Shown here piece by piece: positions 1 through 64,000 of a DNA stretch of 64,000 nt (positions within the stretch are counted from its first letter, which is position 1; each line of letters opens with the position of its first letter). The notes beneath the pieces were generated by a model. The model had not been told where the DNA came from, made no database searches, and saw only the letters and a program-made list of their open reading frames with translations. Origin of the DNA: Candidatus Aerophobetes bacterium Ae_b3b (GTDB taxonomy: Bacteria; Aerophobota; Aerophobia; Aerophobales; AE-B3A); the NCBI GenBank assembly GCA_005223085.1, contig NJBP01000004.1, positions 855-64,854 of the forward strand, written 5' to 3'. Made by a program: the position numbers and the translations under genes.

Positions 1-1
1 T

Positions 2-409
2 GAAGCTTGTAAAAATCTAACTCGTACTCTACTTGAAATTAAAGAAAGAAATATAAAAGTTTCTCTTTCTCTCGCTCCCAGGACTTCTATATCCATTCTT
101 AAATCAGTAGCTGATATGCTCGACTTCGTAGTAATAATGGGTACAGATGTTGGGGTAAAAGGTCGCTCCTTGTTACCTTCTACTTACCAGAGAATAGCAG
201 AGGTCAAAAAGATTTTAGAAGGCCTAAGAATGAAGAATGTAAAAATTGAAGTGGACGGAGGCATAAGAAAAGAAACAGTTCCTCTTTTGATTAGAGCTGG
301 TGCCAATATCCTGGTGCCAGGATCACTGGTCTTCAAGGATAATTACTCACAAATTTTCTCTTGGCTTAGGCAACTAGATGAAAATCTACCAGATCTTAAT
401 ATACCTTGA
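2..409 (+). CDS. ribulose-phosphate 3-epimerase-family barrel protein, C-terminal part (5' end lies outside window)
   Basis: The frame is open from base 2, with no stop before listed ORF 116..409. The C-terminal motif KIEVDGGI...RAGANILVPGSLVF resembles Rpe/AlsE-type ribulose-phosphate-binding barrels. A full-length rpe paralog lies at 55484..56161. Confidence 0.6.
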   Translation, partial: EACKNLTRTLLEIKERNIKVSLSLAPRTSISILKSVADMLDFVVIMGTDVGVKGRSLLPSTYQRIAEVKKILEGLRMKNVKIEVDGGIRKETVPLLIRAGANILVPGSLVFKDNYSQIFSWLRQLDENLPDLNIP

Positions 410-532
410 AAGCTTTGAATTCTATCCCAAATTACTACTTCAAATAATCGGATCTCCCAGAGAAGATAACAGAAATTTAAAGAGTTAGCTATAATAAGAG
501 CCTAGGTCTAAAATAGAAGGGAAAAAGGAAGG

Positions 533-1708
533 ATGAAGATGGATGTTATAAGCAAACTAACCCAAAAAATTGACCAGTTAGTTGAATCATCTCGTAATCA
601 AAAGATTCAAAGATTCTGGCAACATCAGGAATATACCGCCAAGGACCATTGGCGGGGAATACCCCATTCAAGCAAGGACGTGAATATAATTCCTTTCACC
701 GTAGAGCCGGAGATCCCCATGTGGGCTAACATCTTGAATTTTAGCGTCAAGAAATTCTATACCAACCCCAGGTGCTATCTGCAAAATACCCTGAGAATGG
801 TGATTTATCGCTTTGAAGAGTTTCAAGATTTTACTCTGGTTGAGAAAAATATTCCCATCTGGCTGGGGGCTCCTTTTGAATCCAGCTTATTTGGCAGTAA
901 GCCTATATTTGTGGAGGGTGAAAGCCCCTGGATAGATAGAGAGCCTTTAATAAAACGTTATCAGGATCTGGATCGGTTAGAATCTCCCGATTTTCACGAA
1001 AGTGGCCTCATGCCCTTAGCTCACCGGATGTACCATGAAATTGGTGAGTTAATGGGGGATGAATATACCGTTGTTTTCCCGGAATGGAGAATGGGACCTC
1101 TGGGGGTGGGTTGTGCCCTGAGGGGAATGCAAAATTTACTCCTCGATGTCTTACTAAAACCAGAATTTGTTCACAAGTTGATGCGGTTTATCACCGATGC
1201 TCGAAAGAAGTGGGTAAAAGAGAGAGCTAAATTCCTGGGCCAAAAAGTAGGTAAAGCTGATCTGGATGATGATGAGGTAAACTCCCCCTCCCTTTCTCCA
1301 CAGCAATACGAGGAATTTATTCTTCCTTACGAGCAAGAAATCTGCCAGTTTCACGGGGGAATAGGATACTGGCACAGTTGTGGGGATACCACTAAATTGC
1401 TTAATTCAATCAGAAAAATTTCCCAGATTGATATGTTCCATATCGGACCCTGGACAGATCTGGAGCAAAGTAAAGAGGTTTTTGGTAAGGATACTGCTCT
1501 GGAAAAGTGCCTGATGCCGACCGCTGATGTTCAGCTGGCCTCGCAAAGCAAAATGGAGGCTAAACTAAATGAAATAAGAGGTATCCTGGATGGAACTTCG
1601 TATACCGTAAGAGCAGATGGACTGCAGGTCATAAATTCAGTGGAAGAAGATATAATGGTGATTAAAAAATGGACCAAGCTGGCCTGTAGAAAATTAAGGA
1701 TTGAATAG
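533..1708 (+). CDS. uroporphyrinogen decarboxylase (URO-D)-superfamily protein, possibly a methyltransferase-type member
   Basis: 391-aa ORF with purine-rich RBS (GGAAGG) before the ATG. Overall length and C-terminal ...YWHSCGDT...FHIGPW... pattern are typical of URO-D/MtaA-like folds. Family call is by eye only. Confidence 0.5.
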   Translation: MKMDVISKLTQKIDQLVESSRNQKIQRFWQHQEYTAKDHWRGIPHSSKDVNIIPFTVEPEIPMWANILNFSVKKFYTNPRCYLQNTLRMVIYRFEEFQDFTLVEKNIPIWLGAPFESSLFGSKPIFVEGESPWIDREPLIKRYQDLDRLESPDFHESGLMPLAHRMYHEIGELMGDEYTVVFPEWRMGPLGVGCALRGMQNLLLDVLLKPEFVHKLMRFITDARKKWVKERAKFLGQKVGKADLDDDEVNSPSLSPQQYEEFILPYEQEICQFHGGIGYWHSCGDTTKLLNSIRKISQIDMFHIGPWTDLEQSKEVFGKDTALEKCLMPTADVQLASQSKMEAKLNEIRGILDGTSYTVRADGLQVINSVEEDIMVIKKWTKLACRKLRIE

Positions 1709-1962
1709 CACCGTTGCTTTTTCCACCTGAGTTGACAAGATATTTTAGATTACGTAATTAGTTTAACCTTTTCGGGAAAAGTTCTCATAAAAGCGATGGC
1801 GTCTTCTCCCTTTAGAGGGGAATGGGCTATTGGCGCAGTTTGGATGCTTCCGTGTAATCTTGGTGAAAATAGAGGATAATAGATTCTTTTAGCAGAAACA
1901 TTGGCTGAGGCATGAAATTTGAATTAGAAAAACTGAAAATAAGATAATATCAGGAGGTAGAA

Positions 1963-2901
1963 ATGTTAGAGAAGAAAAGGGGAAAGGAACGGATAGTTTA
2001 TTTAGACGGGAGATTTGTTCCAGAAAGTCAGGCAAAAATCTCCATATTTGATACGGCTTTCCATAATGCTTACATGGTTCATGAGGCAATCAGGACTTTC
2101 AATGGAAAGCTATTTAAACTTGAAGAGCATACAGCTCGTCTCTTTCGGTCATTGCGATGTGCCAGGATAGATGCCGCTATGGGCCCAAGTGAGATGAAGA
2201 AGATATCCTTGGAGGTTCTGGAGGCTAATCAACATTTACTTGGGGAAAATGATGACTACTGGATTTACCAGCATGTTTCAGCGGGAGTTGTACCTCAGTT
2301 TAGATACGAGGATCGGACCTACAAGGATTCCACGGTTATCATATACTGCTGGATGCTCCCTTTTAAAGCCTATGCCAGATATTATGAAGTAGGCGCCCAT
2401 GCTATTACTCCCTGGGTTAGACGGATTTCTCCTCAGTGTGTTGATCCTAAGATAAAAACTTGCAGTCGGATGGATCTAAACTTAGGTACTAGAGAGGCAA
2501 AACTGATAGATCCGGACGGATACTGTCTCCTACTTGATGAGCAGACTAACGTAGCTGAAGGTGACGGATATAATTTTTTCATAGTAAGTAAAGGGGTATT
2601 GCGAACTCCAAGTCTTCGTAACGTTCTCGGTGGAATAAGTCGAGAAACGGTAATGGAGTTAGCTAAAGAAATGAAAATTTGTGTGGAAGAAACGGATATA
2701 CAAACATACGATGTTTATAATGCTGATGAAGCTTTTTTCACCGCTACTAGCTACTGCATTTTACCAGTTACAAAATTTAACGGTATCCAGATTGGTCAAG
2801 GCAAACCTGGGCTATTAACTAAACGTTTGTTAGAAGCTTGGAGTAATAAAGTAGGCATCAATATAGTCAAACAGACATTGAGTCACCTGGAGGAAAAATA
2901 A
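1963..2901 (+). CDS. class IV (fold type IV) PLP aminotransferase, branched-chain/D-amino-acid type
   Basis: 312-aa ORF with strong RBS AGGAGG 7 nt upstream. The N-terminus IVYLDGRFVPESQAKISIFD...HEAIRTFNGKLFKLEEHTARL is characteristic of IlvE/Dat family. Confidence 0.8.
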   Translation: MLEKKRGKERIVYLDGRFVPESQAKISIFDTAFHNAYMVHEAIRTFNGKLFKLEEHTARLFRSLRCARIDAAMGPSEMKKISLEVLEANQHLLGENDDYWIYQHVSAGVVPQFRYEDRTYKDSTVIIYCWMLPFKAYARYYEVGAHAITPWVRRISPQCVDPKIKTCSRMDLNLGTREAKLIDPDGYCLLLDEQTNVAEGDGYNFFIVSKGVLRTPSLRNVLGGISRETVMELAKEMKICVEETDIQTYDVYNADEAFFTATSYCILPVTKFNGIQIGQGKPGLLTKRLLEAWSNKVGINIVKQTLSHLEEK

Positions 2902-2904
2902 TCT

Positions 2905-3672
2905 TTGATGTTTTTCCCCTATATTCGTAATCCTCGTCTCTCTCAGCAGTTGGATAATTTAGCCAAGGAGCACAGTGTAACTGTGTTAGCTACGGGAGTA
3001 AACCCTGGTTTTGCAATGGACACACTCCCGCTTTTTCTTACAGGTGTTTGTCAGAAGGTGAAAAGTATTCACATAGAAAGAGTGGTTGATGCATCTACCC
3101 GACGCTTACCTCTACAAACGAAAATCGGAGTAGCGCTTACACCAGAAAAGTTCCAGGAAGGCGTTAAGAAGAAAAGAATTAGCCATGTTGGTTTGGCTGA
3201 ATCGTTGGCCTATCTTGCCTGGAACTTAGGCTGGCAATTGGATAATGTAGAGGAGACTATAGATCCTGTCCTAGCAGGGAAAGATATATCAACTCAGTAC
3301 TTTACCATTAAGAAAAATCAAGTTGTGGGGATAAAACAAATTGTCCGAGGTATCGACAAAGACAGGAATAAACTAATTCGTCTGGACCTACAAATGTACG
3401 TAGGTGCCAGGGATCCCCATGATTTAATATTAATTAAAGGAGAACCTGATCTTAGGGTGCGTATTAAAGGAGGAATCGCAGGCGATATAGCTACGGCAGC
3501 AATCCTGGCAAATTCCATTCCTCTAGTAATGAAGAAGCAAGCTGGATTGATAACTACGAAAGACTTGCCTCTCCTTAAATTACCGGCCACCTGCTCCCGA
3601 GGCTACTATTCCGTTGCCTCTAACTTAACGAGTGGTACTATTAATGGGGGCAGGTCAGCTAAGATGTGTTAA
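2905..3672 (+). CDS. N-terminally truncated DapB-like NAD(P)-dependent amine dehydrogenase (2,4-diaminopentanoate dehydrogenase family), C-terminal ~250 aa only
   Basis: Contains GVNPGFAMDTLPLFLTGVCQKVKSIHIERVVDASTRR, typical of the middle/C-terminal domain of this family. The Rossmann GxGxxG N-terminal domain is absent. The ORF starts 3 nt after the stop of the aminotransferase. Confidence 0.5.
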   Translation: MMFFPYIRNPRLSQQLDNLAKEHSVTVLATGVNPGFAMDTLPLFLTGVCQKVKSIHIERVVDASTRRLPLQTKIGVALTPEKFQEGVKKKRISHVGLAESLAYLAWNLGWQLDNVEETIDPVLAGKDISTQYFTIKKNQVVGIKQIVRGIDKDRNKLIRLDLQMYVGARDPHDLILIKGEPDLRVRIKGGIAGDIATAAILANSIPLVMKKQAGLITTKDLPLLKLPATCSRGYYSVASNLTSGTINGGRSAKMC

Positions 3673-3710
3673 CTAAAATTATTATTTGGCCACACTGGAG
3701 AATTCTCAAA

Positions 3711-3738
3711 TTGACATCTGTTTCGCACCTGTTACAAT
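3711..3738 (+). promoter_or_regulatory. sigma70-like promoter upstream of metVF
   Basis: TTGACA (3711-3716), 16-nt spacer, TACAAT (3733-3738). Confidence 0.5.
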
Positions 3739-3787
3739 GAATAGAAACAACGAGCATAGGAACAAGGATCGGATCAGCTATGGTAAA

Positions 3788-3816
3788 CCCCGTTAGAGAC
3801 AAAATCTCTAACGGGG
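3788..3816 (+). other. perfect 12-bp stem-loop in the metVF leader
   Basis: CCCCGTTAGAGA-caaaa-TCTCTAACGGGG. No T-tract follows on the plus strand. Confidence 0.4.
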
Positions 3817-3923
3817 TAAAACAGATTGTAAGACCCACAGAGGAAAGATAAAGACTAAAAAACAAAAGGAAAGGGAAGCAAATTTCGGTGAGTCTTCCAC
3901 CAGCCTAGAAAGGAGAGTCAAAG

Positions 3924-5579
3924 GTGATAATTACCCAACAAAAACCATTTGAAGAAATAATCGGTTTTTTAGAAAGGTCTAATGCAGTTTTCATCTGTGG
4001 ATGCAGTGAGTGCGCTACTCTCTGCAAGACCGGGGGAGAGGAAGAAGTAAAGCAGATGAAAAAAAGATTGGAAGAGACGGGGAAAAAGGGTTCCGGCTGG
4101 GTAGTATTAGATCCTGCCTGTAATATCCTGGAGAATAAAAAACATTTTCGGGAAAATAAAGCCCAGCTCTCTAAGGCTGACTCTATCCTGGTACTTGCCT
4201 GTGGTAATGGAGTCCAGGCAGTGAGTGAGTCCATAGATAAAATAGTCTATCCAGGAGTAAATACCCTCTTCTTAGGCGATATTATCCGTTTTGGGCAATT
4301 TGAGGAAAGATGTCAGCTTTGCGGGGAGTGTCTTCTGGATAAAACCGGAGGAATCTGTCCCATTTCTCGTTGTTCCAAGAGTCTACTTAATGGGCCCTGC
4401 GGAGGCTCTGAAAACGGAAAATGTGAAATTGATCCCGATATTGATTGTGCCTGGCAACTGATAATCGATCGCTTAAGTAAACAGGAGCAGATCGACAGAT
4501 TAAAAGAGATAATTCCAGCTAAGGATTGGTCAACCTCCAGAGACGGAGGGCCAAGAAAACTTAATATACGTGAACCACACCACAAAAAGGCGGCTACTTC
4601 GAAAGAAAAGAAGACCGAAGAAGCTAAAACTCCGGTTTCCTCAGTAAAGGCCAATAGTAATCTAAGAAGAATACTAGACGGTGGTGAGTTCGCCGTGACT
4701 GGGGAACTCGGACCTCCCAAAGGAGCAGATGCCGAGGTAATTAAGAAAAAGGCTCTCTATTTTAAAGATTCTGTAGATGCAGTAAACATCACTGATAACC
4801 AAACAGCCATTGTCCGAATGTCCAGTATAGCCGCTGGTGTTATCCTTAGCCAGATGGATATAGAACCTGTCGTTCAAATGGTCTGCCGGGATAGAAACAG
4901 ACTAGCTATCCAGAGCGACATCTTAGGAGCAGCAGCTCTGGGAATTAGAAATGTTCTTTGTCTTTCTGGAGACCATCAGAAATTTGGTAACCATCCCCAG
5001 GCAAAAAATGTCTATGACCTTGATGCTATTGGGCTCATTCAGGTTTTAAAAAGCATGCGGGATGAGAAAAAATTCCTCAGTGGTGATAGTTTAACCGTCT
5101 CACCTCAGCTTTACATCGGAGCAGTGGAAAATCCTTACGCAGATCCCTACGAGTTTAGAGCCATAAGATTAGCTAAAAAAATTGAAGCTGGCTGCGATTT
5201 TATTCAAACTCAAGGAGTCTTTAATGTGAAAAAATTTAGGGACTGGATGAAAATCGTAAGGGACAGTGGTTTAGACGGGAAAGTTCATATTTTAGCCGGT
5301 GTGATTCCCATAAAATCTGCCGGAATGGCCCGCTATATGAGAGATTATGTATCCGGAGTTAGCCTCCCTGATGAAATTGTAAGCAGAATGGAGGATGCCA
5401 AAGATCCAAAAGAGGAGGGTACCCGGATATGTGTGGAGATTATTGAACAATTAAAGGAAATCGAAGGCATTCACGGGATACATATCATGGCTGTCGCCTG
5501 GGAAAACATTATCCCGGTGATGGTAAAACAAGTAAAGCTATGGCCCCGCCCTAAAATTGAAAATATCAGAGCAAGCTAA
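3924..5579 (+). CDS. metF: fused MetV (Cys-rich MTHFR-associated domain) - MetF methylenetetrahydrofolate reductase
   Basis: GTG start preceded by AAAGGAGAG. The N-terminal ~190 aa are Cys-rich (CGCSECATLC...CQLCGEC...CPISRC...NGPCGG...GKCE), as in MetV. A Lys/Ser-rich linker follows. The C-terminal ~300 aa carry MetF motifs (FAVTGELGPPKG...NITDNQ...MVCRDRN...CLSGDH). Confidence 0.8.
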   Translation: MIITQQKPFEEIIGFLERSNAVFICGCSECATLCKTGGEEEVKQMKKRLEETGKKGSGWVVLDPACNILENKKHFRENKAQLSKADSILVLACGNGVQAVSESIDKIVYPGVNTLFLGDIIRFGQFEERCQLCGECLLDKTGGICPISRCSKSLLNGPCGGSENGKCEIDPDIDCAWQLIIDRLSKQEQIDRLKEIIPAKDWSTSRDGGPRKLNIREPHHKKAATSKEKKTEEAKTPVSSVKANSNLRRILDGGEFAVTGELGPPKGADAEVIKKKALYFKDSVDAVNITDNQTAIVRMSSIAAGVILSQMDIEPVVQMVCRDRNRLAIQSDILGAAALGIRNVLCLSGDHQKFGNHPQAKNVYDLDAIGLIQVLKSMRDEKKFLSGDSLTVSPQLYIGAVENPYADPYEFRAIRLAKKIEAGCDFIQTQGVFNVKKFRDWMKIVRDSGLDGKVHILAGVIPIKSAGMARYMRDYVSGVSLPDEIVSRMEDAKDPKEEGTRICVEIIEQLKEIEGIHGIHIMAVAWENIIPVMVKQVKLWPRPKIENIRAS

Positions 5580-5639
5580 GATATTAATGGCAGAAAGGCG
5601 AGTTCAACCCCAAGAGTTAATATCCAGAACAAAATCTTT

Positions 5640-6038
5640 ATGGAGAAAGGAGTGAGATCAGTGTATCCAGAAAATCTAAAATACTTGGATACTCACCAAT
5701 GGATTAAGGTGGAAGCGACCATTGGTAAGGTCGGAATTAGCTGGTACGGACAAGAACAGCTTGGTGAAATTTTGTTGGTTGAGCTACCCAAGGTCGGCGA
5801 GGAGATAACGCACAAGAAAACATTTGCTACACTTGAGTCGTCCAAAACAGCCTTCGAAGTTCCTTCACCGGTAAGTGGGAAAGTGATAGAAATCAATACT
5901 CAGCTTGAGGAGGACCCTTCCTTGATTAACAAAGATCCTTACGGACGCGGTTGGATGATAAAGCTCGAAATCTCCCATCCGCAAGAAATCGATTCTTTGC
6001 TCAACGCACAGGAATATAAAAAGTTAGTGGAACAATAG
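5640..6038 (+). CDS. gcvH: glycine cleavage system H protein (lipoyl carrier)
   Basis: Motifs YLDTHQWIK...VGISWYGQEQLGEI and lipoyl-lysine context LESSKTAFEV...SGKVIEIN. A GTG at 5661 with AAGGAG 8 nt upstream is an alternative start. Confidence 0.85.
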   Translation: MEKGVRSVYPENLKYLDTHQWIKVEATIGKVGISWYGQEQLGEILLVELPKVGEEITHKKTFATLESSKTAFEVPSPVSGKVIEINTQLEEDPSLINKDPYGRGWMIKLEISHPQEIDSLLNAQEYKKLVEQ

Positions 6039-6146
6039 ATTAGGAAAATTTATGAGTGTCGTAGTTGACTCGGAAAAAAAAGATAGAGCCTGTTATGTAT
6101 TGAATATGGATCTCTTTATTCATTACCTTTCTCTTCGACTGCCAAA

Positions 6147-7160
6147 TTACCGTGATAGGTACTTCAAAGGATTCCGGGCTTTACCATTCTTAACTATGGC
6201 AAAGAAGAGATGGGGCCCGGTAGACCGCCCAGTATTGCCGCTCAAGCCTATTTTTTGACCCTGACGAACATACTGTCCTCTCTTCACCAGCACCCGGGAA
6301 AGATGAGCATAATAACTACGGGAATTATCACCGCCTCGGATAACCACTAATTTTCCATATCCCTTGTTCCATCCCGTACCCCGATAGGTCACTACCACCC
6401 GACCACTGTGAGAAGCCCTTATCGGGGTCCCGGTATTCACAGCTATATCAATTCCCCGGTGATATTCCCTTCCTTTTTTACTAAAAGGGTTAGGCCTCCA
6501 GCCAAAACCCGAACTGATGCGTCCTCTCACAGGCCAGATAAAGGTGTAAAGTGGTTTTATAGCCGGGACGAAAATCTTTTGTCCTACCGGGATAAGGTGT
6601 GGGTTTTCAATCTGATTAATCTGCATAATTTCGTGCAAAGAGACATCATAGGTTCTAGCAATACGGCTCAGAGTTTGGCCGCGGGGAACCTGATAGACAA
6701 AGCCATCCATATTGTAAATCTTTAATTTCTGACCGGGATGGATGGGCTGCGAGGGAGAAAGATTATTAGCATGTACCACGGTACTAAGGTGTAGACCATG
6801 CTCCCTAGCTATACCCCAAAGGGTAGCTCCCGGTTTTACCACGTGGGTCTTGACCTCAAGTAGATTTTTTTTCTGAGCTTCATTTAGGCTTTGATTGGAA
6901 CCGGTATCTGTATTTTTCTTTTCTGCTCTCTCTCTTTGCGGTAAACGCCGTTGGGTATCATCCGTAGATCCCAAATATCTTGTATCTTGGTTGCTGAGTG
7001 TGCTCGAATTCATTTGCCTATCAGCCGGATTTAATGATGGAGCTTGACCCTGAGGATGTCTCACCAGTACTTTGAAAGCTACCAAGACCAGCACTAAAGA
7101 AAGAAATCCTATGAAGCAAATTTTGAATTTTCCTCTCAGCAAATTTTTTAGGCAACTCAT
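6147..7160 (-). CDS. NlpD-like envelope protein: signal anchor, two LysM domains, C-terminal LytM (M23) domain with degenerate HxH
   Basis: There is an N-terminal hydrophobic segment. LysM repeats are VKPGATLWGIAREHGL... and YQVPRGQTLSRIARTYDV.... The M23 motif HRGIDIA is present, but PHLHFE is replaced by PHLFFA. RBS GGAGGAG. Confidence 0.8.
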   Translation of the reverse strand: MSCLKNLLRGKFKICFIGFLSLVLVLVAFKVLVRHPQGQAPSLNPADRQMNSSTLSNQDTRYLGSTDDTQRRLPQRERAEKKNTDTGSNQSLNEAQKKNLLEVKTHVVKPGATLWGIAREHGLHLSTVVHANNLSPSQPIHPGQKLKIYNMDGFVYQVPRGQTLSRIARTYDVSLHEIMQINQIENPHLIPVGQKIFVPAIKPLYTFIWPVRGRISSGFGWRPNPFSKKGREYHRGIDIAVNTGTPIRASHSGRVVVTYRGTGWNKGYGKLVVIRGGDNSRSYYAHLSRVLVKRGQYVRQGQKIGLSGNTGRSTGPHLFFAIVKNGKARNPLKYLSR

Positions 7161-7231
7161 TATTTTCTCCTCCAGGAAATAAACTTCGATATTTGATTTC
7201 TCTAGCTTCCGTACCTGTAGGTTCCATTCTC

Positions 7232-7260
7232 AATATAACACAATGCTAATGAGTTGTCAA
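7232..7260 (-). promoter_or_regulatory. sigma70-like promoter for the NlpD-like gene
   Basis: On the minus strand: TTGACA (7260-7255), 17-nt spacer, TATATT (7237-7232). Confidence 0.45.
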
Positions 7261-7683
7261 AAATGCGGAGGGAACCCAAAATTATAGGCTCTTTCGGCTA
7301 CCGTCGTGCGTCTTGATTTATTCGTTTTTTCCTGATAAGATAATAGCGTCTGGACTCAAGATCACCCATGAGGTAGATTTATACATGAGGAGGCAAAAAA
7401 TGACAGAATACATCCAGGTTTTAACCACTACAGAAAAAAGACAAGATGCTGAAAAAATTGCCAAAACTTTAGTAGAGAAAAGGTTAGCTGCTTGCATCCA
7501 GATTATGGGCCCGATGCTGAGCACCTATTGGTGGAAAAATCATGTTGAGACCGCGGAAGAATGGTTATGCATCATCAAGAGTAAATTAAAGCTCTATGAA
7601 GAACTCGAAAAATCAATTCGGCAAATCCATCCCTATGAGGTGCCTGAGATATTAGCCATACCTGTTATTGTGGGCAGTAAAGA

Positions 7684-9200
<1,517 letters not shown>

Positions 9201-9313
9201 TTACCTATCACCCGCTGTGTCAACTCTGGACGACTTGTAGAGCCAGATCCATAAAGGAAACTCAAAAAAAGGAATTCTTGCCAATCAGAGAAAATTGGTA
9301 TAGTATTAAAAAG

Positions 9314-10408
9314 ATGAAGATACTGAACCGCTATATTCTAAAGGAGATAAGTAGTGCTTTTATTTTTGGATTCATCTTCTTTAACTTCATATTGTTCATT
9401 GGCATCATATTTGATCTTACCGAGCTCATCTTCATTGAAAATGTTCCTCTGGTAGATGTGGGTAAATTGGTAATATTTAAGGTTCCCTCTTTCTTTGACA
9501 TCGTTATCCCCGTCTCGCTCCTATTCGCCAGTTTACTCAGTTTTGGGCGACTCAGCTCTGAAGGAGAAATAATCGCTATGAGGAGCTCAGGGATAAGTTT
9601 ATTCCATATAACGGGATTGCTGCTATTGTTCGCCTTTTCCTTAACCTTAGGATCTCTTTTGTTTTCTTTCTCTCTTACTCCCTGGTGTAACCAATATTAT
9701 AAAAAGACATACCAAAAGATAATCTTTCAAAGACCTACCATCCAGGTTAAAGAAAGAATAATTACCAATCTTAAAGAGAGAAGACTTTACACTTATCACA
9801 TTGATCCAAAAAATTACCAGATGCAGGAAATCGTTCTTTATGAATTTCCCTCCGACGGAAACTATATCTTTCCCCAAATTACTCTGGCTCAGCAGGGAAA
9901 ATTCGAAGAGGAGATCTTAAAACTGGAAAAAGTAACCTTCTATCGTTTTGGAAATAATTACCGAATCTATCGAAGGGGAAGATTTGATTCTCAGACCGTT
10001 TATCTGACCTCCAGAGTTCCAGAGAAAGCCGCAGAGAAAAGAGCTATCAGCGAGTTGAACCTATGGCAAATAGGTCAGAAATTGAGTTCGGAAAAAACTA
10101 AGCCTAAACCCGATGAAGAGAAAATAAGGAAGCTAGCCGTCGATTTCCACGGTCGAATAGCCATCCCTCTAGCTACTTTCTTAATGGGTCTGATTGCTGT
10201 TCCCCTGGCAATAAAGATAAAAAGGGGAGAGAAATCCATCAGTCTGGGAATAAGCCTCATCATAACTGTGGCCTATTATGTCCTTTTTATGGCAGGAAGG
10301 TTTTTAGGAAGGGGAGGACTTTTGCCCCCTTATCTTGCTATGTGGCTGCCCAACATATTGTTAAGTGCAGCCGGCATCTGGTTAAGTACGAGGCTTACCG
10401 AGGTATAA
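9314..10408 (+). CDS. lptF: LPS export ABC permease, LptF/LptG (YjgP/YjgQ) family
   Basis: The N-terminus MKILNRYILKEI..., six TM segments and a large periplasmic loop are typical of the family. The listed start 9278 (TTG) is probably upstream of the true ATG at 9314. Confidence 0.7.
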   Translation: MKILNRYILKEISSAFIFGFIFFNFILFIGIIFDLTELIFIENVPLVDVGKLVIFKVPSFFDIVIPVSLLFASLLSFGRLSSEGEIIAMRSSGISLFHITGLLLLFAFSLTLGSLLFSFSLTPWCNQYYKKTYQKIIFQRPTIQVKERIITNLKERRLYTYHIDPKNYQMQEIVLYEFPSDGNYIFPQITLAQQGKFEEEILKLEKVTFYRFGNNYRIYRRGRFDSQTVYLTSRVPEKAAEKRAISELNLWQIGQKLSSEKTKPKPDEEKIRKLAVDFHGRIAIPLATFLMGLIAVPLAIKIKRGEKSISLGISLIITVAYYVLFMAGRFLGRGGLLPPYLAMWLPNILLSAAGIWLSTRLTEV

Positions 10409-10415
10409 AGCTCTC

Positions 10416-11468
10416 ATGAGAATCTTGGACAAATTTTTGAGTAAGGAATATCTAAGATTATATTTCGTTTTTATTTTCTTTTTTATCGCAATTTTTCTTC
10501 TCACTGATTTTTTTACCTCTATACATAATTTAAAAAAAGGAGCTAAAATCTGGGATGTAATTCAATATTACTTTTTACAGATCCCATATTTATTCAATTT
10601 CCTCAGTCCCATGGCGGTCATTGTCTCCACCCTTTTTCTCATTACCCATTTAACTGGAACTCATCAGATTCAGGCTACACAAATTGCCGGAATATCTTTC
10701 AAAAGAACTGCTCTTCCTCTCTTAACTATAGGCCTCATCATTGGCTTCGTGGTAATTTTTGCAGACCAGACTTTAATCTTCAAAGCAAATGTGACTGCCG
10801 AGAAGCTTAAGCAAGAAAACTTTTTGGGTCCTCCACGAAAAAAGGTACAAAAGAACATCTTTATTCATGTTCCTCCTTCCTACTTATTTTACATAAGATC
10901 ATTTAATTCTGAGGCGGGAAGGATGGAAAATGTGTTCATATATGAAAAATCAACCCCTGGTACCGTTATTTTGGCCAAGGAAGGAAAATGGACGGGTAAG
11001 GAATGGATCTTATACCAGGGAATGAGATACCGATTAAATGAGAAAATGGAGGGAATACCATTTGCGGAAAAGACTCTACATCTGGATAGAAAACCTAGCT
11101 ACTTCACCAGAAAATATTTTCCTCCCGAGAAAATGAACATAGCAGAACTGCAAAGGTACATAAGTGAATACCGCAAAAGCGGATTCAAGACCCTTGATTT
11201 GGAAACAGAGCTAAACTTTAAGATTTCTTATCCCTTTACCAATTTTATTCTTCTTTTTTTGGGTATTCCAGTGGGATTGGTCTTGAGAAAGGGAGGAAGA
11301 GGAGCCAGCTTTGCCCTCGGTCTTCTCATAAGCTTTGCTTATTATGAGGCAATGGCTTTGCTTAAAACCCTGGGAGAAAACGGGATCGTCTCTCCTTTCT
11401 TAGCCGCTTGGGCTCCTAACTTGATTTTTTTAGCGGGAGGAATTTATCTATTCACCCGCGTAGAGTAG
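10416..11468 (+). CDS. lptG: LPS export ABC permease, LptF/LptG family (second subunit)
   Basis: N-terminus MRILDKFLSKEYL..., with the same architecture as the upstream paralog. The two genes are adjacent and co-directional. Confidence 0.7.
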   Translation: MRILDKFLSKEYLRLYFVFIFFFIAIFLLTDFFTSIHNLKKGAKIWDVIQYYFLQIPYLFNFLSPMAVIVSTLFLITHLTGTHQIQATQIAGISFKRTALPLLTIGLIIGFVVIFADQTLIFKANVTAEKLKQENFLGPPRKKVQKNIFIHVPPSYLFYIRSFNSEAGRMENVFIYEKSTPGTVILAKEGKWTGKEWILYQGMRYRLNEKMEGIPFAEKTLHLDRKPSYFTRKYFPPEKMNIAELQRYISEYRKSGFKTLDLETELNFKISYPFTNFILLFLGIPVGLVLRKGGRGASFALGLLISFAYYEAMALLKTLGENGIVSPFLAAWAPNLIFLAGGIYLFTRVE

Positions 11469-11476
11469 AAAATCAC

Positions 11477-12157
11477 TTAAGATTTTGAGTAAAAGTCCCG
11501 AAGATATCGGCGAATATCATCAAGGACGGGAGGATGCACCCGAAAAATTTCTATATCAGAGGGAAATTCAATGCTATTGTTCTCCCTGATAAAGATAATC
11601 CCGCTTTCGTTTTCTTTGAGTGTTTCATTTATTCTTTTGGCAACGAACTCATCTCTCTTTTGCATGGCCTCTACATAAAATTGGGAGACTTTGCTGAGAG
11701 CCTTCTCACTCTGAAGATTTGCGGTCAGACATCTGATCCAGTCCATGCTCTCCCTGACTAGATTCATATCTTCTGTAGCTTGGAGCTCAGCACCTTTCTC
11801 CACATATCTTTTGACAATCCTGTAGCTCTTACCATTTAACTTCTTAATTCTCTTAAGACCCTTTTCTCCTTTCTCATTGATCAACTCGTGATATATCTTG
11901 TGGATCTTTCCAACCTTGCTCCCTAGATCGTCCAGACGGAGGCTCACTTCCTTCCAGTAAGCTTCAAGCTTCGCCGGATAATCCTTAGGTAACCCTTTTT
12001 CGTGGGATTCTGCTATAGGTAAAAGGGGGACAAGATAGAGCTTTTTTCCAGGCTTTTTGAAATGCTCCACAGGAAGTTTTTCTATCCTCCCTATAGCCTT
12101 CTTGACCATCTCAATCACCCCCTGTTTTTCTCCAATTTTTTTCTCACCATCCCCCAA
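11477..12157 (-). CDS. hypothetical protein (no family recognised)
   Basis: 226-aa ORF. An internal ATG at 12109 has a GGGGGTGA RBS. The 5' third is duplicated at 12971..13204. Confidence 0.5.
   Translation of the reverse strand: MGDGEKKIGEKQGVIEMVKKAIGRIEKLPVEHFKKPGKKLYLVPLLPIAESHEKGLPKDYPAKLEAYWKEVSLRLDDLGSKVGKIHKIYHELINEKGEKGLKRIKKLNGKSYRIVKRYVEKGAELQATEDMNLVRESMDWIRCLTANLQSEKALSKVSQFYVEAMQKRDEFVAKRINETLKENESGIIFIRENNSIEFPSDIEIFRVHPPVLDDIRRYLRDFYSKS
11851..12050. repeat. ~200-bp direct repeat, copy 1 (inside hypothetical gene)
   Basis: Near-identical to 12981..13180 (a handful of substitutions by eye). Boundaries are approximate. Confidence 0.8.
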
Positions 12158-12169
12158 TCAATTCATTTC

Positions 12170-12310
12170 TCATTGCCCGATCCCCTCCAGAGTTGACCCT
12201 TCAAAAAACCTGCAGGTCATTTTCTCCTCAGCAATCTCCTCTCGATCGATTAAATCATCACCGGTGACTGGTTTTCCATAAGCGAATAGCTCTTTCACTA
12301 GCAACCTCAC
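12170..12310 (-). pseudogene. 46-codon fragment resembling the N-terminus of an Arch_ATPase/AAA ATP-binding protein
   Basis: Hand translation gives VRLLVKELFAYGKPVTGDDLIDREEIAEEKMTCRFFEGSTLEGIGQ*. The YGKPVTG..(F/L)I.REEE pattern is typical of that family's N-terminus. No P-loop follows. Confidence 0.3.
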
Positions 12311-12339
12311 TACCAGTTAGATTTGTTTTAAATTTAGCT

Positions 12340-12401
12340 TGCTATCTTTACTTTTATTTAACTTCCTTAGCTCACAAAGTATCTCTTTAAGAAGTAAGAG
12401 A
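12340..12401. repeat. ~60-nt direct repeat, copy 1 (remnant of the small ORF found at 14647..14820)
   Basis: GCTATCTTTACTTTTATTTAACTTCCTTAGCTCACAAAGTATCTCT plus a partly conserved extension matches 14662..14723. Confidence 0.8.
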
Positions 12402-12926
12402 GAATTGGTATTTCACCAGATCCTTTCCTTGCCGCAGATCAACGAGCCTCCCTGTCACCTTGCCTTTATCAAAGTCAACTACGACAAAGCTTGGAGGAAA
12501 GCCTTTTTTGTCTTCTTTTTGCAGGTGGCCAGGATTCACCCACAAGACTCCATTCTTTTCCTTTATCTCAGGGACATGAGTATGGCCGTAGAGAATCACC
12601 TTTATTCTCTCGCAGTCTATTAACTCCTGCGGTGAAAGCTCACCCGGTGGGTCATTTTTGTGAGGGGTGGGAGCATGAGTGATAAGAGTTTTCACTCCAC
12701 CAAATTCCCTCACCAGACGATTGGGTGTCTGAGGGTCCTGATAATAGGTGCTGAAAACCCCGGGAATTTTCACTACTTCAACCGGAAACTCCTCTAGAAC
12801 CTTAGCATCATCGTAATCGTCTCCCAGATGTATAATGGCTTGTACCTTTTCTTCAATGAGCTTGCGAGCGGCTGACTTCAGATTATCCAGATTTTTATGA
12901 CTGTCACTTACCACACCCATTCTCAT
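12387..12926 (-). CDS. YfcE/MJ0936-family metallophosphoesterase
   Basis: Motifs MRMGVVSDSH...IIHLGDD...ILYGHTHVP...NPGH. The ATG at 12926 has AAGGAG 7 nt upstream, so listed ORF start 12974 is likely an extension. Confidence 0.8.
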   Translation of the reverse strand: MRMGVVSDSHKNLDNLKSAARKLIEEKVQAIIHLGDDYDDAKVLEEFPVEVVKIPGVFSTYYQDPQTPNRLVREFGGVKTLITHAPTPHKNDPPGELSPQELIDCERIKVILYGHTHVPEIKEKNGVLWVNPGHLQKEDKKGFPPSFVVVDFDKGKVTGRLVDLRQGKDLVKYQFSLTS

Positions 12927-12970
12927 ATTCGCACTCCTTGGCTTTTGACCTATTTTTAAAAATTCATTTT

Positions 12971-13204
12971 TCAATCTGACTCTTCAAGACCCTTTTCTCC
13001 TTTCTCATTGATCAACTCGTGATATATCTTGTGGATCTTTCCAACCTTGCTTCCTAGATCGTCCAGACGGAGGCTCACTTCCTTCCAGTAAGCTTCAAGC
13101 TTTGCCGGATAATCCTTAGGTAACCCTTTTTCGTGGGATTCTGTTACAGGTAAAAGGGGGACAAGATAGAGTTTTCTTCCTAGGGAGCTTAACACATTTT
13201 CCAT
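12971..13204 (-). pseudogene. partial duplicate of the 5' third of the hypothetical gene 11477..12157
   Basis: The 77-aa ORF shares KLYLVPLLP..ESHEKGLPKDYPAKLEAYWKEVSLRLDDLGSKVGKIHKIYHELINEKGEKGL almost identically, then terminates. Confidence 0.7.
12981..13180. repeat. ~200-bp direct repeat, copy 2
   Basis: Matches 11851..12050. Boundaries are approximate. Confidence 0.8.
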
Positions 13205-13222
13205 TTAATACAAACGCCCAAT

Positions 13223-13750
13223 TTATTTCCAATATCCTATGCTATGAAGATAATACTCGGCAGTATATTCTCCCACCTGACTAAACCGTTGGGTCAATTT
13301 TCTAATTGCTTCTTTATCTCCCATACCTTTTAATGATCTTAAGAAGTTTGAAAAAGACCCGGCCTCTTGTATCGTGTTCTGAAACTCCCTGGCATCCTCT
13401 ATAATTGCTTTAACCTTATTTTTGTTCTTTATTACTCCCTCTCTTTTGAAGAGTTCGTTCACTGTCGCTTTTGCTAGTCTTTTGATATCGAAATTATAAA
13501 ATCCTTTCTTGAGTGTAGACCAATTTTTTCTAACCATCCCCCAACCAAGTCCAGCTTGTAATACACATAAACAAAGGACTTCAAAATATTGCTGGTCAGA
13601 TTTTGGCCGAATGCCTGGTCTGCACCTGCTTTTTTCTTCCTTGGCAAAAGTACATTCCCAAGGCGCTCTATGTTCTCTACTGCTTTCATTCATACTTATT
13701 GAAATGCGTTTCTTCCTAAATTTCTTGGCAAGGGGCCCAATTTCACTCAA
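13223..13750 (-). CDS. tag: DNA-3-methyladenine glycosylase I (Tag family)
   Basis: Motif YFEVLCLCVLQAGLGWGMVRKNW...FDIKRLA...GVIKNKNKVKAII resembles Tag. The true start may be an internal Met. Confidence 0.7.
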   Translation of the reverse strand: MSEIGPLAKKFRKKRISISMNESSREHRAPWECTFAKEEKSRCRPGIRPKSDQQYFEVLCLCVLQAGLGWGMVRKNWSTLKKGFYNFDIKRLAKATVNELFKREGVIKNKNKVKAIIEDAREFQNTIQEAGSFSNFLRSLKGMGDKEAIRKLTQRFSQVGEYTAEYYLHSIGYWK

Positions 13751-13769
13751 CTTTCTTCCCTCTTAAACC

Positions 13770-14038
13770 TCAACCTTTAATCCTTTGAGTCAACTTTTTA
13801 GCAAAATCTAGAACCCCTAGCGCATCTTCCTTCGCTTTCTTCGCTTCCTCCAAGGTATAATCTTTCTCAAAATAAAAGGAAGGGGCATCTTCAAAAGAGC
13901 CTTCAAGCTGATTTCAACTACCTCTTGAGCCCGCCTCACTACAAGATTGGGAAGATTTCTCTCAAAGACATTGGTTAGCTCCCGGGAAATGCCTTCCGCC
14001 TGGCTAAGCAGTTTTTCTCCTCTTTGGAAATTATTCAA
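13770..14038 (-). pseudogene. disrupted HEPN-domain gene (toxin partner of the MNT nucleotidyltransferase)
   Basis: Frame 1 (listed 73-aa ORF) gives the HEPN N-terminal helix pair ...LVVRRAQEVVEISLKALLK, then nonsense (RKRRKRRKMR). A second frame from about 13892 to the stop at 13770 reads EDAPSFYFEKDYTLEEAKKAKEDALGVLDFAKKLTQRIKG, a typical HEPN C-terminus. The central Rx4-6H region is missing. Confidence 0.5.
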
Positions 14039-14529
14039 ATCTCAATCACCTCTTTGGGCTTCCAATCAGGCTTCAGATCCCAATAATATGAACCGTCCGG
14101 AAGAGAAACTTTTTTTGCTCCTAGCTCCTGGAGTCTTTTTTTAAAAGAGAAGAGTCTCTTCTCCAGAATGCCGTCATGATCATATAAAATAATTCCATGG
14201 TCAAGAACATCTAAGAGTATGAGCGGATTTTTCTCCAGTTCCTTCTCGCCTAAAAATACTGGATAAGGGTCTGGTAAAAATCCATCTTTTTTCAGTCTTT
14301 TGTATTCCTTGTCTTTTTCCAGATCCCTGAGAACCTTCAAGAATCTCTCCATAGGCCGATAACCACAAGATTGATGAACGATCAAAAGATCTATATCACT
14401 TTGAGGCAAAGCTTCATTCCTCGCCACCGATCCAAAAAGTGCGCAGGACAAAAAATCCTCTCCAAAATGAAATTTAAGAAGTTCCACTATATTATCCAGT
14501 AAGACTTTGTAGGTATCATATCCTATCAC
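14035..14529 (-). CDS. minimal nucleotidyltransferase (MNT/NTP_transf_2) domain protein
   Basis: Motif LFGSVARNEALPQSDIDLLIV (GS...DxD). GTG start with AAGAAAGAGG RBS. A 4-nt ATGA overlap joins it to the downstream HEPN remnant. Confidence 0.75.
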   Translation of the reverse strand: MIGYDTYKVLLDNIVELLKFHFGEDFLSCALFGSVARNEALPQSDIDLLIVHQSCGYRPMERFLKVLRDLEKDKEYKRLKKDGFLPDPYPVFLGEKELEKNPLILLDVLDHGIILYDHDGILEKRLFSFKKRLQELGAKKVSLPDGSYYWDLKPDWKPKEVIEI

Positions 14530-14646
14530 AATTTAACCTCTTTCTTCTTTACTAAGATAATCCACCTTAATCCTCCCTACCCTACCGGTCATTTTCCGCT
14601 ACTTTCCTGTGGAAATAGTCACGGCCGAAAAAATATTAGATTTATC

Positions 14647-14820
14647 TTATATTTTGCCCTCGCTATCTTTACTTTTATTTAACTTCCTTAGCTCACAAAG
14701 TATCTCTCTGAGAAGCAGGAGAGTGAGACGACGATATTCGATCTCGCTTGATAACTTGGCCCACTTTCGTGGATTAGCCTCAGGTATGTAATCTTCCAGT
14801 ACCTCAAGAATGTCCTTCAT
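14647..14820 (-). CDS. 57-aa small ORF of unknown function upstream of the MNT gene
   Basis: ATG at 14820 with AAGGAG 9 nt upstream. Hand translation gives MKDILEVLEDYIPEANPRKWAKLSSEIEYRRLTLLLLREILCELRKLNKSKDSEGKI*. Its 3' half recurs as a remnant at 12340..12401. It falls below the ORF-track cutoff. Confidence 0.4.
   Translation of the reverse strand: MKDILEVLEDYIPEANPRKWAKLSSEIEYRRLTLLLLREILCELRKLNKSKDSEGKI
14662..14723. repeat. ~60-nt direct repeat, copy 2 (inside the small ORF)
   Basis: Matches 12340..12401. Confidence 0.8.
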
Positions 14821-14871
14821 ATTCCATCACTCCTTTGCTTGACCATAGCAAGAGCCCTATATTTTCAGGGG

Positions 14872-15606
14872 TTAGGCCACAAAAACTATCCCTACAGAAA
14901 TGGCGCAAGGTATAGATTCAGGATCAACATCTTTATGCGCTACTGGATAGATTCCCCAGCCTACCAGACTCACTAAACGGTAAACATCAATCCCTACCGC
15001 CTCCATGGAAGGCCTTGCCTTCAAAGGGAAACGACATCGGCCACTGTCCAGGAATTGACAGATTCGACCCCCACAAAGAGCGGTCTTACATCCTCCCGCA
15101 GCAAAACCAGCCGCAAAATAATACCCGTCATTAAAAGCTAGAGCCTCAACTCCAGAGACTATACGATGCGTTTTACCCTGGTGGGCCATATGAGCCTTAT
15201 ACCACTTCTCATCGTCCACAAAATCCTCAGCCGGCAAAACATCATTCTTTACCATTATAGCATAACTATATTTTTCTAATATCCTTCGCATCTGGTGCGG
15301 CTCGGGGGTATAGGGAGGACAATTAGGCGTTTCCCCGTATAAGTGGCAGCGAGGAACAAGACATTTCAGCCTCACCCGTGGGTCTACCACAACTTGCCTG
15401 GCAGGGATAATTCTGGCATCGGTTGCTCCTAACTGAAGAGATTTTTCTTGATAAAGATCAAGATCTTTTTTCAAAATCTTTTCCGGGGTATCTAGTTTTA
15501 TTCTCCTGGCTCTAATCTTACCCATTATTTGCTTCTCTTCAACCTGATTCTTAAGATTGACAACTCTGACCAAAAACTTGCCGAAGCTTTTTTGAAAGAA
15601 CCTCAC
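14872..15606 (-). CDS. DUF2284-like predicted metal-binding protein
   Basis: The Cys pattern LKCLVPRCHLYGETPNCPPYTPEP...GGCKTALCGGRIC is typical of DUF2284. The true start may be an internal Met. Confidence 0.6.
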   Translation of the reverse strand: MRFFQKSFGKFLVRVVNLKNQVEEKQIMGKIRARRIKLDTPEKILKKDLDLYQEKSLQLGATDARIIPARQVVVDPRVRLKCLVPRCHLYGETPNCPPYTPEPHQMRRILEKYSYAIMVKNDVLPAEDFVDDEKWYKAHMAHQGKTHRIVSGVEALAFNDGYYFAAGFAAGGCKTALCGGRICQFLDSGRCRFPLKARPSMEAVGIDVYRLVSLVGWGIYPVAHKDVDPESIPCAISVGIVFVA

Positions 15607-15636
15607 TACTTATAGAAATTAAGGAGAGAAACGGAT

Positions 15637-16149
15637 TTATTTTTCAACCTGACTCTCAAGAAGTTCAAGATAAGAGTTCCTGGTGAGTTTTCTTTTTTCT
15701 ATACCTAACTTTTGCAAAAGCTCGAACATCTTTTCTTTATGCTTCCAGGAGGTTCCTTCCAGCTCCATAAAATTGCCTAATCCTTTTACTTCATCCAGAT
15801 AAATTCTCAGATCTTCCCACTGATAAAAACTCCTCCATTTCTCCACTTCTCTTATGGGGGAAAACCCCAAATTTTTTAAAAGGTTAAATGCCCCCTTCTC
15901 TACCCTTATCTGAATCTCTTTTCTGGTTTTCGTCTCCGGATCAAGCTTTTCTCCTTTGTAAGTTAAAAAATAGTTATCTTCAACTTTCCGCATTCTCAAG
16001 GCTTCATCAGATTTTTTAAAATCATGACAGGGATGTCTGAAATAGACATCCTTTTGATGGGTTCGGTTGATAAATTCTGCCCCTAACTCACCTAACCTCT
16101 TTTTCATTGGTTCAATCTCTATCTTTGCCTTGATCTCCACCTCCAGCAT
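15637..16149 (-). CDS. CYTH-domain protein (class IV adenylate cyclase / triphosphatase family)
   Basis: The N-terminal EVEIKAK (ExExK) signature and ~170-aa length are typical of CyaB/ThTPase CYTH proteins. Confidence 0.8.
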   Translation of the reverse strand: MLEVEIKAKIEIEPMKKRLGELGAEFINRTHQKDVYFRHPCHDFKKSDEALRMRKVEDNYFLTYKGEKLDPETKTRKEIQIRVEKGAFNLLKNLGFSPIREVEKWRSFYQWEDLRIYLDEVKGLGNFMELEGTSWKHKEKMFELLQKLGIEKRKLTRNSYLELLESQVEK

Positions 16150-16185
16150 CTTAAGACCCCTTAATACTATTACTTAAAAGAAAGT

Positions 16186-17298
16186 CTAGTCGGTATTCTT
16201 CAAATCCTTATTTTTAGAAATATTCAACAATATCCCCACCGCTGTCAGACACACTATCAAGGAAGAGCCTCCATAGCTAATGAAAGGCAGAGTAGCTCCA
16301 GTTGTGGGAAGAATTACTGTGGCTACACCCATATTGACAATGGCCTGAACGAGAATAAGACAGGTTAGTCCGAGAGCCAGAAGCTTACCCAGACCATCCG
16401 GTGCTTTTCTAGCAATTCTAAGACCACGCAGGGCTACCACAAAAAATAAAGCTATAATGATGCTGGTTCCAATAAAACCGAGTTCCTCTCCAATTACGGC
16501 GAAAATAGAATCGGTGTGGGGAGCAGGAAGATAGAAAAGTTTTTCTTTTCCCTGACCTGGTCCCAGACCCCACAGGCCCCCTGAGCCAATAGAGATCTTC
16601 AAATGCCGGGGATGAAAACCTATTCCCTGAGGGTCCAGTCCCGGGCGAAGAAATCCGAGTATCCTGATTTTCTGATAGCCTATCTTGAATATGGAGAAAG
16701 AGAGAGGTATCAAAGCTAGAATCACAGTGTAGGCAAGGTGAGAAATTCTGGCACCTCCGGCGTAGAGAAGAATAAAGGCTAGTACGGCTATAATTAAAGC
16801 CGATCCTAGATCCGGCTCTATCATCACCAGAACAGAAATGACTCCCAGGGTAATAAAATAGGGTAGAGAGCCACTAATGTAACTTTGCATCTTTTCTTTC
16901 TTTCTTACCAGAGAAAAGGCAAGATAGATGATGAGACCCAGTTTGGTAAACTCACTGGGAGTGAAAGTGATAGGGCCAAGGCCGATCAAGCGGTGTACAC
17001 CACGGGTGGGTTTACCTATACCGGGTATGAAGACAGCACAAAGTAAAATTATAATAAAAAGAGGAAGGAATCTCGATATGATCTGATATTTCTGATAATT
17101 AAACCTGCTGGCCAGCCAGAGGAAGATAAAACCCGGTCCCAGCCACAGCAGTTGACGCTTGAGAAAATAATAAAGATCACCTTTATGATAAATATAGGCA
17201 TAGGCTGCACTAGCACTAAAAAGTTCCATCAGCCCTATACCTACGAGTATCAACGTAGCAACCAGTAAAGGATAATCAAAATCTTCCCCAGCTTTCAA
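16186..17298 (-). CDS. ftsW: SEDS-family peptidoglycan polymerase FtsW
   Basis: FtsW/RodA/SpoVE multi-TM pattern (...PEHTDSIFAVIGEELGF-like PAPHTDSIFAVIGEELGFIG). Located directly after murD in the dcw cluster. Confidence 0.85.
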   Translation of the reverse strand: MKAGEDFDYPLLVATLILVGIGLMELFSASAAYAYIYHKGDLYYFLKRQLLWLGPGFIFLWLASRFNYQKYQIISRFLPLFIIILLCAVFIPGIGKPTRGVHRLIGLGPITFTPSEFTKLGLIIYLAFSLVRKKEKMQSYISGSLPYFITLGVISVLVMIEPDLGSALIIAVLAFILLYAGGARISHLAYTVILALIPLSFSIFKIGYQKIRILGFLRPGLDPQGIGFHPRHLKISIGSGGLWGLGPGQGKEKLFYLPAPHTDSIFAVIGEELGFIGTSIIIALFFVVALRGLRIARKAPDGLGKLLALGLTCLILVQAIVNMGVATVILPTTGATLPFISYGGSSLIVCLTAVGILLNISKNKDLKNTD

Positions 17299-17299
17299 T

Positions 17300-18658
17300 T
17301 TATGAGCCTAACTTTCTCACCTCCTCTTTAAAAACCTTTCCTCTCTCCTCATAATTCTTAAACTGATCAAAACTGGCACAAGCAGGCGAAAGCAGAACAC
17401 AATCACCTTTTTGAGCTTTATTAAAAGCCTCTCTTACTGCATCTCTCATATTTTCTACTTCGGAGAGTAGACAGATGGTATTTAACTGAGCTTTAATTAC
17501 CCTTTTAGCCTCCCCCAGCAAGATTACCCTCTTGACCCTTTCCTTTATGGCATTTCTAAGATAAAAGAAATTGGCTCCCTTATCCTTTCCTCCCATAATG
17601 AGAATGATTGGCTGCGCGATGGACTCAAGGCAGCTCTTCACTGCCCCCTCGTTAGTGGCCTTAGAATCATTTATAAAATCCACTCCTCTTATCCTGGCCA
17701 CCGGCTCACAGCGATGAGGCAGTCCTTTAAACTCCAGCAAAGCCTCTCTCACCGCTTCTCTCTCTAATCGATAAAGAGAGGCGATAGCTATGGCAGAGAG
17801 AATATTTTCCAGATTATGAGACCCGGTAAAACTAATCTCGTCCCTGGAAACAACCACTTCCTCTCCCTCAAACTTTCTCATTATGTGAGGTCCCTTAAGG
17901 AAAACTCCTCTTTCCAACCTCTCTTTTTGACTGAAAAAGATAACCTCTGCTCTGGTTTTTCTCCTTAAAGGGTAGACACGAGGATCGTCTCTATTTAATA
18001 TGGTATAACCATCTGATTCCTGATTGGTGAGGATGCGACTTTTAAGCCAAATATATTGTTCAAGATCTGGATGTCTATCCAGATGATCGGGGGAGATATT
18101 GAGAATACAGGATATAAAAGGCGAAAACTTCTTAATAGTTTCCAATTGGAAACTACTTACCTCTGTTACAATTATTTTCCCGGGTCTTCTAACAACCTCA
18201 GAAAGAGGTATCCCTATGTTACCTGCTATCTGAACATCTTTGTAAGCTTTTTTCAGTATCTTCTCTGTGAGGACAGTGGTGGTGGTCTTTCCATTGGTAC
18301 CCGTAATAGCAATAAGAGATCTATCTGGTAAAAAGCGGTAAGCTAGCTCTAACTCTCCCATTATAGGAATATGTAGCTTTTCTGCCTGGCGAAGCAGGGG
18401 AATATCAAGAGGAATCCCAGGAGAAAGAACAATTAACTGGTGTCCGGGAAGGATTTCCAACGGGTGTGAGCCCAGGATTACCTTAATCCCATTTCTTTCA
18501 AACTCTCTGGCTCTAGCTCTCATCTCTTTACTATCTTCTAATTCATTAATGGTTACCTTTGCTCCCTTGTCCTTTAATAGACGGGTTGCTCCCATACCGC
18601 TGATTCCCATGCCCAGCACCAGTACTTTTTTACCTTTGAGCATCATGGGCTTCACCAC
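17300..18658 (-). CDS. murD: UDP-N-acetylmuramoylalanine--D-glutamate ligase
   Basis: Motifs KKVLVLGMGISGMG...ITGTNGKTTT, plus dcw context. The start overlaps the mraY stop. Confidence 0.9.
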   Translation of the reverse strand: MVKPMMLKGKKVLVLGMGISGMGATRLLKDKGAKVTINELEDSKEMRARAREFERNGIKVILGSHPLEILPGHQLIVLSPGIPLDIPLLRQAEKLHIPIMGELELAYRFLPDRSLIAITGTNGKTTTTVLTEKILKKAYKDVQIAGNIGIPLSEVVRRPGKIIVTEVSSFQLETIKKFSPFISCILNISPDHLDRHPDLEQYIWLKSRILTNQESDGYTILNRDDPRVYPLRRKTRAEVIFFSQKERLERGVFLKGPHIMRKFEGEEVVVSRDEISFTGSHNLENILSAIAIASLYRLEREAVREALLEFKGLPHRCEPVARIRGVDFINDSKATNEGAVKSCLESIAQPIILIMGGKDKGANFFYLRNAIKERVKRVILLGEAKRVIKAQLNTICLLSEVENMRDAVREAFNKAQKGDCVLLSPACASFDQFKNYEERGKVFKEEVRKLGS

Positions 18659-19683
18659 CTCAGGCTGCTTAATCCTGCCAGAGCCAGAAGAAAAGCTAAA
18701 ATCCAGAAACGGACGACAATCTTAGGCTCCTCTACTCCTTTAAGCTCATAATGATGATGGATGGGACTCATTCTCAGGATACGCCTCCCAGTTAGTCGGA
18801 AGGAAATAACCTGCGATATTACAGATAAAGCCTCCAGCACAAAGACTCCTCCAATGAGAAGAAGCAGTATTTCTCTTTTTATCAAGATTGCGGTCATAGC
18901 CAGAGCTCCTCCTAGAAATTGGGCTCCTGTTTCTCCCATAAATACTTTAGCCGGGTAGCGATTGTACCATAGAAATCCCAGAGTCGCCCCCAGAAGTGCT
19001 GCCCAGAAGACCATCATCTCTTCTGCTCCAGGAACATGGTGAGTATTTACATAGCCATGAAAATAGGTAGCTCCCGCCACGTAGGCTAGAACACCGTAAG
19101 CTATCCCGGCGAACAGCATACAGCCGGCGACTAATCCATCCAGCCCATCGGTAATGTTAACGCTAATGGGAACACACATCAGGATGAGCACAATCAAAGG
19201 AATGTAGCCCCACCCCAGGGCTAGACTGGCTCCGGTAAATGGAATGTAAAGATGAGTATCAAAAAAAGGCTGATAATAAAGAAAAAGGGCAACCGCCAGA
19301 GCCGGAATCAACTGAATGACCAATTTGGTTCTAATCCTAAGACCCCGGGAGCTCTTTTTTAATATTTTAATCTCATCATCCCAGAATCCTATCAATCCCA
19401 GAAAAAGCGAAACAAAGAGAATAAGAAGAATTAGCTTATTGGTAAAATTGCCAAAGACAAGAAGGCTTAAAAGAAGGGCAACTATGATGAAAATCCCTCC
19501 TGCTACCGGAATACCCCTTTTTTCGCGATGAGTGGAAGGAGTAAACCTGCGAACGTAATCAACCCATCCTGCCTCTTTGAATTTCTTTATACATATCTTA
19601 CCCCCCAACAGGCTCAAAGCAAGGGAAAGTAAAGCTGTGGCTGCGATACGCACCCATAGAGAAGAAATCAGGTAGAAGGGCAT
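18652..19683 (-). CDS. mraY: phospho-N-acetylmuramoyl-pentapeptide transferase
   Basis: Multi-TM protein with NITDGLDGL and ...MGETGAQFLGG motifs, plus dcw context. Confidence 0.9.
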   Translation of the reverse strand: MPFYLISSLWVRIAATALLSLALSLLGGKICIKKFKEAGWVDYVRRFTPSTHREKRGIPVAGGIFIIVALLLSLLVFGNFTNKLILLILFVSLFLGLIGFWDDEIKILKKSSRGLRIRTKLVIQLIPALAVALFLYYQPFFDTHLYIPFTGASLALGWGYIPLIVLILMCVPISVNITDGLDGLVAGCMLFAGIAYGVLAYVAGATYFHGYVNTHHVPGAEEMMVFWAALLGATLGFLWYNRYPAKVFMGETGAQFLGGALAMTAILIKREILLLLIGGVFVLEALSVISQVISFRLTGRRILRMSPIHHHYELKGVEEPKIVVRFWILAFLLALAGLSSLRW

Positions 19684-21068
19684 AACTTCATCCTTAATCT
19701 ATCAATGATTTCCTCCATCCTCATCTCTCTTGAGCCCTTAACCAAAAGACAATCATTTTCCCTGAGGAAAGTGAGTAATTTCTCAATCAGGCTTTTCTTA
19801 TCTCGGAAGAAGAAAGCTTCTTCTATCCCAGCTTTTTTTGCCCCGGCAACTGTCTTATGAGAGTATTTCCCCAGAGTGAACAAAGCCTGGATGTTTAACT
19901 CCCCCATCAGGCTTCCTATTTTATAATGAAAAAATTCTGCCGCGCCTCCTAACTCCAACATATCTCCCAAGACAACTATTTTCCGACCCCCTCTAATTTC
20001 CTTCAGCAGTTTCAAAGTCTGTTCCATAGACTCCGGATTTGCATTATAAGAATCATCAATTACTTTATATTTGCCCAATAGATATATCTGGGAATGCATG
20101 GAAGGAAGTTGAAAGTTTGACAGAGCTCGAGCCATAGTAGATAGAGGAACTCCCAGAATGAGAGCTACTGCGCAGGCAGCCAGGGCATTAGACACATTAT
20201 ATTCTCCAGGAATGGTCAGATGAATGGGAATCTTCCCTTTCCTGGAAATCAGGGTAAATTCCATGGCCTCCTGTTGGTTCTGGATGCCATCTGCTCCCAC
20301 GTCAGATCCTTGCCCAATCCCAAAGGTGATTACCTTACATCTAGCTCTTGAGGCCAGTTCGGGAGTCCATTCACTATCATTGTTCAAAACTAGGCAATTG
20401 GTGGGATCCCTATTTAGCAGAGGAATAAGTTCTGCCTTGGCTTCTTTAATTTCCTCCAGACTTCCCAGAAATCCCACATGAGAGTGATGGATGTTACTAA
20501 TCACCCCAATGTGAGGTTCAACAATCTCAGCCAGGCGCTGGATCTCTCCTCTGGAATTCATCCCCATTTCAAAAACTCCTAATCTATGGGAGGAGGAAAG
20601 CTTAAGCAAGGAGAGGGGAACTCCAATTTGATTATTAAAATTTCCTTCGGATTTCAAAACCGGATATTGCTGGGATAGAATCTGCCAGATCATTTCCTTA
20701 ACTGTAGTTTTGCCATTACTACCTGTTACTGCTATGAGAGGCAGGGAGAGTCTCCTCTGATGGTATCTGGCCAGTTCCTGTAAAGCTTGGAGGGTGTCTT
20801 TTACCTCTACCAGAAAAAAATCTCCGCCAGGAGGATAAATTGGCTCAGAGACAATGGCTCCACAGGCTCCTCTTTCGCGAGATTCCTCGACAAATTGGTG
20901 CCCATCGAACTTCTTACCCACAAGAGCAACAAAGAGATCCCCCTTTTGAAGATTTCGGGTATCGGTGCAGATTTGATGAGGTGAGATGGAGGAGATGTCA
21001 GGGATTTTTCCTGTCAGTCTACCCTGGGTAGCTTTCACTATCTCCCGGATGGAAAAGTTATCCTCCAT
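19668..21068 (-). CDS. murF: UDP-N-acetylmuramoyl-tripeptide--D-alanyl-D-alanine ligase
   Basis: Motifs LFVALVGKKFDGHQF...AVTGSNGKTT, plus dcw position. A 16-nt overlap joins it to mraY. Confidence 0.9.
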   Translation of the reverse strand: MEDNFSIREIVKATQGRLTGKIPDISSISPHQICTDTRNLQKGDLFVALVGKKFDGHQFVEESRERGACGAIVSEPIYPPGGDFFLVEVKDTLQALQELARYHQRRLSLPLIAVTGSNGKTTVKEMIWQILSQQYPVLKSEGNFNNQIGVPLSLLKLSSSHRLGVFEMGMNSRGEIQRLAEIVEPHIGVISNIHHSHVGFLGSLEEIKEAKAELIPLLNRDPTNCLVLNNDSEWTPELASRARCKVITFGIGQGSDVGADGIQNQQEAMEFTLISRKGKIPIHLTIPGEYNVSNALAACAVALILGVPLSTMARALSNFQLPSMHSQIYLLGKYKVIDDSYNANPESMEQTLKLLKEIRGGRKIVVLGDMLELGGAAEFFHYKIGSLMGELNIQALFTLGKYSHKTVAGAKKAGIEEAFFFRDKKSLIEKLLTFLRENDCLLVKGSREMRMEEIIDRLRMKLCPST

Positions 21069-21120
21069 TGGCTTTCTCTACTCTTTTGACCATCTAAAAT
21101 CATAGTTTCATCATATCATA

Positions 21121-22608
21121 TTATTCTCTCCCAAGCAAATCTTGCACTACTTTCCTGTCCTCAAACTCTACTACCTTATCTTTGAAAATTTGAAATTTTT
21201 CATGCCCTTTGCCTGCAATAAGAAGGGTGTCTTCCGTTCTCATTCTTTCTAGAGCTTCCTGTATGGCTTCTCTGCGGTCGACTATAACCAAATAATCTCT
21301 TTCTCTTTTTCCTCCAGCCTCCTTTACTCCCTTTTCAATCTGGACAATAATCTCTTCGGGGTCCTCGCTCCTGGGGTTATCGGAAGTAACAATTGAATAG
21401 TCGGCCAATTTAAGGGCTACTTTGCCCATAAGGGGACGTTTTTGCCTATCTCTATCGCCGCCACAGCCAAATACCACCAACAACCTCCCCTTAACGACTC
21501 CCCGTAGAGCTTGTAATACTTTCTCCAGACCATCTGCGGTATGAGCGTAATCCACAAAAACTCTGAAGCCCTGCGAATTTTCAGTAGGTTCAAGTCTGCC
21601 GGGGACCCTCCTTAAAGACTCAAGCCCCTCTTTGATCAGAGCAAAAGGAATTTCTTCTCCCCTCGCCACTGAGGCAGCGGCCAGAGCATTGTAAACGTTA
21701 TGAATACCTAGAAGAGATAGATTTATCTTATCAATGCTGTCAGCTTCCAAGATAAAATGGACACCGTTAGAGCTGACTTCTAAAACCTTTCCCCGGACAT
21801 CAGCCTCTTTGGTAATCCCATAGGTAATTATCTGGCAAGGAGTCTCAGCCATGATATAACTTGCCACAGGATCATCCACATTAACTACGGCTCCTTTAGG
21901 TGGCTTTTTTGGGGGGAGATTGCCCAGTGATTTAAACAAGGAGACTTTGGCTTCCAAATACTCATCAAGGTTTTTATGAAAATCGAGGTGCTCCGGAGAA
22001 AAATTGGTGAATACAGCCCAATCAAATTCTACCCCCTCAACCCTGTGAAGAACGAGGGCATGGGAGGAGACTTCCATCACGACATAGTCAAGATGGTCAT
22101 CCACCATTGCCCTGATCATTCGCTGCGCATCCTCTGACTCGGGGGTAGTGATGGAAGAGAAAGAAGAAAATCCCCTTCCCAGGGTGTAATCGATGGTTGA
22201 TATCTTCCCAACCCTATAGCCACATCGTTTGAGAATAGACTCGATGAGGTAAGCGGTAGTAGTTTTACCATTGGTCCCAGTAATTCCAATCACGCGTATC
22301 TGTCCCGAAGGAAACTCATAAAAACGATTAGAGATCTGAGCTAATGCCACCCTTGAGGAAGGAACTCTGACTGAAACGATTTTTGGGAAGGGGATTTGGA
22401 TTTCTTTTTCTACTATTACTGCCTTAGCTCCTTTTTCTATAGCCTCAAGAATAAAGTCGTGGCCATCCTCCTTGAAGCCAGAAATAGCGACAAACAAGAA
22501 GTCCGGCTGGATCTTTCTCGAATCGTAGGCTACTCCCTCTATTTCCAAATCGGGATTGCCAGCTATTTTCTCTACATCTATCTCGGTGATAAGTTCTCTT
22601 AAATTCAT
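21121..22608 (-). CDS. murE: UDP-N-acetylmuramoyl-L-alanyl-D-glutamate--2,6-diaminopimelate (or Lys) ligase
   Basis: Motifs GITGTNGKTTTAYL...DYAHTADGLEKVL...GCGGDRD, plus dcw position. Confidence 0.9.
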   Translation of the reverse strand: MNLRELITEIDVEKIAGNPDLEIEGVAYDSRKIQPDFLFVAISGFKEDGHDFILEAIEKGAKAVIVEKEIQIPFPKIVSVRVPSSRVALAQISNRFYEFPSGQIRVIGITGTNGKTTTAYLIESILKRCGYRVGKISTIDYTLGRGFSSFSSITTPESEDAQRMIRAMVDDHLDYVVMEVSSHALVLHRVEGVEFDWAVFTNFSPEHLDFHKNLDEYLEAKVSLFKSLGNLPPKKPPKGAVVNVDDPVASYIMAETPCQIITYGITKEADVRGKVLEVSSNGVHFILEADSIDKINLSLLGIHNVYNALAAASVARGEEIPFALIKEGLESLRRVPGRLEPTENSQGFRVFVDYAHTADGLEKVLQALRGVVKGRLLVVFGCGGDRDRQKRPLMGKVALKLADYSIVTSDNPRSEDPEEIIVQIEKGVKEAGGKRERDYLVIVDRREAIQEALERMRTEDTLLIAGKGHEKFQIFKDKVVEFEDRKVVQDLLGRE

Positions 22609-22639
22609 GGATTACTCTTTGTCCCGTATGGTAATTTTG

Positions 22640-22860
22640 GTCAAGAAGTATCTCGGCACTCTTCCCCTTCGTCGCTGTATATCGACTTTGGATTGTTTCT
22701 GCTCGTCATCTCGTCTCGGGAAAGACGTGAAACTCGTCGCTCCGCTCCTCAGACATCACGTCTTTCTTCTTCCTCAACTCCAAGACTCATTAAGGTGGCT
22801 GATATAAGGCTCCTGCGGGGAAAGTCCCTCGATACGCGTATAAATCTTCTCAATACTTTC
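22640..22860 (-). repeat. ~220-nt structured intergenic repeat, copy A (strand given as the orientation matching copy B)
   Basis: The reverse complement matches 27577..27802 with only about six substitutions plus end indels by eye. It contains a perfect 11-bp hairpin GAAAGACGTGA/TCACGTCTTTC (22720-22730 / 22756-22766). It sits between the stop of ORF 22850..23251 and the murE start. Confidence 0.85.
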
Positions 22861-23251
22861 CTGAAGAAACCAACGTACCGTTTCTCTCCAGCTCATTTCT
22901 CCGTATAATCAGCCGGGCTCGTTCGGTAGCCATCTCATTTATCTTCCTTCTCAGTTCACTGCGCTCCATTTTTAGTAGTTTGATTTTGGCTACAAAAAAA
23001 TCTAATCTTTCCCGGTAGTTTTCTAAAGCTAGATTAGTGTTCTGAATCTCTATCCTCAGTCTCTCTACTTTTTGACTAATTCCCTCTATTTCTTTATTCC
23101 TTATCTCAGCAAGTATCTCATCTCGAGCTTCTATTATTTTAACGGCAGGATTTCTACCAATTTTTTCAGTAGCTCTGAACCCCTCGAAAAAGGCCGGCCG
23201 TAGTTCCGATCCACCGTATTGCTTTGAAGTTTTCAGCTTTGTTTTCGGCAT
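22850..23251 (-). CDS. coiled-coil hypothetical protein inserted between ftsI and murE
   Basis: 133-aa ORF with RBS AGAGGGGGG. Heptad-rich and charged sequence (…LRIEIQNTNLALENYRERLDFFVAKIKLLKMERSELRRKINE…). No TM segment and no recognised family. Confidence 0.5.
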   Translation of the reverse strand: MPKTKLKTSKQYGGSELRPAFFEGFRATEKIGRNPAVKIIEARDEILAEIRNKEIEGISQKVERLRIEIQNTNLALENYRERLDFFVAKIKLLKMERSELRRKINEMATERARLIIRRNELERNGTLVSSGKY

Positions 23252-23343
23252 TTTTAACCCCCCTCTTTTGAAGTAAGAAATTGTTCCACCCTATTTCTTA
23301 ATCACCCCAATTCTTGAAACTTTGATACTTTAAAATAGCCTGC

Positions 23344-25179
23344 TCAGTTCTTTGTAGGAGAAATAACCTTAGATAGGTCACTCAGCCACGACCTATTCAG
23401 ATTAGCCGCTGCTGAGGAAAAAAGCGAGGTTAGATCCCTCTTCAGGTTCCTTTTAGGAGAGGGTAACTTCTCTTTTGCCTGGATCAACTCTTCCTTTTGA
23501 GGTAAGATATTTAAGTAAGGTAGGACTCTTTTCATTATTCTTCTAAAAAGAGGTGCCGCCACCTCTCCTCCATAATATGCCCCCGTAGGCTCCTTAATTA
23601 TCACAATTCCAGCGATTCTAGGTGAGTCTACGGGGGCAAAACCCATAAAGGAGGCAATATACTTATTGGGAAGGTATCCCCTTTCATTAGATGCAGGGAT
23701 CTGTGCCGTCCCTGTCTTTCCTCCGAGAGAATATCCGGTGACCTTTGCCCTTTTTCCCGTTCCCTCTTCTACAACCCCTTCCAAAAGTGATTTTATCGTT
23801 TGAGATAAAGACTCAGAGCTCACTCTTCTTATCACCAAAGGTCGGTTCTCCTTAATTATCTTACCATCCGAGCTAGACACGTATTTAACCACGTAAGGTC
23901 TTAGAAGTTTTCCTCCATTTATGAGAGCACTCAAAGCGGTAACCATCTGAACAGGAGTGACTGCAATTCCCTGACCGATAGAGATAGCGGGTAGATCGGT
24001 AAGCGACCAATCCGAAGGAGATCTAACAATTCCTTTGCCTTCTCCGGGAAGATCTACTCCGGTTCGGTTTCCGAAGCCGAAAAGACGAATGTACTTATGG
24101 AATTTCTCCTTTTTCATCCTGCTTGCTAACTCGATTACCCCAACGTTTGAGGAATTTTCAAAAATCTCGGTAACACTTAGGTCTCGATCGAAATTCTTCC
24201 AGTCATGAAATAGGTGATTAGCAACCCTGACTGATTCCCCACAATAAATCTTCTCATTTAGATCTGTCAGTCCCTCTTGCAATAAAGCACTCGCAGTAAA
24301 GGATTTAAAAGATGAACCAGGCTCATAAAGGGATTGAACTACCCTATTCTTTCTAGTGAAGGGTGAATAATCGGAGTAGTGATTAGGATCATAATCAGGT
24401 TTATTGGCTAGAGCGAGAATCTCACCCGTTTGAGGATCCATAAACAAGGCCTCCACGGATTTGGCTTTGGTTTTCTTGAGAGTAAGAGATAATTCTTGTT
24501 CTACCATGGACTGGATGACATTGTCTAAGGTCAAGACCAAGTTCTTACCAGGAACCAGAGCCTGAAGAGTATCTTTAGCAAAGGGAATTTCGTAACCCAA
24601 AGCATCTTCTCTTATCCAGAAATGACCCGTCTCTCCTTGTAGTTCACTGTTATAAGAAAGCTCTACCCCGGCCAATCCCTGATTGTCCACTCCAGCAAAT
24701 CCTAAAAGAGAAGAGGCCAGTTCCCCCTGAGGGTAAAATCTCTTACTTTCCTCCACAAATCCTATCCCTTTGAGACCCAGTGCTTCAATTCTTTTTTTCT
24801 GGGCCAGGGAGAGCTTTCTTTTTAGCCAAACAAAGACCTTCTTCTGTCTCAATTTCTTTGTCAAGCTGGAAACCTTCATCCTTACGATGGGAGAAAGTTT
24901 CCCGGCTACTTTCTTAGAATGGGAAATCTTTCCCGGGCGAGCATAAAGAGAATAGGAAGGGATATTAACGGCTAGCTTTCCCAGGTTTCGGTCATAAATT
25001 GATCCTCTTTTTGGAGAAATCTTTATTGATTTTGTCTGTCCCTTGCTCGCTTGCCGGAAAAACTTCTGGTGGTTTAGAATCTGCAGGTCATATAAACGGC
25101 CTTCCAGAATAATTAGAGCCATAAAGAGAAGAAAAAAGGGTAAATAGATGCGAGCTCGGCAATCTCTTTTTCTAGCCAC
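23344..25179 (-). CDS. ftsI: class B penicillin-binding protein / peptidoglycan D,D-transpeptidase FtsI
   Basis: N-terminal TM segment and PBP dimer domain. Transpeptidase motifs are SSFKSF (SxxK), SSN and KTGTAQ. dcw position. Confidence 0.9.
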   Translation of the reverse strand: MARKRDCRARIYLPFFLLFMALIILEGRLYDLQILNHQKFFRQASKGQTKSIKISPKRGSIYDRNLGKLAVNIPSYSLYARPGKISHSKKVAGKLSPIVRMKVSSLTKKLRQKKVFVWLKRKLSLAQKKRIEALGLKGIGFVEESKRFYPQGELASSLLGFAGVDNQGLAGVELSYNSELQGETGHFWIREDALGYEIPFAKDTLQALVPGKNLVLTLDNVIQSMVEQELSLTLKKTKAKSVEALFMDPQTGEILALANKPDYDPNHYSDYSPFTRKNRVVQSLYEPGSSFKSFTASALLQEGLTDLNEKIYCGESVRVANHLFHDWKNFDRDLSVTEIFENSSNVGVIELASRMKKEKFHKYIRLFGFGNRTGVDLPGEGKGIVRSPSDWSLTDLPAISIGQGIAVTPVQMVTALSALINGGKLLRPYVVKYVSSSDGKIIKENRPLVIRRVSSESLSQTIKSLLEGVVEEGTGKRAKVTGYSLGGKTGTAQIPASNERGYLPNKYIASFMGFAPVDSPRIAGIVIIKEPTGAYYGGEVAAPLFRRIMKRVLPYLNILPQKEELIQAKEKLPSPKRNLKRDLTSLFSSAAANLNRSWLSDLSKVISPTKN

Positions 25180-25201
25180 GAAGATCTCCTTGGAGGACTT
25201 T

Positions 25202-25468
25202 TTAATCCCGGGGCGAATCTTTCCTAATAAATCTCACTTCCTCGGGTTCCCCTAACTTTAGCCTCTCTCGAGCATAAACCTCCAGTCTTCTCAAAGATAA
25301 GGAGGTCGAAATTTTTCTTTTTAAGACCGCATTCTCTTTCTCCACATTTTTTATCTTACTTTGAAGTCTTTGCACGGTGTAGCTATTCCTGATCAATTCC
25401 ATGTGCTTGTAAACCTCCATCCCTGCCAATCCCAAAATAAAAATGAGGATTAGTAAAAACCACCTCAA
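25202..25468 (-). CDS. ftsL: cell division protein FtsL-like (single TM segment plus coiled coil)
   Basis: 88 aa, with one N-terminal TM segment followed by a short coiled coil. Located between rsmH and ftsI. Confidence 0.6.
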   Translation of the reverse strand: MRWFLLILIFILGLAGMEVYKHMELIRNSYTVQRLQSKIKNVEKENAVLKRKISTSLSLRRLEVYARERLKLGEPEEVRFIRKDSPRD

Positions 25469-25470
25469 TT

Positions 25471-26361
25471 TTATAGCCTTTCCGCTGCCCTTAGCCGAGC
25501 CGAACGAGCACTCGGGTTGGCTAGAATCTCATTTGATGATGGCTTGACTACCTTTTTGGTCAGGATCTTCAGCCTATTCTTTTTTCCTTCGCTGAATTCC
25601 CTTTTAACTATTCTGTCTTCCAGAGAATGATAGCTAATCACACAGACTCTTCCTCCAGGTCGCAGCCACTCAAAACTGAGGGGAAGAGCTATCTTTATAT
25701 TTTCAAGCTCTTGATTTACTTTGATTCGTAAAGCTTGAAAAATCTTGGTAGCAAAATGTATCTTTCTTTTTTTCCGAACCTCAGCCGGAATAGCTTTTCT
25801 TACCACTTCTACCAGATCCCAGGTGGTCTTGAGGGAACTTTTTTGCCTCTCTCGAACTGCAAACTCTGCTACCCGCCGGGCCCATCTCTCCTCCCCCAAC
25901 CTCAAAAAGATATCCCCTAGTTCGGCTGCCGAGAGGTTGTTCACCAGATAAGCGGCTGTCATTTTCTGTGATCTGTCCACTCTCATATCTAAAGGAGCAG
26001 AACCCCGAAAACTAAAGCCTCTCTCTCGACTTTTTAACTGAAAAGAAGATAGCCCTAGATCGTAAAGTATACTGTCTACCTCTCTTATCTTTTTCTCTTT
26101 TAGAATTTGAGGGAGATGTTTAAAGTTTGCTTTAACCAAGCTAATGTGTGATTGATACTTCTTTAGTGCTTCCTTAGCTACTTTGAGAGTTTCTTCGTCA
26201 CGATCTATCCCTATTAAGCTAATTCTACCCCTTGCTTTTTCCAGGATGGCCTCACTGTGACCACCTGTACCTATAGTGCAGTCAACATAAACATCCCCCT
26301 CTTTTGGAGCGAGCCAGTGCAAAACCTCTGTGACCATTACCGGCTGATGAGAGAATTTCAA
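25471..26361 (-). CDS. rsmH: 16S rRNA (cytosine1402-N4)-methyltransferase
   Basis: Motifs HQPVMVTEVL...YVDCTIGTGGHS...DLGLSSFQL, plus dcw position. Confidence 0.9.
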   Translation of the reverse strand: MKFSHQPVMVTEVLHWLAPKEGDVYVDCTIGTGGHSEAILEKARGRISLIGIDRDEETLKVAKEALKKYQSHISLVKANFKHLPQILKEKKIREVDSILYDLGLSSFQLKSRERGFSFRGSAPLDMRVDRSQKMTAAYLVNNLSAAELGDIFLRLGEERWARRVAEFAVRERQKSSLKTTWDLVEVVRKAIPAEVRKKRKIHFATKIFQALRIKVNQELENIKIALPLSFEWLRPGGRVCVISYHSLEDRIVKREFSEGKKNRLKILTKKVVKPSSNEILANPSARSARLRAAERL

Positions 26362-26798
26362 ATCTCCACATCCATAATCTTCTCCGATAACTCCTCGAAG
26401 ATGGATCTCTGCTCCCGGTAGTACTTATTCCAGTTTTCCTCGCTCCATATCTCTATTTTATTGAAAGCACCAATTACAGCAATCTTCTCCTTAATTTGGG
26501 CAAAATCCTTCAAAGTTTGCGGCAAGGTGATTCTTCCCTGACCATCTGGCTGAACTGGATGAGCTCCAGAGAAGAGAAGTCTTAGAAAGGCCCGGGCATT
26601 GGATTTAGTGGTAGATAAGTAGGTCAATCGATCTCCGAGATTTTTCCATTCCGATAGAGGGTAGAGAAATAGACTCCTATCCAATCCCCGGGTAATGATA
26701 AACCTATCCTCACCCTGCTTGGTAAGTTGACGCAGAGGAGAGGGAATGATGATTCGGTTCTTTTTGTCTATGGTATGATGGTATTCCCCCATGAACAT
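26358..26798 (-). CDS. mraZ: transcriptional regulator MraZ
   Basis: Duplicated SpoVT/AbrB-like halves (MFMGEYHHTIDKKNRIIIP... and ...DGQGRITLP). It is the first gene of the dcw cluster. Confidence 0.9.
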   Translation of the reverse strand: MFMGEYHHTIDKKNRIIIPSPLRQLTKQGEDRFIITRGLDRSLFLYPLSEWKNLGDRLTYLSTTKSNARAFLRLLFSGAHPVQPDGQGRITLPQTLKDFAQIKEKIAVIGAFNKIEIWSEENWNKYYREQRSIFEELSEKIMDVEI

Positions 26799-26851
26799 TT
26801 AACTCTCCCGCTATTTTCTCCACTTCACTCCACTTTTTACCACCAACACCC

Positions 26852-26879
26852 ATTATAAACTAAAAAAAAAAATTGTCAA
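26852..26879 (-). promoter_or_regulatory. consensus sigma70 promoter of mraZ/dcw operon
   Basis: On the minus strand: TTGACA (26879-26874), 16-nt T-rich spacer, TATAAT (26857-26852). Confidence 0.6.
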
Positions 26880-26913
26880 GGGGTCACTCACCACAAAAAA
26901 TTCTTGAGTGAGA

Positions 26914-26942
26914 TTGACACTTCCAAGGAAAAGTGTTATTCT
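26914..26942 (+). promoter_or_regulatory. sigma70-like promoter of the HAD hydrolase gene (divergent from PmraZ)
   Basis: TTGACA (26914-26919), 17-nt spacer, TATTCT (26937-26942). Confidence 0.45.
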
Positions 26943-26979
26943 CTTGCCCGAAAGAAAATTCTAAGGGCATCCATCATCG

Positions 26980-27567
26980 ATGAAGAAAATGAATAATTTT
27001 AAAGCCATTATATTTGATCTGGATGGGGTAATAGTGAAATCCGAGCTTGACTTCAAGCTGATAAGGAAGGAGATTTTCGGCTCAGAGTTAGATGAGCCGG
27101 TACTTGAGCAGATCGAGCAGCTCAAGGAACCAGAGGAGAAAAAAAGGGCTATAAGGATCCTAGAAAATCACGAAATGAAAGCCGCCCTCACATCAGAGCT
27201 TAATCTTGGTATTATGGCGCTGCTCAGATTACTCTCCCAAAAAAAAATAAAACGTGCTATCGTTACTCGCAATAGTAGGAAGTCGGTTAGGATTATTCTT
27301 GACCGGTTCAAACTGGATTTCGACGCCATAGTTACCAGAAAAGAAGCTCCACCCAAACCAGCCAAAGAGCCAGTTCTCCTGGCCTGCGAAAAAATGGGAG
27401 TCCAGCCAGAAGAAGTAATATTGATAGGAGATTATGAATTTGACATGCTGGCAGGAAAGAGGGCAGGGGTCACCACAATTCTCTTGCGTACCCCTAATCA
27501 ACTATCCTCACAAAATGCCGATCTAGTGATCGACTCTGTTTTGGAACTTGCCAAATCAATCTCTTGA
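26980..27567 (+). CDS. HAD-superfamily phosphatase/hydrolase
   Basis: Motifs IIFDLDGVIV (DxDG motif I), ...VTRNS... and GDYEFDMLAGKRAG (motif IV). Confidence 0.8.
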   Translation: MKKMNNFKAIIFDLDGVIVKSELDFKLIRKEIFGSELDEPVLEQIEQLKEPEEKKRAIRILENHEMKAALTSELNLGIMALLRLLSQKKIKRAIVTRNSRKSVRIILDRFKLDFDAIVTRKEAPPKPAKEPVLLACEKMGVQPEEVILIGDYEFDMLAGKRAGVTTILLRTPNQLSSQNADLVIDSVLELAKSIS

Positions 27568-27576
27568 TAGTACCAA

Positions 27577-27802
27577 GAAAGTATTAGTACTCAGAAGATT
27601 TATACGCGTATCGAGGGACTTTCCCCGGAGGAGCCTTATATCAGCCACCTTAACGAGTCTTGGAGTTGAGGAAGAAGAAAGACGTGATGTCTGAGGAGCA
27701 AAGCGACGAGTTTCACGTCTTTCCCGAGACGAGAAGACGAGCAGAAACAATCCAAAGTCGATATACAGCGACGAAGGGGAAGAGTCCCGAGATTCTCTTG
27801 AC
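27577..27802 (+). repeat. ~220-nt structured intergenic repeat, copy B
   Basis: Inverted copy of 22640..22860. Predicted rod: closing stem 27615-27626 / 27776-27788, inner helices, purine-rich asymmetric internal loop, and terminal perfect 11-bp hairpin 27677-27687 / 27713-27723. It begins 10 nt after the HAD stop. Its 3' end supplies a TTGACA (27798-27803). Confidence 0.85.
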
Positions 27803-27907
27803 AAGTTTTTGACTTTGCATTAGGCTAAGGGCGGATAAATATTGTGTTAATGCGTGAAGAGACTTCTCCTCTGGAAAAAGGAGAAACCAAAAAGAGGATG
27901 TAAGAGA

Positions 27908-28447
27908 ATGAGTCTACAGGAAAAATGGGAAAGAGCTATCGGGGAAACAAAGATTTTGAGACCTCGCTTACGGAGTCTTCTAGCTTTTGAAAATACCGAA
28001 TTACCTTATACATGTTTAACCAAATCAGTAGTTAATGTGGGAGATACCGTGGTGCGAAAAGGTAAGGTGGTAGTTCATAAACCAATGATAGTTCTGCCCC
28101 GGGACCTTCCTCAATTTGAAGGTTTTGAGTTCGAAAGGGACTTTGACGAGGTAGATGAAGATGAAATTGGAAGATTCCTGCTCATGCGTGGAGTTTCCTT
28201 TCCTATGTTAAAATACAGTAATCAAACCTATACTGTCAATCTATTTGAAGGTCCATTGGGAAAAGCGATCGGTCACTTTTCCAGACAGTTAGAGAGAAAA
28301 GAGGATGTCCATTCCGGACTGATTACTGGTCCGGAAGATAGCTGGCAATTTTCGGTCTTGATCTACGTCGGAACTTTAGCCGTCAGGTCAGCCCCTCATG
28401 ATATAGAAAGACTTCTGGATTATCTCAACAAACATGGACATCGGTGA
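27908..28447 (+). CDS. hypothetical protein, first gene of the LarA-like operon
   Basis: ATG at 27908 with AGAGGA about 9 nt upstream (listed ORF starts at GTG 27854). No recognisable family. Confidence 0.5.
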   Translation: MSLQEKWERAIGETKILRPRLRSLLAFENTELPYTCLTKSVVNVGDTVVRKGKVVVHKPMIVLPRDLPQFEGFEFERDFDEVDEDEIGRFLLMRGVSFPMLKYSNQTYTVNLFEGPLGKAIGHFSRQLERKEDVHSGLITGPEDSWQFSVLIYVGTLAVRSAPHDIERLLDYLNKHGHR

Positions 28448-28465
28448 GGAGTGTAGTTACTCAAA

Positions 28466-29845
28466 ATGAAAGTAAAACTGCCCTATGGAAAAGAAAGTTT
28501 GATTTTGGATCTACCAGATGACCAGGTACAGATTATAGAACCAAAAGAATTGGAAGAAACCTCAACCACCTCGGAAACTCTGGAAAATGCATTAGAAAAA
28601 CCTTTGGCTGGTTCAAAATTGAAGGACATGGTGAGGAACCAAAAAGTGTGTGCTCTGGTCGAGGATAGTACCAGAAACGAGCCTCATTGGCACCAAATCG
28701 AGGCCAGTGCAAAACGGCTAAAAGGAGCAAAGCATATTCAATACATAATTACGACCGGTTCTCACGATCCAGAAACTAAGGGAAATCTTGAGGTTGTGGG
28801 AATTATCAAAGAGATTGCAAAAAGATACCGTCTTAACCATACCATTTTGATTCATGATTGTGAAAGACCTACTGTAACGGTAGGTACAACCACCCGAGGG
28901 ACAAAAGTTGAAGTTGACCCGGAACTCTTAAAAGTGGAAGTCTTTTTTGTTACCACTAACATGAAGAATCACTATTTTGCGGGCTATTGTAATGCTATTA
29001 AAAACTTTCTTCCCGGGTGTTGTTCCTTTGAAACAATAGAAGCTAATCACAGACTTGCCTTAGAAAGGGAGGCATCTTTTGGCAGGCATCCCTGGCATTA
29101 TGATCCCGAACGACGTTCCAATCCGGTTGCTGAAGATATGTTAGAGGCCATGGATCTTATCAGCCAAGGTAGGAGAGTGTACACCATGGCTACCATTGGT
29201 AGCAAAAGACTCATCTGGGCTGCAGCGGGTGACGTTGAAACTGTAACCAGGGAAGGCATCAGAGTGGTAGACCAAACAACTAGTTTCTATCTAAAACCCA
29301 GCAAATATTCTATCGTCTCCCCGGGTGGTTATCCTGACGATGAAACTCTCTACGCTTCTCAGAGGGGACTTGATCTAGTAAATAATGCCATTCTTGATAA
29401 AGGAGAGATTATCTGGTTAGCCGCTTGTGACGGTGGATATCAAGGTCTGGCTCCTAGTGAAAAGGCCAAAAAAAATTTTTATGATTCCCTAACTCTGGAC
29501 AAATCGAAAGATGCGCTTGCCCCTGAAATCAAGAAGAACTACAGATTGTTCAAGCAGAAAGCTTATAAAATGGCAAGAATCATTGGGCGAGTAAATAGAG
29601 TCTGGCTATATTCCAAGCTTGATGAAAGAACAGTTCGGGCAGCTCATTTAAATCCTACAAAAAATCCACAGAAAATCATCGACCAATGGATTAGAGATAA
29701 TTCTCAGGAGACGATCTTAGTATTTAAAGATGCCAATAAACTAGCTATATACAATGCTCACCTAACCAAAAAAGAAGCTGAAGTTTCAAAATCCTTGTTT
29801 CCTAGAGTAGCGCCTGCAAATCAGAGTGATGGGAACCGATTCTAG
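28466..29845 (+). CDS. LarA-like (DUF2088, lactate racemase N-terminal domain family) protein
   Basis: The N-terminus VKLPYGKESLILDLPDD..., ...IITTGSHDP... and ...NHYFAGY... resemble nickel-pincer-dependent LarA homologs. 459 aa. Confidence 0.65.
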   Translation: MKVKLPYGKESLILDLPDDQVQIIEPKELEETSTTSETLENALEKPLAGSKLKDMVRNQKVCALVEDSTRNEPHWHQIEASAKRLKGAKHIQYIITTGSHDPETKGNLEVVGIIKEIAKRYRLNHTILIHDCERPTVTVGTTTRGTKVEVDPELLKVEVFFVTTNMKNHYFAGYCNAIKNFLPGCCSFETIEANHRLALEREASFGRHPWHYDPERRSNPVAEDMLEAMDLISQGRRVYTMATIGSKRLIWAAAGDVETVTREGIRVVDQTTSFYLKPSKYSIVSPGGYPDDETLYASQRGLDLVNNAILDKGEIIWLAACDGGYQGLAPSEKAKKNFYDSLTLDKSKDALAPEIKKNYRLFKQKAYKMARIIGRVNRVWLYSKLDERTVRAAHLNPTKNPQKIIDQWIRDNSQETILVFKDANKLAIYNAHLTKKEAEVSKSLFPRVAPANQSDGNRF

Positions 29846-29856
29846 AGGAGAAAGAT

Positions 29857-30615
29857 ATGAGTGAGGATATTAGTCCGGCTATGGAAGGATGGGAATACCG
29901 GCCAGATAAGGTGACCGCAAGAAAAATAAAGGGAAGGAACGCAAAGGACAAAATTCAGATGAGGATAGAACTCGGTCTTCTCCAAATGGAAGCAGAGGGT
30001 AGACCCGATGGAAAAAGGCCTTATGGTAAAGAGTCTTTACTGGATTATCATCTATCACGATTAGAACAATATAAAACCAGCCATGGCACCACCCGGGGAT
30101 TTGAGTTGAGTAAGAGCGATTGTGAAAAGCTGTACGAGGAAGCTGTCCAATATTATCACCGCTACCTCAGCCTATTTTCGTTAAAAGATTATCCAGGAGT
30201 CATAAGGGATACCGACCGCAATCTCAGAGCACACAATTTGGTTTTAAGATACGCCGCCGATGAGCGATATAAAACAGCTTTTAGCCGCTACATACCCTAT
30301 ATAATAATGATGAATACCAAGGCAAAAGCATCGATCAGTTTAGAAAAAAAAGATTACGAGAAAGCCTTAAAGCAAACAAAGCTGGGAATGGAAAGAATTG
30401 ATGACTTTTTCCAAAGTTTGGATCAGTCAGAATTATCCAAAGAAAGTGAGGAGATAGAATCACTGAGAGAACTAGCACAAGAAATCAGAAAGAAGAAACC
30501 GCTTACGCACTTGGAAGAATTGAACATAGAGTTAGAAGAGGCTGTCAGAAGAGAAAATTTTGAAGAGGCGGCCCGACTCCGGGATGAAATAAAAGAGCTG
30601 CAAGGCAAAAATTAA
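29857..30615 (+). CDS. UvrB/UvrC (UVR)-motif-containing protein of unknown function
   Basis: The C-terminal EEAVRRENFEEAARLRDEIKELQ is a canonical UVR motif. The N-terminal ~200 aa are unassigned. The gap to the upstream gene is 12 nt. Confidence 0.6.
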   Translation: MSEDISPAMEGWEYRPDKVTARKIKGRNAKDKIQMRIELGLLQMEAEGRPDGKRPYGKESLLDYHLSRLEQYKTSHGTTRGFELSKSDCEKLYEEAVQYYHRYLSLFSLKDYPGVIRDTDRNLRAHNLVLRYAADERYKTAFSRYIPYIIMMNTKAKASISLEKKDYEKALKQTKLGMERIDDFFQSLDQSELSKESEEIESLRELAQEIRKKKPLTHLEELNIELEEAVRRENFEEAARLRDEIKELQGKN

Positions 30616-30687
30616 AGCTATCTTATTGGCTCTCCTACCAGTAGTCAACAACCAAATAAGCCAATCTTATCTTACGGTAGTGGAATC

Positions 30688-31452
30688 TCAATGTTCACCG
30701 GAGAATTTTTTGTCTTTTAAAGTCTCGGAACCTTTTGAATTCCGCGGTCCCAAGATAAGTCCGCCACAATGATTTACCCCCTGAGTGAGGAAATGCTTTA
30801 AACTCAAAAAGACATTAAAAAAGGTAAGTCTCAAGGGGTGGGTGACTATCTGGATTCTTTTTTTTCTAATGGCGTCAATGACAGCCTCGGGGGTCTTCTC
30901 TGCATCAATAAGAGAGTAGGTCAAGCCTACTTGATGAAGAAGATGGGCGTCGGAAACCCCTATCAGAGGAAGGTTAAACTCGGTTGCTTTTCTTTCAGCT
31001 TTTTTGTTATAGTTAATTCTGCGGAAATAGAAATGAGTGTATTCTATAGCATCAAAAATATCGGTATACTCTTCCAACTTTGACTTTAGCGCCTGATACA
31101 TGGGAAAGTAAGGATGGGGAGCTACCACTAAACTACCCTCGTTTTTATAATGCCTTAGGTCTTGTAGGCTTTGAATCTTTTGGGGAAGATTATCGGTGAT
31201 ATTCAGCAGTACAATGTGTTTTTCTTGTACAGAAAGCTCAATCCCGGGAATCAAAAGAATCCCTTTGCTGGCAGCGTAGTCTCTCAAATAATCATTATAG
31301 GTATAAAAATCGTGGTTGGTAATAGCAAGCACATCAAAGCCCTTCTGAGATGCATAATCAATCAATTGCCTGGCTGAATATCTGACTTTATCTTTAGGGT
31401 CCTCGCTAGTATGTAGGTGTAGATCAGCTTTTAATCTTCTATGAGTCATCAT
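30688..31452 (-). CDS. PHP-domain metal-dependent phosphoesterase
   Basis: Motifs ADLHLHTSED..., ...AITNHD..., ...GVSDAH.... 254 aa. Confidence 0.75.
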   Translation of the reverse strand: MMTHRRLKADLHLHTSEDPKDKVRYSARQLIDYASQKGFDVLAITNHDFYTYNDYLRDYAASKGILLIPGIELSVQEKHIVLLNITDNLPQKIQSLQDLRHYKNEGSLVVAPHPYFPMYQALKSKLEEYTDIFDAIEYTHFYFRRINYNKKAERKATEFNLPLIGVSDAHLLHQVGLTYSLIDAEKTPEAVIDAIRKKRIQIVTHPLRLTFFNVFLSLKHFLTQGVNHCGGLILGPRNSKGSETLKDKKFSGEH

Positions 31453-31734
31453 TTCCTAATCTCCAAAAGAAAAGCCTGATGAGGATCCATAGAACCACCA
31501 AATCTCACCATCTTTTTCCAGATTTTGTCAACAAGGGATTTTTTGCCCACACTCACTCCTGCAATGATATCGCTATGTCCGTTAAGATATTTAGAAGCAC
31601 TATGAACAACCAGGTCAATTCCCCAGTTCAAGGGGCGAAGATTATAAGGGGTCAGGTGTCACTACCGCCTTGGTTACCTCATCAATGTATTCCCCTGCAT
31701 GAACAGAAACTGTGGAGATCCCTTTAAATCTCAT
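31449..31734 (-). pseudogene. remnant of a Cys/Met-metabolism PLP enzyme (cystathionine gamma-synthase/beta-lyase/OAH sulfhydrylase family) with internal deletion, frameshift and C-terminal truncation
   Basis: ATG at 31734 with AAGGAG RBS gives MRFKGISTVSVHAGEYIDEVTKAVVTPDPL* (family N-terminus). A second frame gives ...NLRPLNWGIDLVVHSASKYLNGHSDIIAGV...MDPHQAFLL (PLP-lysine region), then stops at the PHP gene start (ATGA overlap). By comparison with typical family members, roughly 150 residues in the middle and the C-terminal third are absent. Confidence 0.65.
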
Positions 31735-31971
31735 GGTCTTTCTCCTTTATATTTATGCCAGGCTAGCTTCATATTTTACTTGTCTCTTTTGAATACGATA
31801 AAGTCATTTGGACTTTCTGAGTAGCCGGCTTCAAACTAATAAAGTCTCTTTCTTCCCTAAATTTCTTTCCCATCGAAGTGAACCTAACGAGTTCTGTCCC
31901 CAGTCTTTTAGGAATTGGGAGTTCCAAAGTTTACCAGATTTTTAAGAGGGGTCAACCACGCCGCACCCCTC

Positions 31972-32015
31972 TTGACAATTTATTTTTTTGTGCTATTATT
32001 TAACCAAGTTAAATA
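31972..32015 (+). promoter_or_regulatory. marR-like gene promoter with overlapping 19-bp palindromic operator
   Basis: TTGACA (31972-31977), 16-nt spacer, TATTAT (31994-31999). The palindrome TATTTAAC-caa-GTTAAATA (31997-32015) overlaps the -10 box and the likely TSS. Confidence 0.5.
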
Positions 32016-32030
32016 ATTTCGGAAGAAAAG

Positions 32031-32576
32031 ATGGAACGTTATCTGTTAGAGTTAGAAAGACTGATGGATCTTTTCAGCCGATTAATTAATATGACCACCT
32101 TGGAGACATTGACATACTTAAGGGAGTATCATCTCACTGTATCTCAGCTAAGGGGTTTGAGATTTCTTAAACAACATGAGGATTGTCTGGTAGGAGATTT
32201 AGCCAATGGCCTGGCGGTAAGTTACCCGGCGGCCAGTAAACTCATAAACAGGCTTATCGATAGAGGACTCAGTCAGCGAAGGGACGATGAAACCGACCGA
32301 AGAAATACCAGACTAAGAGTTACCCTTAAAGGAGGAGAGGTGTTGGAAATTATAGAAGAGAAAAGACAAAGAGAGATAGCTCAGGTCTTCTTGAGACTAA
32401 AGGGGGATGAGCAAAGATTTCTAACTCAAGGATTAAAAAGGTTCCTTGAGGCTGCCTTATCAGATGAAGCAATCATTGACAAGATATGTTTACATTGCGG
32501 AACTGATCATTTTGATGATTGTTTAATCAATAAATTAAATCTAATTAGAGCTGGTGGTAAATTGGGAAAGATTTAG
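32031..32576 (+). CDS. MarR-family transcriptional regulator with C-terminal Cys/His cluster
   Basis: Winged-helix region LTVSQLRGLRFLKQHEDCLVGDLANGLAVSYPAASKLINRLIDRGL..R..DETDRR. The C-terminal tail is C153-x2-C156-x3-H160-x3-C164. Confidence 0.75.
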   Translation: MERYLLELERLMDLFSRLINMTTLETLTYLREYHLTVSQLRGLRFLKQHEDCLVGDLANGLAVSYPAASKLINRLIDRGLSQRRDDETDRRNTRLRVTLKGGEVLEIIEEKRQREIAQVFLRLKGDEQRFLTQGLKRFLEAALSDEAIIDKICLHCGTDHFDDCLINKLNLIRAGGKLGKI

Positions 32577-32592
32577 AAAAAAAACGAAAGAG

Positions 32593-32674
32593 AATTTTCC
32601 TCTGGGGAAAATGGGGCAAGGTAGCCGCAACCTTTAGGTTGCGCTTGTTTACGCAGGCTAAAGCCTGCGACTAC
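32593..32674 (+). other. cluster of stem-loops between marR-like gene and clpC
   Basis: First hairpin ATTTTCC-tctgg-GGAAAAT (32593-32611). Then a 56-nt element (32619-32674) with outer helix GGTAG/CTACC enclosing twin 7-bp hairpins CGCAACC-ttta-GGTTGCG and CGCAGGC-taaa-GCCTGCG. Confidence 0.5.
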
Positions 32675-32732
32675 CAGATTATAGATGGACAAGCGGGAAA
32701 GAAAAACGTAAAGACTTAAAAGGAGATTAATT

Positions 32733-35183
32733 ATGTTTAGTAGATTCACTGAACAAGCAAAACGAGCCATCTTATTGGCTCAAGAAGAAGCCAATAGATT
32801 AAATCATGGTTATCTGGGAACCGAACATATCCTTCTAGGGTTGATCCGGGAAAATGAAGGAATAGCTGCTAATGTTTTAAAGAACTCAGGAATAGATCTG
32901 GCCCGAGTTCGTCAGGCGGTGACAAACGCGGTAGGCAGAGGTCAGGAAGCTTCATTCCTGGGACAGATTCCTCTTACTTTGCGGGCCAATAAAGCCTTAC
33001 AGTTAGCCGCGAAAGAGGCAAGACAATTGGGACACAACTATCTAGGGACTGAACATCTTCTCTTAGGATTGACCAAAGACAAGGAGAGTCTGGCTGCCCA
33101 AATTCTTATGGGTTTAGGAGTGGATCTGGACCAGCTAAGGCAGGAGGTAATTAACCAGCTGGGAGAGCTGCCGTCTTCGGCAGCCAAGGTAACCGGATCT
33201 AGCAAAACTCCAGCTCTGGATCGATTCGGTCGTGATCTTACCCGGCTAGCTAAGGAAGGAAAGTTGGATCCAGTCATTGGAAGGGAAAAAGAGATTGAGC
33301 GGATAACCCAGATCCTCTGCCGGCGCACCAAAAACAATCCGGTCCTCATTGGCGAAGCGGGGGTAGGTAAGACTGCCGTGGTTGAGGGCCTGGCGCAAAA
33401 AATAGTGGAAGGTTCTGTTCCTGAGGTTCTTTTAGACAAACGAGTGGTGACTATTGAACTGGGAGGAATGGTAGCCGGGACCAAATATCGAGGGGAGTTC
33501 GAGAAACGGCTGGAGCTGGTGTTAAACGAAATCAGGAAGGTCAAGAACATTATCCTCTTTGTGGATGAGGTACACACTCTGGTAGGAGCAGGAGCAGCAG
33601 AGGGAGCTATAGACGCCTCAAATATGCTCAAGCCTTCTCTGGCCAGAGGAGAATTTCAGTGTATTGGGGCAACCACTCTCAATGAGTATCGCAAATACGT
33701 GGAAAAAGATGAGGCACTGGAGAGGAGATTTCAGACGGTGCTGGTGGGTGAGCCTACGATTGAACAGACCATTGAGATTCTTAAAGGCCTGAGGCCTAAA
33801 TATGAGGAATTTCACCGGGTAAAGATAATCGATGACGCTCTAGTGGCAGCGACTAATCACTCTCATCGCTACATTCAAGGAAGATTCCTTCCCGATAAGG
33901 CTATTGACGTAATAGACGAAGCTGCGGCAAGGGTAAGAATGCGGAGTGGTTCCTCAGGTCAGCTTAAGAAAATAGAAAAGAGACTGCAAGAGATCGAAAA
34001 AGAAAAACAATTGGCGGTGAAGAAACAGGAATTTGAAAGAGCAGCACATCTTCGGGACGAGGAGAAGAATCTACAGCAGGTGGTTTCTAAGGAAAAAGCT
34101 CAACTTCAAAAAGGAAAGGGTGAGAAGGAAAAAAAGCCTCAAGTTACCCCCAAGGATGTGGCTCACATCATTGCCAGTTGGACCAATATCCATGTAGAGG
34201 ATCTCACTGAGGCTGAATCGACAAGGCTTCTTGGCATGGAAGAGACTCTCCATAAACGAATAGTTGGCCAGGATGAAGCGATAACCGCACTCTCTCAGTC
34301 CATCCGTCGAGCGCGAGCAGGAGTGAAGAATATCAAAAGACCTCTGGGCGTCTTTATTTTCATAGGTCCTACTGGAGTAGGCAAAACCTACCTGGCCCGT
34401 AATTTAGCCCAGTTCCTCTTCGGAGATGAGGATGCCCTGATCAGGTTGGATATGTCTGAATATATGGAGAGGTTCAACGTCTCTCGGCTTATTGGTGCTC
34501 CTCCCGGTTATGTAGGATACCAGGAAGGGGGTGAGCTCACCGAGAAGGTTAGACGTCGTCCCTATTCGGTAATTTTGCTGGACGAAATTGAAAAAGCTCA
34601 CCCAGATGTATTCAATATCCTCCTTCAAGTCATGGAAGACGGGAGACTATCAGACAATTTAGGCCACGCAGTAGACTTCAGGAATACCGTTTTAATTATG
34701 ACCTCCAATTTGGCAACCGAACAGATCACTACCGAAGGAAGTCTCGGATTTCAGGCCAAAAATAAGGCAGCTTTATCCCATCAGGAAATCAAAAGTAAAG
34801 TAACATCTGAACTAAAGAGAAACTTCCGTCCGGAATTCTTAAACCGGGTGGACGAGGTGATTGTCTTTCACTCCTTGATAAAAAAGGAGATCAAGAAAAT
34901 CCTAGACTTGATGCTCAATGAAGTTAAGGAGCTTCTTAAGGAAAAGGAGATCAAGCTGGAGCTCACCGAGGAGGCAAAGGATCTGATTGCCAAGGAGGGG
35001 TATGATCCCGATTTTGGAGCTCGACCCTTAAGGAGAGCCATCCAGAGGTTGATTGAGAATCCTCTGTCCGAGAAGATCCTGGAGGGAAAATTCAAGCAAG
35101 GAGATACTGTCACCGTCGAAATAAAAGAAGGAAATGTTGTCCTCAAGAAAAAAGAGGAACTTGCGGGAGCGCTTAGTAGATAG
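32733..35183 (+). CDS. clpC: ATP-dependent Clp protease ATP-binding subunit ClpC
   Basis: Two Clp_N repeats, two AAA+ modules (GEAGVGKT, GPTGVGKT), and a short middle domain with UVR-like FERAAHLRDEEKNLQ. 816 aa. RBS AAAGGAG. Confidence 0.9.
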   Translation: MFSRFTEQAKRAILLAQEEANRLNHGYLGTEHILLGLIRENEGIAANVLKNSGIDLARVRQAVTNAVGRGQEASFLGQIPLTLRANKALQLAAKEARQLGHNYLGTEHLLLGLTKDKESLAAQILMGLGVDLDQLRQEVINQLGELPSSAAKVTGSSKTPALDRFGRDLTRLAKEGKLDPVIGREKEIERITQILCRRTKNNPVLIGEAGVGKTAVVEGLAQKIVEGSVPEVLLDKRVVTIELGGMVAGTKYRGEFEKRLELVLNEIRKVKNIILFVDEVHTLVGAGAAEGAIDASNMLKPSLARGEFQCIGATTLNEYRKYVEKDEALERRFQTVLVGEPTIEQTIEILKGLRPKYEEFHRVKIIDDALVAATNHSHRYIQGRFLPDKAIDVIDEAAARVRMRSGSSGQLKKIEKRLQEIEKEKQLAVKKQEFERAAHLRDEEKNLQQVVSKEKAQLQKGKGEKEKKPQVTPKDVAHIIASWTNIHVEDLTEAESTRLLGMEETLHKRIVGQDEAITALSQSIRRARAGVKNIKRPLGVFIFIGPTGVGKTYLARNLAQFLFGDEDALIRLDMSEYMERFNVSRLIGAPPGYVGYQEGGELTEKVRRRPYSVILLDEIEKAHPDVFNILLQVMEDGRLSDNLGHAVDFRNTVLIMTSNLATEQITTEGSLGFQAKNKAALSHQEIKSKVTSELKRNFRPEFLNRVDEVIVFHSLIKKEIKKILDLMLNEVKELLKEKEIKLELTEEAKDLIAKEGYDPDFGARPLRRAIQRLIENPLSEKILEGKFKQGDTVTVEIKEGNVVLKKKEELAGALSR

Positions 35184-35196
35184 ATATAAAACCAAT

Positions 35197-35229
35197 GGCC
35201 CTCCTGGCACTATCAAGCCCAGGAGGGCC
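35197..35229 (+). terminator. stem-loop after clpC (possible terminator)
   Basis: GGCCCTCCTGG (35197-35207), 11-nt loop, CCAGGAGGGCC (35219-35229). It lies 14 nt after the clpC stop, and the T-tract is weak. Confidence 0.45.
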
Positions 35230-35381
35230 AACTTAATTTGCTCCTTCTTACTCTACCCATTGACTAAAAGCTTACAAAAATCGTGCTTCCCTACCTTTAT
35301 ATCAAAAGACTCCGTTTTTTGTCGACTTTCCCCTAAAAAAGCAAAATCCATCTACAATTTTTCGAGTTCAATACCCCCCAC

Positions 35382-35409
35382 TTGACACTTAGAAATTTTC
35401 GATTATAAT
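35382..35409 (+). promoter_or_regulatory. consensus sigma70 promoter of the SorC-family regulator gene
   Basis: TTGACA (35382-35387), 16-nt spacer, TATAAT (35404-35409). Confidence 0.55.
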
Positions 35410-35478
35410 AAGAATATGTTCAATATTTGAGAAAATGCTCAAAATCTAGAGAGCCTTAGTCTAGAGACCGCTGGTTCG

Positions 35479-36417
35479 ATGACAGACTTAATAACGAGAA
35501 TAGCTTGGCTGTACTATAAAGAAGGATTGAAAGAGACTCAAATTGCTAGTATGCTGGATCTATCACGGAGCAAGGTAGGTCGTTTACTTCAGAAGGCTCG
35601 CCAGGACGGAATTGTTCACTTCCAGGTGCTCGGGACTACCAGCAATTGCCTAGAGATCGAGAAAAAACTCATTGACTTATTTGATTTGCAGGACGCAGTA
35701 GTAGTTCCCACAGTTTCAGAAAATAAGATTAAAGAGAGTTTAGCCAAGGCAGCCGCTCAATACCTCGAGAGACATCTCCCCAGTGGAAGCCTCTTTGCGG
35801 TAGGTTGGGGAATCACCATATCCGAAGTGCCTAAATTTATTCGCTCGCAAGAAATCCGCGATCTCAGAATAGTCACCCTTAATGGAGGACTTACCCCTTC
35901 ATTTTATCTAAATCCCTACGACGTTGGGAGCAGGCTGGCCTATATCCTTGGAGGAGAGTGTTACTATGTTCACGCTCCTGCCATAACCACATCCGAGCAT
36001 CTGTGTCGCTCCCTTAAAGCCGATGCTACCGTAGAGCAGGCTCTGGAGATGGCCAAACACGCTGATTACTTTATGGTGGGCATCGGTAGGGCCGGTGCTG
36101 AGTCGACCTTGGTTAAGATGAGATATCTTAATCTAGGAGAAACCGAAGCTCTACGTCAACAAGGTGCCGTGGGGGATATCCTGGGCCAGTTTTTCAATGT
36201 CCAGGGTGAAAAAGTTAACTGTGACCTCCACAAAAGAATTGTAGGCTTTCCCATCGAGGATTTGAGCAAAATGAAAAATGTGATCGGACTGGCCGGGGGA
36301 ATAGCTAAAGCAGAGGCCATCCTAGGAGCACTCCATGGCATGTACATTAAGATCCTCATCACCGACGAGAAGACGGCCGAGTCCCTGATAAATCTTGAGC
36401 AAAGATCAGCTTCTTGA
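35479..36417 (+). CDS. SorC/DeoR-type sugar-binding transcriptional regulator
   Basis: N-terminal HTH IAWLYYKEGLKETQIASMLDLSRSKVGRLLQKARQDGIV followed by a sugar-phosphate-binding domain (...VGWG.T...). Confidence 0.85.
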   Translation: MTDLITRIAWLYYKEGLKETQIASMLDLSRSKVGRLLQKARQDGIVHFQVLGTTSNCLEIEKKLIDLFDLQDAVVVPTVSENKIKESLAKAAAQYLERHLPSGSLFAVGWGITISEVPKFIRSQEIRDLRIVTLNGGLTPSFYLNPYDVGSRLAYILGGECYYVHAPAITTSEHLCRSLKADATVEQALEMAKHADYFMVGIGRAGAESTLVKMRYLNLGETEALRQQGAVGDILGQFFNVQGEKVNCDLHKRIVGFPIEDLSKMKNVIGLAGGIAKAEAILGALHGMYIKILITDEKTAESLINLEQRSAS

Positions 36418-36552
36418 AATTAGATCTTTTTTGTTAGTTGAACACTTATTTCATTGGGTAGTCCAAGAGCATGAGAAGAAAGGAGGTGAAAAAGAGAATA
36501 AAGAGGCGTAAAGTGGAAAAATAAGTTCATTGACGAAAGGGAGGTAAATCAG

Positions 36553-38094
36553 ATGAAAAGAAACAAAGTGATACTTGGTGCGGTGGTGACATTGGCGGCT
36601 CTATTGCTAGTGTCTGTGGGAGTGGCTCCAGTATTTTGCTACACCGCCGCCCAGGAAAAATATTTTCCCCGGGTAGATCGGAAAATGTCCCCGTTCTTAA
36701 TGGCCCGGTGGGGAATTGTCCCTGGATATCAATTCCCCAACGATTGGGTCAAGACAGTGGATTGGTCAGAGATTAAGAAAAAATACGGCGGAACTACGGT
36801 GACTATGGCCATTCAGGGACACGATGTTTCCGCCCCGGAGATGTTCAAAAAGGACTTCGAGGCCCTTTCCGGAATTAAGGTCGAGCTATACGGTGTTCCC
36901 TCAGAAGAGTTCACTGAGAAACTGCTGGTGGAATTCCTTGCCGGGACTGCCAAATACGACACCGTGGAGTACTACCAGGGCGACACCGGAATGTTCATTC
37001 CCTATCTAGCTGATCTAGCTCCGTATGTGACCAAATTTAAATATACGGACATCAAGGATATTCACCCAGTTTATTTCTGGATTCACTCACTCCGCGACGG
37101 CAGAATAGTCGCCCTCCCCTTTGATAGTGACTGTCGATTACTGCATTATCGCCCCAAGATGCTGGCACTGGCCGGATATGATCGACCACCCAAAACCTGG
37201 ACAGAAACCCTCGAGTACTGCAAAAAGCTAGAGCAGGCACTACCCGAGGGAACATATGCCATTGGATTCCCGGGATCTCGTCATTTTGGGGCTCTCAAGG
37301 CCTGGATGGATATTGCCGGTTCTGAAGGGGTAGAGTTCTTTACCGAAGGCTGGAAGGTAGCTCTTAACACTCCCGACGGAGTGGGAGCTCTCAGGACAAT
37401 GATGGAGCTTTCCAAGTACGCACCTCCGGGTCTAAAGAACTGGGGCTACTCTGAGTGTCGGGAAGCCTGGTTGGGCGGAAAAATGGCTATGGTCCAGCAG
37501 TGGCAGTGCGTGGGAAGACAAATGTACGATCCCGAACTCTCTGAGTTCGCTCTGGAAGATCCGCGCCCGGAAAGTGCTCCCTTACCTCAGGGAACCGGGC
37601 CCAATGCTCGAGAGGCCTACAGTGTCGTTCAGGGATCCTCTGCAAGTTTGACTGAAGTTAGCAAAAACAAGGAAGCAGCTGCCATCTGGCTTTTCTTCCT
37701 CAATGGAACGGAAACCCAGTTCGTCTATTCTATCTCCGGTACCGGAGTCGAGACAGGCTCCAGGAAGGTTCTGGAGAATCCCGTCTATCAGAAAGGATTC
37801 CCTCCCGCCAAAGCTTGGCTCTATGAGCTGGACTATGCCAATGCTGAACAGCTATGGATTTCAGAATGGTCAACTCTGGAATCGTTAGGTACGATGATTG
37901 TCAACTATGGACTGGTGGGAGAATATACTCCTGAAAAAGCCATGGAGATTTTAGAGAAGAGGTGGACCCAAGTTATGAAACGGGCTGGATACTATCTGCC
38001 GGGAGCACCACCGGTACCCAGCGCCTACTGGCCAGAAATCAGGGATGCGTTTATTGAGAAAGTCAACGAGCTCTTCGATAGTCTCGGAGTATAA
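36553..38094 (+). CDS. ABC transporter extracellular solute-binding protein (carbohydrate, family 1 type)
   Basis: Signal/anchor peptide MKRNKVILGAVVTLAALLLVS. 513 aa. Followed by two MalF/MalG-type permeases. Confidence 0.8.
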   Translation: MKRNKVILGAVVTLAALLLVSVGVAPVFCYTAAQEKYFPRVDRKMSPFLMARWGIVPGYQFPNDWVKTVDWSEIKKKYGGTTVTMAIQGHDVSAPEMFKKDFEALSGIKVELYGVPSEEFTEKLLVEFLAGTAKYDTVEYYQGDTGMFIPYLADLAPYVTKFKYTDIKDIHPVYFWIHSLRDGRIVALPFDSDCRLLHYRPKMLALAGYDRPPKTWTETLEYCKKLEQALPEGTYAIGFPGSRHFGALKAWMDIAGSEGVEFFTEGWKVALNTPDGVGALRTMMELSKYAPPGLKNWGYSECREAWLGGKMAMVQQWQCVGRQMYDPELSEFALEDPRPESAPLPQGTGPNAREAYSVVQGSSASLTEVSKNKEAAAIWLFFLNGTETQFVYSISGTGVETGSRKVLENPVYQKGFPPAKAWLYELDYANAEQLWISEWSTLESLGTMIVNYGLVGEYTPEKAMEILEKRWTQVMKRAGYYLPGAPPVPSAYWPEIRDAFIEKVNELFDSLGV

Positions 38095-38133
38095 CGACTT
38101 CGCTTCATCGCCACAGGAACCACTGTAAAAAGA

Positions 38134-38160
38134 GGGGCCCAGTTTCTGCAGCTGGGCCCC
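38134..38160 (+). other. intercistronic 9-bp GC-rich stem-loop between SBP and permease genes
   Basis: GGGGCCCAG-tttctgcag-CTGGGCCCC. Confidence 0.5.
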
Positions 38161-38182
38161 AGAACCAAGAAGGTGTCTTATA

Positions 38183-39067
38183 GTGAAGAAGCTTAAGTGG
38201 AGAAAACTTCTGGTTATCCTGGCCCTGCTGGGCCCAGCCATGGCTATGTTCATAGGACTTACCGTCTATCCTTTCATCAAAAACCTCATCTGGAGTACTA
38301 CCTTTTTTGTCCTCTACAAACCTACAAGCCAATACGTTTCTGCTGGTCTGGAAAACTACAAGGATATTCTGTTTGGGATTGAATTCTGGAACAGCGTCGA
38401 ATCCAGTTTAGTAATCGTTTTTGGAGCCCTGGCTATAGAGTGTTTCATTGGCCTGGGAGTCGCTCTGGTGCTAAATGAGAGGTTCCGGGGACGGGGCATT
38501 CTGAGGACTCTCTTCATTATCCCCATGGGAGTTATGCCCATAGTAGCCGGAGTGGTCTGGAAACTGATGCTCTTTCCTGGAGGGAGTCTAATTAGCGACA
38601 TCCTGGTGAAGATGCGATTGGCTTCCGGTCAGCTCGACTTCTGGGGTGATGTCCGGCTAGCCCGACTGAGTGTCATGGCGGCGGACATCTGGGGCTGGAC
38701 CCCTTTTGTGGGCCTTATTCTTCTGGCTGGCCTGCAGGCCATCCCCAGTGAGTTATACGATGCGGCCCAGGTGGACGGTGCCTCACAGCTGCAGAGATTC
38801 ACCCATGTGACCGCCCCCCTGCTCAAGTACGCCATAATTGTTGCTCTTATGTTTCGGGGAATGGATCTCCTTCGTCTTTTTGACACGGTGTACATGATGA
38901 CCCAGGGAGGTCCCGGATATGCTACAGAAGTCATCAGTTTCTTTATCTACCGAAAAGGCTTTTCGGAGTTTGGTGTGGGATACGCGGCTGCTACGTCGGT
39001 CATAGTATTCGTGGTAATCTTCGTCATAGCTCAAATTACGGTGCGCAAGTCCGGTATTGCTGCCTGA
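38183..39067 (+). CDS. carbohydrate ABC transporter permease (MalF/UgpA-like)
   Basis: GTG start, six TM segments, and the EAA-loop region ELYDAAQVDGASQLQRFTHVTAPLL. Confidence 0.85.
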   Translation: MKKLKWRKLLVILALLGPAMAMFIGLTVYPFIKNLIWSTTFFVLYKPTSQYVSAGLENYKDILFGIEFWNSVESSLVIVFGALAIECFIGLGVALVLNERFRGRGILRTLFIIPMGVMPIVAGVVWKLMLFPGGSLISDILVKMRLASGQLDFWGDVRLARLSVMAADIWGWTPFVGLILLAGLQAIPSELYDAAQVDGASQLQRFTHVTAPLLKYAIIVALMFRGMDLLRLFDTVYMMTQGGPGYATEVISFFIYRKGFSEFGVGYAAATSVIVFVVIFVIAQITVRKSGIAA

Positions 39068-39078
39068 GAGGTCTAAAT

Positions 39079-39909
39079 GTGAAGAGAATAAACATACCTA
39101 AAACCATCGGCATTTGTCTGGTAGTCCTCTACGTTGTGGCGGCTCTAATTCCAGTCTACTGGGTGGTTACCACCGCCTTTAAACCCCGGATAGAAGTGTA
39201 TACCTTTCCGGTGAAGTATATACCTTCCTCTTTCACCTGGGAGCCAGCTCATAATTCCCTTACCCAGCGGCCAACCATGAGTTTCCTCCGAAACAGTCTC
39301 TTTGCTGCAGTCGGCGCTACTATTCTCGCTCTGGCGCTGGGAGTGCCAGCTGCCTATGCCCTAGCCCGAGAGAAATTCCCGGGAAGGAAGGATATAGCCT
39401 TTTTTATCTTGACCACCAGAATGTTCCCTCCGGTAACTATTTGCATCCCCATCTACTTTATTATTAGGAATGTAGGGTTGTTGGATAGGCTCGCCGGTTT
39501 GATAATCGTATACGCCATGTTTAACCTGGCTATCATCATTTGGGTAATGAAGGGATACATTCAACAGGTGCCGGTGGAAATTGAGGAAAGTGCCAGGGTA
39601 GATGGTTGCACCAAACTGGGGGCTTTTATCAGAATCACCCTGCCTCTGCTTGCCCCCGGAATGGCTGCGGTAGCAATTATTTCTCTGGTATTGTCGTGGA
39701 ACGAATTCCTCTACGCTCTCATACTTACTCATTCGCCGGCTGCCAAAACCTTGCCGGTGGGAATTGCTGAATTCATTGGCGGTGCCTACGGCATTCTCTG
39801 GGGTGAAATCTGCTTCCTTGGTACTGTAGCCATTATCCCTATGATCGTGCTCATTATGGTGGTTCAGAAATACATCGTCCGCGGTTTGACTATGGGCGCC
39901 ATAAGATAA
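39079..39909 (+). CDS. carbohydrate ABC transporter permease (MalG/UgpE-like)
   Basis: GTG start and the EAA-loop region EIEESARVDGCTKLGAFIRITLPLLAPG. Confidence 0.85.
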   Translation: MKRINIPKTIGICLVVLYVVAALIPVYWVVTTAFKPRIEVYTFPVKYIPSSFTWEPAHNSLTQRPTMSFLRNSLFAAVGATILALALGVPAAYALAREKFPGRKDIAFFILTTRMFPPVTICIPIYFIIRNVGLLDRLAGLIIVYAMFNLAIIIWVMKGYIQQVPVEIEESARVDGCTKLGAFIRITLPLLAPGMAAVAIISLVLSWNEFLYALILTHSPAAKTLPVGIAEFIGGAYGILWGEICFLGTVAIIPMIVLIMVVQKYIVRGLTMGAIR

Positions 39910-40589
39910 ACAGCGTGGTTTCGCCCATAGATTCTAAGACCCCAGTCGAGAGTACCGTGCTCCAGTCATCCCTCGCGGGCTCCCCCATCTTGCGCTAATT
40001 ATGTTCCCGTATAGGAAACTCAATAATTTGAAAGAAATAGGTGTAATAAAAGGCGACTTGAGAACCAAGTTGATAGGTGAAAATGAGCTAGAATTTCCAA
40101 GGAAAACAGGAATTTTTATAAAGCGAGGTTAAAGAAAAAAGAAAAATTCAAAAATTTCTCAAGATAACGGCTGGATCTTTGATAATTAAGGAAAAAAGCT
40201 GTACCCGGCCTTCAAGGAGTTGAGTTTCTTTTCCTAAAGGCGAGTGGATGTGTAAAGGTAATCTGGAATACTTGTGTTTATAAAAGGATAAAAGCCTTTC
40301 TCTCGGTTTAGGGAATGGCCTCTGGAATCTTGAATTAGTTAAAAAATTGATCTTTTGCATTTTCCGGAAGACCTCTCTTATGGAAAAGTCTGCAGGTCTT
40401 TTGGAGCCATTGTACACACCATAGGGGGAGAAGAGATGTTAGATATGGGTTTAGTGGACTGACACACTTAGGAGTTGAAATGAATTTGGGTGAGTTGAAA
40501 ACCTGCCTATAACCGGCAAAATCAGTTCTTGAATTGGCTAATCATTAATGCATAGATTCTGAACAGAAGAGACGAAAGGAGGCATTTGC

Positions 40590-41873
40590 GTGGCTAGATT
40601 TGATCCGATTGTTTTCTCTTCCTGGGAGGGACTCCATCAGGAAAACTATTTGATAGCCATGTATTTTATGGAGGTGGAGGCTAGCGTAGATCCAGTAGAG
40701 TTGGGTGTAGAGATCGCAGTGGACCAGACTACTGGCACCTGGACTGCCGTACCAGCCGAAACACCGGAAGTCCGTCGTCACCATATGGCCAAGTTGATAG
40801 CTCTTCACGAAGTTCCAAATTATGAGTTTGAGGTTCCTCAGGATACCAAGACAAGGCGCTATCTAATTCAGATAGCATTCCCTACCATAAACTTTGGACC
40901 CCAGATTCCCATGCTGTTGAGCAGTGTGTTTGGCAACTTATCGTCTCGTGGCTGGATAAAATTACTGGACCTTCAGTTTCCCAGAACCTTTCTGGAAAGT
41001 TTTCCTGGTCCAAAATTTGGAATTGAAGGATTGCGCAGGCTTCTAGGGATATGGGATAGACCAATCTTATGTAATGTTATTAAACCCTGTACTGGTATCA
41101 GTCCTGAAGTAGGAGCTGAACTTGTCTACCAGGCAGCCAGGGGAGGGGTAGATATCATTAAGGACGATGAGTTGATCGGTGATGCTCCCTTTTCTCCAAT
41201 GGTAAAGCGAGTGAAGGAATACATGTGCCGACTCAAGGAAGCCGACGAACAGAAAGGCGAAAAGACGCTATTTGCAATAAATGTTACTGACCGGCAGGAT
41301 AAGATTCGGGATAACGCTCTGAGAGCGATTGAGGCAGGGGCTAACGCACTGATGATAAGCTTTGCAACGGTCGGTTTCTCCATGGTACGAACTCTGGCAG
41401 AGGATAAGTCCATAAATGTTCCCATAATGGGGCATATGAATTTTGCCGGCGCGCTTTGCGAATCACCATGTTCAGGTGTGAGCTCCGAACTAATCTGTGG
41501 AAAGTTGGCCCGAATGGTGGGTATGGATATGGTTCTTGTTTATCCTCCTCAGAGCCGATTTCATCTCATAGAAAATAAGTTTGAGCGTGTTGTGCAGATA
41601 TTGCAGCAACCTTTTTCCAAAATAAAACCAAGCTTTCCTTTATTAGCTGGCGGTGTTCATCCGGGAATAGTTCCTGCTACTCTAGACTCAATGGGGACTG
41701 ATGTCATTATTGGCGCCGGAGGTTCTGTTCACGGTCATCCTGGTGGTGCTGTAGCCGGAGCTCGGGCTTTCCGGCAGGCCTTTGAAGCCTATTCTCGTGG
41801 CGTTGACTTGGAAGGATGGGCTCAGGATAAAGAGGAGCTGCAGCAAGCCTTGGGACTTTGGGGAACAGCATGA
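40590..41873 (+). CDS. RuBisCO-like protein (form IV RuBisCO large-subunit homolog)
   Basis: GTG start with AAAGGAGG 7 nt upstream. Motifs are VAVDQTTGTW, GNLSS, IKPCTGIS (KPK changed to KPC; Cys codon at 41088-41090), GGVDIIKDDE (KDDE retained, at the same 26-residue spacing from the KP motif as in RuBisCO), IMGHMNFAG and GAGGSVHGHPGG. Confidence 0.85.
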   Translation: MARFDPIVFSSWEGLHQENYLIAMYFMEVEASVDPVELGVEIAVDQTTGTWTAVPAETPEVRRHHMAKLIALHEVPNYEFEVPQDTKTRRYLIQIAFPTINFGPQIPMLLSSVFGNLSSRGWIKLLDLQFPRTFLESFPGPKFGIEGLRRLLGIWDRPILCNVIKPCTGISPEVGAELVYQAARGGVDIIKDDELIGDAPFSPMVKRVKEYMCRLKEADEQKGEKTLFAINVTDRQDKIRDNALRAIEAGANALMISFATVGFSMVRTLAEDKSINVPIMGHMNFAGALCESPCSGVSSELICGKLARMVGMDMVLVYPPQSRFHLIENKFERVVQILQQPFSKIKPSFPLLAGGVHPGIVPATLDSMGTDVIIGAGGSVHGHPGGAVAGARAFRQAFEAYSRGVDLEGWAQDKEELQQALGLWGTA

Positions 41874-42865
41874 GCTTGGTAGACGAAGAAGAAAAACAGC
41901 GGTCTGTTCTGGCTCCTGAGTTCTATAGAAAAATGTTAGCCGTTAGGCTATTCGAGCAGCGTGCTATTGAGCTTTACACTCGAGGAGAGATTCGGGGAGT
42001 TATTCACCCCTATATCGGTGAGGAAGCTGTAGCTGTAGGAGCGTGCGCTGTTCTCAACAATGATGACTACGTGGTTTCTACTCATCGCGGCCATGGCCAT
42101 TGCATTGCCAAAGGAGCTTCATTGGATCGGATGATGGCCGAACTTCTGGGACGTAGCAATGGCTACTGTCGAGGAAAGGGTGGTTCCATGCATCTGGCCA
42201 CCTTTGAAGTGGGAATGTTGGGTGCCATAGGTATCGTGGCAGCAGGTATTCCCATTGCTGTGGGAGCTGGACTATCAGTGAAATTGAGAAAGACTCGTCA
42301 GGTAGTAATTTGCTTTTTCGGTGATGGTGCTGTCAACCAGGGAGCATTCCATGAGGGTTTAAATATGGCTGCTGTGTGGAACTTACCGGTTGTCTTTCTG
42401 TGTGAAAATAATTTCTATGCTATCTCTACTCACGTGAGCAGAGTTTCGGCAGTAACCGAGGTGGCTCGGAGGAGTTGTGCCTATGACATTCCAGGTAAGC
42501 GAGTCGATGGCAATTCCGTATGGGCTGTCTACGAGGCGGTTCAGGAGGCAGTAGCCCGGGCTAGACATGGACATGGTCCAAGTCTCATCGAGGCTCTGAC
42601 CTACCGCCATGAAGGACATTACAAGGGAGACCCCGGTCATTATCGACCACCAGAGGAGTTAAAAAAATGGCAACGGAAGGATCCCATTAAAAAGTTAAGG
42701 AAAGAGTTACTAGCTAAAAATTGGCTGGAGCCAAAAGCACTGGAGGAACTGGAACAGGAGGTTGCCCAAGATGTACAAAGGGCCGTTGAGTTTGCCAGGA
42801 AGAGTCCCTATCCTGCAGAGGAGGAACTCACAAGCGATATATTCGGAGGAGACCATAGGAAATGA
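41870..42865 (+). CDS. ThDP-dependent dehydrogenase E1 component, alpha subunit (acetoin/pyruvate/2-oxoisovalerate dehydrogenase type)
   Basis: Motifs ...IHPYIGEEAVAVGA...STHRGHGH...GKGGSMH...GDGAVNQGAFHEGLN.A..W.LPVVF.CENN. The ATG at 41870 overlaps the RLP stop (ATGA). The listed ORF start is 41858. Confidence 0.85.
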   Translation: MSLVDEEEKQRSVLAPEFYRKMLAVRLFEQRAIELYTRGEIRGVIHPYIGEEAVAVGACAVLNNDDYVVSTHRGHGHCIAKGASLDRMMAELLGRSNGYCRGKGGSMHLATFEVGMLGAIGIVAAGIPIAVGAGLSVKLRKTRQVVICFFGDGAVNQGAFHEGLNMAAVWNLPVVFLCENNFYAISTHVSRVSAVTEVARRSCAYDIPGKRVDGNSVWAVYEAVQEAVARARHGHGPSLIEALTYRHEGHYKGDPGHYRPPEELKKWQRKDPIKKLRKELLAKNWLEPKALEELEQEVAQDVQRAVEFARKSPYPAEEELTSDIFGGDHRK

Positions 42866-43839
42866 GGGAAATTAGCTACCGAGACGCCATAAATGAGGCT
42901 TTACAAGAGGAGATGAAGCGCGATGAAAGAGTGATACTACTTGGCGAAGACATCTCGCACTATGGTGGACCTCGGCGAGTAACCTGGGGTCTTGTTGAGA
43001 GTTTTGGTGAAGACCGGGTCAGGGATACACCTATTTCAGAGAATACTATTATAGGCACGGGTCTGGGAGCCGCTATTACCGGTATGCGGCCGCTTGTGGA
43101 GATTTCGTATATAGATTTTGCTTTACTGGCTATGGATCAAATTGGTAACCAAGTAGCCAAATTATCCTATATGACCGGTGGTCAAACCAAGGTACCTTTG
43201 GTTATTCGGACCCAGGGTGGGGCTGGTGGTGGCACCGCTGCTCAGCACTCGCAGAGCTTGGAGATGCTATTTGTACATATTCCTGGGCTGAAAGTGGTAA
43301 TTCCGGCTACTCCTTATGATGCTAAGGGATTAATTAAGATGGCTATCCGGGATGATAGCCCGGTGGTCTTCATTGAACACAAGTTGCTCTATAGTACCAA
43401 GGGAATGGTTCCGGAAGAAGAGTATCTTATTCCTTTCGGTAAGGCGGCAATTCGCCGCAGTGGTTCGGATATTACCATGGTAACTTATTCGGCCATGTTG
43501 TCAGAAGTGATGGCGGCTGCTGACGTACTCCATCAGAAGGAGATAGAAGCAGAAGTGCTTGATCTGAGGACCCTTATCCCATTAGATATTGATGGTGTTC
43601 TGGCCTCGGTGAAAAAGACAGGGAGGTTACTGATAATCCATGAGGCCTCTTTGGTTGGAGGAATGGGGGCTGAAATTGCTGCCCAAGTTCAGGAACAGGC
43701 ATTTGACTATCTGGATGCCCCTGTTATCCGTCTGGGAGCAGTTCCGATACCTATTCCTTATTCAGAGTCCCTGGAGCGGCTGGTTTTTCCCAATAAAGGG
43801 AAAATAGTTACTGCTAGCCGTGCCCTAATTGTTGCTTAA
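42862..43839 (+). CDS. ThDP-dependent dehydrogenase E1 component, beta subunit
   Basis: Motifs ISYRDAINEAL.EEM.RDERV.LLGEDI...DTPISEN...AQHSQSLE...PGLKVV.PATPYDAKGL. ATGA overlap with the alpha subunit. Confidence 0.85.
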   Translation: MREISYRDAINEALQEEMKRDERVILLGEDISHYGGPRRVTWGLVESFGEDRVRDTPISENTIIGTGLGAAITGMRPLVEISYIDFALLAMDQIGNQVAKLSYMTGGQTKVPLVIRTQGGAGGGTAAQHSQSLEMLFVHIPGLKVVIPATPYDAKGLIKMAIRDDSPVVFIEHKLLYSTKGMVPEEEYLIPFGKAAIRRSGSDITMVTYSAMLSEVMAAADVLHQKEIEAEVLDLRTLIPLDIDGVLASVKKTGRLLIIHEASLVGGMGAEIAAQVQEQAFDYLDAPVIRLGAVPIPIPYSESLERLVFPNKGKIVTASRALIVA

Positions 43840-43938
43840 CCTGTGTCGGTTTGACACCCTAAAAATACTTCCCGTAAGCCACGTCGCTTGACGGCGTGGT
43901 AAGGGAGGTGTCCAGCGAAGCTGCGCTAAGTTGCTCTT

Positions 43939-44345
43939 TCAATTAGAATTCGGCAATTTGCACCAAAGACAGGAATTTGACGAGTGTCCAAAGAGGTTAT
44001 GAAGAACAAAGTTGTAAACGTTCCTAAACGCCCTCGTAGTCTCCAGAGACGAGACCCTCGCTCTAGGGAGAAGCTTCCTGAGGTTGATCACTGCTGCTGT
44101 GAGGAGAAGTTGGGTCTCCATCATAGCGAGTGACCTGGCAACCAATTGCCCGAGCACTATCAATGTACCTTTTTCGATCTGGGTAAGTGTTGGATTCTTC
44201 CTTTTTCGCACAGTAGATAATTTAGTTAGTGCGATGGCTCTTAAATCGTCTTGGTAGCTTTCTACCCCGAGGACAGATGAAAAGATCTTGCTCTATCATA
44301 ATAACAGTATATTCAGGAGCGTTGGGAAGGCAGCAAATGAATGCA
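43939..44345 (-). mobile_element. remnant of an IS1182/IS5-like transposase gene (two out-of-frame fragments, DDE core deleted)
   Basis: The fragment 44315->44223 reads EYTVIMIEQDLFICPRGRKLPRRFKSHRTN* (a y.CP.G..L zinc-ribbon-like motif of such transposases). The listed ORF 43939..44211 reads ...TQIEKGTLIVLGQLVARSLAMMETQLLLTAAVINLRKLL, matching the conserved transposase C-terminus (..vE..fg.lK...rar.rgl.k...q.lLtAaaiNl.rl). Confidence 0.5.
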
Positions 44346-44384
44346 GTATATATCAGAAACTACTAAGGGAGAGGAAGGGGGATT

Positions 44385-44409
44385 TCAAGGGGAAAGAATT
44401 TCCCCTTGA
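44385..44409. other. perfect 10-bp hairpin next to the IS remnant
   Basis: TCAAGGGGAA-agaat-TTCCCCTTGA. Confidence 0.4.
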
Positions 44410-44543
44410 TTATCTTGTACGGAGGTAAACGTCCGCTTCTAGCATTTATTCTTCTTCAGCACCGTCAAAGTGATGGGTTTTGACCTGTGAGGGGATAATA
44501 GTATGCCGATTCGCTGAGAAAACAGTGAAAGGGGTTTTTGAGG

Positions 44544-45638
44544 ATGAGACTCTTGTTGACCAGTAAACTAGAAGATGAAGACCTGAAGATATTGAGTCGC
44601 TACTTTGATGAAATAAGAATTCGTGGTCTCTACGTGCGTTCCAAGATTCTCCGGCCAGAGGAACTGGCTGCGGAGTTAGGAAATGTTGATATTCTGGTAG
44701 TAGAGTTTGATCAGGTAACACCAGAGGTATTGGATACCGCACCCAACCTGAAGTTAATAGTTTCGCTGCGGGCTGGTGCAGGCCGTAACATTAACCTGAG
44801 GGCTGCCACAGAAAGAGGCATACTGGTGGCCTGCTGTCCCGGTCGTAGCGCTGATCAGGTGGCTGATTTCACCCTGGGTGTGATAGTAGCCCTTGTCCGA
44901 CACATTGCTGAGACTCACTGTCTAATCAAGTCTCGACAGCTTACCGAGAAAAATCCCAAGCGAGAGGGCTTTGCCAAAGGTGATGTTGTCTGGATTATGA
45001 ATGATCCCCAGAACTTTAGCTTCTTGCGTTTCAAAGGACCCATATTAGCTGGTCGGACTCTGGGTATTTTGGGATTTGGTGTCATCGGCCGGGAGGTAGC
45101 CCGCCGAGCCGGAGGCTTTAAGGTAACTATGATTGCCCATGATCCCTACGTTTCACCTGAGGAAATAGCAGAATTTAGAGTAAAGCTGGTTGATTGCGAC
45201 ACTCTGTTCAGAGAGTCAGACTTTCTTACGGTGCATGTTAAGGATAGTCCTGAAACCCGTGGCTTGGCTGGAAGATATCAGTTCTCCCTGATGAAATCTA
45301 CCGCTTACTTTATCAATACGGCTCGGGGTTCCGTCGTTGACTACAATGCCTTATACGAGGTGCTGGTTAACAAGAAAATTGCCGGTGCAGCTCTGGATGT
45401 ATTCGAGGAAGAACCGCTGCCCCCTGATCACCCACTGCTGGATCTGGACAATGTCCTACTGACTCCTCACATTGCCGGGGCCAGTCCCGATTGCTATAGG
45501 GTATCCTCTCCCCTGGCGAGAAAGGCAATTGAGGACTTTCTGGCTGGTCGCAAACCGCGATTTCTGGCCAACGAGCAGGTCTGGGAACGCCGAAGGTTCA
45601 GAATCGACAAAGACAAATCAGATTACCGGGAAAATTAA
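44544..45638 (+). CDS. D-isomer-specific 2-hydroxyacid dehydrogenase (PGDH-like) with an insertion in the catalytic domain
   Basis: Motifs GILGFGVIGREVARR (GxGxxG), ...INTARG..VD..AL...L....I.GAALDVFE.EP... and LLTPHIAGAS. An alternative TTG start lies at 44538. Confidence 0.8.
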   Translation: MRLLLTSKLEDEDLKILSRYFDEIRIRGLYVRSKILRPEELAAELGNVDILVVEFDQVTPEVLDTAPNLKLIVSLRAGAGRNINLRAATERGILVACCPGRSADQVADFTLGVIVALVRHIAETHCLIKSRQLTEKNPKREGFAKGDVVWIMNDPQNFSFLRFKGPILAGRTLGILGFGVIGREVARRAGGFKVTMIAHDPYVSPEEIAEFRVKLVDCDTLFRESDFLTVHVKDSPETRGLAGRYQFSLMKSTAYFINTARGSVVDYNALYEVLVNKKIAGAALDVFEEEPLPPDHPLLDLDNVLLTPHIAGASPDCYRVSSPLARKAIEDFLAGRKPRFLANEQVWERRRFRIDKDKSDYREN

Positions 45639-47152
45639 TGAGCTCTCGGGAATTGGTAATTGGAATAGATATTGGAACTTCTCAAGCCAAAGGAGGGGTA
45701 TTTGATCCCCAAGGCAGATGTCTGGGGAAGGCCTCCTTCTCGTATGCCATACATTCCCCACATCCTTCTTGGGATGAGGTTGACGCTGAGGACTGGTGGC
45801 AGGCGGTCTGTCACATAATCCACCAATCTCTTGCCACAGCCAGAGTGTCCAGCAGGGATATTGCTGCCATATCAGTCAGTAGCCTGCTACCCTGCTGCCT
45901 TCCGGTCGATCACCAGGGAAACCCCCTCCGTAGGGCCATTATCTGGCGCGATCGGCGCACCGATCAAGAGTGCGCTTGGATGGAGCAGCACATCGGAGGC
46001 GATGCCTGCTTCGAAATCTCCGGCAACCGTATTGACCATTATTTCTGGGGTCCTAAGGTGCTCTGGATAAAGCATCAGGAGCCAAAAATCTTTAAGAGAA
46101 CCTGGAAGCTGCTACAGGCTCACAGCTACATGGTGCTGAAGCTTTGTGGTGAAACGGTGACTGATTTCACCTGTGGCAATCTCTCTATACCCTTCTATGA
46201 TTACCGCAGGAAATGCTGGTCACCTGCAATGAGTGAGAAGATGGGGGTTCCCATTGAGATGCTGCCTGATTTAAGACCTTCACACATGGTGGTCGGTCGG
46301 GTGAGCACCAACGTAACCGGAGAAACTGGTCTTGATAGGGGTACCCTGGTAGTCACAGGGTGTGGAGACTTTGCTTCCTCAACCCTGGGAGCGGGCGTTT
46401 ATCGTCAGGGAGAGGCTTGCATGATGTTGGGAACCGCCGGAAACTTACTCATCCCTATGGATAACCCCAACTTCGATCCCCGTCTCATTAATTCTTCTCA
46501 TGCCTTGCCCAACCGGTACATAAGTTTTGCCACTTCTTATGCTGGTGGCTCACTTCAGTGGTTACGGCAGGTTCTGGCTGGATCAAGAAACGAATTTGAC
46601 ATCTCTTACCAACAGTTGGATTTGGAGGCCTCCCGCATCCCGCTAGGATCAGAGGGACTGCTGTTTCTCCCATTTCTTCCGGGAGAACTTACTATTAACT
46701 GGGACCGGACATCACGAGGTGTCTTCTTTGGCCTAACTCTGAATCACACCAGAGGACACCTCTACCGAGCTGTACTGGAATCGATTGGATATCGATACCG
46801 TCACATGCTAGAAATCATGGCCAGTCGCGGAATCAGGGTGAAAAAAGCAACCCTTATCAATGGCGGTGGAAAAAGTCCAGTTTGGCGACAAATTCTGGCC
46901 GACATTACCGGTATGCACCTTAATTACACGGAGTCAGAGGGAGCTCCCCTGGGAAACGCAGTATTGGCTGCCATGGGAGCCAAGCTCATCAAGAGTGGCG
47001 AGGAAGTAAAGAACTGGTTATCGATAAAGAGTGAAACTGAACCCGACCAGAGAGCTTATCGGTTATACAACGATTACTTTCAACTGTACAAAAGACTTTA
47101 TGAGCACCTGAAGGATGATTTTCAGGAACGCTATCGCTTTGTTGGCAGCTAA
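45638..47152 (+). CDS. FGGY-family carbohydrate kinase (paralog 1)
   Basis: Motifs LVIGIDIGTSQAKGGVFD...RRAIIWRDRRT...GGGKSPVWRQILADITG. Its start overlaps the upstream stop (TAATG). Confidence 0.85.
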   Translation: MSSRELVIGIDIGTSQAKGGVFDPQGRCLGKASFSYAIHSPHPSWDEVDAEDWWQAVCHIIHQSLATARVSSRDIAAISVSSLLPCCLPVDHQGNPLRRAIIWRDRRTDQECAWMEQHIGGDACFEISGNRIDHYFWGPKVLWIKHQEPKIFKRTWKLLQAHSYMVLKLCGETVTDFTCGNLSIPFYDYRRKCWSPAMSEKMGVPIEMLPDLRPSHMVVGRVSTNVTGETGLDRGTLVVTGCGDFASSTLGAGVYRQGEACMMLGTAGNLLIPMDNPNFDPRLINSSHALPNRYISFATSYAGGSLQWLRQVLAGSRNEFDISYQQLDLEASRIPLGSEGLLFLPFLPGELTINWDRTSRGVFFGLTLNHTRGHLYRAVLESIGYRYRHMLEIMASRGIRVKKATLINGGGKSPVWRQILADITGMHLNYTESEGAPLGNAVLAAMGAKLIKSGEEVKNWLSIKSETEPDQRAYRLYNDYFQLYKRLYEHLKDDFQERYRFVGS

Positions 47153-47173
47153 CAGAGGACGAGGAGTGGTGCG

Positions 47174-48706
47174 ATGGTTGTAATAGGATTGGATCTGGGA
47201 ACTACTGTCTGTAAAGCTGGGCTCTTCGATACCACAGGAAAACTTTTAAAACTGGTTAGAAGGGAATATCCGGTTACCAGTGATTATCCGGGGTGGGCTG
47301 AGCAGAATCCTGATATTGTTTGGAACACCATTCGAATGGTTTTGTCAGAGATCGCTGAAGATAAACAGTTAAACGATCCTATCAAGGCGATTTGCATCTC
47401 AGCTCAGGGTGAGGCAGTAGTCTTTCTCGATCAACGGGGCAGGCCCTTGCGTAATTCCATCCTCGGGATGGATATGAGATCGGTGGAGCAGGCAGAGCGT
47501 TTAAAAAGCAAGCTGGGAGCCGAATGGTTTTTAGAGACCCCCGGAGTTCCTCCTCATCCCCTCACTACAGTAGCCAAGATCCTCTGGGTTAAGGAACATG
47601 AGCCGGAGATTGCCCAAAAAACTGTTCGCTACCTTTGCTATGAGGATTTTGCCTTCTTCAAACTAGGCGACGTTCCCGCCATCGACTACTCCCTTGCTTG
47701 CCGGACTGGGCTTTTTGATATGAGAAAGAAAAAATGGTCAGCGAAGATATTGGATTATACCGGGATAAACGAAGATCAACTGGCCAACATCTACCCCTCG
47801 GGAGAGGCGATCGGCAAAATTAACCGAAAAATAGCTCATACTTTGGGCTTACCGACCGATATTCTACTGGTCACTGGCGGACACGATGTGACCTGTGCGG
47901 CTTTGGGAGCAGGTGCCATCAACAAGGGAGTGGGGGGAGATATTCTGGGGACGGCGGAAATTTTTGGCGTTACTGTGGAGAACAACTCAGTGGCGAAAGA
48001 AATAAAACCGAGTAACTTTGCCTGCTACTGTCACGTAGTTCCGAACAAGTTCTGGCTGATGACTTTGAATCACACCGGTGGGCTTCTCCTCAGGTGGTAT
48101 CGAGATAACTTTGGTGAGTCAGAGGTAAAGCTGTCTGAGAAAGAAGGAAAAGATGTCTTTGACTTAATAGTAAGTAAAAGTAAGCCCGACATTGCAGAAA
48201 GCATGATCCTTCCCCATTTTGTAGGCAGCGGCACTCCCTGGATAGATGCTCGTTCCAAAGGAGCAATAGTGGGTTTGAGCATTCACACCAACAAAGCCGA
48301 TATTATTCGAGCCATCCTGGAAGCCGTCATTTATGAGCAAAAGATAAGTATAGACATTTTTGAAAAATACGGAGTCGATATTAAAGAGATCAGAGCAGTG
48401 GGGGGAGGTAGTAAATCTCGGTTCTGGCTACAGATAAGGTCAGATATCCTGGGAAAAGCTGTTCTTACTTTGGAAACTGAGGAGGCTTCCTGCCTCGGAA
48501 CCGCCATTCTTGCCAACTATGCTCTGGGGAATTATCCCTCTATTGAGAACGGCGTCGAACAAATGGTGAAGATGAAGGACAGAATCGAACCGAACAAAAA
48601 ACTTTACTCCCGGTACCAGCAAAGATATCTTATTTACCAAGAGCTTTACCCAGCCCTCAAGAAGATCAATTATTCGCTTCAGCAAATAAGCTCCAGGGGA
48701 GGTTGA
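47174..48706 (+). CDS. FGGY-family carbohydrate kinase (paralog 2)
   Basis: Motifs VVIGLDLGTTVCKAGLFD...GGHDVTCAALGAG...VGGGSKSRFWLQIRSDILG. Confidence 0.85.
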   Translation: MVVIGLDLGTTVCKAGLFDTTGKLLKLVRREYPVTSDYPGWAEQNPDIVWNTIRMVLSEIAEDKQLNDPIKAICISAQGEAVVFLDQRGRPLRNSILGMDMRSVEQAERLKSKLGAEWFLETPGVPPHPLTTVAKILWVKEHEPEIAQKTVRYLCYEDFAFFKLGDVPAIDYSLACRTGLFDMRKKKWSAKILDYTGINEDQLANIYPSGEAIGKINRKIAHTLGLPTDILLVTGGHDVTCAALGAGAINKGVGGDILGTAEIFGVTVENNSVAKEIKPSNFACYCHVVPNKFWLMTLNHTGGLLLRWYRDNFGESEVKLSEKEGKDVFDLIVSKSKPDIAESMILPHFVGSGTPWIDARSKGAIVGLSIHTNKADIIRAILEAVIYEQKISIDIFEKYGVDIKEIRAVGGGSKSRFWLQIRSDILGKAVLTLETEEASCLGTAILANYALGNYPSIENGVEQMVKMKDRIEPNKKLYSRYQQRYLIYQELYPALKKINYSLQQISSRGG

Positions 48707-48710
48707 TAAA

Positions 48711-50018
48711 TTGGAACTGCTTTATCAAAAACTAAAATCTCTTCAAGAAAAAAAACAGCCTATAAAGGTGGGCCTGGTTGGATGCGGCCAGATGGGATCA
48801 GGAATGGTAAGTCTGGTAAGCCAGATGCCCGGATTAGAAGTTGCAGCCGTGGCCGAATTAGACCTGGAAAAAGCCAAAGGTGCTTATGAGACTGCTGGAA
48901 TTCCCGAGGGAAAAATTGCCGTTGTTGAGGACCCGGAAAAAGCGGAGGATCTCCTAGGTAGAGGCAAAGTCATCATCTGCAAAAATGCTTTGACTCTGGT
49001 TTCTATCCCTTCTCTTCAAGCAGTGGTGGAAGCTACTGGTATCCCTCGAGTCGGTGCCCAGATTGCTTTAGAATGCATCTTTCACCAAAAGCATGTAATT
49101 ATGCTGAATGTGGAAACCGAGGTGACGGTGGGTTGGATACTGAAAAAAATGGCTGATAAAACCAATGTTATCTACACCGTCTCGGCGGGAGACGAGCCGG
49201 GAGCCATAAAAGAGCTCTACAACTTCGCCTCTTCTTTAGGATTTTCGGTGGTGACCGCCGGGAAGGGTAAAAATAATCCCCTAGATTTGGATGCAACTCC
49301 TGATGAGTGCCAGGAAGAAGCCCTGAGAAAAGATATGAACCCCAAAATGCTAACTTCCTTTATAGACGGGACAAAAACAATGATTGAAATGGCTGCAGTG
49401 GCCAACGCCACTGGTCTCGTTCCCGACGTCCCGGGAATGCATGGTCCCAAAGTTGATGTCTCTGAACTCACTCAGGTATTAATACCCAAGAAAGACGGAG
49501 GTATATTGAGTAGAAGTGGGGTGGTTGACTACTCTATCGGCAAAGTGGCTCCGGGTGTTTTCCTGATAGTAACCACGGGTAAAGAAAGGGTAAGAAAAGA
49601 TTTAGGATTCTACGGCATGGGAGAAGGTCCCTATTACCTTCTTTACCGTCCTTATCATCTATGCAGTATAGAGACTCCTCTTTCCGTAGCTAGAGCGGTT
49701 CTTTTTAATGAACCCACCTTAAATTCAGAACAAAGAGTAGCTGAAGTGGTAACGGTAGCCAAGCAGAATCTAGATGTCGGAGTCACCATTGATGGAATAG
49801 GGGGCTACCATGTGCTTGGACGAATCTATCCAGCGCAAGAAGCAAGAAAAAAAAATCTTTTACCTTTAGGACTAGCTGAAGGAGGCAGAGTCAAGATAAG
49901 AGTCGCCAAAGGGGAATACATCACTATGGATATGGTTGAGCCAGAAACGGAATCGACCGTTTACCAGCTTTGGAAATTACAGGAAAGCCTCTGGCAATCC
50001 GAGCTTAAGAGTAAATAA
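48711..50018 (+). CDS. NAD(P)-binding oxidoreductase with C-terminal SAF domain (COG4091 'homoserine dehydrogenase-like' family)
   Basis: TTG start, a Rossmann motif VGLVGCGQMGSG, and a C-terminal SAF-like beta-clip (...VAKQNLDVGVTIDGIGGYHVLGRI...). Confidence 0.65.
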   Translation: MELLYQKLKSLQEKKQPIKVGLVGCGQMGSGMVSLVSQMPGLEVAAVAELDLEKAKGAYETAGIPEGKIAVVEDPEKAEDLLGRGKVIICKNALTLVSIPSLQAVVEATGIPRVGAQIALECIFHQKHVIMLNVETEVTVGWILKKMADKTNVIYTVSAGDEPGAIKELYNFASSLGFSVVTAGKGKNNPLDLDATPDECQEEALRKDMNPKMLTSFIDGTKTMIEMAAVANATGLVPDVPGMHGPKVDVSELTQVLIPKKDGGILSRSGVVDYSIGKVAPGVFLIVTTGKERVRKDLGFYGMGEGPYYLLYRPYHLCSIETPLSVARAVLFNEPTLNSEQRVAEVVTVAKQNLDVGVTIDGIGGYHVLGRIYPAQEARKKNLLPLGLAEGGRVKIRVAKGEYITMDMVEPETESTVYQLWKLQESLWQSELKSK

Positions 50019-50046
50019 GTAAGACCGGGCTAAAAAGGAAGGTAGG

Positions 50047-50679
50047 TTGAATTTAGAAAAAGTAGAGGTGGTCCCAAGCAGGATGCTGCGGGTGAGGATA
50101 CCGCAAGAACAGGGAGTAAGATCGGTCTTTTGCCGGACAGAATCAGGGACTGCCGGGACAGGTAAGCCAATGCCGAAAAAGCTAGAATCTGAAGAAGGCG
50201 AGAAATACCACTTTGCTGTGGGAAGCGATCATGCCGGGTTCTCTCTAAAGGAGAGGATCAAAGAGTACCTCTGTGGAGAAGGAAGAGCTGTCCTGGATGT
50301 AGGTATCCATACTTTGAGGAGTGTCGGCACCGGGCCCGTAGCCGAGAAAGTGGGACGTCTGGTGGCCAAGGGGAAATGCGAAAAGGGTATTTTGGTTTGT
50401 GGAACCGGTATTGGTATGGCAATGGGAGCAAATAAAGTCTTCGGTATCAGAGCAGCCCTCTGTTACAACCAGTTTACTGCCTCTTATGCCAAGCGCCACA
50501 ATGATGCCAACGTAATTTGCCTGGGAGCCCGGGTTCTGGGGGAAGAACTGGCCATTGAGTGTGTCAGGACCTGGTTAAGGGAAGAATTTCTGAGGGATAA
50601 ATACGCCCAGCGCCTTGCCTATCTAGATGTTATTGAAAATCATTCCTGCCGGAATAAACTAGCAAAAAAGGGAGAGTGA
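50047..50679 (+). CDS. RpiB/LacA/LacB-family sugar-phosphate isomerase
   Basis: The core FAVGSDHAGFSLKERI...GILVCGTGIGMAMGANKV.GIRAA......A...R.HNDANV.CLGARV is typical. Family members usually begin near the GSDHAG motif, so the true start may be the ATG at 50170. Confidence 0.8.
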   Translation: MNLEKVEVVPSRMLRVRIPQEQGVRSVFCRTESGTAGTGKPMPKKLESEEGEKYHFAVGSDHAGFSLKERIKEYLCGEGRAVLDVGIHTLRSVGTGPVAEKVGRLVAKGKCEKGILVCGTGIGMAMGANKVFGIRAALCYNQFTASYAKRHNDANVICLGARVLGEELAIECVRTWLREEFLRDKYAQRLAYLDVIENHSCRNKLAKKGE

Positions 50680-50682
50680 ACT

Positions 50683-51720
50683 TTGAAAGCGTTAGTATAT
50701 CATGCCATCCAAGACTTTCGCATTGAAGAGATTGAAAAACCCGCCTGTCCACCAGAAGGCTTACTTCTAAAAGTTAAAGCTTGTGGTTTGTGTGGAGGAG
50801 ATGTTCGCACATACTTTGGGGGTCACAAAAGTGTCACTCCTCCCTGGATTATCGGCCATGAGATTGCGGGAATAGTAGAAGAAGTGGGCGATCAAACTAA
50901 AGGTTTCCATAAGGGAAATCGTCTGGCGGTAGCTCCTGTCGTTTACTGCGGTAAGTGCCCCTTTTGCCTCGAGGGGAAACATTATCTTTGCCAGAATGTC
51001 AAGGAAATTGCTCAGCATTGGCCAGGAGGATTTGCTGAATTTATGGCTATTCCGGAAGATGCTTTGAAATTGGGAAATGTTAATGTCATTCCTCAAGGTC
51101 TTTCCTTTGAAGAAGCTGCCATTTCCGAGCCTCCATCTTCGTGCCTTAATGCGCAGGATCGTGCTCAAGTTGGAATGGGAGATAGCGTGGTTATCATCGG
51201 AGCAGGGCCGGTCGGCTGTTTTCACTGTGAAATTGCCCGTATTCGTGGCGCTCTAAAGATTGTTATGGTAGATTTGTTGAATGAACGGCTAAAACTGGCC
51301 GAGCGATTTAGCCCCGATCTTCTTCTTGAGAGTAGTGACTCTGGATATCTTAAGAAGTTGAATGATGAAACAGAAGGTTTGGGGGCAGATGTCGTTATTG
51401 TGGCCTGCTCTTCCACCAAAGCCCAGCAGGATGCGCTAGAAATTGCCAGAAACGGAGGCAGAGTCATCTTTTTTGGAGGGCTTGCTCCGGGGAAAAGTTC
51501 CTCCAGCCTTGATGCTAACCTGCTCCATTACAAGAATCTGCAGATTTTTGGTGCCTACAGTTTTTCTCCTGAGCATCATCGGCTTTCTTTGAAGCTAATA
51601 TCTAAAGGAAAAATAGATGCCAAAAAGTATATCACTCATGTTATTCCCCTGGAGAACATCATTGAAGGCATTAAGGCGGTGAAGGAAGGGATAGTTTTAA
51701 AAGTAGTGGTCAGGATTTAG
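50683..51720 (+). CDS. Zn-dependent medium-chain alcohol/polyol dehydrogenase
   Basis: TTG start. Motifs CGLCGGDV, GHEIAGIV, the structural Zn Cys cluster CGKCPFCLEGKHYLC, and the Rossmann GAGPVG. Confidence 0.85.
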   Translation: MKALVYHAIQDFRIEEIEKPACPPEGLLLKVKACGLCGGDVRTYFGGHKSVTPPWIIGHEIAGIVEEVGDQTKGFHKGNRLAVAPVVYCGKCPFCLEGKHYLCQNVKEIAQHWPGGFAEFMAIPEDALKLGNVNVIPQGLSFEEAAISEPPSSCLNAQDRAQVGMGDSVVIIGAGPVGCFHCEIARIRGALKIVMVDLLNERLKLAERFSPDLLLESSDSGYLKKLNDETEGLGADVVIVACSSTKAQQDALEIARNGGRVIFFGGLAPGKSSSSLDANLLHYKNLQIFGAYSFSPEHHRLSLKLISKGKIDAKKYITHVIPLENIIEGIKAVKEGIVLKVVVRI

Positions 51721-52907
51721 GCGTTTAACTTGCCCATCTTTACTCTACCCATTAACAAAAAGCTGGCAAAAATTGTAATAAAGGCGACAAGAAAGGCATA
51801 TTTTATCCCGATTAGGTACATTAAGGCTATGCCTACAAAAGGAGCTGTTATTCCCCTGACGCCCATAAGGCTATAGTCAATCCCCCAGTAGGACCCAATT
51901 TCTTTCTCCCTGGCTGCCTTGGTTATATAATTAAGTCTTGCCAGCTCCACACCTCCCGTGGTAGCACCGGAAAATACCGTTGCTATTGCCACCAGATAAA
52001 TATCAGAGCTCAGAAAATAAAGAAGGGGAACGAAACTGGTCAATATAAAAATACGGTGAAGGGCGGCCAGAGGACCTTTCTTGTCGATGTAGTGGCCCCA
52101 AAGAAGATAAGAGATCAGCCAGAAGGCCGAAAAAAGAGCCCCCAATTTTCCCGCATCAGCATTGGAAACACGAAGAGTATCTACCAGGAAAATTGGATAA
52201 AGTGGCATAGCAATGAGATTGCCGAAACCGAAGATAAAAAAGGTAGAAATATAGCGAAGAAAGCTTTTATCTTTTTGAAAAATATCCCTTATCTTAAGTA
52301 GAGAAAAACGCTCATTACTAGATTTTGAATTTTCATCACTTTTAACTCTAATTTTACCAAAAAAGTGAAGAGAAAAAATTCCCACCGCTGCACCTAAAGG
52401 AAAGACATATCGATAACTGATTTGATCAAGCAAAAAACCGCCTCCATAGGTTGCTATAATGGCAGCCAGAGCGAGCTCCACCCGGACATAACCCATAAGC
52501 TTTGCTCGATCTTCATCCGGGTAAATATCCTTCATTATTCTGGTGTAGGCTGGGGTCCCAGCATACTCAAAAATCCAGTAAAGAAGGATAATCACCAGAA
52601 AGATTTCTGGCTTAAAGGCAAAAAATGTTAAAAAAAGAGAACATCGAGCGAGGATTTTCACACCGATCACCCAGGGCATTTTCTTTCTTTTTCCTGAGAT
52701 GTGTGCCCAGTAAAACGTAAACAGAGCTCCAACGAAGGGAATGGCGGTAAGAAAAGCCATCTGGCCCGAAGTAGCCCCGATTTTTCTGGCAATTATAGGA
52801 AAGAAAGCAATGGTCAGTCCATAGAAAATTCCGTAGAGGAAACCTCCCGTAGAATCATAATAATAAGTCACTCTTATCCAGGATGGGACTCTTCTATTAA
52901 AAAACAA
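51717..52907 (-). CDS. MFS transporter
   Basis: 396 aa and about 12 predicted TM segments. Convergent with the Zn-ADH gene and overlapping it by 4 nt. Confidence 0.7.
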   Translation of the reverse strand: MFFNRRVPSWIRVTYYYDSTGGFLYGIFYGLTIAFFPIIARKIGATSGQMAFLTAIPFVGALFTFYWAHISGKRKKMPWVIGVKILARCSLFLTFFAFKPEIFLVIILLYWIFEYAGTPAYTRIMKDIYPDEDRAKLMGYVRVELALAAIIATYGGGFLLDQISYRYVFPLGAAVGIFSLHFFGKIRVKSDENSKSSNERFSLLKIRDIFQKDKSFLRYISTFFIFGFGNLIAMPLYPIFLVDTLRVSNADAGKLGALFSAFWLISYLLWGHYIDKKGPLAALHRIFILTSFVPLLYFLSSDIYLVAIATVFSGATTGGVELARLNYITKAAREKEIGSYWGIDYSLMGVRGITAPFVGIALMYLIGIKYAFLVAFITIFASFLLMGRVKMGKLNA

Positions 52908-52975
52908 AAGCTTTTTCCTTTCTTGGCTGAAATTCTCTAACTTTTTTTATCATGACCTCGAAGTGAGGTTGGTAG

Positions 52976-54163
52976 TTAAAGGCGAGAAAAAACGGTATCC
53001 AGAATCTTTACTGCCTCATCTATATCTCTTTCCTCAATAATTAAAGGAGGGAGAAAGCGAAGGATTTTTTCCATCGTACAGTTAATCAAAAGACCCCTGT
53101 CACGACACCTGTTGACAATATCTTTACCGGGAAACCCCAGTTCAAGTCCAATCATCAATCCCTTACCCCTCATAGCTTTAATGAAGGAATATTTTTTCTT
53201 TAGTTCCTCCAACCCAACCCGAAAGTAGTTTCCCCTCTCTCGAGCCTTTTCAACTAGATTTTCTTTTCTCACCACTTTCAGGAAGGCCAGGGCAGCCGAG
53301 CAAGCTAGAGGATTACCGCCAAAGGTAGAGGCATGAGTTCCCGGCTCAAACGCAGAAGCAACCTTCTCTTTAGCCAGAGTTGCCCCTATAGGCATTCCTC
53401 CACCCAGGGGTTTAGCCAGAGTCATCACATCCGGCTCAATCCCGTAGTGCTGGTAGGCAAACATCTTACCTGTCCTCCCCAGACCACATTGAACCTCGTC
53501 TAAGATTAACAGAATCTCCTCTTTATGGCAGAACTGGCGAAGCTCACGTAGAAAGGTCTCTGAGGCTACATTTATCCCTCCCTCTCCCTGAATAGGCTCC
53601 AGCATTACCGCACAGGTTTTAGAAGAGATCGCTTTTTTAACTCCTTTTAGATCGTTGAAAGGGGCGTACTTGAATCCGGGAAGAAAAGGACCAAAACCAT
53701 TTTGATATTTTGTCTGAGCAGTGGCTTTTAGGGTGGCCAGAGTCCTTCCGTGAAAGGAACCTTTCATAGTAATTATCTCATATCTTCTTCCGCCCAGCTT
53801 GCTACCAAACCTTCGAGCCAATTTAATGGCAGCCTCATTAGCCTCAGCCCCAGAATTAGAAAAAAATACCTTATCAGCAAAAGAGACCTCGCATAGGGCC
53901 TCGGCCAATTTAGTCTGAGGGTTAATATGATAAAGATTAGAGCAGTGAAGAAGTCTCTTGAGTTGACTTTCAACAGCTTTAACTATTTCTGGATGGCAGT
54001 GTCCTACAGCATTTACCCCGATACCAGAGATAAAGTCAAGATACTCTTTTCCATCACTGTCCCAAATCCTTACCCCTTCACCTCTTTCCATGGCTATAGG
54101 GATACGGGAATAGGTATGCATCACATATTTTTTGTCCAGTCTCACAACTCTTCGATTGTTCAT
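52976..54163 (-). CDS. argD: class III PLP aminotransferase, acetylornithine aminotransferase-like
   Basis: Motifs ...GEGVRIWDSDGKEYLDFISGIGVNAVGHCHPEIV...SNSGAEANEAAIKLAR...DEVQCGLGRTGK...TFGGNPLA. Confidence 0.7.
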   Translation of the reverse strand: MNNRRVVRLDKKYVMHTYSRIPIAMERGEGVRIWDSDGKEYLDFISGIGVNAVGHCHPEIVKAVESQLKRLLHCSNLYHINPQTKLAEALCEVSFADKVFFSNSGAEANEAAIKLARRFGSKLGGRRYEIITMKGSFHGRTLATLKATAQTKYQNGFGPFLPGFKYAPFNDLKGVKKAISSKTCAVMLEPIQGEGGINVASETFLRELRQFCHKEEILLILDEVQCGLGRTGKMFAYQHYGIEPDVMTLAKPLGGGMPIGATLAKEKVASAFEPGTHASTFGGNPLACSAALAFLKVVRKENLVEKARERGNYFRVGLEELKKKYSFIKAMRGKGLMIGLELGFPGKDIVNRCRDRGLLINCTMEKILRFLPPLIIEERDIDEAVKILDTVFSRL

Positions 54164-54164
54164 T

Positions 54165-55472
54165 TTAAGCCTGCCTCTGGCTAACCTGAAATTTACCCAA
54201 TTTCATTAGATGTACCAGGGGAATCTTGGATGGACAGACATAGGCACAGCAGCCGCATTCAATGCAATCCATAACCCCATAATCTTTTAGACTATCCCAT
54301 CTTTCTGCCTTTACCAGACGAGCAAGGATGGTAGGAACAAGACCCATGGGGCAGTGGTCTATACAGCGGGCACACTTAATACAAGGCTCTTCCTCTCTGG
54401 CCACAGCTTCCGATTCGGTCAAAACCAGGATTCCAGATGTTCCCTTGATCACGGGAACATCTAGGGTATATTGGGATAACCCCATCATGGGGCCACCCAT
54501 AATCACTTTGCTGGCGTTCTCTTTCAATCCTCCACATTCCTCAACTACACAAGAAAAAGGGGTTCCCAGAGGAACCCAGAGATTAGCCGGCTGGCTCACC
54601 CCGGAACCAGTGATGGTAACTACCCTTTCTAAAAGAGGCTTACCCCATTTTATGGCTTCAGCAATGGCTAGGGCTGTGCCCACATTACTCACCACCACCC
54701 CCACATCAAGAGGGAGTCCACCCGAGGGAACCTCACGATTAAGAATTGCCTTAATGAGCATCTTCTCTCCCCCCTGGGGATACTTCGTTTTTAAAGGAAC
54801 CACTTGAATATTTCCCTTGGCTTTCAATTTTTCTCTCATCAAGGCTATAGCATCGCCCTTATTGCTTTCAATTCCCACATAACCTCTGGTAGCGCCAGTT
54901 ACCTTGATAATCAGCCTTAAACCATACAAACAATCATCGGCTCTTTCCAGCATAAGACGGTGATCTCCAGTAAGATAAGGTTCACACTCACAGCCATTTA
55001 AGATTATGGTATCTATGGGTTTATTCTCGGGAGGGCTGAGTTTGACATGGGTAGGGAAAGCAGCCCCTCCTAATCCTACTATTCCAGCCTCCCGGATGAT
55101 TTTTCTAATCTCTTTAGCCTCTAAAGATCTTGAACTGACTTCCCCTTTCTCCCAGACCTTTCTCCCATTGCCATTCCCCTCAATAATTATGGCCTCACCC
55201 TCACCTCCCACCGGGTGGGGAAGCTTCTCAATAGAGCTAACCTTTCCTGATATACTGGCGTGAATGGGACTGGAAATGAAAGAGTCGGCATCGGCGATTT
55301 TTTGGCCTTCTTCTACCAGGTCCCCTACTTTGACCAATGGTATGCCGGGAGCACCTGTATGCTGACTCAAGGGAAGGATAACCCGGGGAGGAGAAGAAAT
55401 CTTTTTTATCTTTTTATCTTCACTTAATTCCTTCTTCTCCACCAAATGAAGTCCCTGCCTGAAAGTCTTCAT
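54165..55472 (-). CDS. RnfC/PduS-like flavo-iron-sulfur protein (stand-alone)
   Basis: RnfC-type N-terminus (MKTFRQGLHL...LSQHTGAPG...), an SLBB/NADH-binding region GGAAFPTHVKL, and two 4Fe-4S motifs CIKCARCIDHCP and CIECGCCAYVCP. The ATG at 55472 has AGGAGAG upstream. Confidence 0.8.
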   Translation of the reverse strand: MKTFRQGLHLVEKKELSEDKKIKKISSPPRVILPLSQHTGAPGIPLVKVGDLVEEGQKIADADSFISSPIHASISGKVSSIEKLPHPVGGEGEAIIIEGNGNGRKVWEKGEVSSRSLEAKEIRKIIREAGIVGLGGAAFPTHVKLSPPENKPIDTIILNGCECEPYLTGDHRLMLERADDCLYGLRLIIKVTGATRGYVGIESNKGDAIALMREKLKAKGNIQVVPLKTKYPQGGEKMLIKAILNREVPSGGLPLDVGVVVSNVGTALAIAEAIKWGKPLLERVVTITGSGVSQPANLWVPLGTPFSCVVEECGGLKENASKVIMGGPMMGLSQYTLDVPVIKGTSGILVLTESEAVAREEEPCIKCARCIDHCPMGLVPTILARLVKAERWDSLKDYGVMDCIECGCCAYVCPSKIPLVHLMKLGKFQVSQRQA

Positions 55473-55483
55473 CCTCACCTCTC

Positions 55484-56161
55484 CTATTTTTCGGGGTCAA
55501 AGCCGCAGATCTTCCTGAAGGATCTGGTGGCTTTCTCCAGATCCTCCTTTCCACTGAATATACTTGATGTACCGGCTACCAAGACATTGGCCCCAGCAGA
55601 AAGGACCTGCGGGACAGTTTTCTCATTGATATTACCATCTACTTCAACGTCTATGTTGAGCTCTTTTTCTTCGATTAGCTCTCGTAAGCGCTTGATTTTA
55701 GGTACCACTGCCGGAATAAAGGCTTGCCCAGCATATCCGGGATCAACGGTCATCAATAAGACCATATCAACCTCTGCCAATACATATTCAATCGAGGAAA
55801 GAGGTGTAGCCGGATTAAGAGCCACACACGCCCTCATTCCGTTTTCTTTGATTACATCGATTACACGGTACAGAAAATGACAAACCTCCACATGGATGGA
55901 GATGATGTTGCTTCCCACCTCAGCGAATCTGCCAATGTATTTCTCTGGATTAGTAATTTGGAGATGTGCATCAAACGGAAGAGAGGTTTTATCTCTTAAA
56001 GATTCGAGAATCAGCGGTCCCAGCATCAGATTGGGAACAAAATGGCCATCCATAATATCGAAGTGGAAGAGATCTATCCCTCCCTTTTCCAGTTTCTTTA
56101 TTTCATCCCCCAGCCTGGTAAGATCTGCACACATTAATGAGGCAGCAACTTTCACTTTCAT
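55484..56161 (-). CDS. rpe: ribulose-phosphate 3-epimerase
   Basis: Motifs ASLMCADL...HFDIMDGHFVPNL...MTVDPGYAGQAF...EVDGNI...AGANVLVAGTS. Confidence 0.85.
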   Translation of the reverse strand: MKVKVAASLMCADLTRLGDEIKKLEKGGIDLFHFDIMDGHFVPNLMLGPLILESLRDKTSLPFDAHLQITNPEKYIGRFAEVGSNIISIHVEVCHFLYRVIDVIKENGMRACVALNPATPLSSIEYVLAEVDMVLLMTVDPGYAGQAFIPAVVPKIKRLRELIEEKELNIDVEVDGNINEKTVPQVLSAGANVLVAGTSSIFSGKEDLEKATRSFRKICGFDPEK

Positions 56162-56184
56162 GTTTTTCTCCAGCCAAAGTTAAT

Positions 56185-56298
56185 CTATGAGTTCAAGCCC
56201 AGATTCTCTATTTTTTTAGGGGTAGGTATCCCCTCCTTACTCCATCTTCTTGCCTCATAATACTCGTCAAGCTCAACTGCATACATATCCTCCTCCAT
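56185..56298 (-). pseudogene. 37-codon ORF resembling the C-terminal tail of aldehyde:ferredoxin oxidoreductase (AOR) family proteins
   Basis: Hand translation gives MEEDMYAVELDEYYEARRWSKEGIPTPKKIENLGLNS*, with AAAGGAGAGG upstream. The pattern L.EYY..RGW...GIPT...L..LGL is the conserved AOR C-terminus. It falls below the ORF-track cutoff. Confidence 0.35.
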
Positions 56299-56366
56299 CC
56301 GGCATTTCCTCTCCTTTCAAAAAAACCATCATTTTGATTCTGATAATTTTTAAACTTTGCCAACTG

Positions 56367-57899
56367 CTATTTTAAGGAAGCGATTTGCTCATAAATGGGC
56401 ACCAGAGCTTGGTACGCATTCTTAAAGATAGGATATAGTCTCTCATATCTTTCCCGGGCCGAGGGACGAGGACTCTGGACCTCCACAATCTTTACCAACC
56501 TCTCTGCCACTCTAAAATTTTTAAAAATCCCCGTGCCTATTCCACCGGCAATAGCAGCCCCCAATGAGGTAGCCTCCTCTATTAAGAGAGGGCAAAGAAT
56601 TTTTCTTCCATAAACATCAGCCATGATCTGGCGCAGCAGCCTTCCTTTCGCTCCCCCTCCAATGACCCTCACTTCCTCTACCCGAGCACCTTGATGCTCA
56701 AAAGCATCCAGGATAATCTTCAGGTTAAAGACAATACCCTCCAGAACAGATCTAATAAGATGTTCTCTTTTATGAGTAAGGGTAAGACCGATAAATGCTC
56801 CCTTTGCATCCGGATTCCAGTAAGGACTTCTCTCCCCCATTAAATATGGTAGAAAAAGTAAATTTTGAGCACCAGGCTCAACCGATTCTGCCTTCAAATC
56901 CATAATTTCATAGGGATCTACCTTTGCCTCTCTGGCAGCTTCAGTCTCCACCCAGCAGATATTATCCTTGAGCCACTGATAAGCTCCTCCGGCGGTCTGC
57001 ATAGTACCGGCAGGCATAAACATTCCCGGATCAAGGTGAGAGAAGGTAAATGTTCGTTTTTCTGGATCATAAATAGGTTTTCGACTGGCCAGAGCAATCC
57101 AGGAAGAAGAACCCACGTAGTTATAAGAACTCCCTTCCCTTACCACTCCCGCTCCTACCGCAGCACAAGGTCCATCACCTCCACCCATCACTACCGGGGT
57201 GCCCGGCCCAAGGAAAGCCTCTTCACTAATTTCTCTGGTGACCTCACCCACTACATCTATAGAAGTATGTAATTCAGGCAAAATTTCCACGGGGATCCTG
57301 ATCAGCTTTAACATCTGGGAAGACCACTCTCTTTTCTGGATATCAAACAGATTCATCCCCGAGGCATCAGAATAATCAGTAGCAAACCGATGAGTTAATC
57401 GGTAAATAATATAATCCTTGGCATGTACGAACTTATGCACCTTTTTGAAAATTCCCGGTTCATTGTCCCTGACCCACATGATCTTGGCCGCTGAATAAGT
57501 GGGACTGATGCGATGACCAGTAATTGTATACACCTCATCTTCTCCCACAATCTCCCTAATTCGGTTTGCCTGCTCAACTCCCCTTTGATCTGCCCAGATA
57601 ATGGAGTTTCGTAAAGGATTTCCCTGCTTATCCAGAGGCAGACATCCCATCATCTGTCCACTAAAGCTCACGCAAGCCACATTTTTTTTAGATATTCTGG
57701 CCTTTTTTAATAGATCTTGCGTAGAAACACAAACCGCTTTCCACCAATCCAGGGGGTTCTGTTCCGCCCAATTCACTCCAGGATAATGGGTCGCATAACT
57801 ATGAAAACTACTAGCTACGAGCTTTCCGGCTGAATCGTAGAGGGTCGCCTTATTGCCGGTGGTGCCCAGGTCATGGGCTAAAATATATTCTTTTTTCAT
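56367..57899 (-). CDS. FGGY-family carbohydrate kinase (xylulokinase-like, paralog 3)
   Basis: Motifs YILAHDLGTTGNKATLYD...NSIIWADQRG...GGGDGPCAAVGAG...IGGGAKGRLLRQIMADVYG. Confidence 0.85.
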   Translation of the reverse strand: MKKEYILAHDLGTTGNKATLYDSAGKLVASSFHSYATHYPGVNWAEQNPLDWWKAVCVSTQDLLKKARISKKNVACVSFSGQMMGCLPLDKQGNPLRNSIIWADQRGVEQANRIREIVGEDEVYTITGHRISPTYSAAKIMWVRDNEPGIFKKVHKFVHAKDYIIYRLTHRFATDYSDASGMNLFDIQKREWSSQMLKLIRIPVEILPELHTSIDVVGEVTREISEEAFLGPGTPVVMGGGDGPCAAVGAGVVREGSSYNYVGSSSWIALASRKPIYDPEKRTFTFSHLDPGMFMPAGTMQTAGGAYQWLKDNICWVETEAAREAKVDPYEIMDLKAESVEPGAQNLLFLPYLMGERSPYWNPDAKGAFIGLTLTHKREHLIRSVLEGIVFNLKIILDAFEHQGARVEEVRVIGGGAKGRLLRQIMADVYGRKILCPLLIEEATSLGAAIAGGIGTGIFKNFRVAERLVKIVEVQSPRPSARERYERLYPIFKNAYQALVPIYEQIASLK

Positions 57900-57941
57900 T
57901 TTTAGAAGGTTTTTGTATTGACTAGCACAGATTTAAATGTT

Positions 57942-58943
57942 TTATCTTCTCCTGGTATACCTTTCAATAAACCGGTATGGGTAGGGAAGGGGGATATCGC
58001 TCGCTTTTTTCAGTTTATTCATCTCCTCCTCTGAAAGCTGCCAACCCATACACCCTAAATTTTCTTTTAACTGCTCTAAGGAGCGTGCGCCCAGAATGGG
58101 GGCAGTTATACCGGGCTGTTGCAGAATCCAGTTCAGGGCTATTTGAGCAGGAGTTTTTCCGCGATTTTTGCCTATTTCAATAAGGTTATCAATAACCCGC
58201 CAGGTGAGTTCACTTTCACGCTGCTCTGGTTGATCATCCCATCTATCTTTCCTACCGACCCTACTGTTGGGTGGAGGGGACTGATTTCGCCTGTACTTGC
58301 CTGCAAGCCATCCACCTGCTATGGGAGACCAGGCCAGAAAGCCTAGTCCCTCCTCTCTGCAGAGAGGAAGAAGCTCCCACTCGGTACTTCTCACAATGAG
58401 GCTGTATTCGGCTTGCAGAGACCTAAAAGATTCCCATCCGTGAATTTTGCTGAGCATTAAAGCTTTTTGGAGTTGAGAGGCAGTGTAATTAGAAGCCCCC
58501 ATATAACGGATTTTTCCCGCCCTCAATAAATCATCCATGGCACCCAAGGTTTCTTCTAATGGTGTTGAGATGTCAAAACAGTGAACCTGGTAAAGATCAA
58601 CGTAATCGGTTTTTAGCCTGCGTAGGCTCTCATTGATTGACTGGAAAATGTGCTTTCGTGATGCACCTGTATCATTAGGACCATCTCCGGTAGGGAAAAA
58701 GACTTTAGTAGCAATAATCACCGAATGTCTGTTTTCTCTCGCTTTCAGCCAGGAACCGAGCATTGACTCTGCTACCCCGTTATTGTATATATCAGCGGTG
58801 TCGAAAAAATTGCCTCCCGCCCCCACGAACAAATCTGCCATGGCGTGCGCGGTTTTCTCGTCTGCGCCCCAGCCGAATGTCTGTGTCCCGAGGACAAGCT
58901 CAGAAACCTTCAGCCCGGTATCCCCAAGAAATCGGTACTGCAC
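57942..58943 (-). CDS. aldo/keto reductase
   Basis: GTG start with AGGAGGA RBS. Motifs MQYRFLGDTGLKVSELVLGT..FG...FDTADIY..G.SE...G. Confidence 0.85.
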   Translation of the reverse strand: MQYRFLGDTGLKVSELVLGTQTFGWGADEKTAHAMADLFVGAGGNFFDTADIYNNGVAESMLGSWLKARENRHSVIIATKVFFPTGDGPNDTGASRKHIFQSINESLRRLKTDYVDLYQVHCFDISTPLEETLGAMDDLLRAGKIRYMGASNYTASQLQKALMLSKIHGWESFRSLQAEYSLIVRSTEWELLPLCREEGLGFLAWSPIAGGWLAGKYRRNQSPPPNSRVGRKDRWDDQPEQRESELTWRVIDNLIEIGKNRGKTPAQIALNWILQQPGITAPILGARSLEQLKENLGCMGWQLSEEEMNKLKKASDIPLPYPYRFIERYTRRR

Positions 58944-58972
58944 GTCTTCCTCCTTTTTATCTGTTGTAAAAA

Positions 58973-59000
58973 ATTATAGTCTCTCTGTTTAATAAATCAA
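58973..59000 (-). promoter_or_regulatory. internal sigma70-like promoter upstream of the aldo/keto reductase gene
   Basis: On the minus strand: TTGATT (59000-58995), 16-nt spacer, TATAAT (58978-58973). Confidence 0.45.
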
Positions 59001-59064
59001 GAAAAGCAACATAAATATTCTTATTAACAAAAGCAAACGGTGCAAGTTAACTCTGAGGTAAAAT

Positions 59065-59787
59065 TCATTTATAATTCCTGGAAACCCAGTCTTCCATAAT
59101 AGTCTGAGTAGCACTTGTTCCTAGACGGGTTGCTCCCGCTTCAATCATGGCGAGAGCATCACTTAACCCACGGATTCCACCGGATGCCTTGACACCGAGA
59201 CGAGGACCTACTGTCCGATACATTAATTTTATATCTTCGACCTTAGCCCCTTCGGGACCAAAACCGGTCGAGGTTTTGACATAATGAGCCCCCGCTTCTT
59301 CCGCCAGCTTGCATGCCTCGATCTTCTCGTGCTCATTCAGGTAACACGTCTCCAGGATTACTTTCACCAGAGCACCTCTTCCGGCTTCCACCACCTGTTG
59401 GATCTCTTCACGCACATACTTGTAGTCACCTTCTTTCAAAGCTCCAACATTAAGGACCATATCAAGCTCCGCAGCGCCATCTTCTACAGCTCGTTGTGCC
59501 TCGGCCTTCTTCATTACAGGAGCATTTGCTCCCAGAGGAAAACCAATCACCGCATCTACTTTTACCTCAGAGTTTTTCAAAATGTCGGCACAGAGTCTCA
59601 CATAGCAAGGATTGACACAGATCGCGGCGACCTTGTATTTCAAAGCGATGCTACAGCCTTCTCTAATCTCTACTTCAGTAGAGGACGGTTTGAGAACAGC
59701 ATGGTCTATAGTCTTTGCCAATTGTTTCTCTGTAAGAGATGAAACTTCTAGCTTCTGTATAACTCTTTCCCATCCACCGTTTGGCAT
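59065..59787 (-). CDS. deoC: deoxyribose-phosphate aldolase
   Basis: Motifs LAKTIDHAVLKP...AAICVNPCYV...VIGFPLGA... and the Schiff-base lysine context HYVKTSTGFG. Confidence 0.85.
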   Translation of the reverse strand: MPNGGWERVIQKLEVSSLTEKQLAKTIDHAVLKPSSTEVEIREGCSIALKYKVAAICVNPCYVRLCADILKNSEVKVDAVIGFPLGANAPVMKKAEAQRAVEDGAAELDMVLNVGALKEGDYKYVREEIQQVVEAGRGALVKVILETCYLNEHEKIEACKLAEEAGAHYVKTSTGFGPEGAKVEDIKLMYRTVGPRLGVKASGGIRGLSDALAMIEAGATRLGTSATQTIMEDWVSRNYK

Positions 59788-59897
59788 GGATTCACCTCAC
59801 TCTTTGAAGTCACCAGGACCTGCATCATAACCTGGATATGGCGTGACATTACCTCCCGTATATCATGCCACGGAAGGTGTCAACGGTATGACCAAAT

Positions 59898-60803
59898 CTA
59901 TTCTTTGAGTGCACCGAAGGTAAGTCCGCGAACAAGGAATTTTGATACAAACGTTGTCAAAATCACCACGGGAATAATACCTATGAGGGATATAGAAGCC
60001 ACCTTCCAGAACTCAAGACCCTTACTGGTAAGAGCTCCTGCGATAAGAATAGGAATGGTAGTTGCCTTGTGGAAACCGAGCACCAAAACGAAGATGAACT
60101 CATTCCAAGAAAAGATGAAGGACAGAACATAAACTGCAACTAAACCTGGAGCTGCTAAAGGAAGCGCAATCCGAAAGAAAGCTCCCAAATGTGAACAACC
60201 GTCTATGAAAGCCGCATCTTCCAAATCCCGAGGGAGATCCCTGAAAAAATCCATCATTAACCATACACCAAGAGGAAGGTTCAAGACCGTATGTGCCATA
60301 ATGATGGCAAGAGGGTTGTCCAAAAGTCTTAAGGTTCTCATGAAGAGAAAATAAGGAATCACCACCGCAACTGGAGGGAACATCCGATTCGAAAGAATCC
60401 AGACTGCAATATCCTTGTTTTTCCAACCTCTGAATACGAACCGACCCAACGAGTAGCCCGCAAAAGCTCCAAGCAGAAGCACTAAGGCACTCGAACAGGA
60501 GGCAATGAGGATAGAGTTCTTTAGAGACCTCAGCGTTCTCTCTCCCGCGGTTATGAATACAAAATGCCAACCCTGCAGAGTGGGTTTGAACTGTACCCAG
60601 GGAATGAAAGTCGGGTTGAACGCATCCCCTGTATGCTTAAAGGAGGTGATTACCGCCCAGAAGATTGGGAACATGGTCCAAATTGTGAAAACTACCATTA
60701 TCAGCCATAAAATGGTCCAACCAAGTGGGGATCTTTTTTGCGTTCCAAGCTCTATCCTTCGCTGACGTCGCAGATTCTTGCGCTCGTTTCTTTGATTGTC
60801 CAC
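59898..60803 (-). CDS. carbohydrate ABC transporter permease (MalG-like)
   Basis: EAA-loop region LEDAAFIDGCSHLGAFFRIALPLAAPG and six TM segments. Confidence 0.85.
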   Translation of the reverse strand: MDNQRNERKNLRRQRRIELGTQKRSPLGWTILWLIMVVFTIWTMFPIFWAVITSFKHTGDAFNPTFIPWVQFKPTLQGWHFVFITAGERTLRSLKNSILIASCSSALVLLLGAFAGYSLGRFVFRGWKNKDIAVWILSNRMFPPVAVVIPYFLFMRTLRLLDNPLAIIMAHTVLNLPLGVWLMMDFFRDLPRDLEDAAFIDGCSHLGAFFRIALPLAAPGLVAVYVLSFIFSWNEFIFVLVLGFHKATTIPILIAGALTSKGLEFWKVASISLIGIIPVVILTTFVSKFLVRGLTFGALKE

Positions 60804-60812
60804 GGGCTACCT

Positions 60813-61694
60813 CTAAATCTTCTTCCTAAGCCGGGATAATAGAATTAATGATATCCCTAGTACGATGAGGAGAAAGATCCATGACATGGCCGATCCTTTT
60901 CCCAGGTTCATCCACTTTATTCCTGTAAGATACACATAAAATGAGAGGGCTTCTGTAGCATTCGCCGGACCAGCACTGGTAATACCGAAGATAAGCTCGA
61001 AAAGTTTAAACGCATCAATAATCCTAATAAGGACAATGGTTACAATAATCGGTGCAACTAAGGGAAAAGTAATCTTTCGAAAAACCTGGAAGTTTGAAGC
61101 ACCGTCTACGGCTGCAGCATCATAGATTTCAACCGGAAGAGCTTGAAAGGCAGCGAAAAGTACCAGGAACATAAAGGGCGTCCACTCCCAAACATCAACC
61201 ATTACGATTGTGAACGGCGCAACAACAACAGATGTAGTCCACTTTACCTTGGCAAGCCCGATTGTCTGAAGAGCGGTATTTATGATTCCAATGTCAGGAT
61301 GAAGCATCATTTTCCATAGGAAGGCTACTGCTATGGGAGGGCAGGCCATTGGGATAAGGAATAGAACTCGGAAAAAGTTTCGCCCTCGAAAATTATTGTG
61401 GAGAAGATGAGCTAGTCCCAGACCTATACCCAGTTGAATTACCACAGTCAAGAAGACAAAACGAACCGTAAACCACAAAGCGCTCCAGAACCTGGGGTCT
61501 TTGAACAGGATGTCCCGAAAATTAGTGATACCTGTCCATTCAGGGTTTTCCATTATTGTTGCCAGCCACTTGGTGAAAGACAGGCGAAGTGACCAGGTTA
61601 GGGGGAAGATAGCCATTACAATAAGGTAAGCAAGGCAGGGTAGAAGAAAAAACCACTTTATGACGTGTTTACGGTATGCGTATTTCAATTCCAC
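60813..61694 (-). CDS. carbohydrate ABC transporter permease (MalF-like)
   Basis: EAA-loop region EIYDAAAVDGASNFQVFRKITFPLVAP and six TM segments. Confidence 0.85.
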   Translation of the reverse strand: MELKYAYRKHVIKWFFLLPCLAYLIVMAIFPLTWSLRLSFTKWLATIMENPEWTGITNFRDILFKDPRFWSALWFTVRFVFLTVVIQLGIGLGLAHLLHNNFRGRNFFRVLFLIPMACPPIAVAFLWKMMLHPDIGIINTALQTIGLAKVKWTTSVVVAPFTIVMVDVWEWTPFMFLVLFAAFQALPVEIYDAAAVDGASNFQVFRKITFPLVAPIIVTIVLIRIIDAFKLFELIFGITSAGPANATEALSFYVYLTGIKWMNLGKGSAMSWIFLLIVLGISLILLSRLRKKI

Positions 61695-61778
61695 CTTTAG
61701 GTTTTACAAGTATTGATTTGCCTGGTCCCGAAGAAAATCCGGGACCAGGCAAAGGAACTCTTCGAGGTCTGTCCTATC

Positions 61779-63278
61779 CTATTCTAGACCAAGAGATTGT
61801 CGGTAGTAGCGCTGCTGATCTTCCTTGCCGTATTCATCCGTAATCCTGACCCAGTCATCATAAAGGGCAGCACAGGCATCCTCCGGAGTTGTTGTTAGCG
61901 CTAATACTCCAGCAAGGCGGGTATCAAGGGCGTCGTAGTATTTTTCTCCTCCAGGTATCCTGAGGTCGGTTACCGCGTATGGATCTGTCAGGATGTCCAC
62001 GATTGCCTTCTGATAGCCCTTTGCCGCATTAGGATCCCAACCTCCCCTTTCCCAGAGGCCTAAGACCCCTGGATCAAAGTGAGATTTACGGTATGGGTTA
62101 ACACCGGTATAGCCGTGAATACCGCAGGCATCCAAGAGACTCCGATCGGGGTTGGTAATGTAGGTTACCCAGTGATAGGCCATATCCACATTTTTTGTGG
62201 CTTTGGGAATTATCCAGACCCATCCTCCAAAGTTAAGGAAGTTAACCTGGTGATCCTCCTGGACCCATTTCTTGTTTAGGTGATCCCAGTATTTCCTGGC
62301 CCCGGGAAGAGGTCCATAGCCGAGCTTACCCTTCACCTTGGAGCCGTACTCATCCGGATACTGCTCCATGATTCCAACATCTCCCCAGTCAAATCCTAAA
62401 GCTGCAATGCCGGAAACGTAAGCGTACCGGAACTCAGCGTACCCATACCCCAAAAGTCCTGGAGGTGCAAATTTCGTAAGCTCCTGAAGCCTTGTGAAAG
62501 CTTCGATCCAGCCGGGGGTATTGCAGAGTGGCTCCATAGTATCGGCATCGAAGAAGATGTTTGAGGTGGTGTTGCTGGGTGGACCAGCCTTGGTGGCATA
62601 TTGAGCAACAAGGTTGAGAATCTCCCACATGGCCTGTGTCTTCTGTTGGGCGATGAAAGCACATCCGTACTCGATCTCGCCATCGTTATCCCAGTCCCAT
62701 CCATTGAAAAATTCCGAGATGTCGCGAACTTCAGTCCAATCTTTAGGCGGCAGATGGTAATCATAGCCATACTTCTGCTTGAATTTCTCTTGGTACTCAG
62801 GGACCTCAAGAGCATCTTTCCGATAGTAGGTCATGTGGTTATCCCCATCGTATGGGAAAGCGACTGTCTTGCCTGCCCATCTGGTGATTACCTTAATTGC
62901 CGGGAGAATATCATCCCAGTCAGGGTAGCCGTATTTTGTGAATAGGGGATCCAACTCGACAACATGACCCCCACCGGCAACATCTCCCAACCAGCTGGAG
63001 GGGATAGCAGCAGTATCGAAGGTGCCAGTCTTGCTTGTGAACTCAATCCACAGCTTATCACTCAAACCTGCATAGGGGACCACAATGACGTTGATTTTAC
63101 CACCAGTTTCCCGCTCCCACAGAGGCTTCCAGGCATCGACTACCGGTACGTGCGTGCCCTCGACCATTACGGCAATCGTTCTTCCTGTGAAATCTACTTT
63201 TTCACCGGTTGCCACAAGCGCCGTTGATAGGAGCAAACAAAAACTTATCAAAGACACAAAAATGAGCCTTTTATACAT
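61779..63278 (-). CDS. ABC transporter extracellular solute-binding protein (carbohydrate)
   Basis: Signal peptide MYKRLIFVSLISFCLLLSTALVATG. 499 aa. RBS AAAGGAG. Located upstream of two permease genes. Confidence 0.8.
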   Translation of the reverse strand: MYKRLIFVSLISFCLLLSTALVATGEKVDFTGRTIAVMVEGTHVPVVDAWKPLWERETGGKINVIVVPYAGLSDKLWIEFTSKTGTFDTAAIPSSWLGDVAGGGHVVELDPLFTKYGYPDWDDILPAIKVITRWAGKTVAFPYDGDNHMTYYRKDALEVPEYQEKFKQKYGYDYHLPPKDWTEVRDISEFFNGWDWDNDGEIEYGCAFIAQQKTQAMWEILNLVAQYATKAGPPSNTTSNIFFDADTMEPLCNTPGWIEAFTRLQELTKFAPPGLLGYGYAEFRYAYVSGIAALGFDWGDVGIMEQYPDEYGSKVKGKLGYGPLPGARKYWDHLNKKWVQEDHQVNFLNFGGWVWIIPKATKNVDMAYHWVTYITNPDRSLLDACGIHGYTGVNPYRKSHFDPGVLGLWERGGWDPNAAKGYQKAIVDILTDPYAVTDLRIPGGEKYYDALDTRLAGVLALTTTPEDACAALYDDWVRITDEYGKEDQQRYYRQSLGLE

Positions 63279-63474
63279 GAGCCTTCGCTCCTTTCGACTT
63301 ACTTCACTCTTTCTCTGAAAGTTCCTCTTTGAAGAAACTCAATTGCTTCACACCTTCTTTATTCAGAGAAACTTTCTTTTTCCCTAGCTAACGGGCCCCG
63401 CCTGCTTTTCACCTCCTTCTGGCCTTATTTTTAGCTTTTTTCTTTGCCAAAGATCTAACTTCCTACCTAATTAT

Positions 63475-63503
63475 TATTATGTTAGCAAACCTTTTTTTGT
63501 CAA
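63475..63503 (-). promoter_or_regulatory. sigma70-like promoter of the second ABC/sugar cluster
   Basis: On the minus strand: TTGACA (63503-63498), 17-nt spacer, ATAATA (63480-63475). This leaves a leader of about 190 nt before the SBP ATG. Confidence 0.45.
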
Positions 63504-63553
63504 GTGGTGCCTTCTCTATTTCCTGGTGAAATCTTGGACATCAAATCTTTCTT

Positions 63554-64000
63554 CTAGGCTTTCCTTCTTGTTATCACCATAAAGACTCTACTTAGAAGAG
63601 GAAGTATCCACATGAGAAGTAGGATGAAAAAGAAAGGAGAGATAGCTAGAGGAGTAGTTTTTCTTCTTACCTGAACAATTTCATTCTCCGGTATCGATTG
63701 TTGGGCTAGATCCTCAACGGCTCTGATCTCGTAGGCAATTGCTTTACCTTGCAAAGCTCTAGAGGGAGCCCATCCGAGATGGTTTGACCTTCCCGTGGCT
63801 TCAGCCCAGATCCAACCGGATTGGCCATAAAATTTGAGAGTAGCATTGGCTTTTCGATATCCCGGCAAATAAACAATCGCAGCCGCATGACCCGGGACAA
63901 GAACTACAGCAGAGCGATAGCCGGCTGCCTTATACATGGTGGCCAGAAGAATAGCCAAGTCCTCGCAGTCTCCCCGGGCATTACCCTTCTCTATTCTGGC
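63554..64000 (-). CDS. transglutaminase-like cysteine-protease-domain membrane protein, C-terminal part (5' end outside window)
   Basis: The frame stays open to the window edge (...GDCEDLAILLATMYKAAGYRSAVVLVPGHAAAIV...). The C..(F/L)A and ...GH... pattern matches a transglutaminase core. There is a C-terminal TM segment. Confidence 0.55.
   Translation of the reverse strand, partial: ARIEKGNARGDCEDLAILLATMYKAAGYRSAVVLVPGHAAAIVYLPGYRKANATLKFYGQSGWIWAEATGRSNHLGWAPSRALQGKAIAYEIRAVEDLAQQSIPENEIVQVRRKTTPLAISPFFFILLLMWILPLLSRVFMVITRRKA

What the first reader, a model, noticed from the sequence alone, without database searches (positions are those of the whole stretch)
40590..41873. Form-IV RuBisCO-like protein with a KPC variant of the KPK motif, in a non-methionine-salvage context
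The 427-aa protein is clearly a RuBisCO large-subunit homolog. It retains the equivalent of K175 (K165), the carbamylation/metal triad K201-D203-E204 (K191, D193, E194, with the same 26-residue spacing from the KP motif) and the H294 equivalent (GHM). It has Cys167 where RuBisCO has K177, and Met where R295 sits, so carboxylase activity is unlikely. Characterised RLP functions occur with mtn genes or DUF1537-type kinases: DK-MTP-1-P enolase MtnW, the R. rubrum MTRu-1-P isomerase, and the RLPs of D-apionate catabolism. None of those partners is present here. The neighbours are instead an ABC sugar importer, FGGY kinases, RpiB, dehydrogenases and an orphan E1 pair. The substrate and reaction are therefore open.
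Basis: partly seen in the sequence, partly recalled or inferred. Interest (0 to 1): 0.75.

Follow-up and report, generated by a model that had tools for sequence, protein, structure and literature searches.

The report
RuBisCO-like enzyme paired with thiamine enzyme
This gene encodes a non-CO2-fixing relative of RuBisCO from an unstudied branch that always sits directly upstream of a thiamine-dependent bond-cleaving enzyme inside sugar-alcohol utilisation operons, which points to a sugar-breakdown step that has not been described.

Summary
The ORF at 40590-41873 is real.

The KPC motif is not distinctive. It is invariant (117/118) in a large uncharacterised RLP clade and is common in many other RLP clusters.

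The protein is not MtnW. It scores below both NCBIfam cut-offs and has Asn where MtnW has its catalytic Lys. It is also not OiaX, not IV-Photo and not a true carboxylase.

The distinctive feature is a small subclade with the active-site signature D45/Y318/R323/H357. In this subclade the RLP gene is always followed by E1-alpha and E1-beta genes of a thiamine-diphosphate (TPP) enzyme:
- 10 of 10 loci with enough downstream DNA have this arrangement, against 0 of 59 other clade members.
- In the window both gene junctions are ATGA overlaps.
- In the sister lineage (about 50% identity) the operon is PTS + Zn-ADH + RLP + E1ab + lipoyl E2.
- In a 98%-identical copy the same trio sits behind a different ABC transporter, a Zn-ADH and an FGGY kinase.

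Best reading (inferred, not shown): a polyol is imported, oxidised and phosphorylated. The RLP enolises the keto-sugar monophosphate, and the E1 cleaves the product by TPP chemistry. The substrate is unknown. I found no paper describing an RLP-E1 pairing.

The parts
35479..36417 (+). SorC/DeoR-type sugar-phosphate-sensing regulator. A perfect sigma-70-like promoter lies at 35382-35409.
   Evidence: Pfam Sugar-bind 1.1e-71. Best NCBIfam matches are LsrR and DeoR, both below cut-off. Promoter. 92-93% identical in L001/L018.
36553..38094 (+). ABC solute-binding protein (family 1, 513 aa); ligand unknown.
   Evidence: Pfam SBP_bac_1. Only weak PDB matches, best MalE3 at 84 bits.
38183..39909 (+). 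Two ABC permeases (38183-39067 and 39079-39909).
   Evidence: Pfam BPD_transp_1 for both.
40590..41873 (+). Form-IV RuBisCO-like protein of the N-KPC clade, E1-linked subclade. Signature residues: D45, N116, K165-P-C167, K191, D193, E194, H282, Y318, R323, H357.
41870..42865 (+). TPP-dependent E1 alpha subunit. The likely start is the ATG at 41870, which overlaps the RLP stop codon as ATGA. The mechanical ORF start is the TTG at 41858.
   Evidence: Pfam E1_dh 9.3e-91. TIGR03182 scores 385.9 against a cut-off of 393.85. The GDG...NN TPP motif is present. Junction sequence. The 331-aa homologs P0360 and the L005 gene call fit the ATG start.
42862..43839 (+). E1 beta subunit. Its ATG overlaps the E1 alpha stop codon as ATGA.
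   Evidence: Pfam Transket_pyr + Transketolase_C. NF006667 scores 399.6 against a cut-off of 321. Junction.
44385..44409 (+). Terminator-like hairpin (11-bp stem) after the RLP-E1ab unit.
   Evidence: This is a consensus match only.
44538..45638 (+). D-isomer-specific 2-hydroxyacid dehydrogenase.
   Evidence: Pfam 2-Hacid_dh_C 6.2e-55. 83% identical and linked to the transporter in L005.
45638..48706 (+). Two FGGY carbohydrate kinases (45638-47152 and 47174-48706), both xylulokinase-like but below cut-off.
   Evidence: TIGR01312 XylB scores 351.6 and 340.6 against a cut-off of 380.25. Best PDB match is E. coli XylB 2itm.
48711..50018 (+). DRL-type (DXP-reductoisomerase-like) oxidoreductase.
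   Evidence: Pfam DRL_cat 3.2e-70. 372 bits to PDB entries 3upl/3upy, labelled 'Oxidoreductase' in the tool output and Brucella DRL from my own knowledge.
50047..50679 (+). RpiB-type sugar-phosphate isomerase.
   Evidence: TIGR01120 scores 149.1 against a cut-off of 138.65. Pfam LacAB_rpiB.
50683..51720 (+). Zn-dependent polyol/alcohol dehydrogenase (MDR family).
   Evidence: Pfam ADH_N + ADH_zinc_N. No NCBIfam equivalog reached. A Zn-ADH directly precedes the RLP in the sister-clade operons and is present in L019.

Best explanation
The gene encodes a non-carboxylating RuBisCO-like protein that works as one unit with the TPP-dependent E1 alpha/beta encoded immediately downstream. The setting is the catabolism of an imported polyol or rare sugar.

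Proposed sequence:
1. The substrate is taken up by the ABC system. In the sister lineage a galactitol/ascorbate-family PTS does this.
2. A Zn-dependent dehydrogenase oxidises it to a keto-sugar, and an FGGY kinase (or the PTS) phosphorylates it.
3. The RLP binds this monophosphate through its intact G354-G355/G377-G378 phosphate site. It uses carbamylated K191-Mg2+ (D193, E194) with K165 and H282 to form an enediolate. It then releases an isomer: a tautomer, an epimer or a dehydrated product, that is, an acyloin or alpha-dicarbonyl phosphate.
4. The E1ab attacks that carbonyl with TPP and cleaves the adjacent C-C bond, as in acetoin dehydrogenase. This yields a C2-TPP unit plus a phosphorylated aldehyde or acid.
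5. In the sister lineage a lipoyl-E2 passes the C2 unit to CoA. In this lineage no E2 is adjacent.

What is shown:
- family membership
- which residues are kept and which are lost
- exclusion from MtnW, OiaX, IV-Photo and true RuBisCO
- the conserved gene order and the overlapping stop/start codons

What is inferred:
- every chemical step
- the order of RLP before E1
- the monophosphate nature of the substrate
- the identity of the substrate, which remains unknown
For: Active site:
- The enolisation and metal residues are invariant (K165, K191, D193, H282), and so are the phosphate-site glycines G354 and G377-G378 (G355 varies, G or S). R295, H298 and S379 are replaced. From the known RuBisCO active site, this suggests a monophosphate substrate.
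- N116 sits where MtnW has K98, so the base is more likely the carbamate, as in RuBisCO.

Gene linkage:
- The RLP/E1a and E1a/E1b junctions are both ATGA overlaps.
- RLP-E1a-E1b is conserved in L001 (94% RLP identity), L005 (85%) and L019 (98%). L018 (99%) carries RLP-E1a up to its contig end.
- In L019 the trio follows a different transporter (25-37% identity), a Zn-ADH and an FGGY kinase in a compact GntR-regulated operon. The trio therefore moves as a cassette.
- The sister subclade is about 50% identical. It was sister in 81% of NJ bootstraps. In one search it was the exclusive sister in 47% and fell within a clade of 12 or fewer taxa in 68%.
- Its operon is PTS-ZnADH-RLP-E1a-E1b-E2 in all five loci seen.
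- Among the loci analysed, all 7 with the signature D45/Y318/R323/H357 and at least 600 nt of downstream DNA have an adjacent E1a, against 0 of 59 without the signature (Fisher 1.3e-9). The window, L001 and L005 add three more.

Other support:
- The E1a has an intact TPP motif.
- Its nearest non-RLP relatives (57-63% identity) lie in E1ab-E2 clusters, one of which also carries two Zn-ADHs. That layout resembles acetoin/butanediol systems.
- In most loci of the rest of the N-KPC clade with informative flanks, an RLP sits beside a kinase or PTS: FGGY, PTS, or UPF0261, a family now shown to be a kinase (PMC12624787).
- Formation of an enediolate is common to all characterised RLPs (PMC10176493).
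Against: - No biochemical data exist for any member of this clade.
- The window, L001, L005, L018 and L019 have no E2 or E3 nearby. The fate of the TPP-bound unit in this lineage is therefore unexplained.
- The E1a genes of the two RLP subclades are not each other's closest relatives: 45-48% identity to each other against 57-63% to non-RLP E1a. The partnership was either assembled twice or one partner was replaced.
- PDH-type E1 enzymes normally act on 2-oxo acids. A 2-hydroxyacid dehydrogenase is linked in the window and in L005, which fits an oxo-acid route better than an acyloin route.
- R323 and N116 could bind a carboxylate, as in RuBisCO's carboxyketone intermediate.
- Deep phylogeny is unresolved by the NJ trees I could build.
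Confidence: 0.5

Rival explanations
1. The RLP acts on a keto-acid phosphate, as in the apionate pathway, either as a decarboxylase or as a C-C hydrolase. The 2-hydroxyacid dehydrogenase makes or consumes the oxo-acid. The E1ab then decarboxylates a resulting 2-oxo acid in the classical way.
For: - PDH-type E1ab enzymes normally decarboxylate 2-oxo acids.
- A D-2-hydroxyacid DH is linked to the transporter in the window and in L005. Distant 2HADH homologs lie near RLPs in several other loci.
- N116 (= N123), R323 (= K334) and D45 (which I map to E60 by motif comparison with spinach RuBisCO from memory) are kept or conservatively changed. In RuBisCO these residues surround the carboxylate of the intermediate (established knowledge).
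- RLP decarboxylase and transcarboxylase/hydrolase activities exist (PMC6302742).
Against: - The OiaX model scores 219.7 against a cut-off of 700.
- There is no DUF1537 kinase.
- The minimal operons (L019, L015-L017, L054) have a Zn-ADH but no 2HADH.
Confidence: 0.15
2. The order is reversed. The E1ab acts as a DXS- or transketolase-like carboligase or transferase that makes a (deoxy)ketose phosphate. The RLP then isomerises that product, as the R. rubrum RLP interconverts ketose 1- and 5-phosphates.
For: - The E1a gives weak DXP_synthase_N and transketolase matches.
- A DRL (DXR-like) gene and XylB-like kinases are in the window operon.
- RLP isomerases exist (PMC10176493).
Against: - The gene order is RLP before E1.
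- The sister clade carries a lipoyl-E2 acyltransferase, which implies oxidative cleavage rather than ligation.
- DRL is absent from L019 and from the sister operons.
- The operons are built around uptake systems, so they look catabolic.
Confidence: 0.12
3. The RLP is simply a keto-sugar-phosphate epimerase or isomerase of the polyol pathway. The E1ab adjacency reflects co-regulation of a separate step, for example disposal of acetoin or another acyloin, and not consecutive reactions.
For: - Other N-KPC RLPs work without an E1 in similar polyol/PTS/kinase contexts, some with class II aldolases.
- The two subclades use different E1 lineages.
Against: - The stop/start codons overlap.
- Adjacency is 10/10 against 0/59, coupled to a specific loop-6 signature.
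- The trio moves between operons as a cassette.
- The sister operons contain no other downstream enzyme that could take the RLP product into central metabolism.
Confidence: 0.1
4. It is a DK-MTP-1-P enolase (MtnW) of methionine salvage, as JGI annotation names members of its cluster.
For: - MtnW gives the best NCBIfam and PDB matches.
- JGI names cluster members this way.
Against: - The protein scores below both equivalog cut-offs.
- Identity to G. kaustophilus MtnW is 37-38%.
- It has Asn at the position of the catalytic Lys 98, which is K in every MtnW-like representative.
- It has K-P-C where MtnW has K-G-M.
- No mtn genes are in the window.
Confidence: 0.03
5. It is a functional RuBP carboxylase.
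For: K175, K201, D203, E204, H294 and N123 equivalents are retained.
Against: - K177 is C, R295 is M, H298 is A, K334 is R and S379 is A.
- The form III model scores 255 against a cut-off of 497.
- No PRK or AMP-pathway genes are in the window.
Confidence: 0.02

Closest known systems
DK-MTP-1-P enolase MtnW / YkrW-type RLP (G. kaustophilus 2oek/2oem, B. subtilis 2zvi)
   Same: It is the best-scoring characterised relative: 298 bits, 37-38% identity and TM-scores of 0.88-0.92. It has the same fold and the same carbamyl-Lys/Mg2+ triad. The R295/H298 phosphate-site residues are replaced in both.
   Different: The query has Asn116 at the position of MtnW's catalytic Lys 98, and K-P-C instead of K-G-M. 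It scores below the equivalog cut-offs. It has no mtn neighbours. Its partner is a TPP E1 rather than MtnB/MtnX.
Uncharacterised 'Moorella-type' N-KPC RLP clade (Neomoorella thermoacetica, Thermacetogenium phaeum, Caldiserica, Hadarchaeales, gut and digester metagenomes)
   Same: Identity is 50-55%. N116, M/V-I-K-P-C-T-G, K-D-D-E, H282, G-G and H-G-H-P are invariant. All members sit in sugar or polyol clusters with a kinase or PTS, often with a SorC regulator. Their function was reported as unknown (PMC7325909).
   Different: Those proteins have E45, K323, usually T357 and a P-S-P-Y-G-K-F loop 6. They pair with UPF0261/PEP-hydrolase-like proteins, FGGY kinases or class II aldolases, and never with a co-oriented adjacent E1.
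RLPs of D-apionate catabolism (OiaX decarboxylase; transcarboxylase/hydrolase)
   Same: These are also RLPs used in the catabolism of an unusual plant-derived sugar after a dedicated kinase step. The overall logic of dehydrogenase, then kinase, then RLP is similar (PMC6302742).
   Different: OiaX scores 219.7 against a cut-off of 700. There is no DUF1537 kinase. The partner here is a TPP E1.
Acetoin dehydrogenase enzyme system / PDH-type E1ab-E2 (the partner, not the RLP)
   Same: E1 alpha/beta with a TPP motif. The sister operons add a lipoyl-E2. A Zn-ADH acts upstream, as butanediol dehydrogenase does. The nearest E1a relatives lie in E1ab-E2 clusters, one of which also carries two Zn-ADHs.
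   Different: No RLP is known in those systems. There is no E2 or E3 next to the window's E1. The substrate is presumably a phosphorylated sugar derivative.
Lsr (phospho-AI-2) pathway, as a functional analogy only
   Same: A SorC-family regulator (best match LsrR), an FGGY kinase with LsrK similarity, and a phosphorylated dicarbonyl that is tautomerised and then cleaved to an acetyl unit plus a triose phosphate (established knowledge of LsrK/LsrG/LsrF).
   Different: No LsrG or LsrF homologs are in this operon. All matches are far below cut-off. The tautomerase would be an RLP and the cleaving enzyme a TPP E1.

Membership tests
RuBisCO large-subunit superfamily | N-terminal alpha+beta domain plus C-terminal TIM-barrel domain (PF02788 + PF00016) | tested here: met
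   Pfam 1.8e-09 and 1.6e-51. AF2 model with TM-scores of 0.87-0.92 to RLP and RuBisCO structures.
RuBisCO large-subunit superfamily | Carbamylatable Lys plus Asp/Glu metal ligands (K201, D203, E204), K175 and H294 | tested here: met
   K191, D193, E194, K165 and H282. All five are invariant across the 118 clade homologs. Four are invariant across alignment A1, where E194 is nearly invariant.
Bona fide RuBisCO (forms I-III) | K177, R295, H298, K334 and S379 all present | tested here: not met
   The query has C167, M283, A286, R323 and A353. In the same alignment, KPK/H-R-x-x-H representatives carry K, R, H, K and S at these positions. Form III TIGR03326 scores 255 against a cut-off of 497.
MtnW / YkrW DK-MTP-1-P enolase | Score above the NCBIfam equivalog cut-off | tested here: not met
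   NF007095 scores 360.4 against 409. TIGR03332 scores 322.8 against 513.6.
MtnW / YkrW DK-MTP-1-P enolase | General-base Lys in the N-terminal domain (Lys 98 in G. kaustophilus; Imker et al. 2007, from my own knowledge, paper not held) | tested here: not met
   The query has N116 where 2oek has K. All MtnW-like representatives have K at this position.
MtnW / YkrW DK-MTP-1-P enolase | Co-occurrence with mtnA/B/K/X/D genes | tested here: not met
   None were found among the scanned window ORFs of about 150 aa or more. The rest of the genome was not visible.
OiaX 3-oxo-isoapionate-4-P decarboxylase | NCBIfam NF042437 cut-off, and an adjacent DUF1537 kinase | tested here: not met
   219.7 against a cut-off of 700. 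No DUF1537 kinase in the window.
IV-Photo RLP (C. tepidum, R. palustris RLP2) | Signature E(N123)/K-P-N/F(R295), and high similarity to 1tel/2qyg | tested here: not met
   The query has N/K-P-C/M. It scores 229 bits to 1tel, whereas a true Photo-type representative (P0198) scores 478 bits.
IV-DeepYkr MTRu-1-P isomerase (R. rubrum RLP) | Clustering with the R. rubrum RLP; cupin MTXu-5-P sulfurylase partner | not tested
No cupin gene lies next to the RLP in the window.
D-hamamelose-pathway RLP oxygenase | Clustering with the O. anthropi RLP; bisphosphate substrate | not tested
   No reference sequence was available. The loss of the R295/H298 site argues against a bisphosphate substrate (inference).
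N-KPC uncharacterised RLP clade | N116, I-K-P-C-T-G, K-D-D-E-L, H282, G355, G377-G378, H-G-H-P | tested here: met
   All are present. Each is found in 116-118 of 118 homologs.
E1-linked RLP subclade (defined here) | D45, Y318, P320, R323-F324 and H357, plus E1 alpha/beta genes immediately downstream | tested here: met
   Y318, P320, R323 and F324 are invariant in alignment A1; D45 and H357 are nearly so, and all eight E1-linked loci carry D45, Y318, R323 and H357. Adjacency is 7/7 against 0/59, plus the window, L001 and L005.
2-oxoacid/acetoin dehydrogenase complex (for the partner E1) | E1 alpha/beta with a TPP motif together with E2 and E3 | tested here: inconclusive
   E1ab and the TPP motif are present. 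An E2 is present in the sister-clade operons but is absent from the window and from L001, L005, L018 and L019.

The most novel reading that the evidence does not exclude
The RLP-E1ab(-E2) cassette may be a previously unrecognised route for splitting a phosphorylated keto-sugar derived from a polyol. The RLP would make an acyloin or 1-deoxy-2,3-dicarbonyl phosphate by enolisation, possibly with dehydration. A PDH/acetoin-type TPP enzyme would then cleave it to an acetyl (or glycolyl) unit plus a triose or tetrose phosphate or phospho-acid. That would be a new RLP reaction and a new substrate class for E1 enzymes, and functionally an alternative to phosphoketolase or aldolase cleavage.
Probability: 0.3. 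Interest if true: 0.8.

Novelty: new variant of a known kind. Interest (0 to 1): 0.62.

Why it matters
Only a handful of RLP reactions are known: proton abstraction, isomerisation, decarboxylation or transcarboxylation, and oxygenation (PMC10176493). Each new one has revealed an unexpected pathway.

This subclade has three useful properties:
- a clear sequence signature
- a fixed, translationally coupled TPP-enzyme partner
- compact operons (transport, Zn-ADH, kinase or PTS, RLP, E1ab, sometimes E2) that look like a complete short pathway

Together these make the function directly testable with recombinant proteins.

The finding also flags a systematic misannotation. Members of this cluster are named 'DK-MTP-1-P enolase' in JGI data.

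The wider N-KPC clade of unknown function is abundant in anaerobes, including human-gut metagenomes.

Tried and rejected
- **KPC as the distinguishing feature.** Rejected, because it is 117/118 in the clade and widespread elsewhere.
- **Genome-contig scan with the single protein.** It returned only 4 loci, so neighbourhoods had to come from the look-up of encoding contigs and one metagenome scan.
- **The two gaps flanking the RLP-E1ab unit (39910-40589 and 43840-44537).** There is no Rfam match and no meaningful repeats. There are no pseudogene remnants beyond the syntenic non-coding sequence of L001/L018, and the 'ORFs' there look spurious.
- **The 56-aa gene after E1b in L005.** It has no counterpart in the window.
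- **L086 and L091.** These RLPs (43% identity) have a fused E1 and an E2 a few kb away on the other strand. I judged this not comparable: they lack the signature and the genes are not adjacent.
- **Deep NJ phylogeny.** Support is too low to order the form-IV clades, and no ML program was available.
- **NCBIfam naming of the neighbours.** The Zn-ADH, FGGY kinases, E2 and SBP gave no equivalog. Only RpiB passed its cut-off.
- **PDB searches for the SBP and kinases.** They gave no substrate clue beyond similarity to XylB.
- **Key papers not held.** Carter 2018, Tabita 2007, Erb 2012, Erb and Zarzycki 2018 and Imker 2008 could not be read.
- **My early idea that UPF0261 corresponds to AcvAB.** This was wrong. 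The relevant precedent is MarK.
- **Literature searches for an RLP-E1 or RLP-PTS link.** They found nothing.
Full report
**1. The observation**

The ORF at 40590-41873 (+) exists. It is 427 aa with a GTG start, and an AGGAGG lies 7 nt upstream. Pfam finds both RuBisCO large-subunit domains, with E-values of 1.6e-51 and 1.8e-09. An AlphaFold2 model (pLDDT 84.2, pTM 0.84) superposes on G. kaustophilus MtnW and the C. tepidum RLP with TM-scores of 0.87-0.92.

I aligned the protein with 50%-identity cluster representatives.
- K165 = K175
- C167 = K177
- K191/D193/E194 = K201/D203/E204
- H282 = H294
- M283 = R295

The same alignment adds these:
- N116 = N123
- A286 = H298
- R323 = K334
- A353 = S379
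- the phosphate-site glycines G354-G355 and G377-G378 are retained

The neighbours are as described. I scanned the window's ORFs of about 150 aa or more across the window. None is an mtn gene, a DUF1537 kinase, an E2 or an E3.

**2. What it is not**

- **MtnW.** The best NCBIfam models are the two MtnW equivalogs, but both scores are below cut-off: 360.4 against 409, and 322.8 against 513.6.
- **OiaX.** The score is 219.7 against a cut-off of 700.
- **Form III RuBisCO.** The score is 255 against a cut-off of 497 (all).

In the HMMER alignment with 2oek, the MtnW motif T-F-G-K-L-S aligns with V-F-G-N-L-S in the query, and K-G-M aligns with K-P-C. Every MtnW-like representative carries that Lys. 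From my own knowledge of Imker et al. 2007, this Lys 98 is the general base of the enolase.

A IV-Photo anchor, P0198, scores 478 bits to 1tel. It shows the signature E/K-P-N/F, whereas the query has N/K-P-C/M. The JGI name 'DK-MTP-1-P enolase' given to members of the query's cluster is therefore probably a misannotation.

**3. KPC is ordinary**

In an alignment with the 120 best homologs, Cys167 is 117/118 and Asn116 is 116/118. K165, P166, K191, D193, E194 and H282 are each 118/118. K-P-C also occurs in dozens of other 50%-identity RLP clusters.

The protein belongs to a large 'N-KPC' clade. Members include Neomoorella thermoacetica, Thermacetogenium phaeum, Caldiserica, Hadarchaeales, Ignavibacteriales and many metagenomic sequences. 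A 2020 paper described the function of these proteins as unknown (PMC7325909).

**4. What is distinctive**

The query's close relatives are P0001 (98%, a 90% cluster of 42 members), P0002 (85%), and L001, a 'Clostridia bacterium' MAG at 94%. All of them differ from the rest of the clade in the loop-6 region and at a few other positions.

- The NJ sister group is the P0121 group, at about 50% identity to the query. P0121 itself was sister to the query clade in 81% of bootstraps.
- In one search the P0121 group was the exclusive sister in 47% of bootstraps and fell within a clade of 12 or fewer taxa in 68%. The sister group itself is monophyletic in 100%.
- In a reciprocal search with P0121, the query clade comes directly after P0121's own group.
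- Both groups share Y318, P320 and R323-F324 without exception, and D45 and H357 in all but one or two members. Other clade members have E45, K or G at 323, and mostly T357.
- D45/R323 replaces the E/K pair that I map to E60 and K334. K334 follows; E60 is mapped by motif comparison with spinach RuBisCO from memory. I read this as a compensated change, which is an inference.

**5. Conserved partner**

In the window the RLP stop codon overlaps the E1-alpha ATG as ATGA. The E1-alpha stop codon overlaps the E1-beta ATG in the same way.

| Locus | RLP identity to query | Arrangement |
|---|---|---|
| L001 | 94% | fully syntenic with the window |
| L018 | 99% | RLP-E1a, then the contig ends |
| L005 | 85% | RLP-E1a-E1b, but divergent from the transporter-2HADH unit |
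| L019 | 98% | GntR-ZnADH-FGGY-SBP-permease-permease-RLP-E1a-E1b; the transporter is only 25-37% identical to the window's |
| L014-L017, L054 (sister group) | 46-50% | galactitol/ascorbate-family PTS, Zn-ADH, RLP, E1a, E1b, lipoyl-E2 |

L019 shows that the trio moves between operons as a cassette. In the sister group the E2 is either split into a lipoyl protein plus a catalytic domain, or is full-length with an E3-binding domain.

Across the loci recovered by the metagenome scan, all 7 signature-bearing RLPs with at least 600 nt of downstream DNA have an adjacent co-oriented E1a. None of the 59 others does (Fisher 1.3e-9). The loci are not phylogenetically independent, but they span about 45-100% identity. 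The window, L001 and L005 add three more positive cases.

**6. The rest of the clade**

Other N-KPC RLPs sit in four kinds of cluster:
- a SorC regulator with UPF0261 and PEP-hydrolase-like proteins (about 25 loci, several from human gut)
- an FGGY kinase (about 15 loci)
- a PTS with a Zn-ADH or 2HADH and a class II aldolase-family protein
- a class II aldolase-family protein with RpiB

UPF0261 has recently been shown to be a kinase family (MarK; PMC12624787). The common theme is uptake, then phosphorylation, often oxidation, and then the RLP.

**7. The E1**

The E1a has the GDG...NN TPP motif. Its best solved relative is human PDH E1a at 232 bits. Its closest homologs outside its own lineage (57-63% identity) are annotated as PDH E1 alpha. 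In Bathyarchaeia contigs these sit in E1a-E1b-E2 clusters, one of them with two Zn-ADHs beside it. That layout resembles acetoin/butanediol systems.

The E1a genes of the two RLP subclades are only 45-48% identical to each other. The partnership was therefore either assembled twice or one partner was replaced. Either history is compatible with selection for the pairing.

**8. Mechanism (inferred)**

The retained residues are those RuBisCO uses to form and stabilise the 2,3-enediolate: carbamyl-K201/Mg2+, K175, H294 and N123. The residues I know as the C5-phosphate site (R295 and H298) are replaced, and the glycines I know as the C1-phosphate site are kept. This assignment comes from the known RuBisCO active site, not from a tool result. 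It suggests a keto-sugar monophosphate substrate. With no MtnW-type Lys, the carbamate is the likely base.

The compact operons leave only three enzymes between a polyol (phosphate) and central metabolism: the Zn-ADH, the RLP and the E1ab (with or without E2). I therefore propose that the RLP converts the keto-sugar phosphate into an acyloin or alpha-dicarbonyl phosphate, and that the E1 cleaves this through TPP. The C2 unit would go to CoA where an E2 is present.

I cannot tell whether the outcome of enolisation is a carbonyl shift, an epimerisation or a dehydration. I also cannot identify the substrate. The window's extra genes (2HADH, a second FGGY kinase, DRL-type oxidoreductase, RpiB) are absent from L019 and from the sister operons. 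They may handle products or a related substrate.

**9. Comparison with what is known, and novelty**

The known RLP reactions are the DK-MTP-1-P enolase, the MTRu-1-P isomerase, the 3-oxo-isoapionate-4-P decarboxylase and transcarboxylase/hydrolase, and an oxygenase in D-hamamelose catabolism (PMC10176493; PMC6302742). I found no paper linking an RLP to a TPP-dependent E1 or to a PTS/Zn-ADH operon. Several key subscription papers could not be read.

I class this as a new variant of a known kind: an uncharacterised RLP subfamily with a defined signature and a new obligate-looking partner.

**10. Limits**

- No biochemistry exists for any clade member.
- Only NJ trees could be built, and deep nodes are unresolved.
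- The absence of an E2 in this lineage is unexplained.
- The R. rubrum and hamamelose RLP groups could not be tested for lack of reference sequences.

Noticed in passing
L019:2577-13269: An RLP 98% identical to the window's, with E1a (90%) and E1b (88%), sits behind a different ABC transporter (25-37% identity), a Zn-ADH (50%), an FGGY kinase (48%) and a GntR/UTRA regulator. It is either a second copy or a strain variant. Either way, the RLP-E1ab trio is a movable cassette.
   Followed up: partly
L005:10060-15613: The 85%-identical locus carries a second, very divergent RLP (429 aa, 31% identity, only the C-terminal Pfam domain detected). Next to it are a full-length transketolase, a small ferredoxin, a DUF3604 protein and another ABC transporter.
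   Followed up: partly
L010, L012, L021-L027, L035, L043, L044, L049-L053, L066, L072, L079, L096: The commonest context of the wider N-KPC clade is a SorC regulator, the RLP, a PEP-hydrolase-like TIM barrel, UPF0261 (a kinase family) and a second PEP-hydrolase-like protein, sometimes with a ComB-type phosphatase. Several contigs are from human gut. I found no described function for this cluster.
   Followed up: partly
window:54165-63278 (- strand): A second sugar operon: SBP, two permeases, DeoC/LacD-family aldolase, aldo-keto reductase, FGGY kinase, ribulose-phosphate 3-epimerase and an RnfC/Nuo51-like FMN/Fe-S protein.
   Followed up: no
window:9278-11468: LptF/LptG lipopolysaccharide-export permeases lie in a genome whose nearest MAG is labelled Clostridia and which also has ClpC/McsA-type genes. 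This suggests a diderm Firmicute lineage.
   Followed up: no
window:48711-50018: A DRL-type (DXR-like) oxidoreductase scores 372 bits to PDB 3upl/3upy (labelled 'Oxidoreductase'; Brucella DRL from my own knowledge). It sits in a catabolic-looking operon with two XylB-like kinases and RpiB. No NCBIfam model matches it.
   Followed up: partly
window:41870-43839 versus L098-L100: The window's E1 alpha is closer (57-63% identity) to E1 alpha proteins of Bathyarchaeia E1ab-E2 clusters, one of which carries two Zn-ADHs, than to the E1 alpha of the sister RLP operons (45-48%).
   Followed up: yes
L015:13277-14346, L016:13276-14257: In two sister operons the E2 is split into an 80-aa lipoyl protein and a 221-239-aa catalytic domain, with no E3-binding domain detected. 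L017 has a conventional full-length E2.
   Followed up: no
window:39910-40589 and 43840-44537: Two non-coding gaps of about 700 nt flank the RLP-E1ab unit. They are conserved but indel-rich in L001 and L018, with no Rfam match and no coding remnant. L005 and L019 lack this arrangement.
   Followed up: yes
window:3924-5579: A methylenetetrahydrofolate reductase with an MTHFR C-terminal (DUF5981) domain ahead of the MTHFR domain. From my own knowledge, this fusion is seen in anaerobes with the Wood-Ljungdahl pathway.
   Followed up: no
P0001 cluster: Public JGI annotation names members of the query's 90% cluster '2,3-diketo-5-methylthiopentyl-1-phosphate enolase'. The residue and score tests here do not support that name.
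   Followed up: yes

Follow-up and report, generated by a model that had tools for sequence, protein, structure and literature searches.

The analysis of 64 kb of DNA from a Candidatus Aerophobetes bacterium (hereafter, the window) points to a conserved gene triplet, in which a form IV RuBisCO-like protein (RLP) is encoded together with the two subunits of a ThDP-dependent enzyme of the E1 type. We propose, with a probability of about 0.5, that this triplet belongs to a catabolic module for sugars or polyols, where the E1 enzyme would cleave or decarboxylate a phosphorylated intermediate produced by the RLP. That the three genes constitute a real functional module, whatever its exact chemistry, appears likely. 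All three ORFs are intact and co-directional (Table 1), the first one starting with a GTG codon preceded by an AAGGAGG Shine-Dalgarno sequence. The RLP stop codon overlaps the E1alpha start codon as ATGA (41870-41873), and the E1alpha stop and E1beta start codons overlap in the same manner (42862-42865). As 4-base ATGA overlaps are the commonest type between co-directional bacterial genes, these junctions support a single RLP-E1alpha-E1beta operon, yet they are unremarkable on their own. Conservation on other contigs adds to the two verified junctions and sustains the proposal of an earlier note on this DNA that the three genes form one unit.

Table 1. Position of the genes and elements of the window discussed in the text.
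Feature	Position	Strand	Basis
GcvH, outside the cluster	5640..6038	+	Pfam GCV_H 4.9e-42
SorC/DeoR-type sugar-binding transcriptional regulator	35479..36417	+	Pfam Sugar-bind 1.1e-71
ABC transporter solute-binding protein SBP_bac_1, 513 aa	36553..38094	+	Pfam
Two ABC permeases (38183-39067 and 39079-39909)	38183..39909	+	L001/L005 orthologues annotated BPD_transp_1
RLP (RuBisCO-like protein, form IV), 427 aa	40590..41873	+	Pfam RuBisCO_large_N + RuBisCO_large
ThDP-dependent E1alpha, 331 aa	41870..42865	+	Pfam E1_dh, E 9e-91
E1beta, 325 aa	42862..43839	+	Pfam Transket_pyr + Transketolase_C
Terminator-like hairpin, 11-bp stem	44385..44409	+	consensus scan only
D-isomer-specific 2-hydroxyacid dehydrogenase (2-HADH)	44538..45638	+	Pfam
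FGGY carbohydrate kinase 1, xylulokinase-like (below cut-off)	45638..47152	+	Pfam, NCBIfam
FGGY carbohydrate kinase 2	47174..48706	+	Pfam, NCBIfam
DRL-family (DXR-like fold) NAD(P) oxidoreductase	48711..50018	+	Pfam DRL_cat 3.2e-70
RpiB-type sugar-phosphate isomerase, ~55-aa N-terminal extension	50047..50679	+	TIGR01120 rpiB 149 vs cut-off 138.65
Zn-dependent alcohol/polyol dehydrogenase	50683..51720	+	L005 orthologue ADH_N + ADH_zinc_N, 97% identical

At least three lineages of Aerophobetes possess the triplet, with 81-99% nucleotide identity and with flanks that are rearranged or different. The window and contigs L005 and L097 have a common gene order. In L091 and L098, another solute-binding protein (24% identity) is present, a Zn-dependent alcohol dehydrogenase and an FGGY kinase are located upstream and an unrelated convergent gene follows E1beta. 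In L001, an inversion affects the regulator, the transporter and the 2-HADH, and another RLP gene lies downstream of the triplet; the 2-HADH nevertheless stays with the triplet in this rearranged contig (83% identity). L001 and L005 both preserve the overlapping junctions, and comparison of the window with L001 gave dN/dS values of 0.115, 0.116 and 0.123 for the three triplet genes, all of which are under purifying selection. Since the triplet is kept while its flanks differ, it represents more than a chance adjacency, and it is not unique to this genome. No published description of an RLP-E1 pairing was found in the open-access literature, in line with what the earlier note had supposed, and the pairing is apparently undescribed.

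The closest RLP listed from a GTDB-representative collection is 55% identical to the one of the window. Among the matches listed, none of the 80 genomes with 47-55% identical RLPs possesses an E1 gene within 10 kb, while 67 of them encode a kinase (FGGY or UPF0261) within 5 kb of the RLP, of the FGGY family in 38 genomes and of the UPF0261/PEP_hydrolase type in 29. The RLP-E1 adjacency is therefore lineage-specific and not a general trait of these RLPs. A comparable arrangement exists in Chloroflexi, in the operon GntR - xylose-isomerase-like TIM barrel - RLP - (UPF0261 kinase - PEP_hydrolase - aldolase) - E1alpha - E1beta - E2, of which we know of no description. It likewise combines an RLP and an E1alpha-E1beta pair; however, its RLP belongs to another subfamily (35% identity to the RLP of the window, K177 being retained), its E1 belongs to another lineage (48-52% identity), the operon includes an E2 and its genes do not overlap. 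E1alpha-E1beta has been recruited independently beside this distant RLP clade.

Regarding the genes surrounding the triplet, the solute-binding protein is found again in L001, L005 and L097 with 82-98% conservation, and the permeases are 86-99% identical to their L001 and L005 orthologues. The regulator scores below the cut-offs of the NCBIfam LsrR and DeoR models, and an lsr (AI-2) system was discarded (LsrR, 213 for a cut-off of 486; AI-2 kinase, 213 for a cut-off of 528; NCBIfam). An Rfam scan of the whole 64-kb window for TPP or other riboswitches gave no match. Downstream of E1beta, a 700-bp spacer contains the hairpin and a small ORF on the minus strand (43939-44211), which has neither a Pfam match nor lipoyl similarity and was rejected as a candidate for an overlooked lipoyl or carrier protein. 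The 2-HADH that follows probably starts at the ATG codon at 44544. As the spacer and hairpin separate the triplet from the kinase and dehydrogenase genes, a shared pathway is deduced from conservation and not from co-transcription.

In the pathway that we favor, the module, whose three genes are passed on jointly in Candidatus Aerophobetes, would operate within sugar/polyol loci comprising a regulator and an ABC importer as well as RpiB, FGGY kinases and dehydrogenases for polyols and hydroxyacids. Its RLP is predicted to be Mg2+-dependent and non-carboxylating, to bind a monophosphate substrate and to enolize or isomerize a phosphorylated keto-sugar or keto-acid supplied by the dehydrogenases and kinases of the locus. 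The E1alpha2beta2 enzyme, apparently an intact ThDP enzyme, would then cut the C-C bond beside the carbonyl of the RLP-derived intermediate, either by decarboxylating a 2-oxo acid, possibly derived from the co-conserved 2-HADH, or by acetoin-type cleavage of an alpha-hydroxyketone or a diketone. Transketolase-like or acetoin-cleaving chemistry, as suggested in the earlier note, is plausible for the putative E1 activity; that this step directly follows the RLP, an order we infer, has an even chance of being correct. We lean slightly toward release or transfer of the ThDP-bound fragment with no E2 of its own, since the lack of E2 is a stable condition from one lineage to the next and is encountered again in sister clades. 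Independence of this E1 from any E2 is nonetheless proposed tentatively, at somewhat less than even odds, and the full version of this proposal, a stand-alone ThDP lyase or transferase using a sugar phosphate from the RLP without a lipoyl-E2, is to be considered doubtful.

The E1 pair itself has the complete domain set of the alpha2beta2 E1 enzymes of the 2-oxoacid/acetoin dehydrogenase type, with the ThDP motif (GDGAVNQG...CENN) and the catalytic His250 in E1alpha, and the catalytic Glu of DTPISE and His of AAQHSQ in E1beta. In its two-subunit organization, its ThDP motif and its catalytic His and Glu, it agrees with the PDH, BCKDH and acetoin E1s, and it matches the structures of heterotetrameric E1s (human 1NI4, Thermus thermophilus 1UM9, Pyrobaculum 1IK6) with E-values of 6.5e-68 (alpha) and 7e-89 (beta). 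In contrast to these enzymes, it is coupled to an RLP, has no E2 or E3 in its operon or in the 64 kb, and its E1alpha contains AIS instead of GMG/AMG in an active-site loop and a Tyr instead of a Ser beside the catalytic His. When judged against E2-linked Bathyarchaeia and human E1alpha, the E1alpha of the window clade and of an FGGY-linked clade have R42, P47, I185-S186 (for M-G) and Tyr251 (for Ser) in common. This motif set was rejected as a signature of E2 independence, Tyr/Phe251 and AIS being also found in the E2-containing contigs L099, L102 and L103. Regarding E1beta, three conservative differences only (F38, V257L, V291L) distinguish E2-linked from E2-less loci, and no feature was found in the sequences of either subunit that splits E2-less from E2-linked E1s. 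Sugar phosphates as substrates of E1-type enzymes have a precedent in the QncN/QncL/QncM system, in which an E1-family ThDP enzyme is reported to take a C2 unit from a ketose phosphate such as xylulose-5-phosphate (PMC6335953); this system is however biosynthetic and relies on a lipoyl/acyltransferase domain and an ACP, none of which is present here. The E1alpha-beta pairs oadhAB2 and oadhAB3 of Haloferax volcanii, which we liken to the present one by description and not by sequence, are of archaeal origin and unconnected to an RLP; no substrate has been identified for them, pyruvate and 2-oxoglutarate having been excluded (PMC8305020).

The "orphan" character ascribed to this E1 by the earlier note deserves a more nuanced answer. 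A tblastn search of the window and four related contigs, with Escherichia coli AceF, E. coli Lpd and two archaeal E2s as queries, retrieved no E2 or E3, the sole match being the lipoyl domain of GcvH (5784-5906), and a Pfam scan of 53 of the 58 window ORFs of at least 90 aa found no 2-oxoacid_dh, E3_binding or Pyr_redox_2 protein. The statements that the 64 kb lack both genes, and that GcvH, 35.8 kb upstream of E1alpha, is the only lipoyl-domain protein, were accurate. E2/E3 homologues are missing from L001, L005, L091, L097 and L098 as well, and no E2 was seen on the approximately seven triplet-bearing contigs from three lineages. The pair is thus without local partners; independence from E2 does not follow, since E2-linked relatives exist and the catalytic motifs are retained. 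The missing E3 is uninformative, as Lpd is encoded nearby in just two of the ~18 E2-containing loci of this E1 subfamily.

A less likely yet serious alternative is that the E1alpha-beta pair docks in trans on a lipoyl-E2 (and E3) encoded elsewhere in the genome, forming a canonical complex that would oxidize a 2-oxo acid or an acetoin-like ketol from the RLP pathway to acyl-CoA and NADH, which also seems to be the case for the Chloroflexi and L099 operons. An E2 adjoins the RLP-linked E1 of Chloroflexi contigs L117 and L176 and the E1 of L099 (sugar ABC-FGGY-E1alpha-E1beta-E2), whose E1alpha is the closest E2-linked relative of the one of the window and carries the same distinctive active-site motif set. 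Moreover, all catalytic residues for reductive acylation are kept in the E1, E1beta is full length with an undegraded C-terminal domain, GcvH indicates that lipoylation is evidently possible in this organism, and E3 is seldom adjacent even where E2 is present. Against such a complex stand the E2-less triplet contigs, together with the general rule that, in bacteria, the E1 and E2 genes for a given complex nearly always share an operon. Furthermore, the nearest E1alpha relatives are found in sugar-kinase operons, part of them with and part without E2; in L094 and L096 (DeoR/GH127-FGGY-E1alpha-E1beta), these sister operons stop at E1beta, before a convergent ArgRS gene, and of the loci of this E1 subfamily whose flanks are adequate, about half have no E2. 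Overrepresented beside E2-less E1alpha-beta pairs are SDR, Zn-dependent alcohol dehydrogenases, Gfo/Idh/MocA proteins, xylose-isomerase-like TIM barrels and ABC permeases.

An improbable alternative to cleavage is carboligation, DXS-like or similar to sugar branching, in which the E1 would decarboxylate pyruvate or hydroxypyruvate and join the C2 unit to the RLP product, at an aldehyde or keto group, a ketose being built and not cleaved. E1, DXS and transketolase have a common fold, reflected here by weak DXP_synthase_N and Transketolase_N Pfam matches, a DRL oxidoreductase is encoded in the cluster, and a role in two-carbon branching has been proposed for E2-less E1alpha/beta-like pairs of antibiotic pathways that involve deoxysugars. 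However, the locus looks catabolic (importer, SorC repressor, kinases) and has no biosynthetic neighbors, and DRL_cat is a broad family linked to DXR by shared fold only. The pair was not retained as a transketolase or DXS, being made of two chains instead of a single PP-Pyr-C chain, with weak partial matches to these models (18-79 bits for cut-offs of 466-682). For comparison, contig L001 carries a true transketolase (1001 bits) nearby.

It is very unlikely that no pathway is shared and that the pair, placed after the RLP by accident, is the pyruvate, branched-chain or acetoin E1 of the organism. The best NCBIfam match of E1alpha is a PDH E1alpha model, just below its cut-off (386.0 for 393.85), and E1beta passes the subfamily model PRK09212 (399.6 for 321), its score against the beta equivalog being 373.7 for 454; the nearest large clade, in addition, consists of Bathyarchaeia E1alpha-beta-E2 genes located beside Zn-dependent alcohol dehydrogenases, which look like an acetoin/butanediol locus. 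Such an accident is difficult to reconcile with a triplet whose overlapping codons stay intact amid reshuffled flanks in three lineages, with the independent RLP-E1 association of Chloroflexi and with an E1 pair unaccompanied by E2.

Returning to the favored catabolic pathway, the RLP has features consistent with the role assigned to it. In an active-site alignment including form I, MtnW and OiaX, it retains N123, K175, K201, D203, E204, H294, G381, G403 and G404 of the form I large subunit, among which the metal site (K201/D203/E204) and the P1-site glycines, while six positions are changed (K177 to C, R295 to M, H298 to A, H327 to L, K334 to R and S379 to A). Every NCBIfam equivalog model scores it below cut-off: RuBisCO type III (255 bits for 497) and form II (132 for 489), MtnW (360 for 409 and 323 for 513.6) and OiaX (NF042437, 220 for 700). 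A bona fide RuBisCO of forms I-III was rejected on these scores and on the incomplete catalytic and RuBP-binding set. The best structural and sequence match is MtnW/YkrW from Geobacillus kaustophilus (PDB 2OEK, E 1.4e-87, full length), with a common carbamyl-Lys/Asp/Glu metal site and loss of the RuBP P2-site residues in both proteins. However, Asn116 of the RLP (FGN116), invariant in 22 members of its clade, aligns with the FGK Lys of 2OEK and of Bacillus velezensis MtnW and is found at this position in true RuBisCO as well; this Lys, Lys98 in G. kaustophilus MtnW, acts there as the catalytic general base. In B. velezensis, mtnX adjoins mtnW, in contrast to the window, in which the RLP partners are E1 and sugar genes and the 53 ORFs scanned include no mtnX, mtnA, mtnB, mtnK, MTA phosphorylase or cupin. 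A DK-MTP-1-P enolase was accordingly rejected and, judging from these residues, the predicted protein cannot be a carboxylase or MtnW. A methionine-salvage or MTA-isoprenoid-shunt variant, in which an MtnW- or Rhodospirillum rubrum-type RLP would act on methylthio-pentulose phosphates and the E1 would stand in for the O2-dependent or cupin step, is scarcely credible in this context of sugar import and polyol oxidation, despite the MtnW matches and although, to our knowledge, an anaerobe could not use the MtnD dioxygenase.

A parallel in genomic context is OiaX of D-apionate catabolism, also an RLP inside a sugar/sugar-acid catabolic cluster, whose substrate is a phosphorylated keto intermediate from an adjacent kinase. 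OiaX differs in pairing with DUF1537 kinases and not with FGGY kinases or E1, and in having Gly and Ala at the N123 and K177 positions; the low model score and the FGGY kinases of the locus led us to reject an OiaX-type decarboxylase. Plasmid-borne RLPs of cultured bacteria, which also pair with DUF1537 kinases and have no E1, were likewise set aside as a model system, and Moorella-type RLPs are stated to be of unknown function (PMC7325909).

Most RLP clades are without known function and the few solved ones, in methionine salvage, the MTA-isoprenoid shunt and apionate catabolism, each brought new chemistry to light. The present locus is a tangible starting point for understanding a large RLP clade with a conserved partner kinase, found in Bacillota, Chloroflexota, Caldisericota and several archaeal groups, and it would tie what RLPs do to C-C cleavage by ThDP enzymes, in two lineages independent of each other. 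It also exposes a recurrent and unstudied class of E1alpha-beta pairs residing in sugar-kinase operons, many of them without E2. As all components are soluble enzymes, an in vitro approach is possible even though the sediment-dwelling Aerophobetes host is uncultured. If these pairs use sugar phosphates, anaerobic sediment bacteria would have in them a novel way of turning carbohydrates into C2 units. Finally, if the stand-alone E1 proves true, it would represent a new reaction for form IV RLPs and an equally new catabolic use, independent of E2, of the E1 fold in anaerobes, and the sister sugar kinase-E1alpha-E1beta operons would perform related chemistry.

The gene of a RuBisCO-like protein (RLP, form IV) and those of a ThDP-dependent E1alpha/E1beta pair are three contiguous open reading frames of the forward strand. 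At the RLP/E1alpha and E1alpha/E1beta junctions, the raw sequence reads ATGA, each start codon overlapping the preceding stop as the earlier note had claimed; 4-nt overlaps are frequent in operons and unremarkable per se. Upstream, the same-strand run comprises a SorC-type regulator, a solute-binding protein, two permeases and a 680-bp spacer, and E1beta is directly followed by a 700-bp spacer that contains a terminator-like hairpin; past this spacer lie a D-2-hydroxyacid dehydrogenase, two FGGY kinases, a DRL-family oxidoreductase, RpiB and a Zn-dependent dehydrogenase. The neighbourhood has thus the gene content of a predicted sugar or polyol utilisation locus. Elsewhere in the window, LptF/G, a dcw cluster, an RnfC-like protein, MTHFR and a LarA-like protein are encoded, a gene content which fits an anaerobic diderm of sediments.

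Positions of the triplet genes and of other window features
Feature	Position	Strand	Remarks
Gene row ending in GcvH	533-6038	+	URO-D-like (methyltransferase-type) protein, class IV aminotransferase, 2,4-diaminopentanoate dehydrogenase C-terminal-domain protein, MTHFR fused to DUF5981, GcvH
GcvH	5640-6038	+	Sole lipoyl-domain match in the window
LarA-like protein	28466-29845		Lactate racemase family, nickel-pincer cofactor-dependent; adjoins a hypothetical 197-aa ORF
RLP	40590-41873	+	GTG start, 7 nt past AAGGAGG; Pfam RuBisCO_large_N/RuBisCO_large
E1alpha	41870-42865	+	Pfam E1_dh
E1beta	42862-43839	+	Pfam Transket_pyr + Transketolase_C
RnfC-like gene	54165-55478		Next to the second sugar-utilisation cluster
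Second sugar-utilisation cluster	55484-63278	-	Solute-binding protein, two permeases, DeoC/LacD-family aldolase, aldo/keto reductase, third FGGY kinase, ribulose-phosphate 3-epimerase

The triplet is present in three lineages of Aerophobetes-like contigs, and the doubt formerly raised, that synteny might be lacking in relatives, is hence lifted. Lineage A groups the window with L005 and L097 (97-99% identity, identical gene order). In lineage B (L091-L093, L098; RLP 98%, E1alpha 89-90% and E1beta 88% identical to the window), the binding protein is another one (24% identity), a Zn-ADH and a single FGGY kinase precede the triplet, and an unrelated convergent gene lies 3' of E1beta. In lineage C (L001, L175; RLP 85%, E1 82-84%), the regulator, the transporter and the 2-hydroxyacid dehydrogenase have the opposite orientation to their window counterparts, and a second RLP (32% identical) and a true transketolase lie downstream. 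In lineages A and C, the D-2-hydroxyacid dehydrogenase still accompanies the triplet; the junction overlaps are preserved in L001 and L005. With dN/dS values between the window and L001 of 0.115 (RLP), 0.116 (E1alpha) and 0.123 (E1beta), purifying selection acts on each of the three.

Several local differences were seen among these contigs. Divergence from lineage B (L091/L098) is mosaic, with dS of 0.03-0.04 for RLP, 0.16 for E1alpha and 0.33 for E1beta, which suggests recombination within the operon. Compared with window 39910-40589, L005 has a ~490-bp insertion in the spacer upstream of RLP, called as a 212-aa ORF without Pfam match, and lacks ~260 bp of window 44482-44841 around the 2-hydroxyacid dehydrogenase start, its product being shortened to 252 aa. 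After the triplet, L001 9806-13538 holds a repetitive-sequence 56-aa ORF and the second RLP, which has G at the N123 position and a KPCAG motif and of which the window has no copy; the convergent transketolase follows, full-length at 1001 bits, and then a small ferredoxin and a DUF3604 protein.

In an alignment that also included MtnW, OiaX and a form I large subunit, the window RLP retains N123, K175, the K201/D203/E204 metal site, H294 and the G381/G403/G404 phosphate (P1) site, and carries the substitutions K177->C, R295->M, H298->A, H327->L, K334->R and S379->A. By established RuBisCO knowledge, these changes exclude RuBP carboxylation; the residue pattern suggests that the substrate may be a monophosphate. 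Assignment as MtnW, OiaX or form III was ruled out since the MtnW catalytic-lysine position is occupied by Asn, invariant across the RLP's clade, and since scores fall below cut-off for all NCBIfam equivalogs. Regarding the E1, the GDG...NN ThDP motif, the alpha catalytic His (His250) and the beta Glu and His are retained; in NCBIfam, E1alpha scores just under the PDH E1alpha equivalog cut-off and E1beta above its subfamily cut-off.

The triplet is not a general trait of the window's RLP family. The RLP clade (1921 matches at E <= 1e-30; 47-55% identity) spans Bacillota (Moorella, Thermacetogenium, Syntrophomonas), Chloroflexota, Caldisericota, Actinomycetota and several archaeal groups, and no E1alpha/E1beta gene occurs within 10 kb of the RLP in any of 80 species-representative genomes of its relatives (0/80). 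An FGGY kinase lies within 5 kb of the RLP in 38 of these genomes (among L008-L087) and a UPF0261 + PEP_hydrolase pair in 29, never together with the FGGY class; 13 of the 80 have neither at this distance. A saccharopine-dehydrogenase-like gene is often present in archaeal loci of the FGGY class, and a ComB-like phosphatase sometimes in those of the other. To our knowledge, neither context class has a described pathway. The function of Moorella-type RLPs has been stated as unknown (PMC7325909), and recent work has established UPF0261 as a kinase domain (PMC12624787). As plasmid-borne RLPs of cultured bacteria also adjoin DUF1537 kinases, the conserved RLP partner is a kinase and the E1 a lineage-specific addition.

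No E2 (lipoyl-acyltransferase) or E3 (dihydrolipoamide dehydrogenase, Lpd) was found in the 64-kb window by tblastn with E. coli AceF, Lpd and two archaeal E2 proteins, and the 53 long window ORFs (of 58) that were scanned with Pfam gave a concordant result, in agreement with the earlier note. GcvH, correctly singled out there as the only lipoyl protein some 35 kb away, lies 35.8 kb upstream of E1alpha, and its neighbours place it in a one-carbon/amino-acid context, not that of a 2-oxoacid dehydrogenase. The triplet contigs of lineages A, B and C likewise yielded no E2/E3.

Three equidistant groups neighbour the window E1alpha at ~58-63% identity: a large Bathyarchaeia clade with E1alpha-E1beta-E2 beside two Zn-ADHs; a small clade (P0124, P0165; L094, L096) with DeoR or GH127, FGGY kinase, E1alpha and E1beta, after which a convergent gene for arginyl-tRNA synthetase begins, so that there is no E2; and locus L099, with a sugar ABC transporter, FGGY kinase, E1alpha, E1beta and E2. 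Within the motif-defined E1 subfamily, E2 is absent from roughly half of the loci with adequate flanks, and the genes adjoining ten E2-less pairs show an over-representation of SDRs, Zn-ADHs, Gfo/Idh/MocA oxidoreductases, xylose-isomerase-like TIM barrels and ABC permeases. Since Lpd is nearby in only 2 of the ~18 E2-containing loci, the absence of E3 from the window is uninformative. Several active-site loop substitutions set the window and FGGY-linked E1 clades apart from the Bathyarchaeia and human enzymes; as a marker of E2 independence they were rejected, being also found in the E2-linked L099, L102 and L103. With E1beta showing three conservative differences only between E2-linked and E2-less loci, sequence alone cannot tell whether the E1 needs an E2. 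Among E2-less metagenomic loci, E1alpha and E1beta are apparently fused in L104 (1233-3302, 689 aa) and L119 (575-2557, 660 aa), and a large DUF6785/DUF6784 protein lies directly 3' of E1beta in L134 (3957-5894), which has an MTTB-family methyltransferase upstream, and in L139 (7793-9727).

When metagenomes were scanned for E1alpha genes with two motifs characteristic of the window E1alpha subgroup, and the flanks of these genes were classified, a further RLP-E1 association emerged. In L115 and L117, the RLP directly preceding E1alpha-E1beta is a distant one (35% identity with that of the window), in the order GntR regulator, xylose-isomerase-like TIM barrel, RLP, E1alpha, E1beta, with a complete lipoyl-E2 next in L117. 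This RLP clade belongs to Chloroflexi (Anaerolineae, Caldilineales; at least 120 clusters at 65-96% identity), and L176, whose RLP is 65% identical, presents a more extended operon of GntR, TIM barrel, RLP, UPF0261, PEP_hydrolase, Formyl_trans_N, class II aldolase, E1alpha, E1beta, E2 and SDR. Such loci show that the RLP-linked E1 of Chloroflexi would work together with E2. These RLPs retain K177, whereas the window RLP does not, and their E1alpha is only 48-52% identical to that of the window. As the nearest relatives of the window RLP lack E1 and those of the window E1 lack RLP, the two associations were assembled separately. The RLP-E1alpha-E1beta co-occurrence that the earlier note suggested looking for thus exists in three Aerophobetes-like lineages and in Chloroflexi, but not, within 10 kb of the RLP, among the 80 RLP relatives.

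The best-supported reading is that the triplet is part of a putative catabolic module. The locus would import, oxidise and phosphorylate a sugar or polyol, the RLP would enolise or isomerise the resulting phosphorylated keto compound, and E1alpha-beta would next perform a ThDP-dependent C-C cleavage, either decarboxylating a 2-oxo acid, which the D-2-hydroxyacid dehydrogenase could supply, or splitting an alpha-hydroxyketone or vicinal diketone in an acetoin-type manner. The ThDP-bound fragment might then be released, transferred, or handed to a lipoyl-E2 whose gene lies elsewhere. Given that E2 is consistently missing in three lineages and in the sister operons, we lean slightly towards E1alpha-beta acting without E2; its use of a lipoyl-E2 in trans, as E2 accompanies the Chloroflexi E1 in cis, appears the less probable course, yet a serious one. 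That an E1-family enzyme can use a ketose phosphate is documented for the QncN/L/M-type system (PMC6335953), which serves as a precedent, and in Haloferax volcanii the E1alpha-beta paralogues that lack an assigned substrate are a recognised problem (PMC8305020). No description of the RLP-E1 pairing was found in the open-access literature, which bears out the earlier note's unawareness of such a pathway. The component families are known; their combination and the pathway it implies are new as far as found, and the separate assembly of the two associations argues for a real complementarity between the predicted chemistries of RLP and E1.

Follow-up and report, generated by a model that had tools for sequence, protein, structure and literature searches.

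The six genes at positions 44538-51720 of the window (the whole 64,000-nt stretch analysed here, from Candidatus Aerophobetes bacterium Ae_b3b) are one conserved unit for the conversion of a sugar or polyol. The hub of this unit is the fourth gene, whose sequence places its product among the DXR type II/DRL (PF21135) reductoisomerases rather than among plain SAF-domain oxidoreductases. Judging from such comparisons, we propose, with about an even chance of being right, that the module adds phosphate to a C5 ketose or polyol and converts a branched tetritol phosphate and a linear pentulose 5-phosphate into one another. By analogy with related loci, the substrate probably derives from D-apiose, a branched plant sugar. 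If true, this would be a sugar route built on a relative of an isoprenoid-pathway enzyme, straightening a branched sugar to a pentose phosphate; we found no paper describing a DRL-based apiose-type route. The general logic of the original prediction, in which a polyol or rare sugar taken up by the cell undergoes oxidation, phosphorylation and isomerisation, holds.

Locus layout and the DRL gene

The locus contains the following features:
35479..39909, + strand: SorC-type regulator and CUT1 ABC importer (substrate-binding protein, SBP, and two permeases), from Pfam
40590..43839, + strand: RLP and E2-less E1alpha/E1beta, from Pfam
43840..44537, no strand: non-coding gap of ~700 nt from E1beta to the six-gene toolkit
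44538..45638, + strand: D-isomer-specific 2-hydroxyacid dehydrogenase family protein (2-Hacid_dh), 366 aa, or 364 aa from the ATG at 44544
45638..47152, + strand: FGGY kinase 1 (FGGY-1), xylulokinase-like, 504 aa, FGGY_N + FGGY_C
47174..48706, + strand: FGGY kinase 2 (FGGY-2), 510 aa, FGGY_N + FGGY_C
48711..50018, + strand: DXR type II/DRL-family reductoisomerase, 435 aa, PF21135 DRL_cat
50047..50679, + strand: RpiB-type sugar-phosphate isomerase, 210 aa, LacAB_rpiB
50683..51720, + strand: Zn-dependent medium-chain polyol/alcohol dehydrogenase (Zn-ADH), 345 aa, ADH_N + ADH_zinc_N

The six toolkit genes are co-directional and tightly packed, as predicted. The stop of the 2-hydroxyacid dehydrogenase gene overlaps the FGGY-1 start (spacing -1 nt) in the expected TAATG at 45636-45640, and the other gaps, put at 4-22 nt in the original prediction, come close to that range with exact values of 21, 4, 28 and 3 nt. 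A Shine-Dalgarno-like purine run lies upstream of each of the six starts, including a strong Shine-Dalgarno sequence before the rpiB start TTG at 50047, and the Pfam scores of all six products are far over the cut-offs. Because the six-gene order recurs at 87-97% amino-acid identity in a second genome of the genus (G003), which has the whole block together with RLP-E1alpha/beta and the gap, this order is not due to chance. The gap itself is 97% identical at the nucleotide level in G003, contains an 11-bp hairpin at 44385-44409 and yielded no pathway-gene remnant in tblastn; it may be a transcription-unit boundary. Patterns resembling promoters or terminators were no more frequent than in shuffled sequence.

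The SorC regulator and CUT1 importer are the probable regulator and uptake system for the whole cluster. The RLP-E1alpha/beta genes are a separate upstream module that is joined to the toolkit in one genus only. Within it, the E1 gene is translationally coupled to the RLP gene. The two other E1alpha/beta pairs of the genome also occur with RLPs and without DRL, and a further RLP-E1 locus (L087) has Zn-ADH and FGGY genes without DRL; therefore, E1 does not need DRL. OiaX was considered for the upstream RLP and rejected at 219.7 bits (cut-off 700).

The fourth product matches PF21135 DRL_cat over positions 1-164 of 164 with 235.9 bits (cut-off 27) and the Brucella abortus DRL (3upl/3upy) with an E-value of 4e-110 and about 50% identity, a fold-level sequence match within the same family. 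We read the phmmer alignment to 3upl_A against the diagnostic residues listed in PMC3847144, which separate DXR-II from DLO1/DLO2 or serve in substrate binding or dimer formation. Brucella G121, E174, F178, K191, K193, T229, H250, R320, Y322 and V351, among them the fosmidomycin/phosphate anchors K191, K193 and T229, are all identical in the window DRL, and the K, K, T, H, R and Y are invariant across all three DRL paralogues of the genome (G000). The family had been described as a poorly characterised SAF-domain dehydrogenase, which does not stand, as a crystal structure and DXP-to-MEP activity, the sole activity shown for the family, are on record (PMC3847144). With a DXR-II/DRL enzyme in fourth place, the key step is probably a redox-coupled skeletal rearrangement, which is absent from erythritol/threitol routes.

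In contrast to the Brucella DRL, the window gene shares a probably SorC-regulated operon with genes for kinases, dehydrogenases and an isomerase and is one of three paralogues, and its nearest kin outside the phylum sit in sugar operons of DXR-I genomes, often with GH140. The DRL family replaces DXR-I phyletically in Brucella and Bartonella, and likewise in the order of the window. DXR-II also occurs in Chloroflexus, which has only the MVA pathway, and in Finegoldia, which has neither pathway (PMC3847144).

DRL neighbourhoods in other genomes

We surveyed the 10-kb flanks of the 80 closest DRL loci, which come from many phyla, and found two settings. In one, DRL is accompanied by Zn-ADH, an FGGY kinase and an isomerase for sugar phosphates, with GH140 apiosidases as a frequent addition; in the other, it occurs with E1alpha/E1beta/E2. 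Zn-ADH was counted at 34 loci, FGGY at ~37, SIS isomerase and FucI-like isomerase at 20 each, a VOC protein at 11 and a GH140 apiosidase at 6, the last in at least 4 phyla and in neighbourhoods annotated with Pfam. Anywhere in the genome, GH140 was present in 11 of 16 genomes with the ZnADH-FGGY context, in 0 of 5 with the DRL-E1 context and in 2 of 14 controls. RLP was found at none of the 80 loci.

Trees of these DRLs (including Bartonella, Mesorhizobium and Chelativorans DXR-II relatives, with no DLO outgroup) placed the window DRL within a 21-row clade of ZnADH+FGGY(+GH140) loci (SH-aLRT 96; FastTree 92) and, in both trees, apart from E1-linked DRLs. By adjacency and by DRL clade, the window locus thus belongs to the DRL-ZnADH-FGGY-isomerase module, its RpiB holding the place of the SIS isomerase seen in 20 other loci. 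Neither GH140 (PF13204) nor a FucI-like isomerase had a match in the genome of the window (88.6% complete), which counts against the apiose reading; it is relatives from other phyla that supply the link to apiose.

All five partner genes recur beside DRL in further genera of Aerophobetes, at loci that have neither RLP nor E1. These sub-blocks comprise a stand-alone FGGY2-DRL-ZnADH-RpiB operon (L097), FGGY-FucI-like-DRL-ZnADH (G005, whose sister locus thus has the FucI-like gene), 2HADH-FGGY1-DRL (G018) and FGGY2-2HADH-ZnADH-DRL (G024 and G025). Together with the complete lack of RLP at the surveyed loci, they speak against the RLP linkage as a general trait. It had also been envisaged that clusters lacking RLP/E1 might already be assigned to a known pathway; such orthologous clusters do exist, and none of them is so assigned.

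Partner enzymes and the proposed pathway

Because both kinases carry FGGY_N and FGGY_C, they are members of the FGGY family. XylB is the closest relative of each, with E. coli XylB (2itm) as the best solved structure for FGGY-1, and the XylB model TIGR01312 gave 351.6 bits for FGGY-1 and 340.6 bits for FGGY-2; as both fall under the equivalog cut-off of 380.25, neither is filed as XylB. The two are only 27% identical, and each belongs to its own kinase group recurring beside DRL, which fits two substrates better than the bisphosphate that had been offered as the other option. FGGY-1 is 85% identical to the DRL-adjacent kinase of G018, 48% to that of the RLP-E1 locus L087 and 32-35% to kinases of FGGY-DRL-ZnADH loci. 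FGGY-2 is the kinase most consistently adjoining DRL, with 56-59% identity to DRL-adjacent kinases in other Aerophobetes and 37-42% to those of ZnADH-DRL-FGGY loci in Clostridia and Chloroflexota, including the Massiliimalia apiosidase cluster. Apulose kinase AplK was rejected for the window kinases: with E. coli SE15/Pectobacterium AplK as queries, both were <28% identical and neither was among the six best genome matches (C5:19784-21280 at 42%, the remainder at 25-28%).

The window RpiB scored 159.9 bits with LacAB_rpiB over residues 57-191 and 149.1 bits with TIGR01120 rpiB (cut-off 138.65), its N-terminal extension of ~55 residues lying outside the latter model. DerI (D-erythrulose-4-phosphate isomerase, NF051858) was rejected at 105.2 bits against a cut-off of 240, so the suggested erythritol/threitol-like isomerase was not upheld. 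A 65% identical orthologue ends the four-gene operon of L097, and the genome has a second RpiB gene at C22. The Zn-ADH shares 58-66% identity with the Zn-ADHs encoded next to DRL in other Aerophobetes, 45-50% with those at DRL loci in Spirochaetota, Bacillota and Planctomycetota and 50% with that of L087. The 2-hydroxyacid dehydrogenase (2-Hacid_dh_C, 185.8 bits) has PGDH and glyoxylate reductases as its nearest solved structures, and its orthologues (54-56% and 83% identity) adjoin DRL in the Aerophobetes genera g12, g13 and g8. Neither dehydrogenase reached an NCBIfam equivalog cut-off.

In the proposed pathway, a C5 ketose or polyol would be imported, the Zn-dependent dehydrogenase would interconvert ketose and polyol forms, and one of the two xylulokinase-like FGGY kinases would phosphorylate the product. 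The DRL would then carry out the reaction of DXR, in which an alpha-ketol or retro-aldol/aldol rearrangement coupled to NAD(P) would link a 2-C-branched tetritol 4-phosphate with a linear 2-pentulose 5-phosphate, and RpiB would feed the pentulose phosphate to the pentose-phosphate pathway. For D-apiose, the chain would lead from apulose through apiitol and apiitol 1-phosphate, the hydroxymethyl analogue of MEP, to Xu5P or Ru5P and would be redox-neutral overall. The 2-hydroxyacid dehydrogenase and the second kinase fall outside these putative steps. Counting against a hydroxymethyl substrate is the kinship of the window SBP, which forms a reciprocal best hit (32%, 216 bits) with the SBP from alphaproteobacterial DRL-E1-E2-PfkB clusters (L066, L077); these clusters better fit a methyl-branched substrate.

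Alternative readings and known systems

An isoprenoid role, in which the DRL is or doubles as the DXP reductoisomerase and its neighbours make DXP from an imported or salvaged deoxy sugar or polyol, is unlikely in our view. Here 1-deoxy or 5-deoxy substrates would be used, for example 1-deoxy-D-xylulose phosphorylated by a XylB-like kinase, and the missing DXS would be bypassed; XylB, to which both kinases are closest, phosphorylates 1-deoxyxylulose. The genome of the window has IspG and IspF, while no DXR-I, no DXS over the cut-off and no HMG-CoA reductase were found in it. Of 31 relatives, DRL alone is present in 20 and DXR-I alone in 8, the two never occur together, and DXS is restricted to DXR-I genera and absent wherever DRL is present. 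Because of this complementarity and the missing DXS, DRL proteins of the order very probably act on DXP, which counts against the apiose-type reading, and the family very probably also supplies DXR activity in this bacterial order. Complementation of an E. coli dxr mutant succeeded with every DXR-II clade member that was tested (PMC3847144). The one DRL detected in G025 (92% complete) sits in an FGGY-FucI-FGGY2-2HADH-ZnADH-DRL operon, and in G002 the stretch between the same flanking genes has lost the partner genes and retains an intact window-type DRL, which suggests that DRL is valuable alone and likewise counts against the apiose-type reading. Against this role, the order-wide, apparently vertical DRL lineage is that of the C35 paralogue (clade of 18, support 100), not the window type, which nests among DRLs of genomes already having DXR-I. 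Of five genomes with the ZnADH-FGGY context, four have DXR-I and IspG and one has neither; therefore, DRL is dispensable for isoprenoids in those genomes. The SorC regulator and ABC importer, moreover, indicate an inducible nutrient operon, and there is no evident natural source of sufficient deoxypentose. E1alpha/beta, RLP and split transketolase all diverge from the phyletic pattern of DRL, which leaves no obvious DXS substitute among them.

The cluster could instead degrade 2-C-methyl-D-erythritol or 1-deoxy-D-xylulose, which we rate as quite unlikely. A kinase would give MEP or DXP, the DRL would oxidise MEP to DXP, and the upstream E1alpha/beta would treat DXP as an acetoin analogue and split it to give glyceraldehyde 3-phosphate plus a C2 unit, so that only the reaction known for the DRL family is needed. 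E1alpha-E1beta directly adjoin DRL in ~25 of the 80 loci, with E2 next in 21 of those, and Alphaproteobacteria add a PfkB kinase and a CUT1 importer, to whose SBP that of the window is related as described above. The window E1alpha/beta are of the same subfamily as these acetoin/pyruvate dehydrogenase-type E1 pairs (46-58% identity), with human PDH E1alpha as the closest solved structure at only 232 bits over ~310 residues; in genus g2, a SorC 61-62% identical to that of the window heads SorC-FGGY-DRL-E1alpha-E1beta clusters. However, the window differs from the DRL-E1-E2 loci in its DRL clade, in the RLP coupled to its E1, in the 700-nt gap before the DRL block and in the lack of an E2 (the only E2-like gene of the genome is on contig C37). 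E1 also occurs without DRL, and Zn-ADH and RpiB would be superfluous.

Erythritol/threitol catabolism (Brucella EryA-D/EryH/EryI; Mycobacterium smegmatis EltD/LerK/LerI/DerI type) likewise takes a polyol through oxidation and FGGY-type phosphorylation to an RpiB-family isomerase and the pentose-phosphate pathway. Such pathways are typically assembled from Zn-ADH, FGGY kinases, an isomerase of the RpiB family and an ABC importer of the polyol type, and the window has all of them. A conventional pathway for tetritols or pentitols (erythritol/threitol/ribitol type), with the fourth gene as a plain dehydrogenase, is nevertheless improbable. Tetritol routes have no DRL-type enzyme, whereas the fourth gene retains all residues that distinguish DXR-II from the non-DXR relatives DLO1/DLO2 (PMC3847144), RpiB passes the RpiB and not the DerI cut-off, none of the six genes reaches an NCBIfam equivalog for a known polyol enzyme, and the DRL-ZnADH-FGGY core is conserved across phyla as its own unit.

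Like the known D-apiose routes, the proposed DRL-centred route would convert a branched C5 sugar to ordinary phosphates, and FGGY kinase, SorC regulator, RpiB-type isomerase and RLP families are common to both. According to PMC13753588, the known routes are one transketolase route (ApsI-AplK-AptA/B) and three oxidative ApnO routes, the latter using the RLPs OiaC/OiaX (Carter et al. 2018 as summarised in PMC13753588 and PMC13001218). The enzymes that define these routes are all missing from the window block, and Pfam found no KARI-like ApnO, DUF1537 kinase (OiaK) or OiaX/OiaC-type RLP domains in the six genes. ApnO is, like DXR, a redox-coupled isomerase but is KARI-like (PMC13753588) and not a DRL, and the proposed linearising step would act on a polyol phosphate rather than on apionate.

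Organisation of the six-gene block

ORF calls and Pfam searches confirmed the six co-directional genes and the domains claimed for them. All six ORFs score far over the Pfam cut-offs, a Shine-Dalgarno-like run precedes every start, and the spacings between consecutive ORFs are −1 (a TAATG overlap), 21, 4, 28 and 3 nt.

Features of the six-gene block (assignments by Pfam)
44538-45638, + strand: 2-hydroxyacid dehydrogenase ORF (2-Hacid_dh)
45638-47152, + strand: first FGGY kinase ORF (FGGY-1)
47174-48706, + strand: second FGGY kinase ORF (FGGY-2)
48711-50018, + strand: NAD-binding oxidoreductase ORF (DRL, PF21135)
50047-50679, + strand: RpiB-type isomerase ORF (LacAB_rpiB)
50683-51720, + strand: zinc-dependent alcohol dehydrogenase ORF (Zn-ADH)

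Upstream on the + strand, with the genes assigned by Pfam, the order is SorC regulator, CUT1 ABC importer, a gap of 680 nt, RLP, E1alpha/E1beta pair and a gap of 700 nt. The same order of RLP-E1alpha/beta, gap and six genes is found in genome G003 of the same genus, with 87-97% amino acid identity. The gap between E1beta and the block (43840-44543) is non-coding, is 97% identical in nucleotide sequence in G003 and includes an 11-bp hairpin at 44385-44409. Promoter and terminator pattern scans gave counts no higher than in shuffled sequence, and a tblastn search of both gaps of about 700 nt for decayed pathway genes (E2, FucI-like, SIS, GH140 and others) found none.

At its N-terminus the RpiB is extended by about 55 residues (50047-50220) that the family model does not cover, and its ORF starts with TTG behind a strong Shine-Dalgarno sequence. 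The protein has 210 aa, compared with 174 aa for its orthologue in locus L097 of another genus, and against the NCBI profiles it scores over the RpiB cut-off and under the DerI cut-off. PDB searches with the solute-binding protein (SBP) of the importer and with the Zn-ADH named no informative ligand.

The fourth gene, its neighbours and its phylogeny

The fourth gene had been described in the original prediction as a poorly characterised SAF-domain dehydrogenase. It belongs to PF21135 ("Oxidoreductase DRL, catalytic domain"), and its sole solved relatives are the structures of the DXR-like enzyme of Brucella abortus, 3UPL (apo) and 3UPY (with fosmidomycin), matched with an E value of 4e-110. 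The residues that set DXR type II (DXR-II) apart from the inactive DLO1/DLO2 proteins, bind fosmidomycin or form the dimer have been listed (PMC3847144); G121, E174, F178, K191, K193, T229, H250, R320, Y322 and V351 (Brucella numbering) are all identical in the alignment with the window DRL. Because the Pfam match, the Brucella match and all listed residues agree, the fourth gene belongs to the DXR type II family, its probable place in the DXR-II clade being based on these residues and about 50% identity, with trees that covered the closest DRLs. DXR converts DXP to MEP (2-C-methyl-D-erythritol 4-phosphate): the skeleton is rearranged first, and a reduction completes the reaction. The type II enzyme has been characterised only as an alternative isoprenoid enzyme, and its patchy distribution, which includes DXR-I bacteria and some without the MEP pathway, is an acknowledged puzzle (PMC3847144, PMC13001223).

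To survey its neighbourhoods, we aligned the three DRL paralogues of the window's genome, took the 80 closest DRL loci (one genome per species, 10-kb flanks) of a family, PF21135, with more than 568 loci, and scored flanking ORFs against window proteins and seed proteins from annotated neighbourhoods. Two settings dominate. In setting I, found in about 25 of the 80 loci, DRL adjoins E1alpha-E1beta, and a lipoyl-E2 is then present in 21 of these; the alphaproteobacterial examples also have a CUT1 importer and a kinase of the PfkB family. As a module, DRL-E1alpha-E1beta-E2 is conserved across Alphaproteobacteria, Bacillota, Chloroflexota and Actinomycetota (loci L066, L077, L062, L071, L075, L076 and about 15 more); the Rhizobiales versions also include a SorC regulator along with the CUT1 importer and PfkB kinase. 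This module reads as import, phosphorylation by the kinase, DRL and an acetoin-dehydrogenase-like cleavage, e.g. of DXP to acetyl-CoA and GAP.

In setting II, the neighbours handle sugars: across the 80 loci we counted an FGGY kinase in about 37, Zn-ADH in 34, a SIS isomerase and a FucI-like isomerase (Fucose_iso_C type) in 20 each, a VOC protein in 11 and a GH140 "Apiosidase" (PF13204) in 6. The six apiosidase-bearing loci are from Spirochaetota, Bacillota, Planctomycetota and one unclassified bacterium, and pre-computed gene tables agree. A DRL also lies in the apiosidase cluster of Massiliimalia massiliensis (L095). Genome-wide, GH140 was present in 11 of 16 setting-II genomes, none of 5 setting-I genomes and 2 of 14 controls; it was not found in the window's own genome (88.6% complete). 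Because four of five setting-II genomes have DXR-I and IspG and the fifth has neither, isoprenoid synthesis cannot account for DRL there, in agreement with the reported DXR-II of MVA-only Chloroflexus and of Finegoldia, which lacks both pathways (PMC3847144).

In an IQ-TREE phylogeny of 105 DRLs, with which FastTree agreed, the window DRL is nearest to those of the congeneric genomes G003 and G002 (support 100), followed by a pair of genus g2 loci (support 96). It lies within a 21-row clade (support 96) that is almost wholly setting II; in three of the rows an apiosidase is next to DRL. The paralogue from the same genome's contig C35 falls in a separate clade (support 100), whose 18 rows are all from Aerophobetes.

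In further genera the partners of the window DRL again accompany a DRL, and neither RLP nor E1 is with them: as four genes in an operon of their own, FGGY2(59%)-DRL(60%)-ZnADH(58%)-RpiB(65%), in L097; as FGGY-FucI-like-DRL-ZnADH in G005; as 2HADH(83%)-FGGY1(85%)-DRL in G018; and as FGGY-[FucI-like]-FGGY2-2HADH-ZnADH-DRL in G024 and G025. Because of this recurrence, we regard the six genes as a unit with DRL as its hub. The polyol or rare-sugar toolkit originally proposed is thus partly supported: the six-gene unit stands, the fourth gene is reassigned, and the link to the RLP narrows to genus g1, where alone the RLP-E1alpha/beta module is joined to the block, none of the 80 DRL loci having an RLP within its 10-kb flanks. 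This junction is new here, as are three variant features in Aerophobetes, namely RpiB replacing SIS, an extra 2-hydroxyacid dehydrogenase and the pairing of a single DRL with kinases of both types. The two kinases share 27% identity; FGGY-2 is 37-42% identical to kinases of ZnADH-DRL-FGGY loci, and FGGY-1 is 32-35% identical to those of FGGY-DRL-ZnADH loci. Because the kinases fall into separate DRL-linked groups and single-kinase loci are common, we set aside the suggestion that the two paralogues yield a bisphosphate.

Comparison of window positions 32000-54200 with the corresponding G002 locus (L103) showed MarR and clpC on the left and an aminotransferase and an RnfC-like gene on the right in both. 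Between these flanks G002 has a 60-residue FGGY-2 remnant, an intact window-type DRL (87%) and one unrelated gene. With the same genes on both sides, the 16-kb cluster amounts to an insertion/deletion polymorphism in this genus; in G002 DRL outlasted the loss of its partners.

A candidate route for branched C5 compounds and its rivals

In our estimate there is about an even chance that the block is a module built around DRL and handles a branched C5 sugar or polyol, probably one of the apiose family. D-Apiose is abundant in pectins and in the walls of seagrasses. Reverse DXR chemistry on the hydroxymethyl analogue apiitol 1-phosphate would give a linear pentulose 5-phosphate. Apiose would be isomerised to apulose by the FucI-like enzyme where present, apulose reduced to apiitol by Zn-ADH, apiitol phosphorylated to apiitol 1-phosphate by an FGGY kinase, and this converted to Xu5P or Ru5P by DRL; such a chain would use every conserved gene once and be redox-neutral overall. 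Of the published apiose routes, one runs through transketolase and three through ApnO, none with DRL (PMC13753588, PMC13001218), and a literature search covering openly accessible papers turned up no sugar route based on DRL. If the apiose reading is true, this would be a fifth, redox-neutral D-apiose route and DRL the second known redox-coupled isomerase in catabolism, after ApnO; a catabolic DRL that straightens a branched sugar or polyol phosphate would also explain the patchy distribution of DXR-II. ApnO itself is KARI-like, not a DRL-family enzyme. The window kinases are not AplK-like; elsewhere in the genome, at C5:19784-21280 and near a Zn-ADH, lies an FGGY kinase 42% identical to the E. 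coli apulose kinase AplK, a sequence match hinting that the organism may process apiose or apulose by another route too.

That methylerythritol or 1-deoxyxylulose is the substrate, with E1alpha/beta cleaving DXP as an acetoin analogue, would fit the DRL-E1-E2 linkage elsewhere, the 46-58% identity of the window E1 pair to the E1s of those loci and the reciprocal best hit between the window SBP and the SBP of those clusters. We nevertheless consider it quite unlikely, since the DRL phylogeny speaks against it, the cluster is without E2, and E1alpha/beta pairs also exist with RLPs but without DRL. A plain polyol pathway appears very unlikely.

An isoprenoid function for the block, bypassing DXS, is in our view unlikely, although several observations favour it. 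The window's genome has IspG and IspF, and we detected in it no DXR-I, no DXS over the cut-off and no HMG-CoA reductase. Across 31 genomes of the order, which are incomplete MAGs and close kin, so that the counts are not independent, DRL occurs in 20, DXR-I in 8, both in none and neither in 3, a pattern that is clean at genus level; canonical DXS is confined to the DXR-I genera. For the window-type DRL in particular, the one DRL detected in G025 sits in a sugar-type operon, and G002 has kept its copy beside the mere FGGY-2 remnant. The strict complementarity of DRL with DXR-I/DXS, which is new here, implies that DRL supplies DXR activity in the order, the vertical C35-type lineage being its simplest source, and it bears on the question of what replaces DXS in DXS-less bacteria (PMC10663253). 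None of three candidate DXS substitutes tracks DRL among the 31 genomes (E1alpha subfamily 24/31, RLP 8/31, split-transketolase C subunit 19/31). The 20 genomes with DRL and without DXS and DXR-I are the setting for a wider proposal, that the DRL sugar operons of the order are the missing isoprenoid entry, in which block-like kinases and dehydrogenases would produce DXP, starting from a deoxy-sugar or polyol that is imported or salvaged, for DRL to convert to MEP. We hold this to be distinctly improbable; if true, the MEP pathway would here start from nutrients and independently of DXS.

Related E1, RLP and transketolase-like clusters

A tight three-gene operon on contig C19 of the window's genome (L005, 193-3357) encodes the N and C subunits of a split transketolase-like enzyme (41% and 34% identity to AptA and AptB), followed by the third, divergent DRL paralogue, which has Ser in place of Brucella G121. 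Within the genome, the DXS model matches this C subunit best, at 219 bits and under the cut-off; the three-gene arrangement is not kept across relatives.

A metagenome scan with the window RLP returned eight loci, two of them useful: L086, arranged as in the window, and L087 (2577-13269), arranged differently. In L087 the RLP is 98% identical to the window's and E1alpha/beta just 88-90%; its neighbours are a GntR regulator, Zn-ADH (50%), an FGGY kinase (48%) and another CUT1 importer, and DRL is absent. Taken together, this suggests recombination or transfer of the RLP. Neither E1 nor DRL is present at L090 and L091, where RLP identity is 47-49%. The window's genome has two further E1alpha-E1beta-RLP clusters, at C10:1512-4871 and C23:8723-15792, and behind the latter lie two Zn-ADHs and an FGGY kinase. 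In a further polyol cluster of the same genome, at C22:400-15829, an apparently fused E1 (a 788-aa ORF) is accompanied by two FGGY/Zn-ADH pairs as well as a second RpiB.
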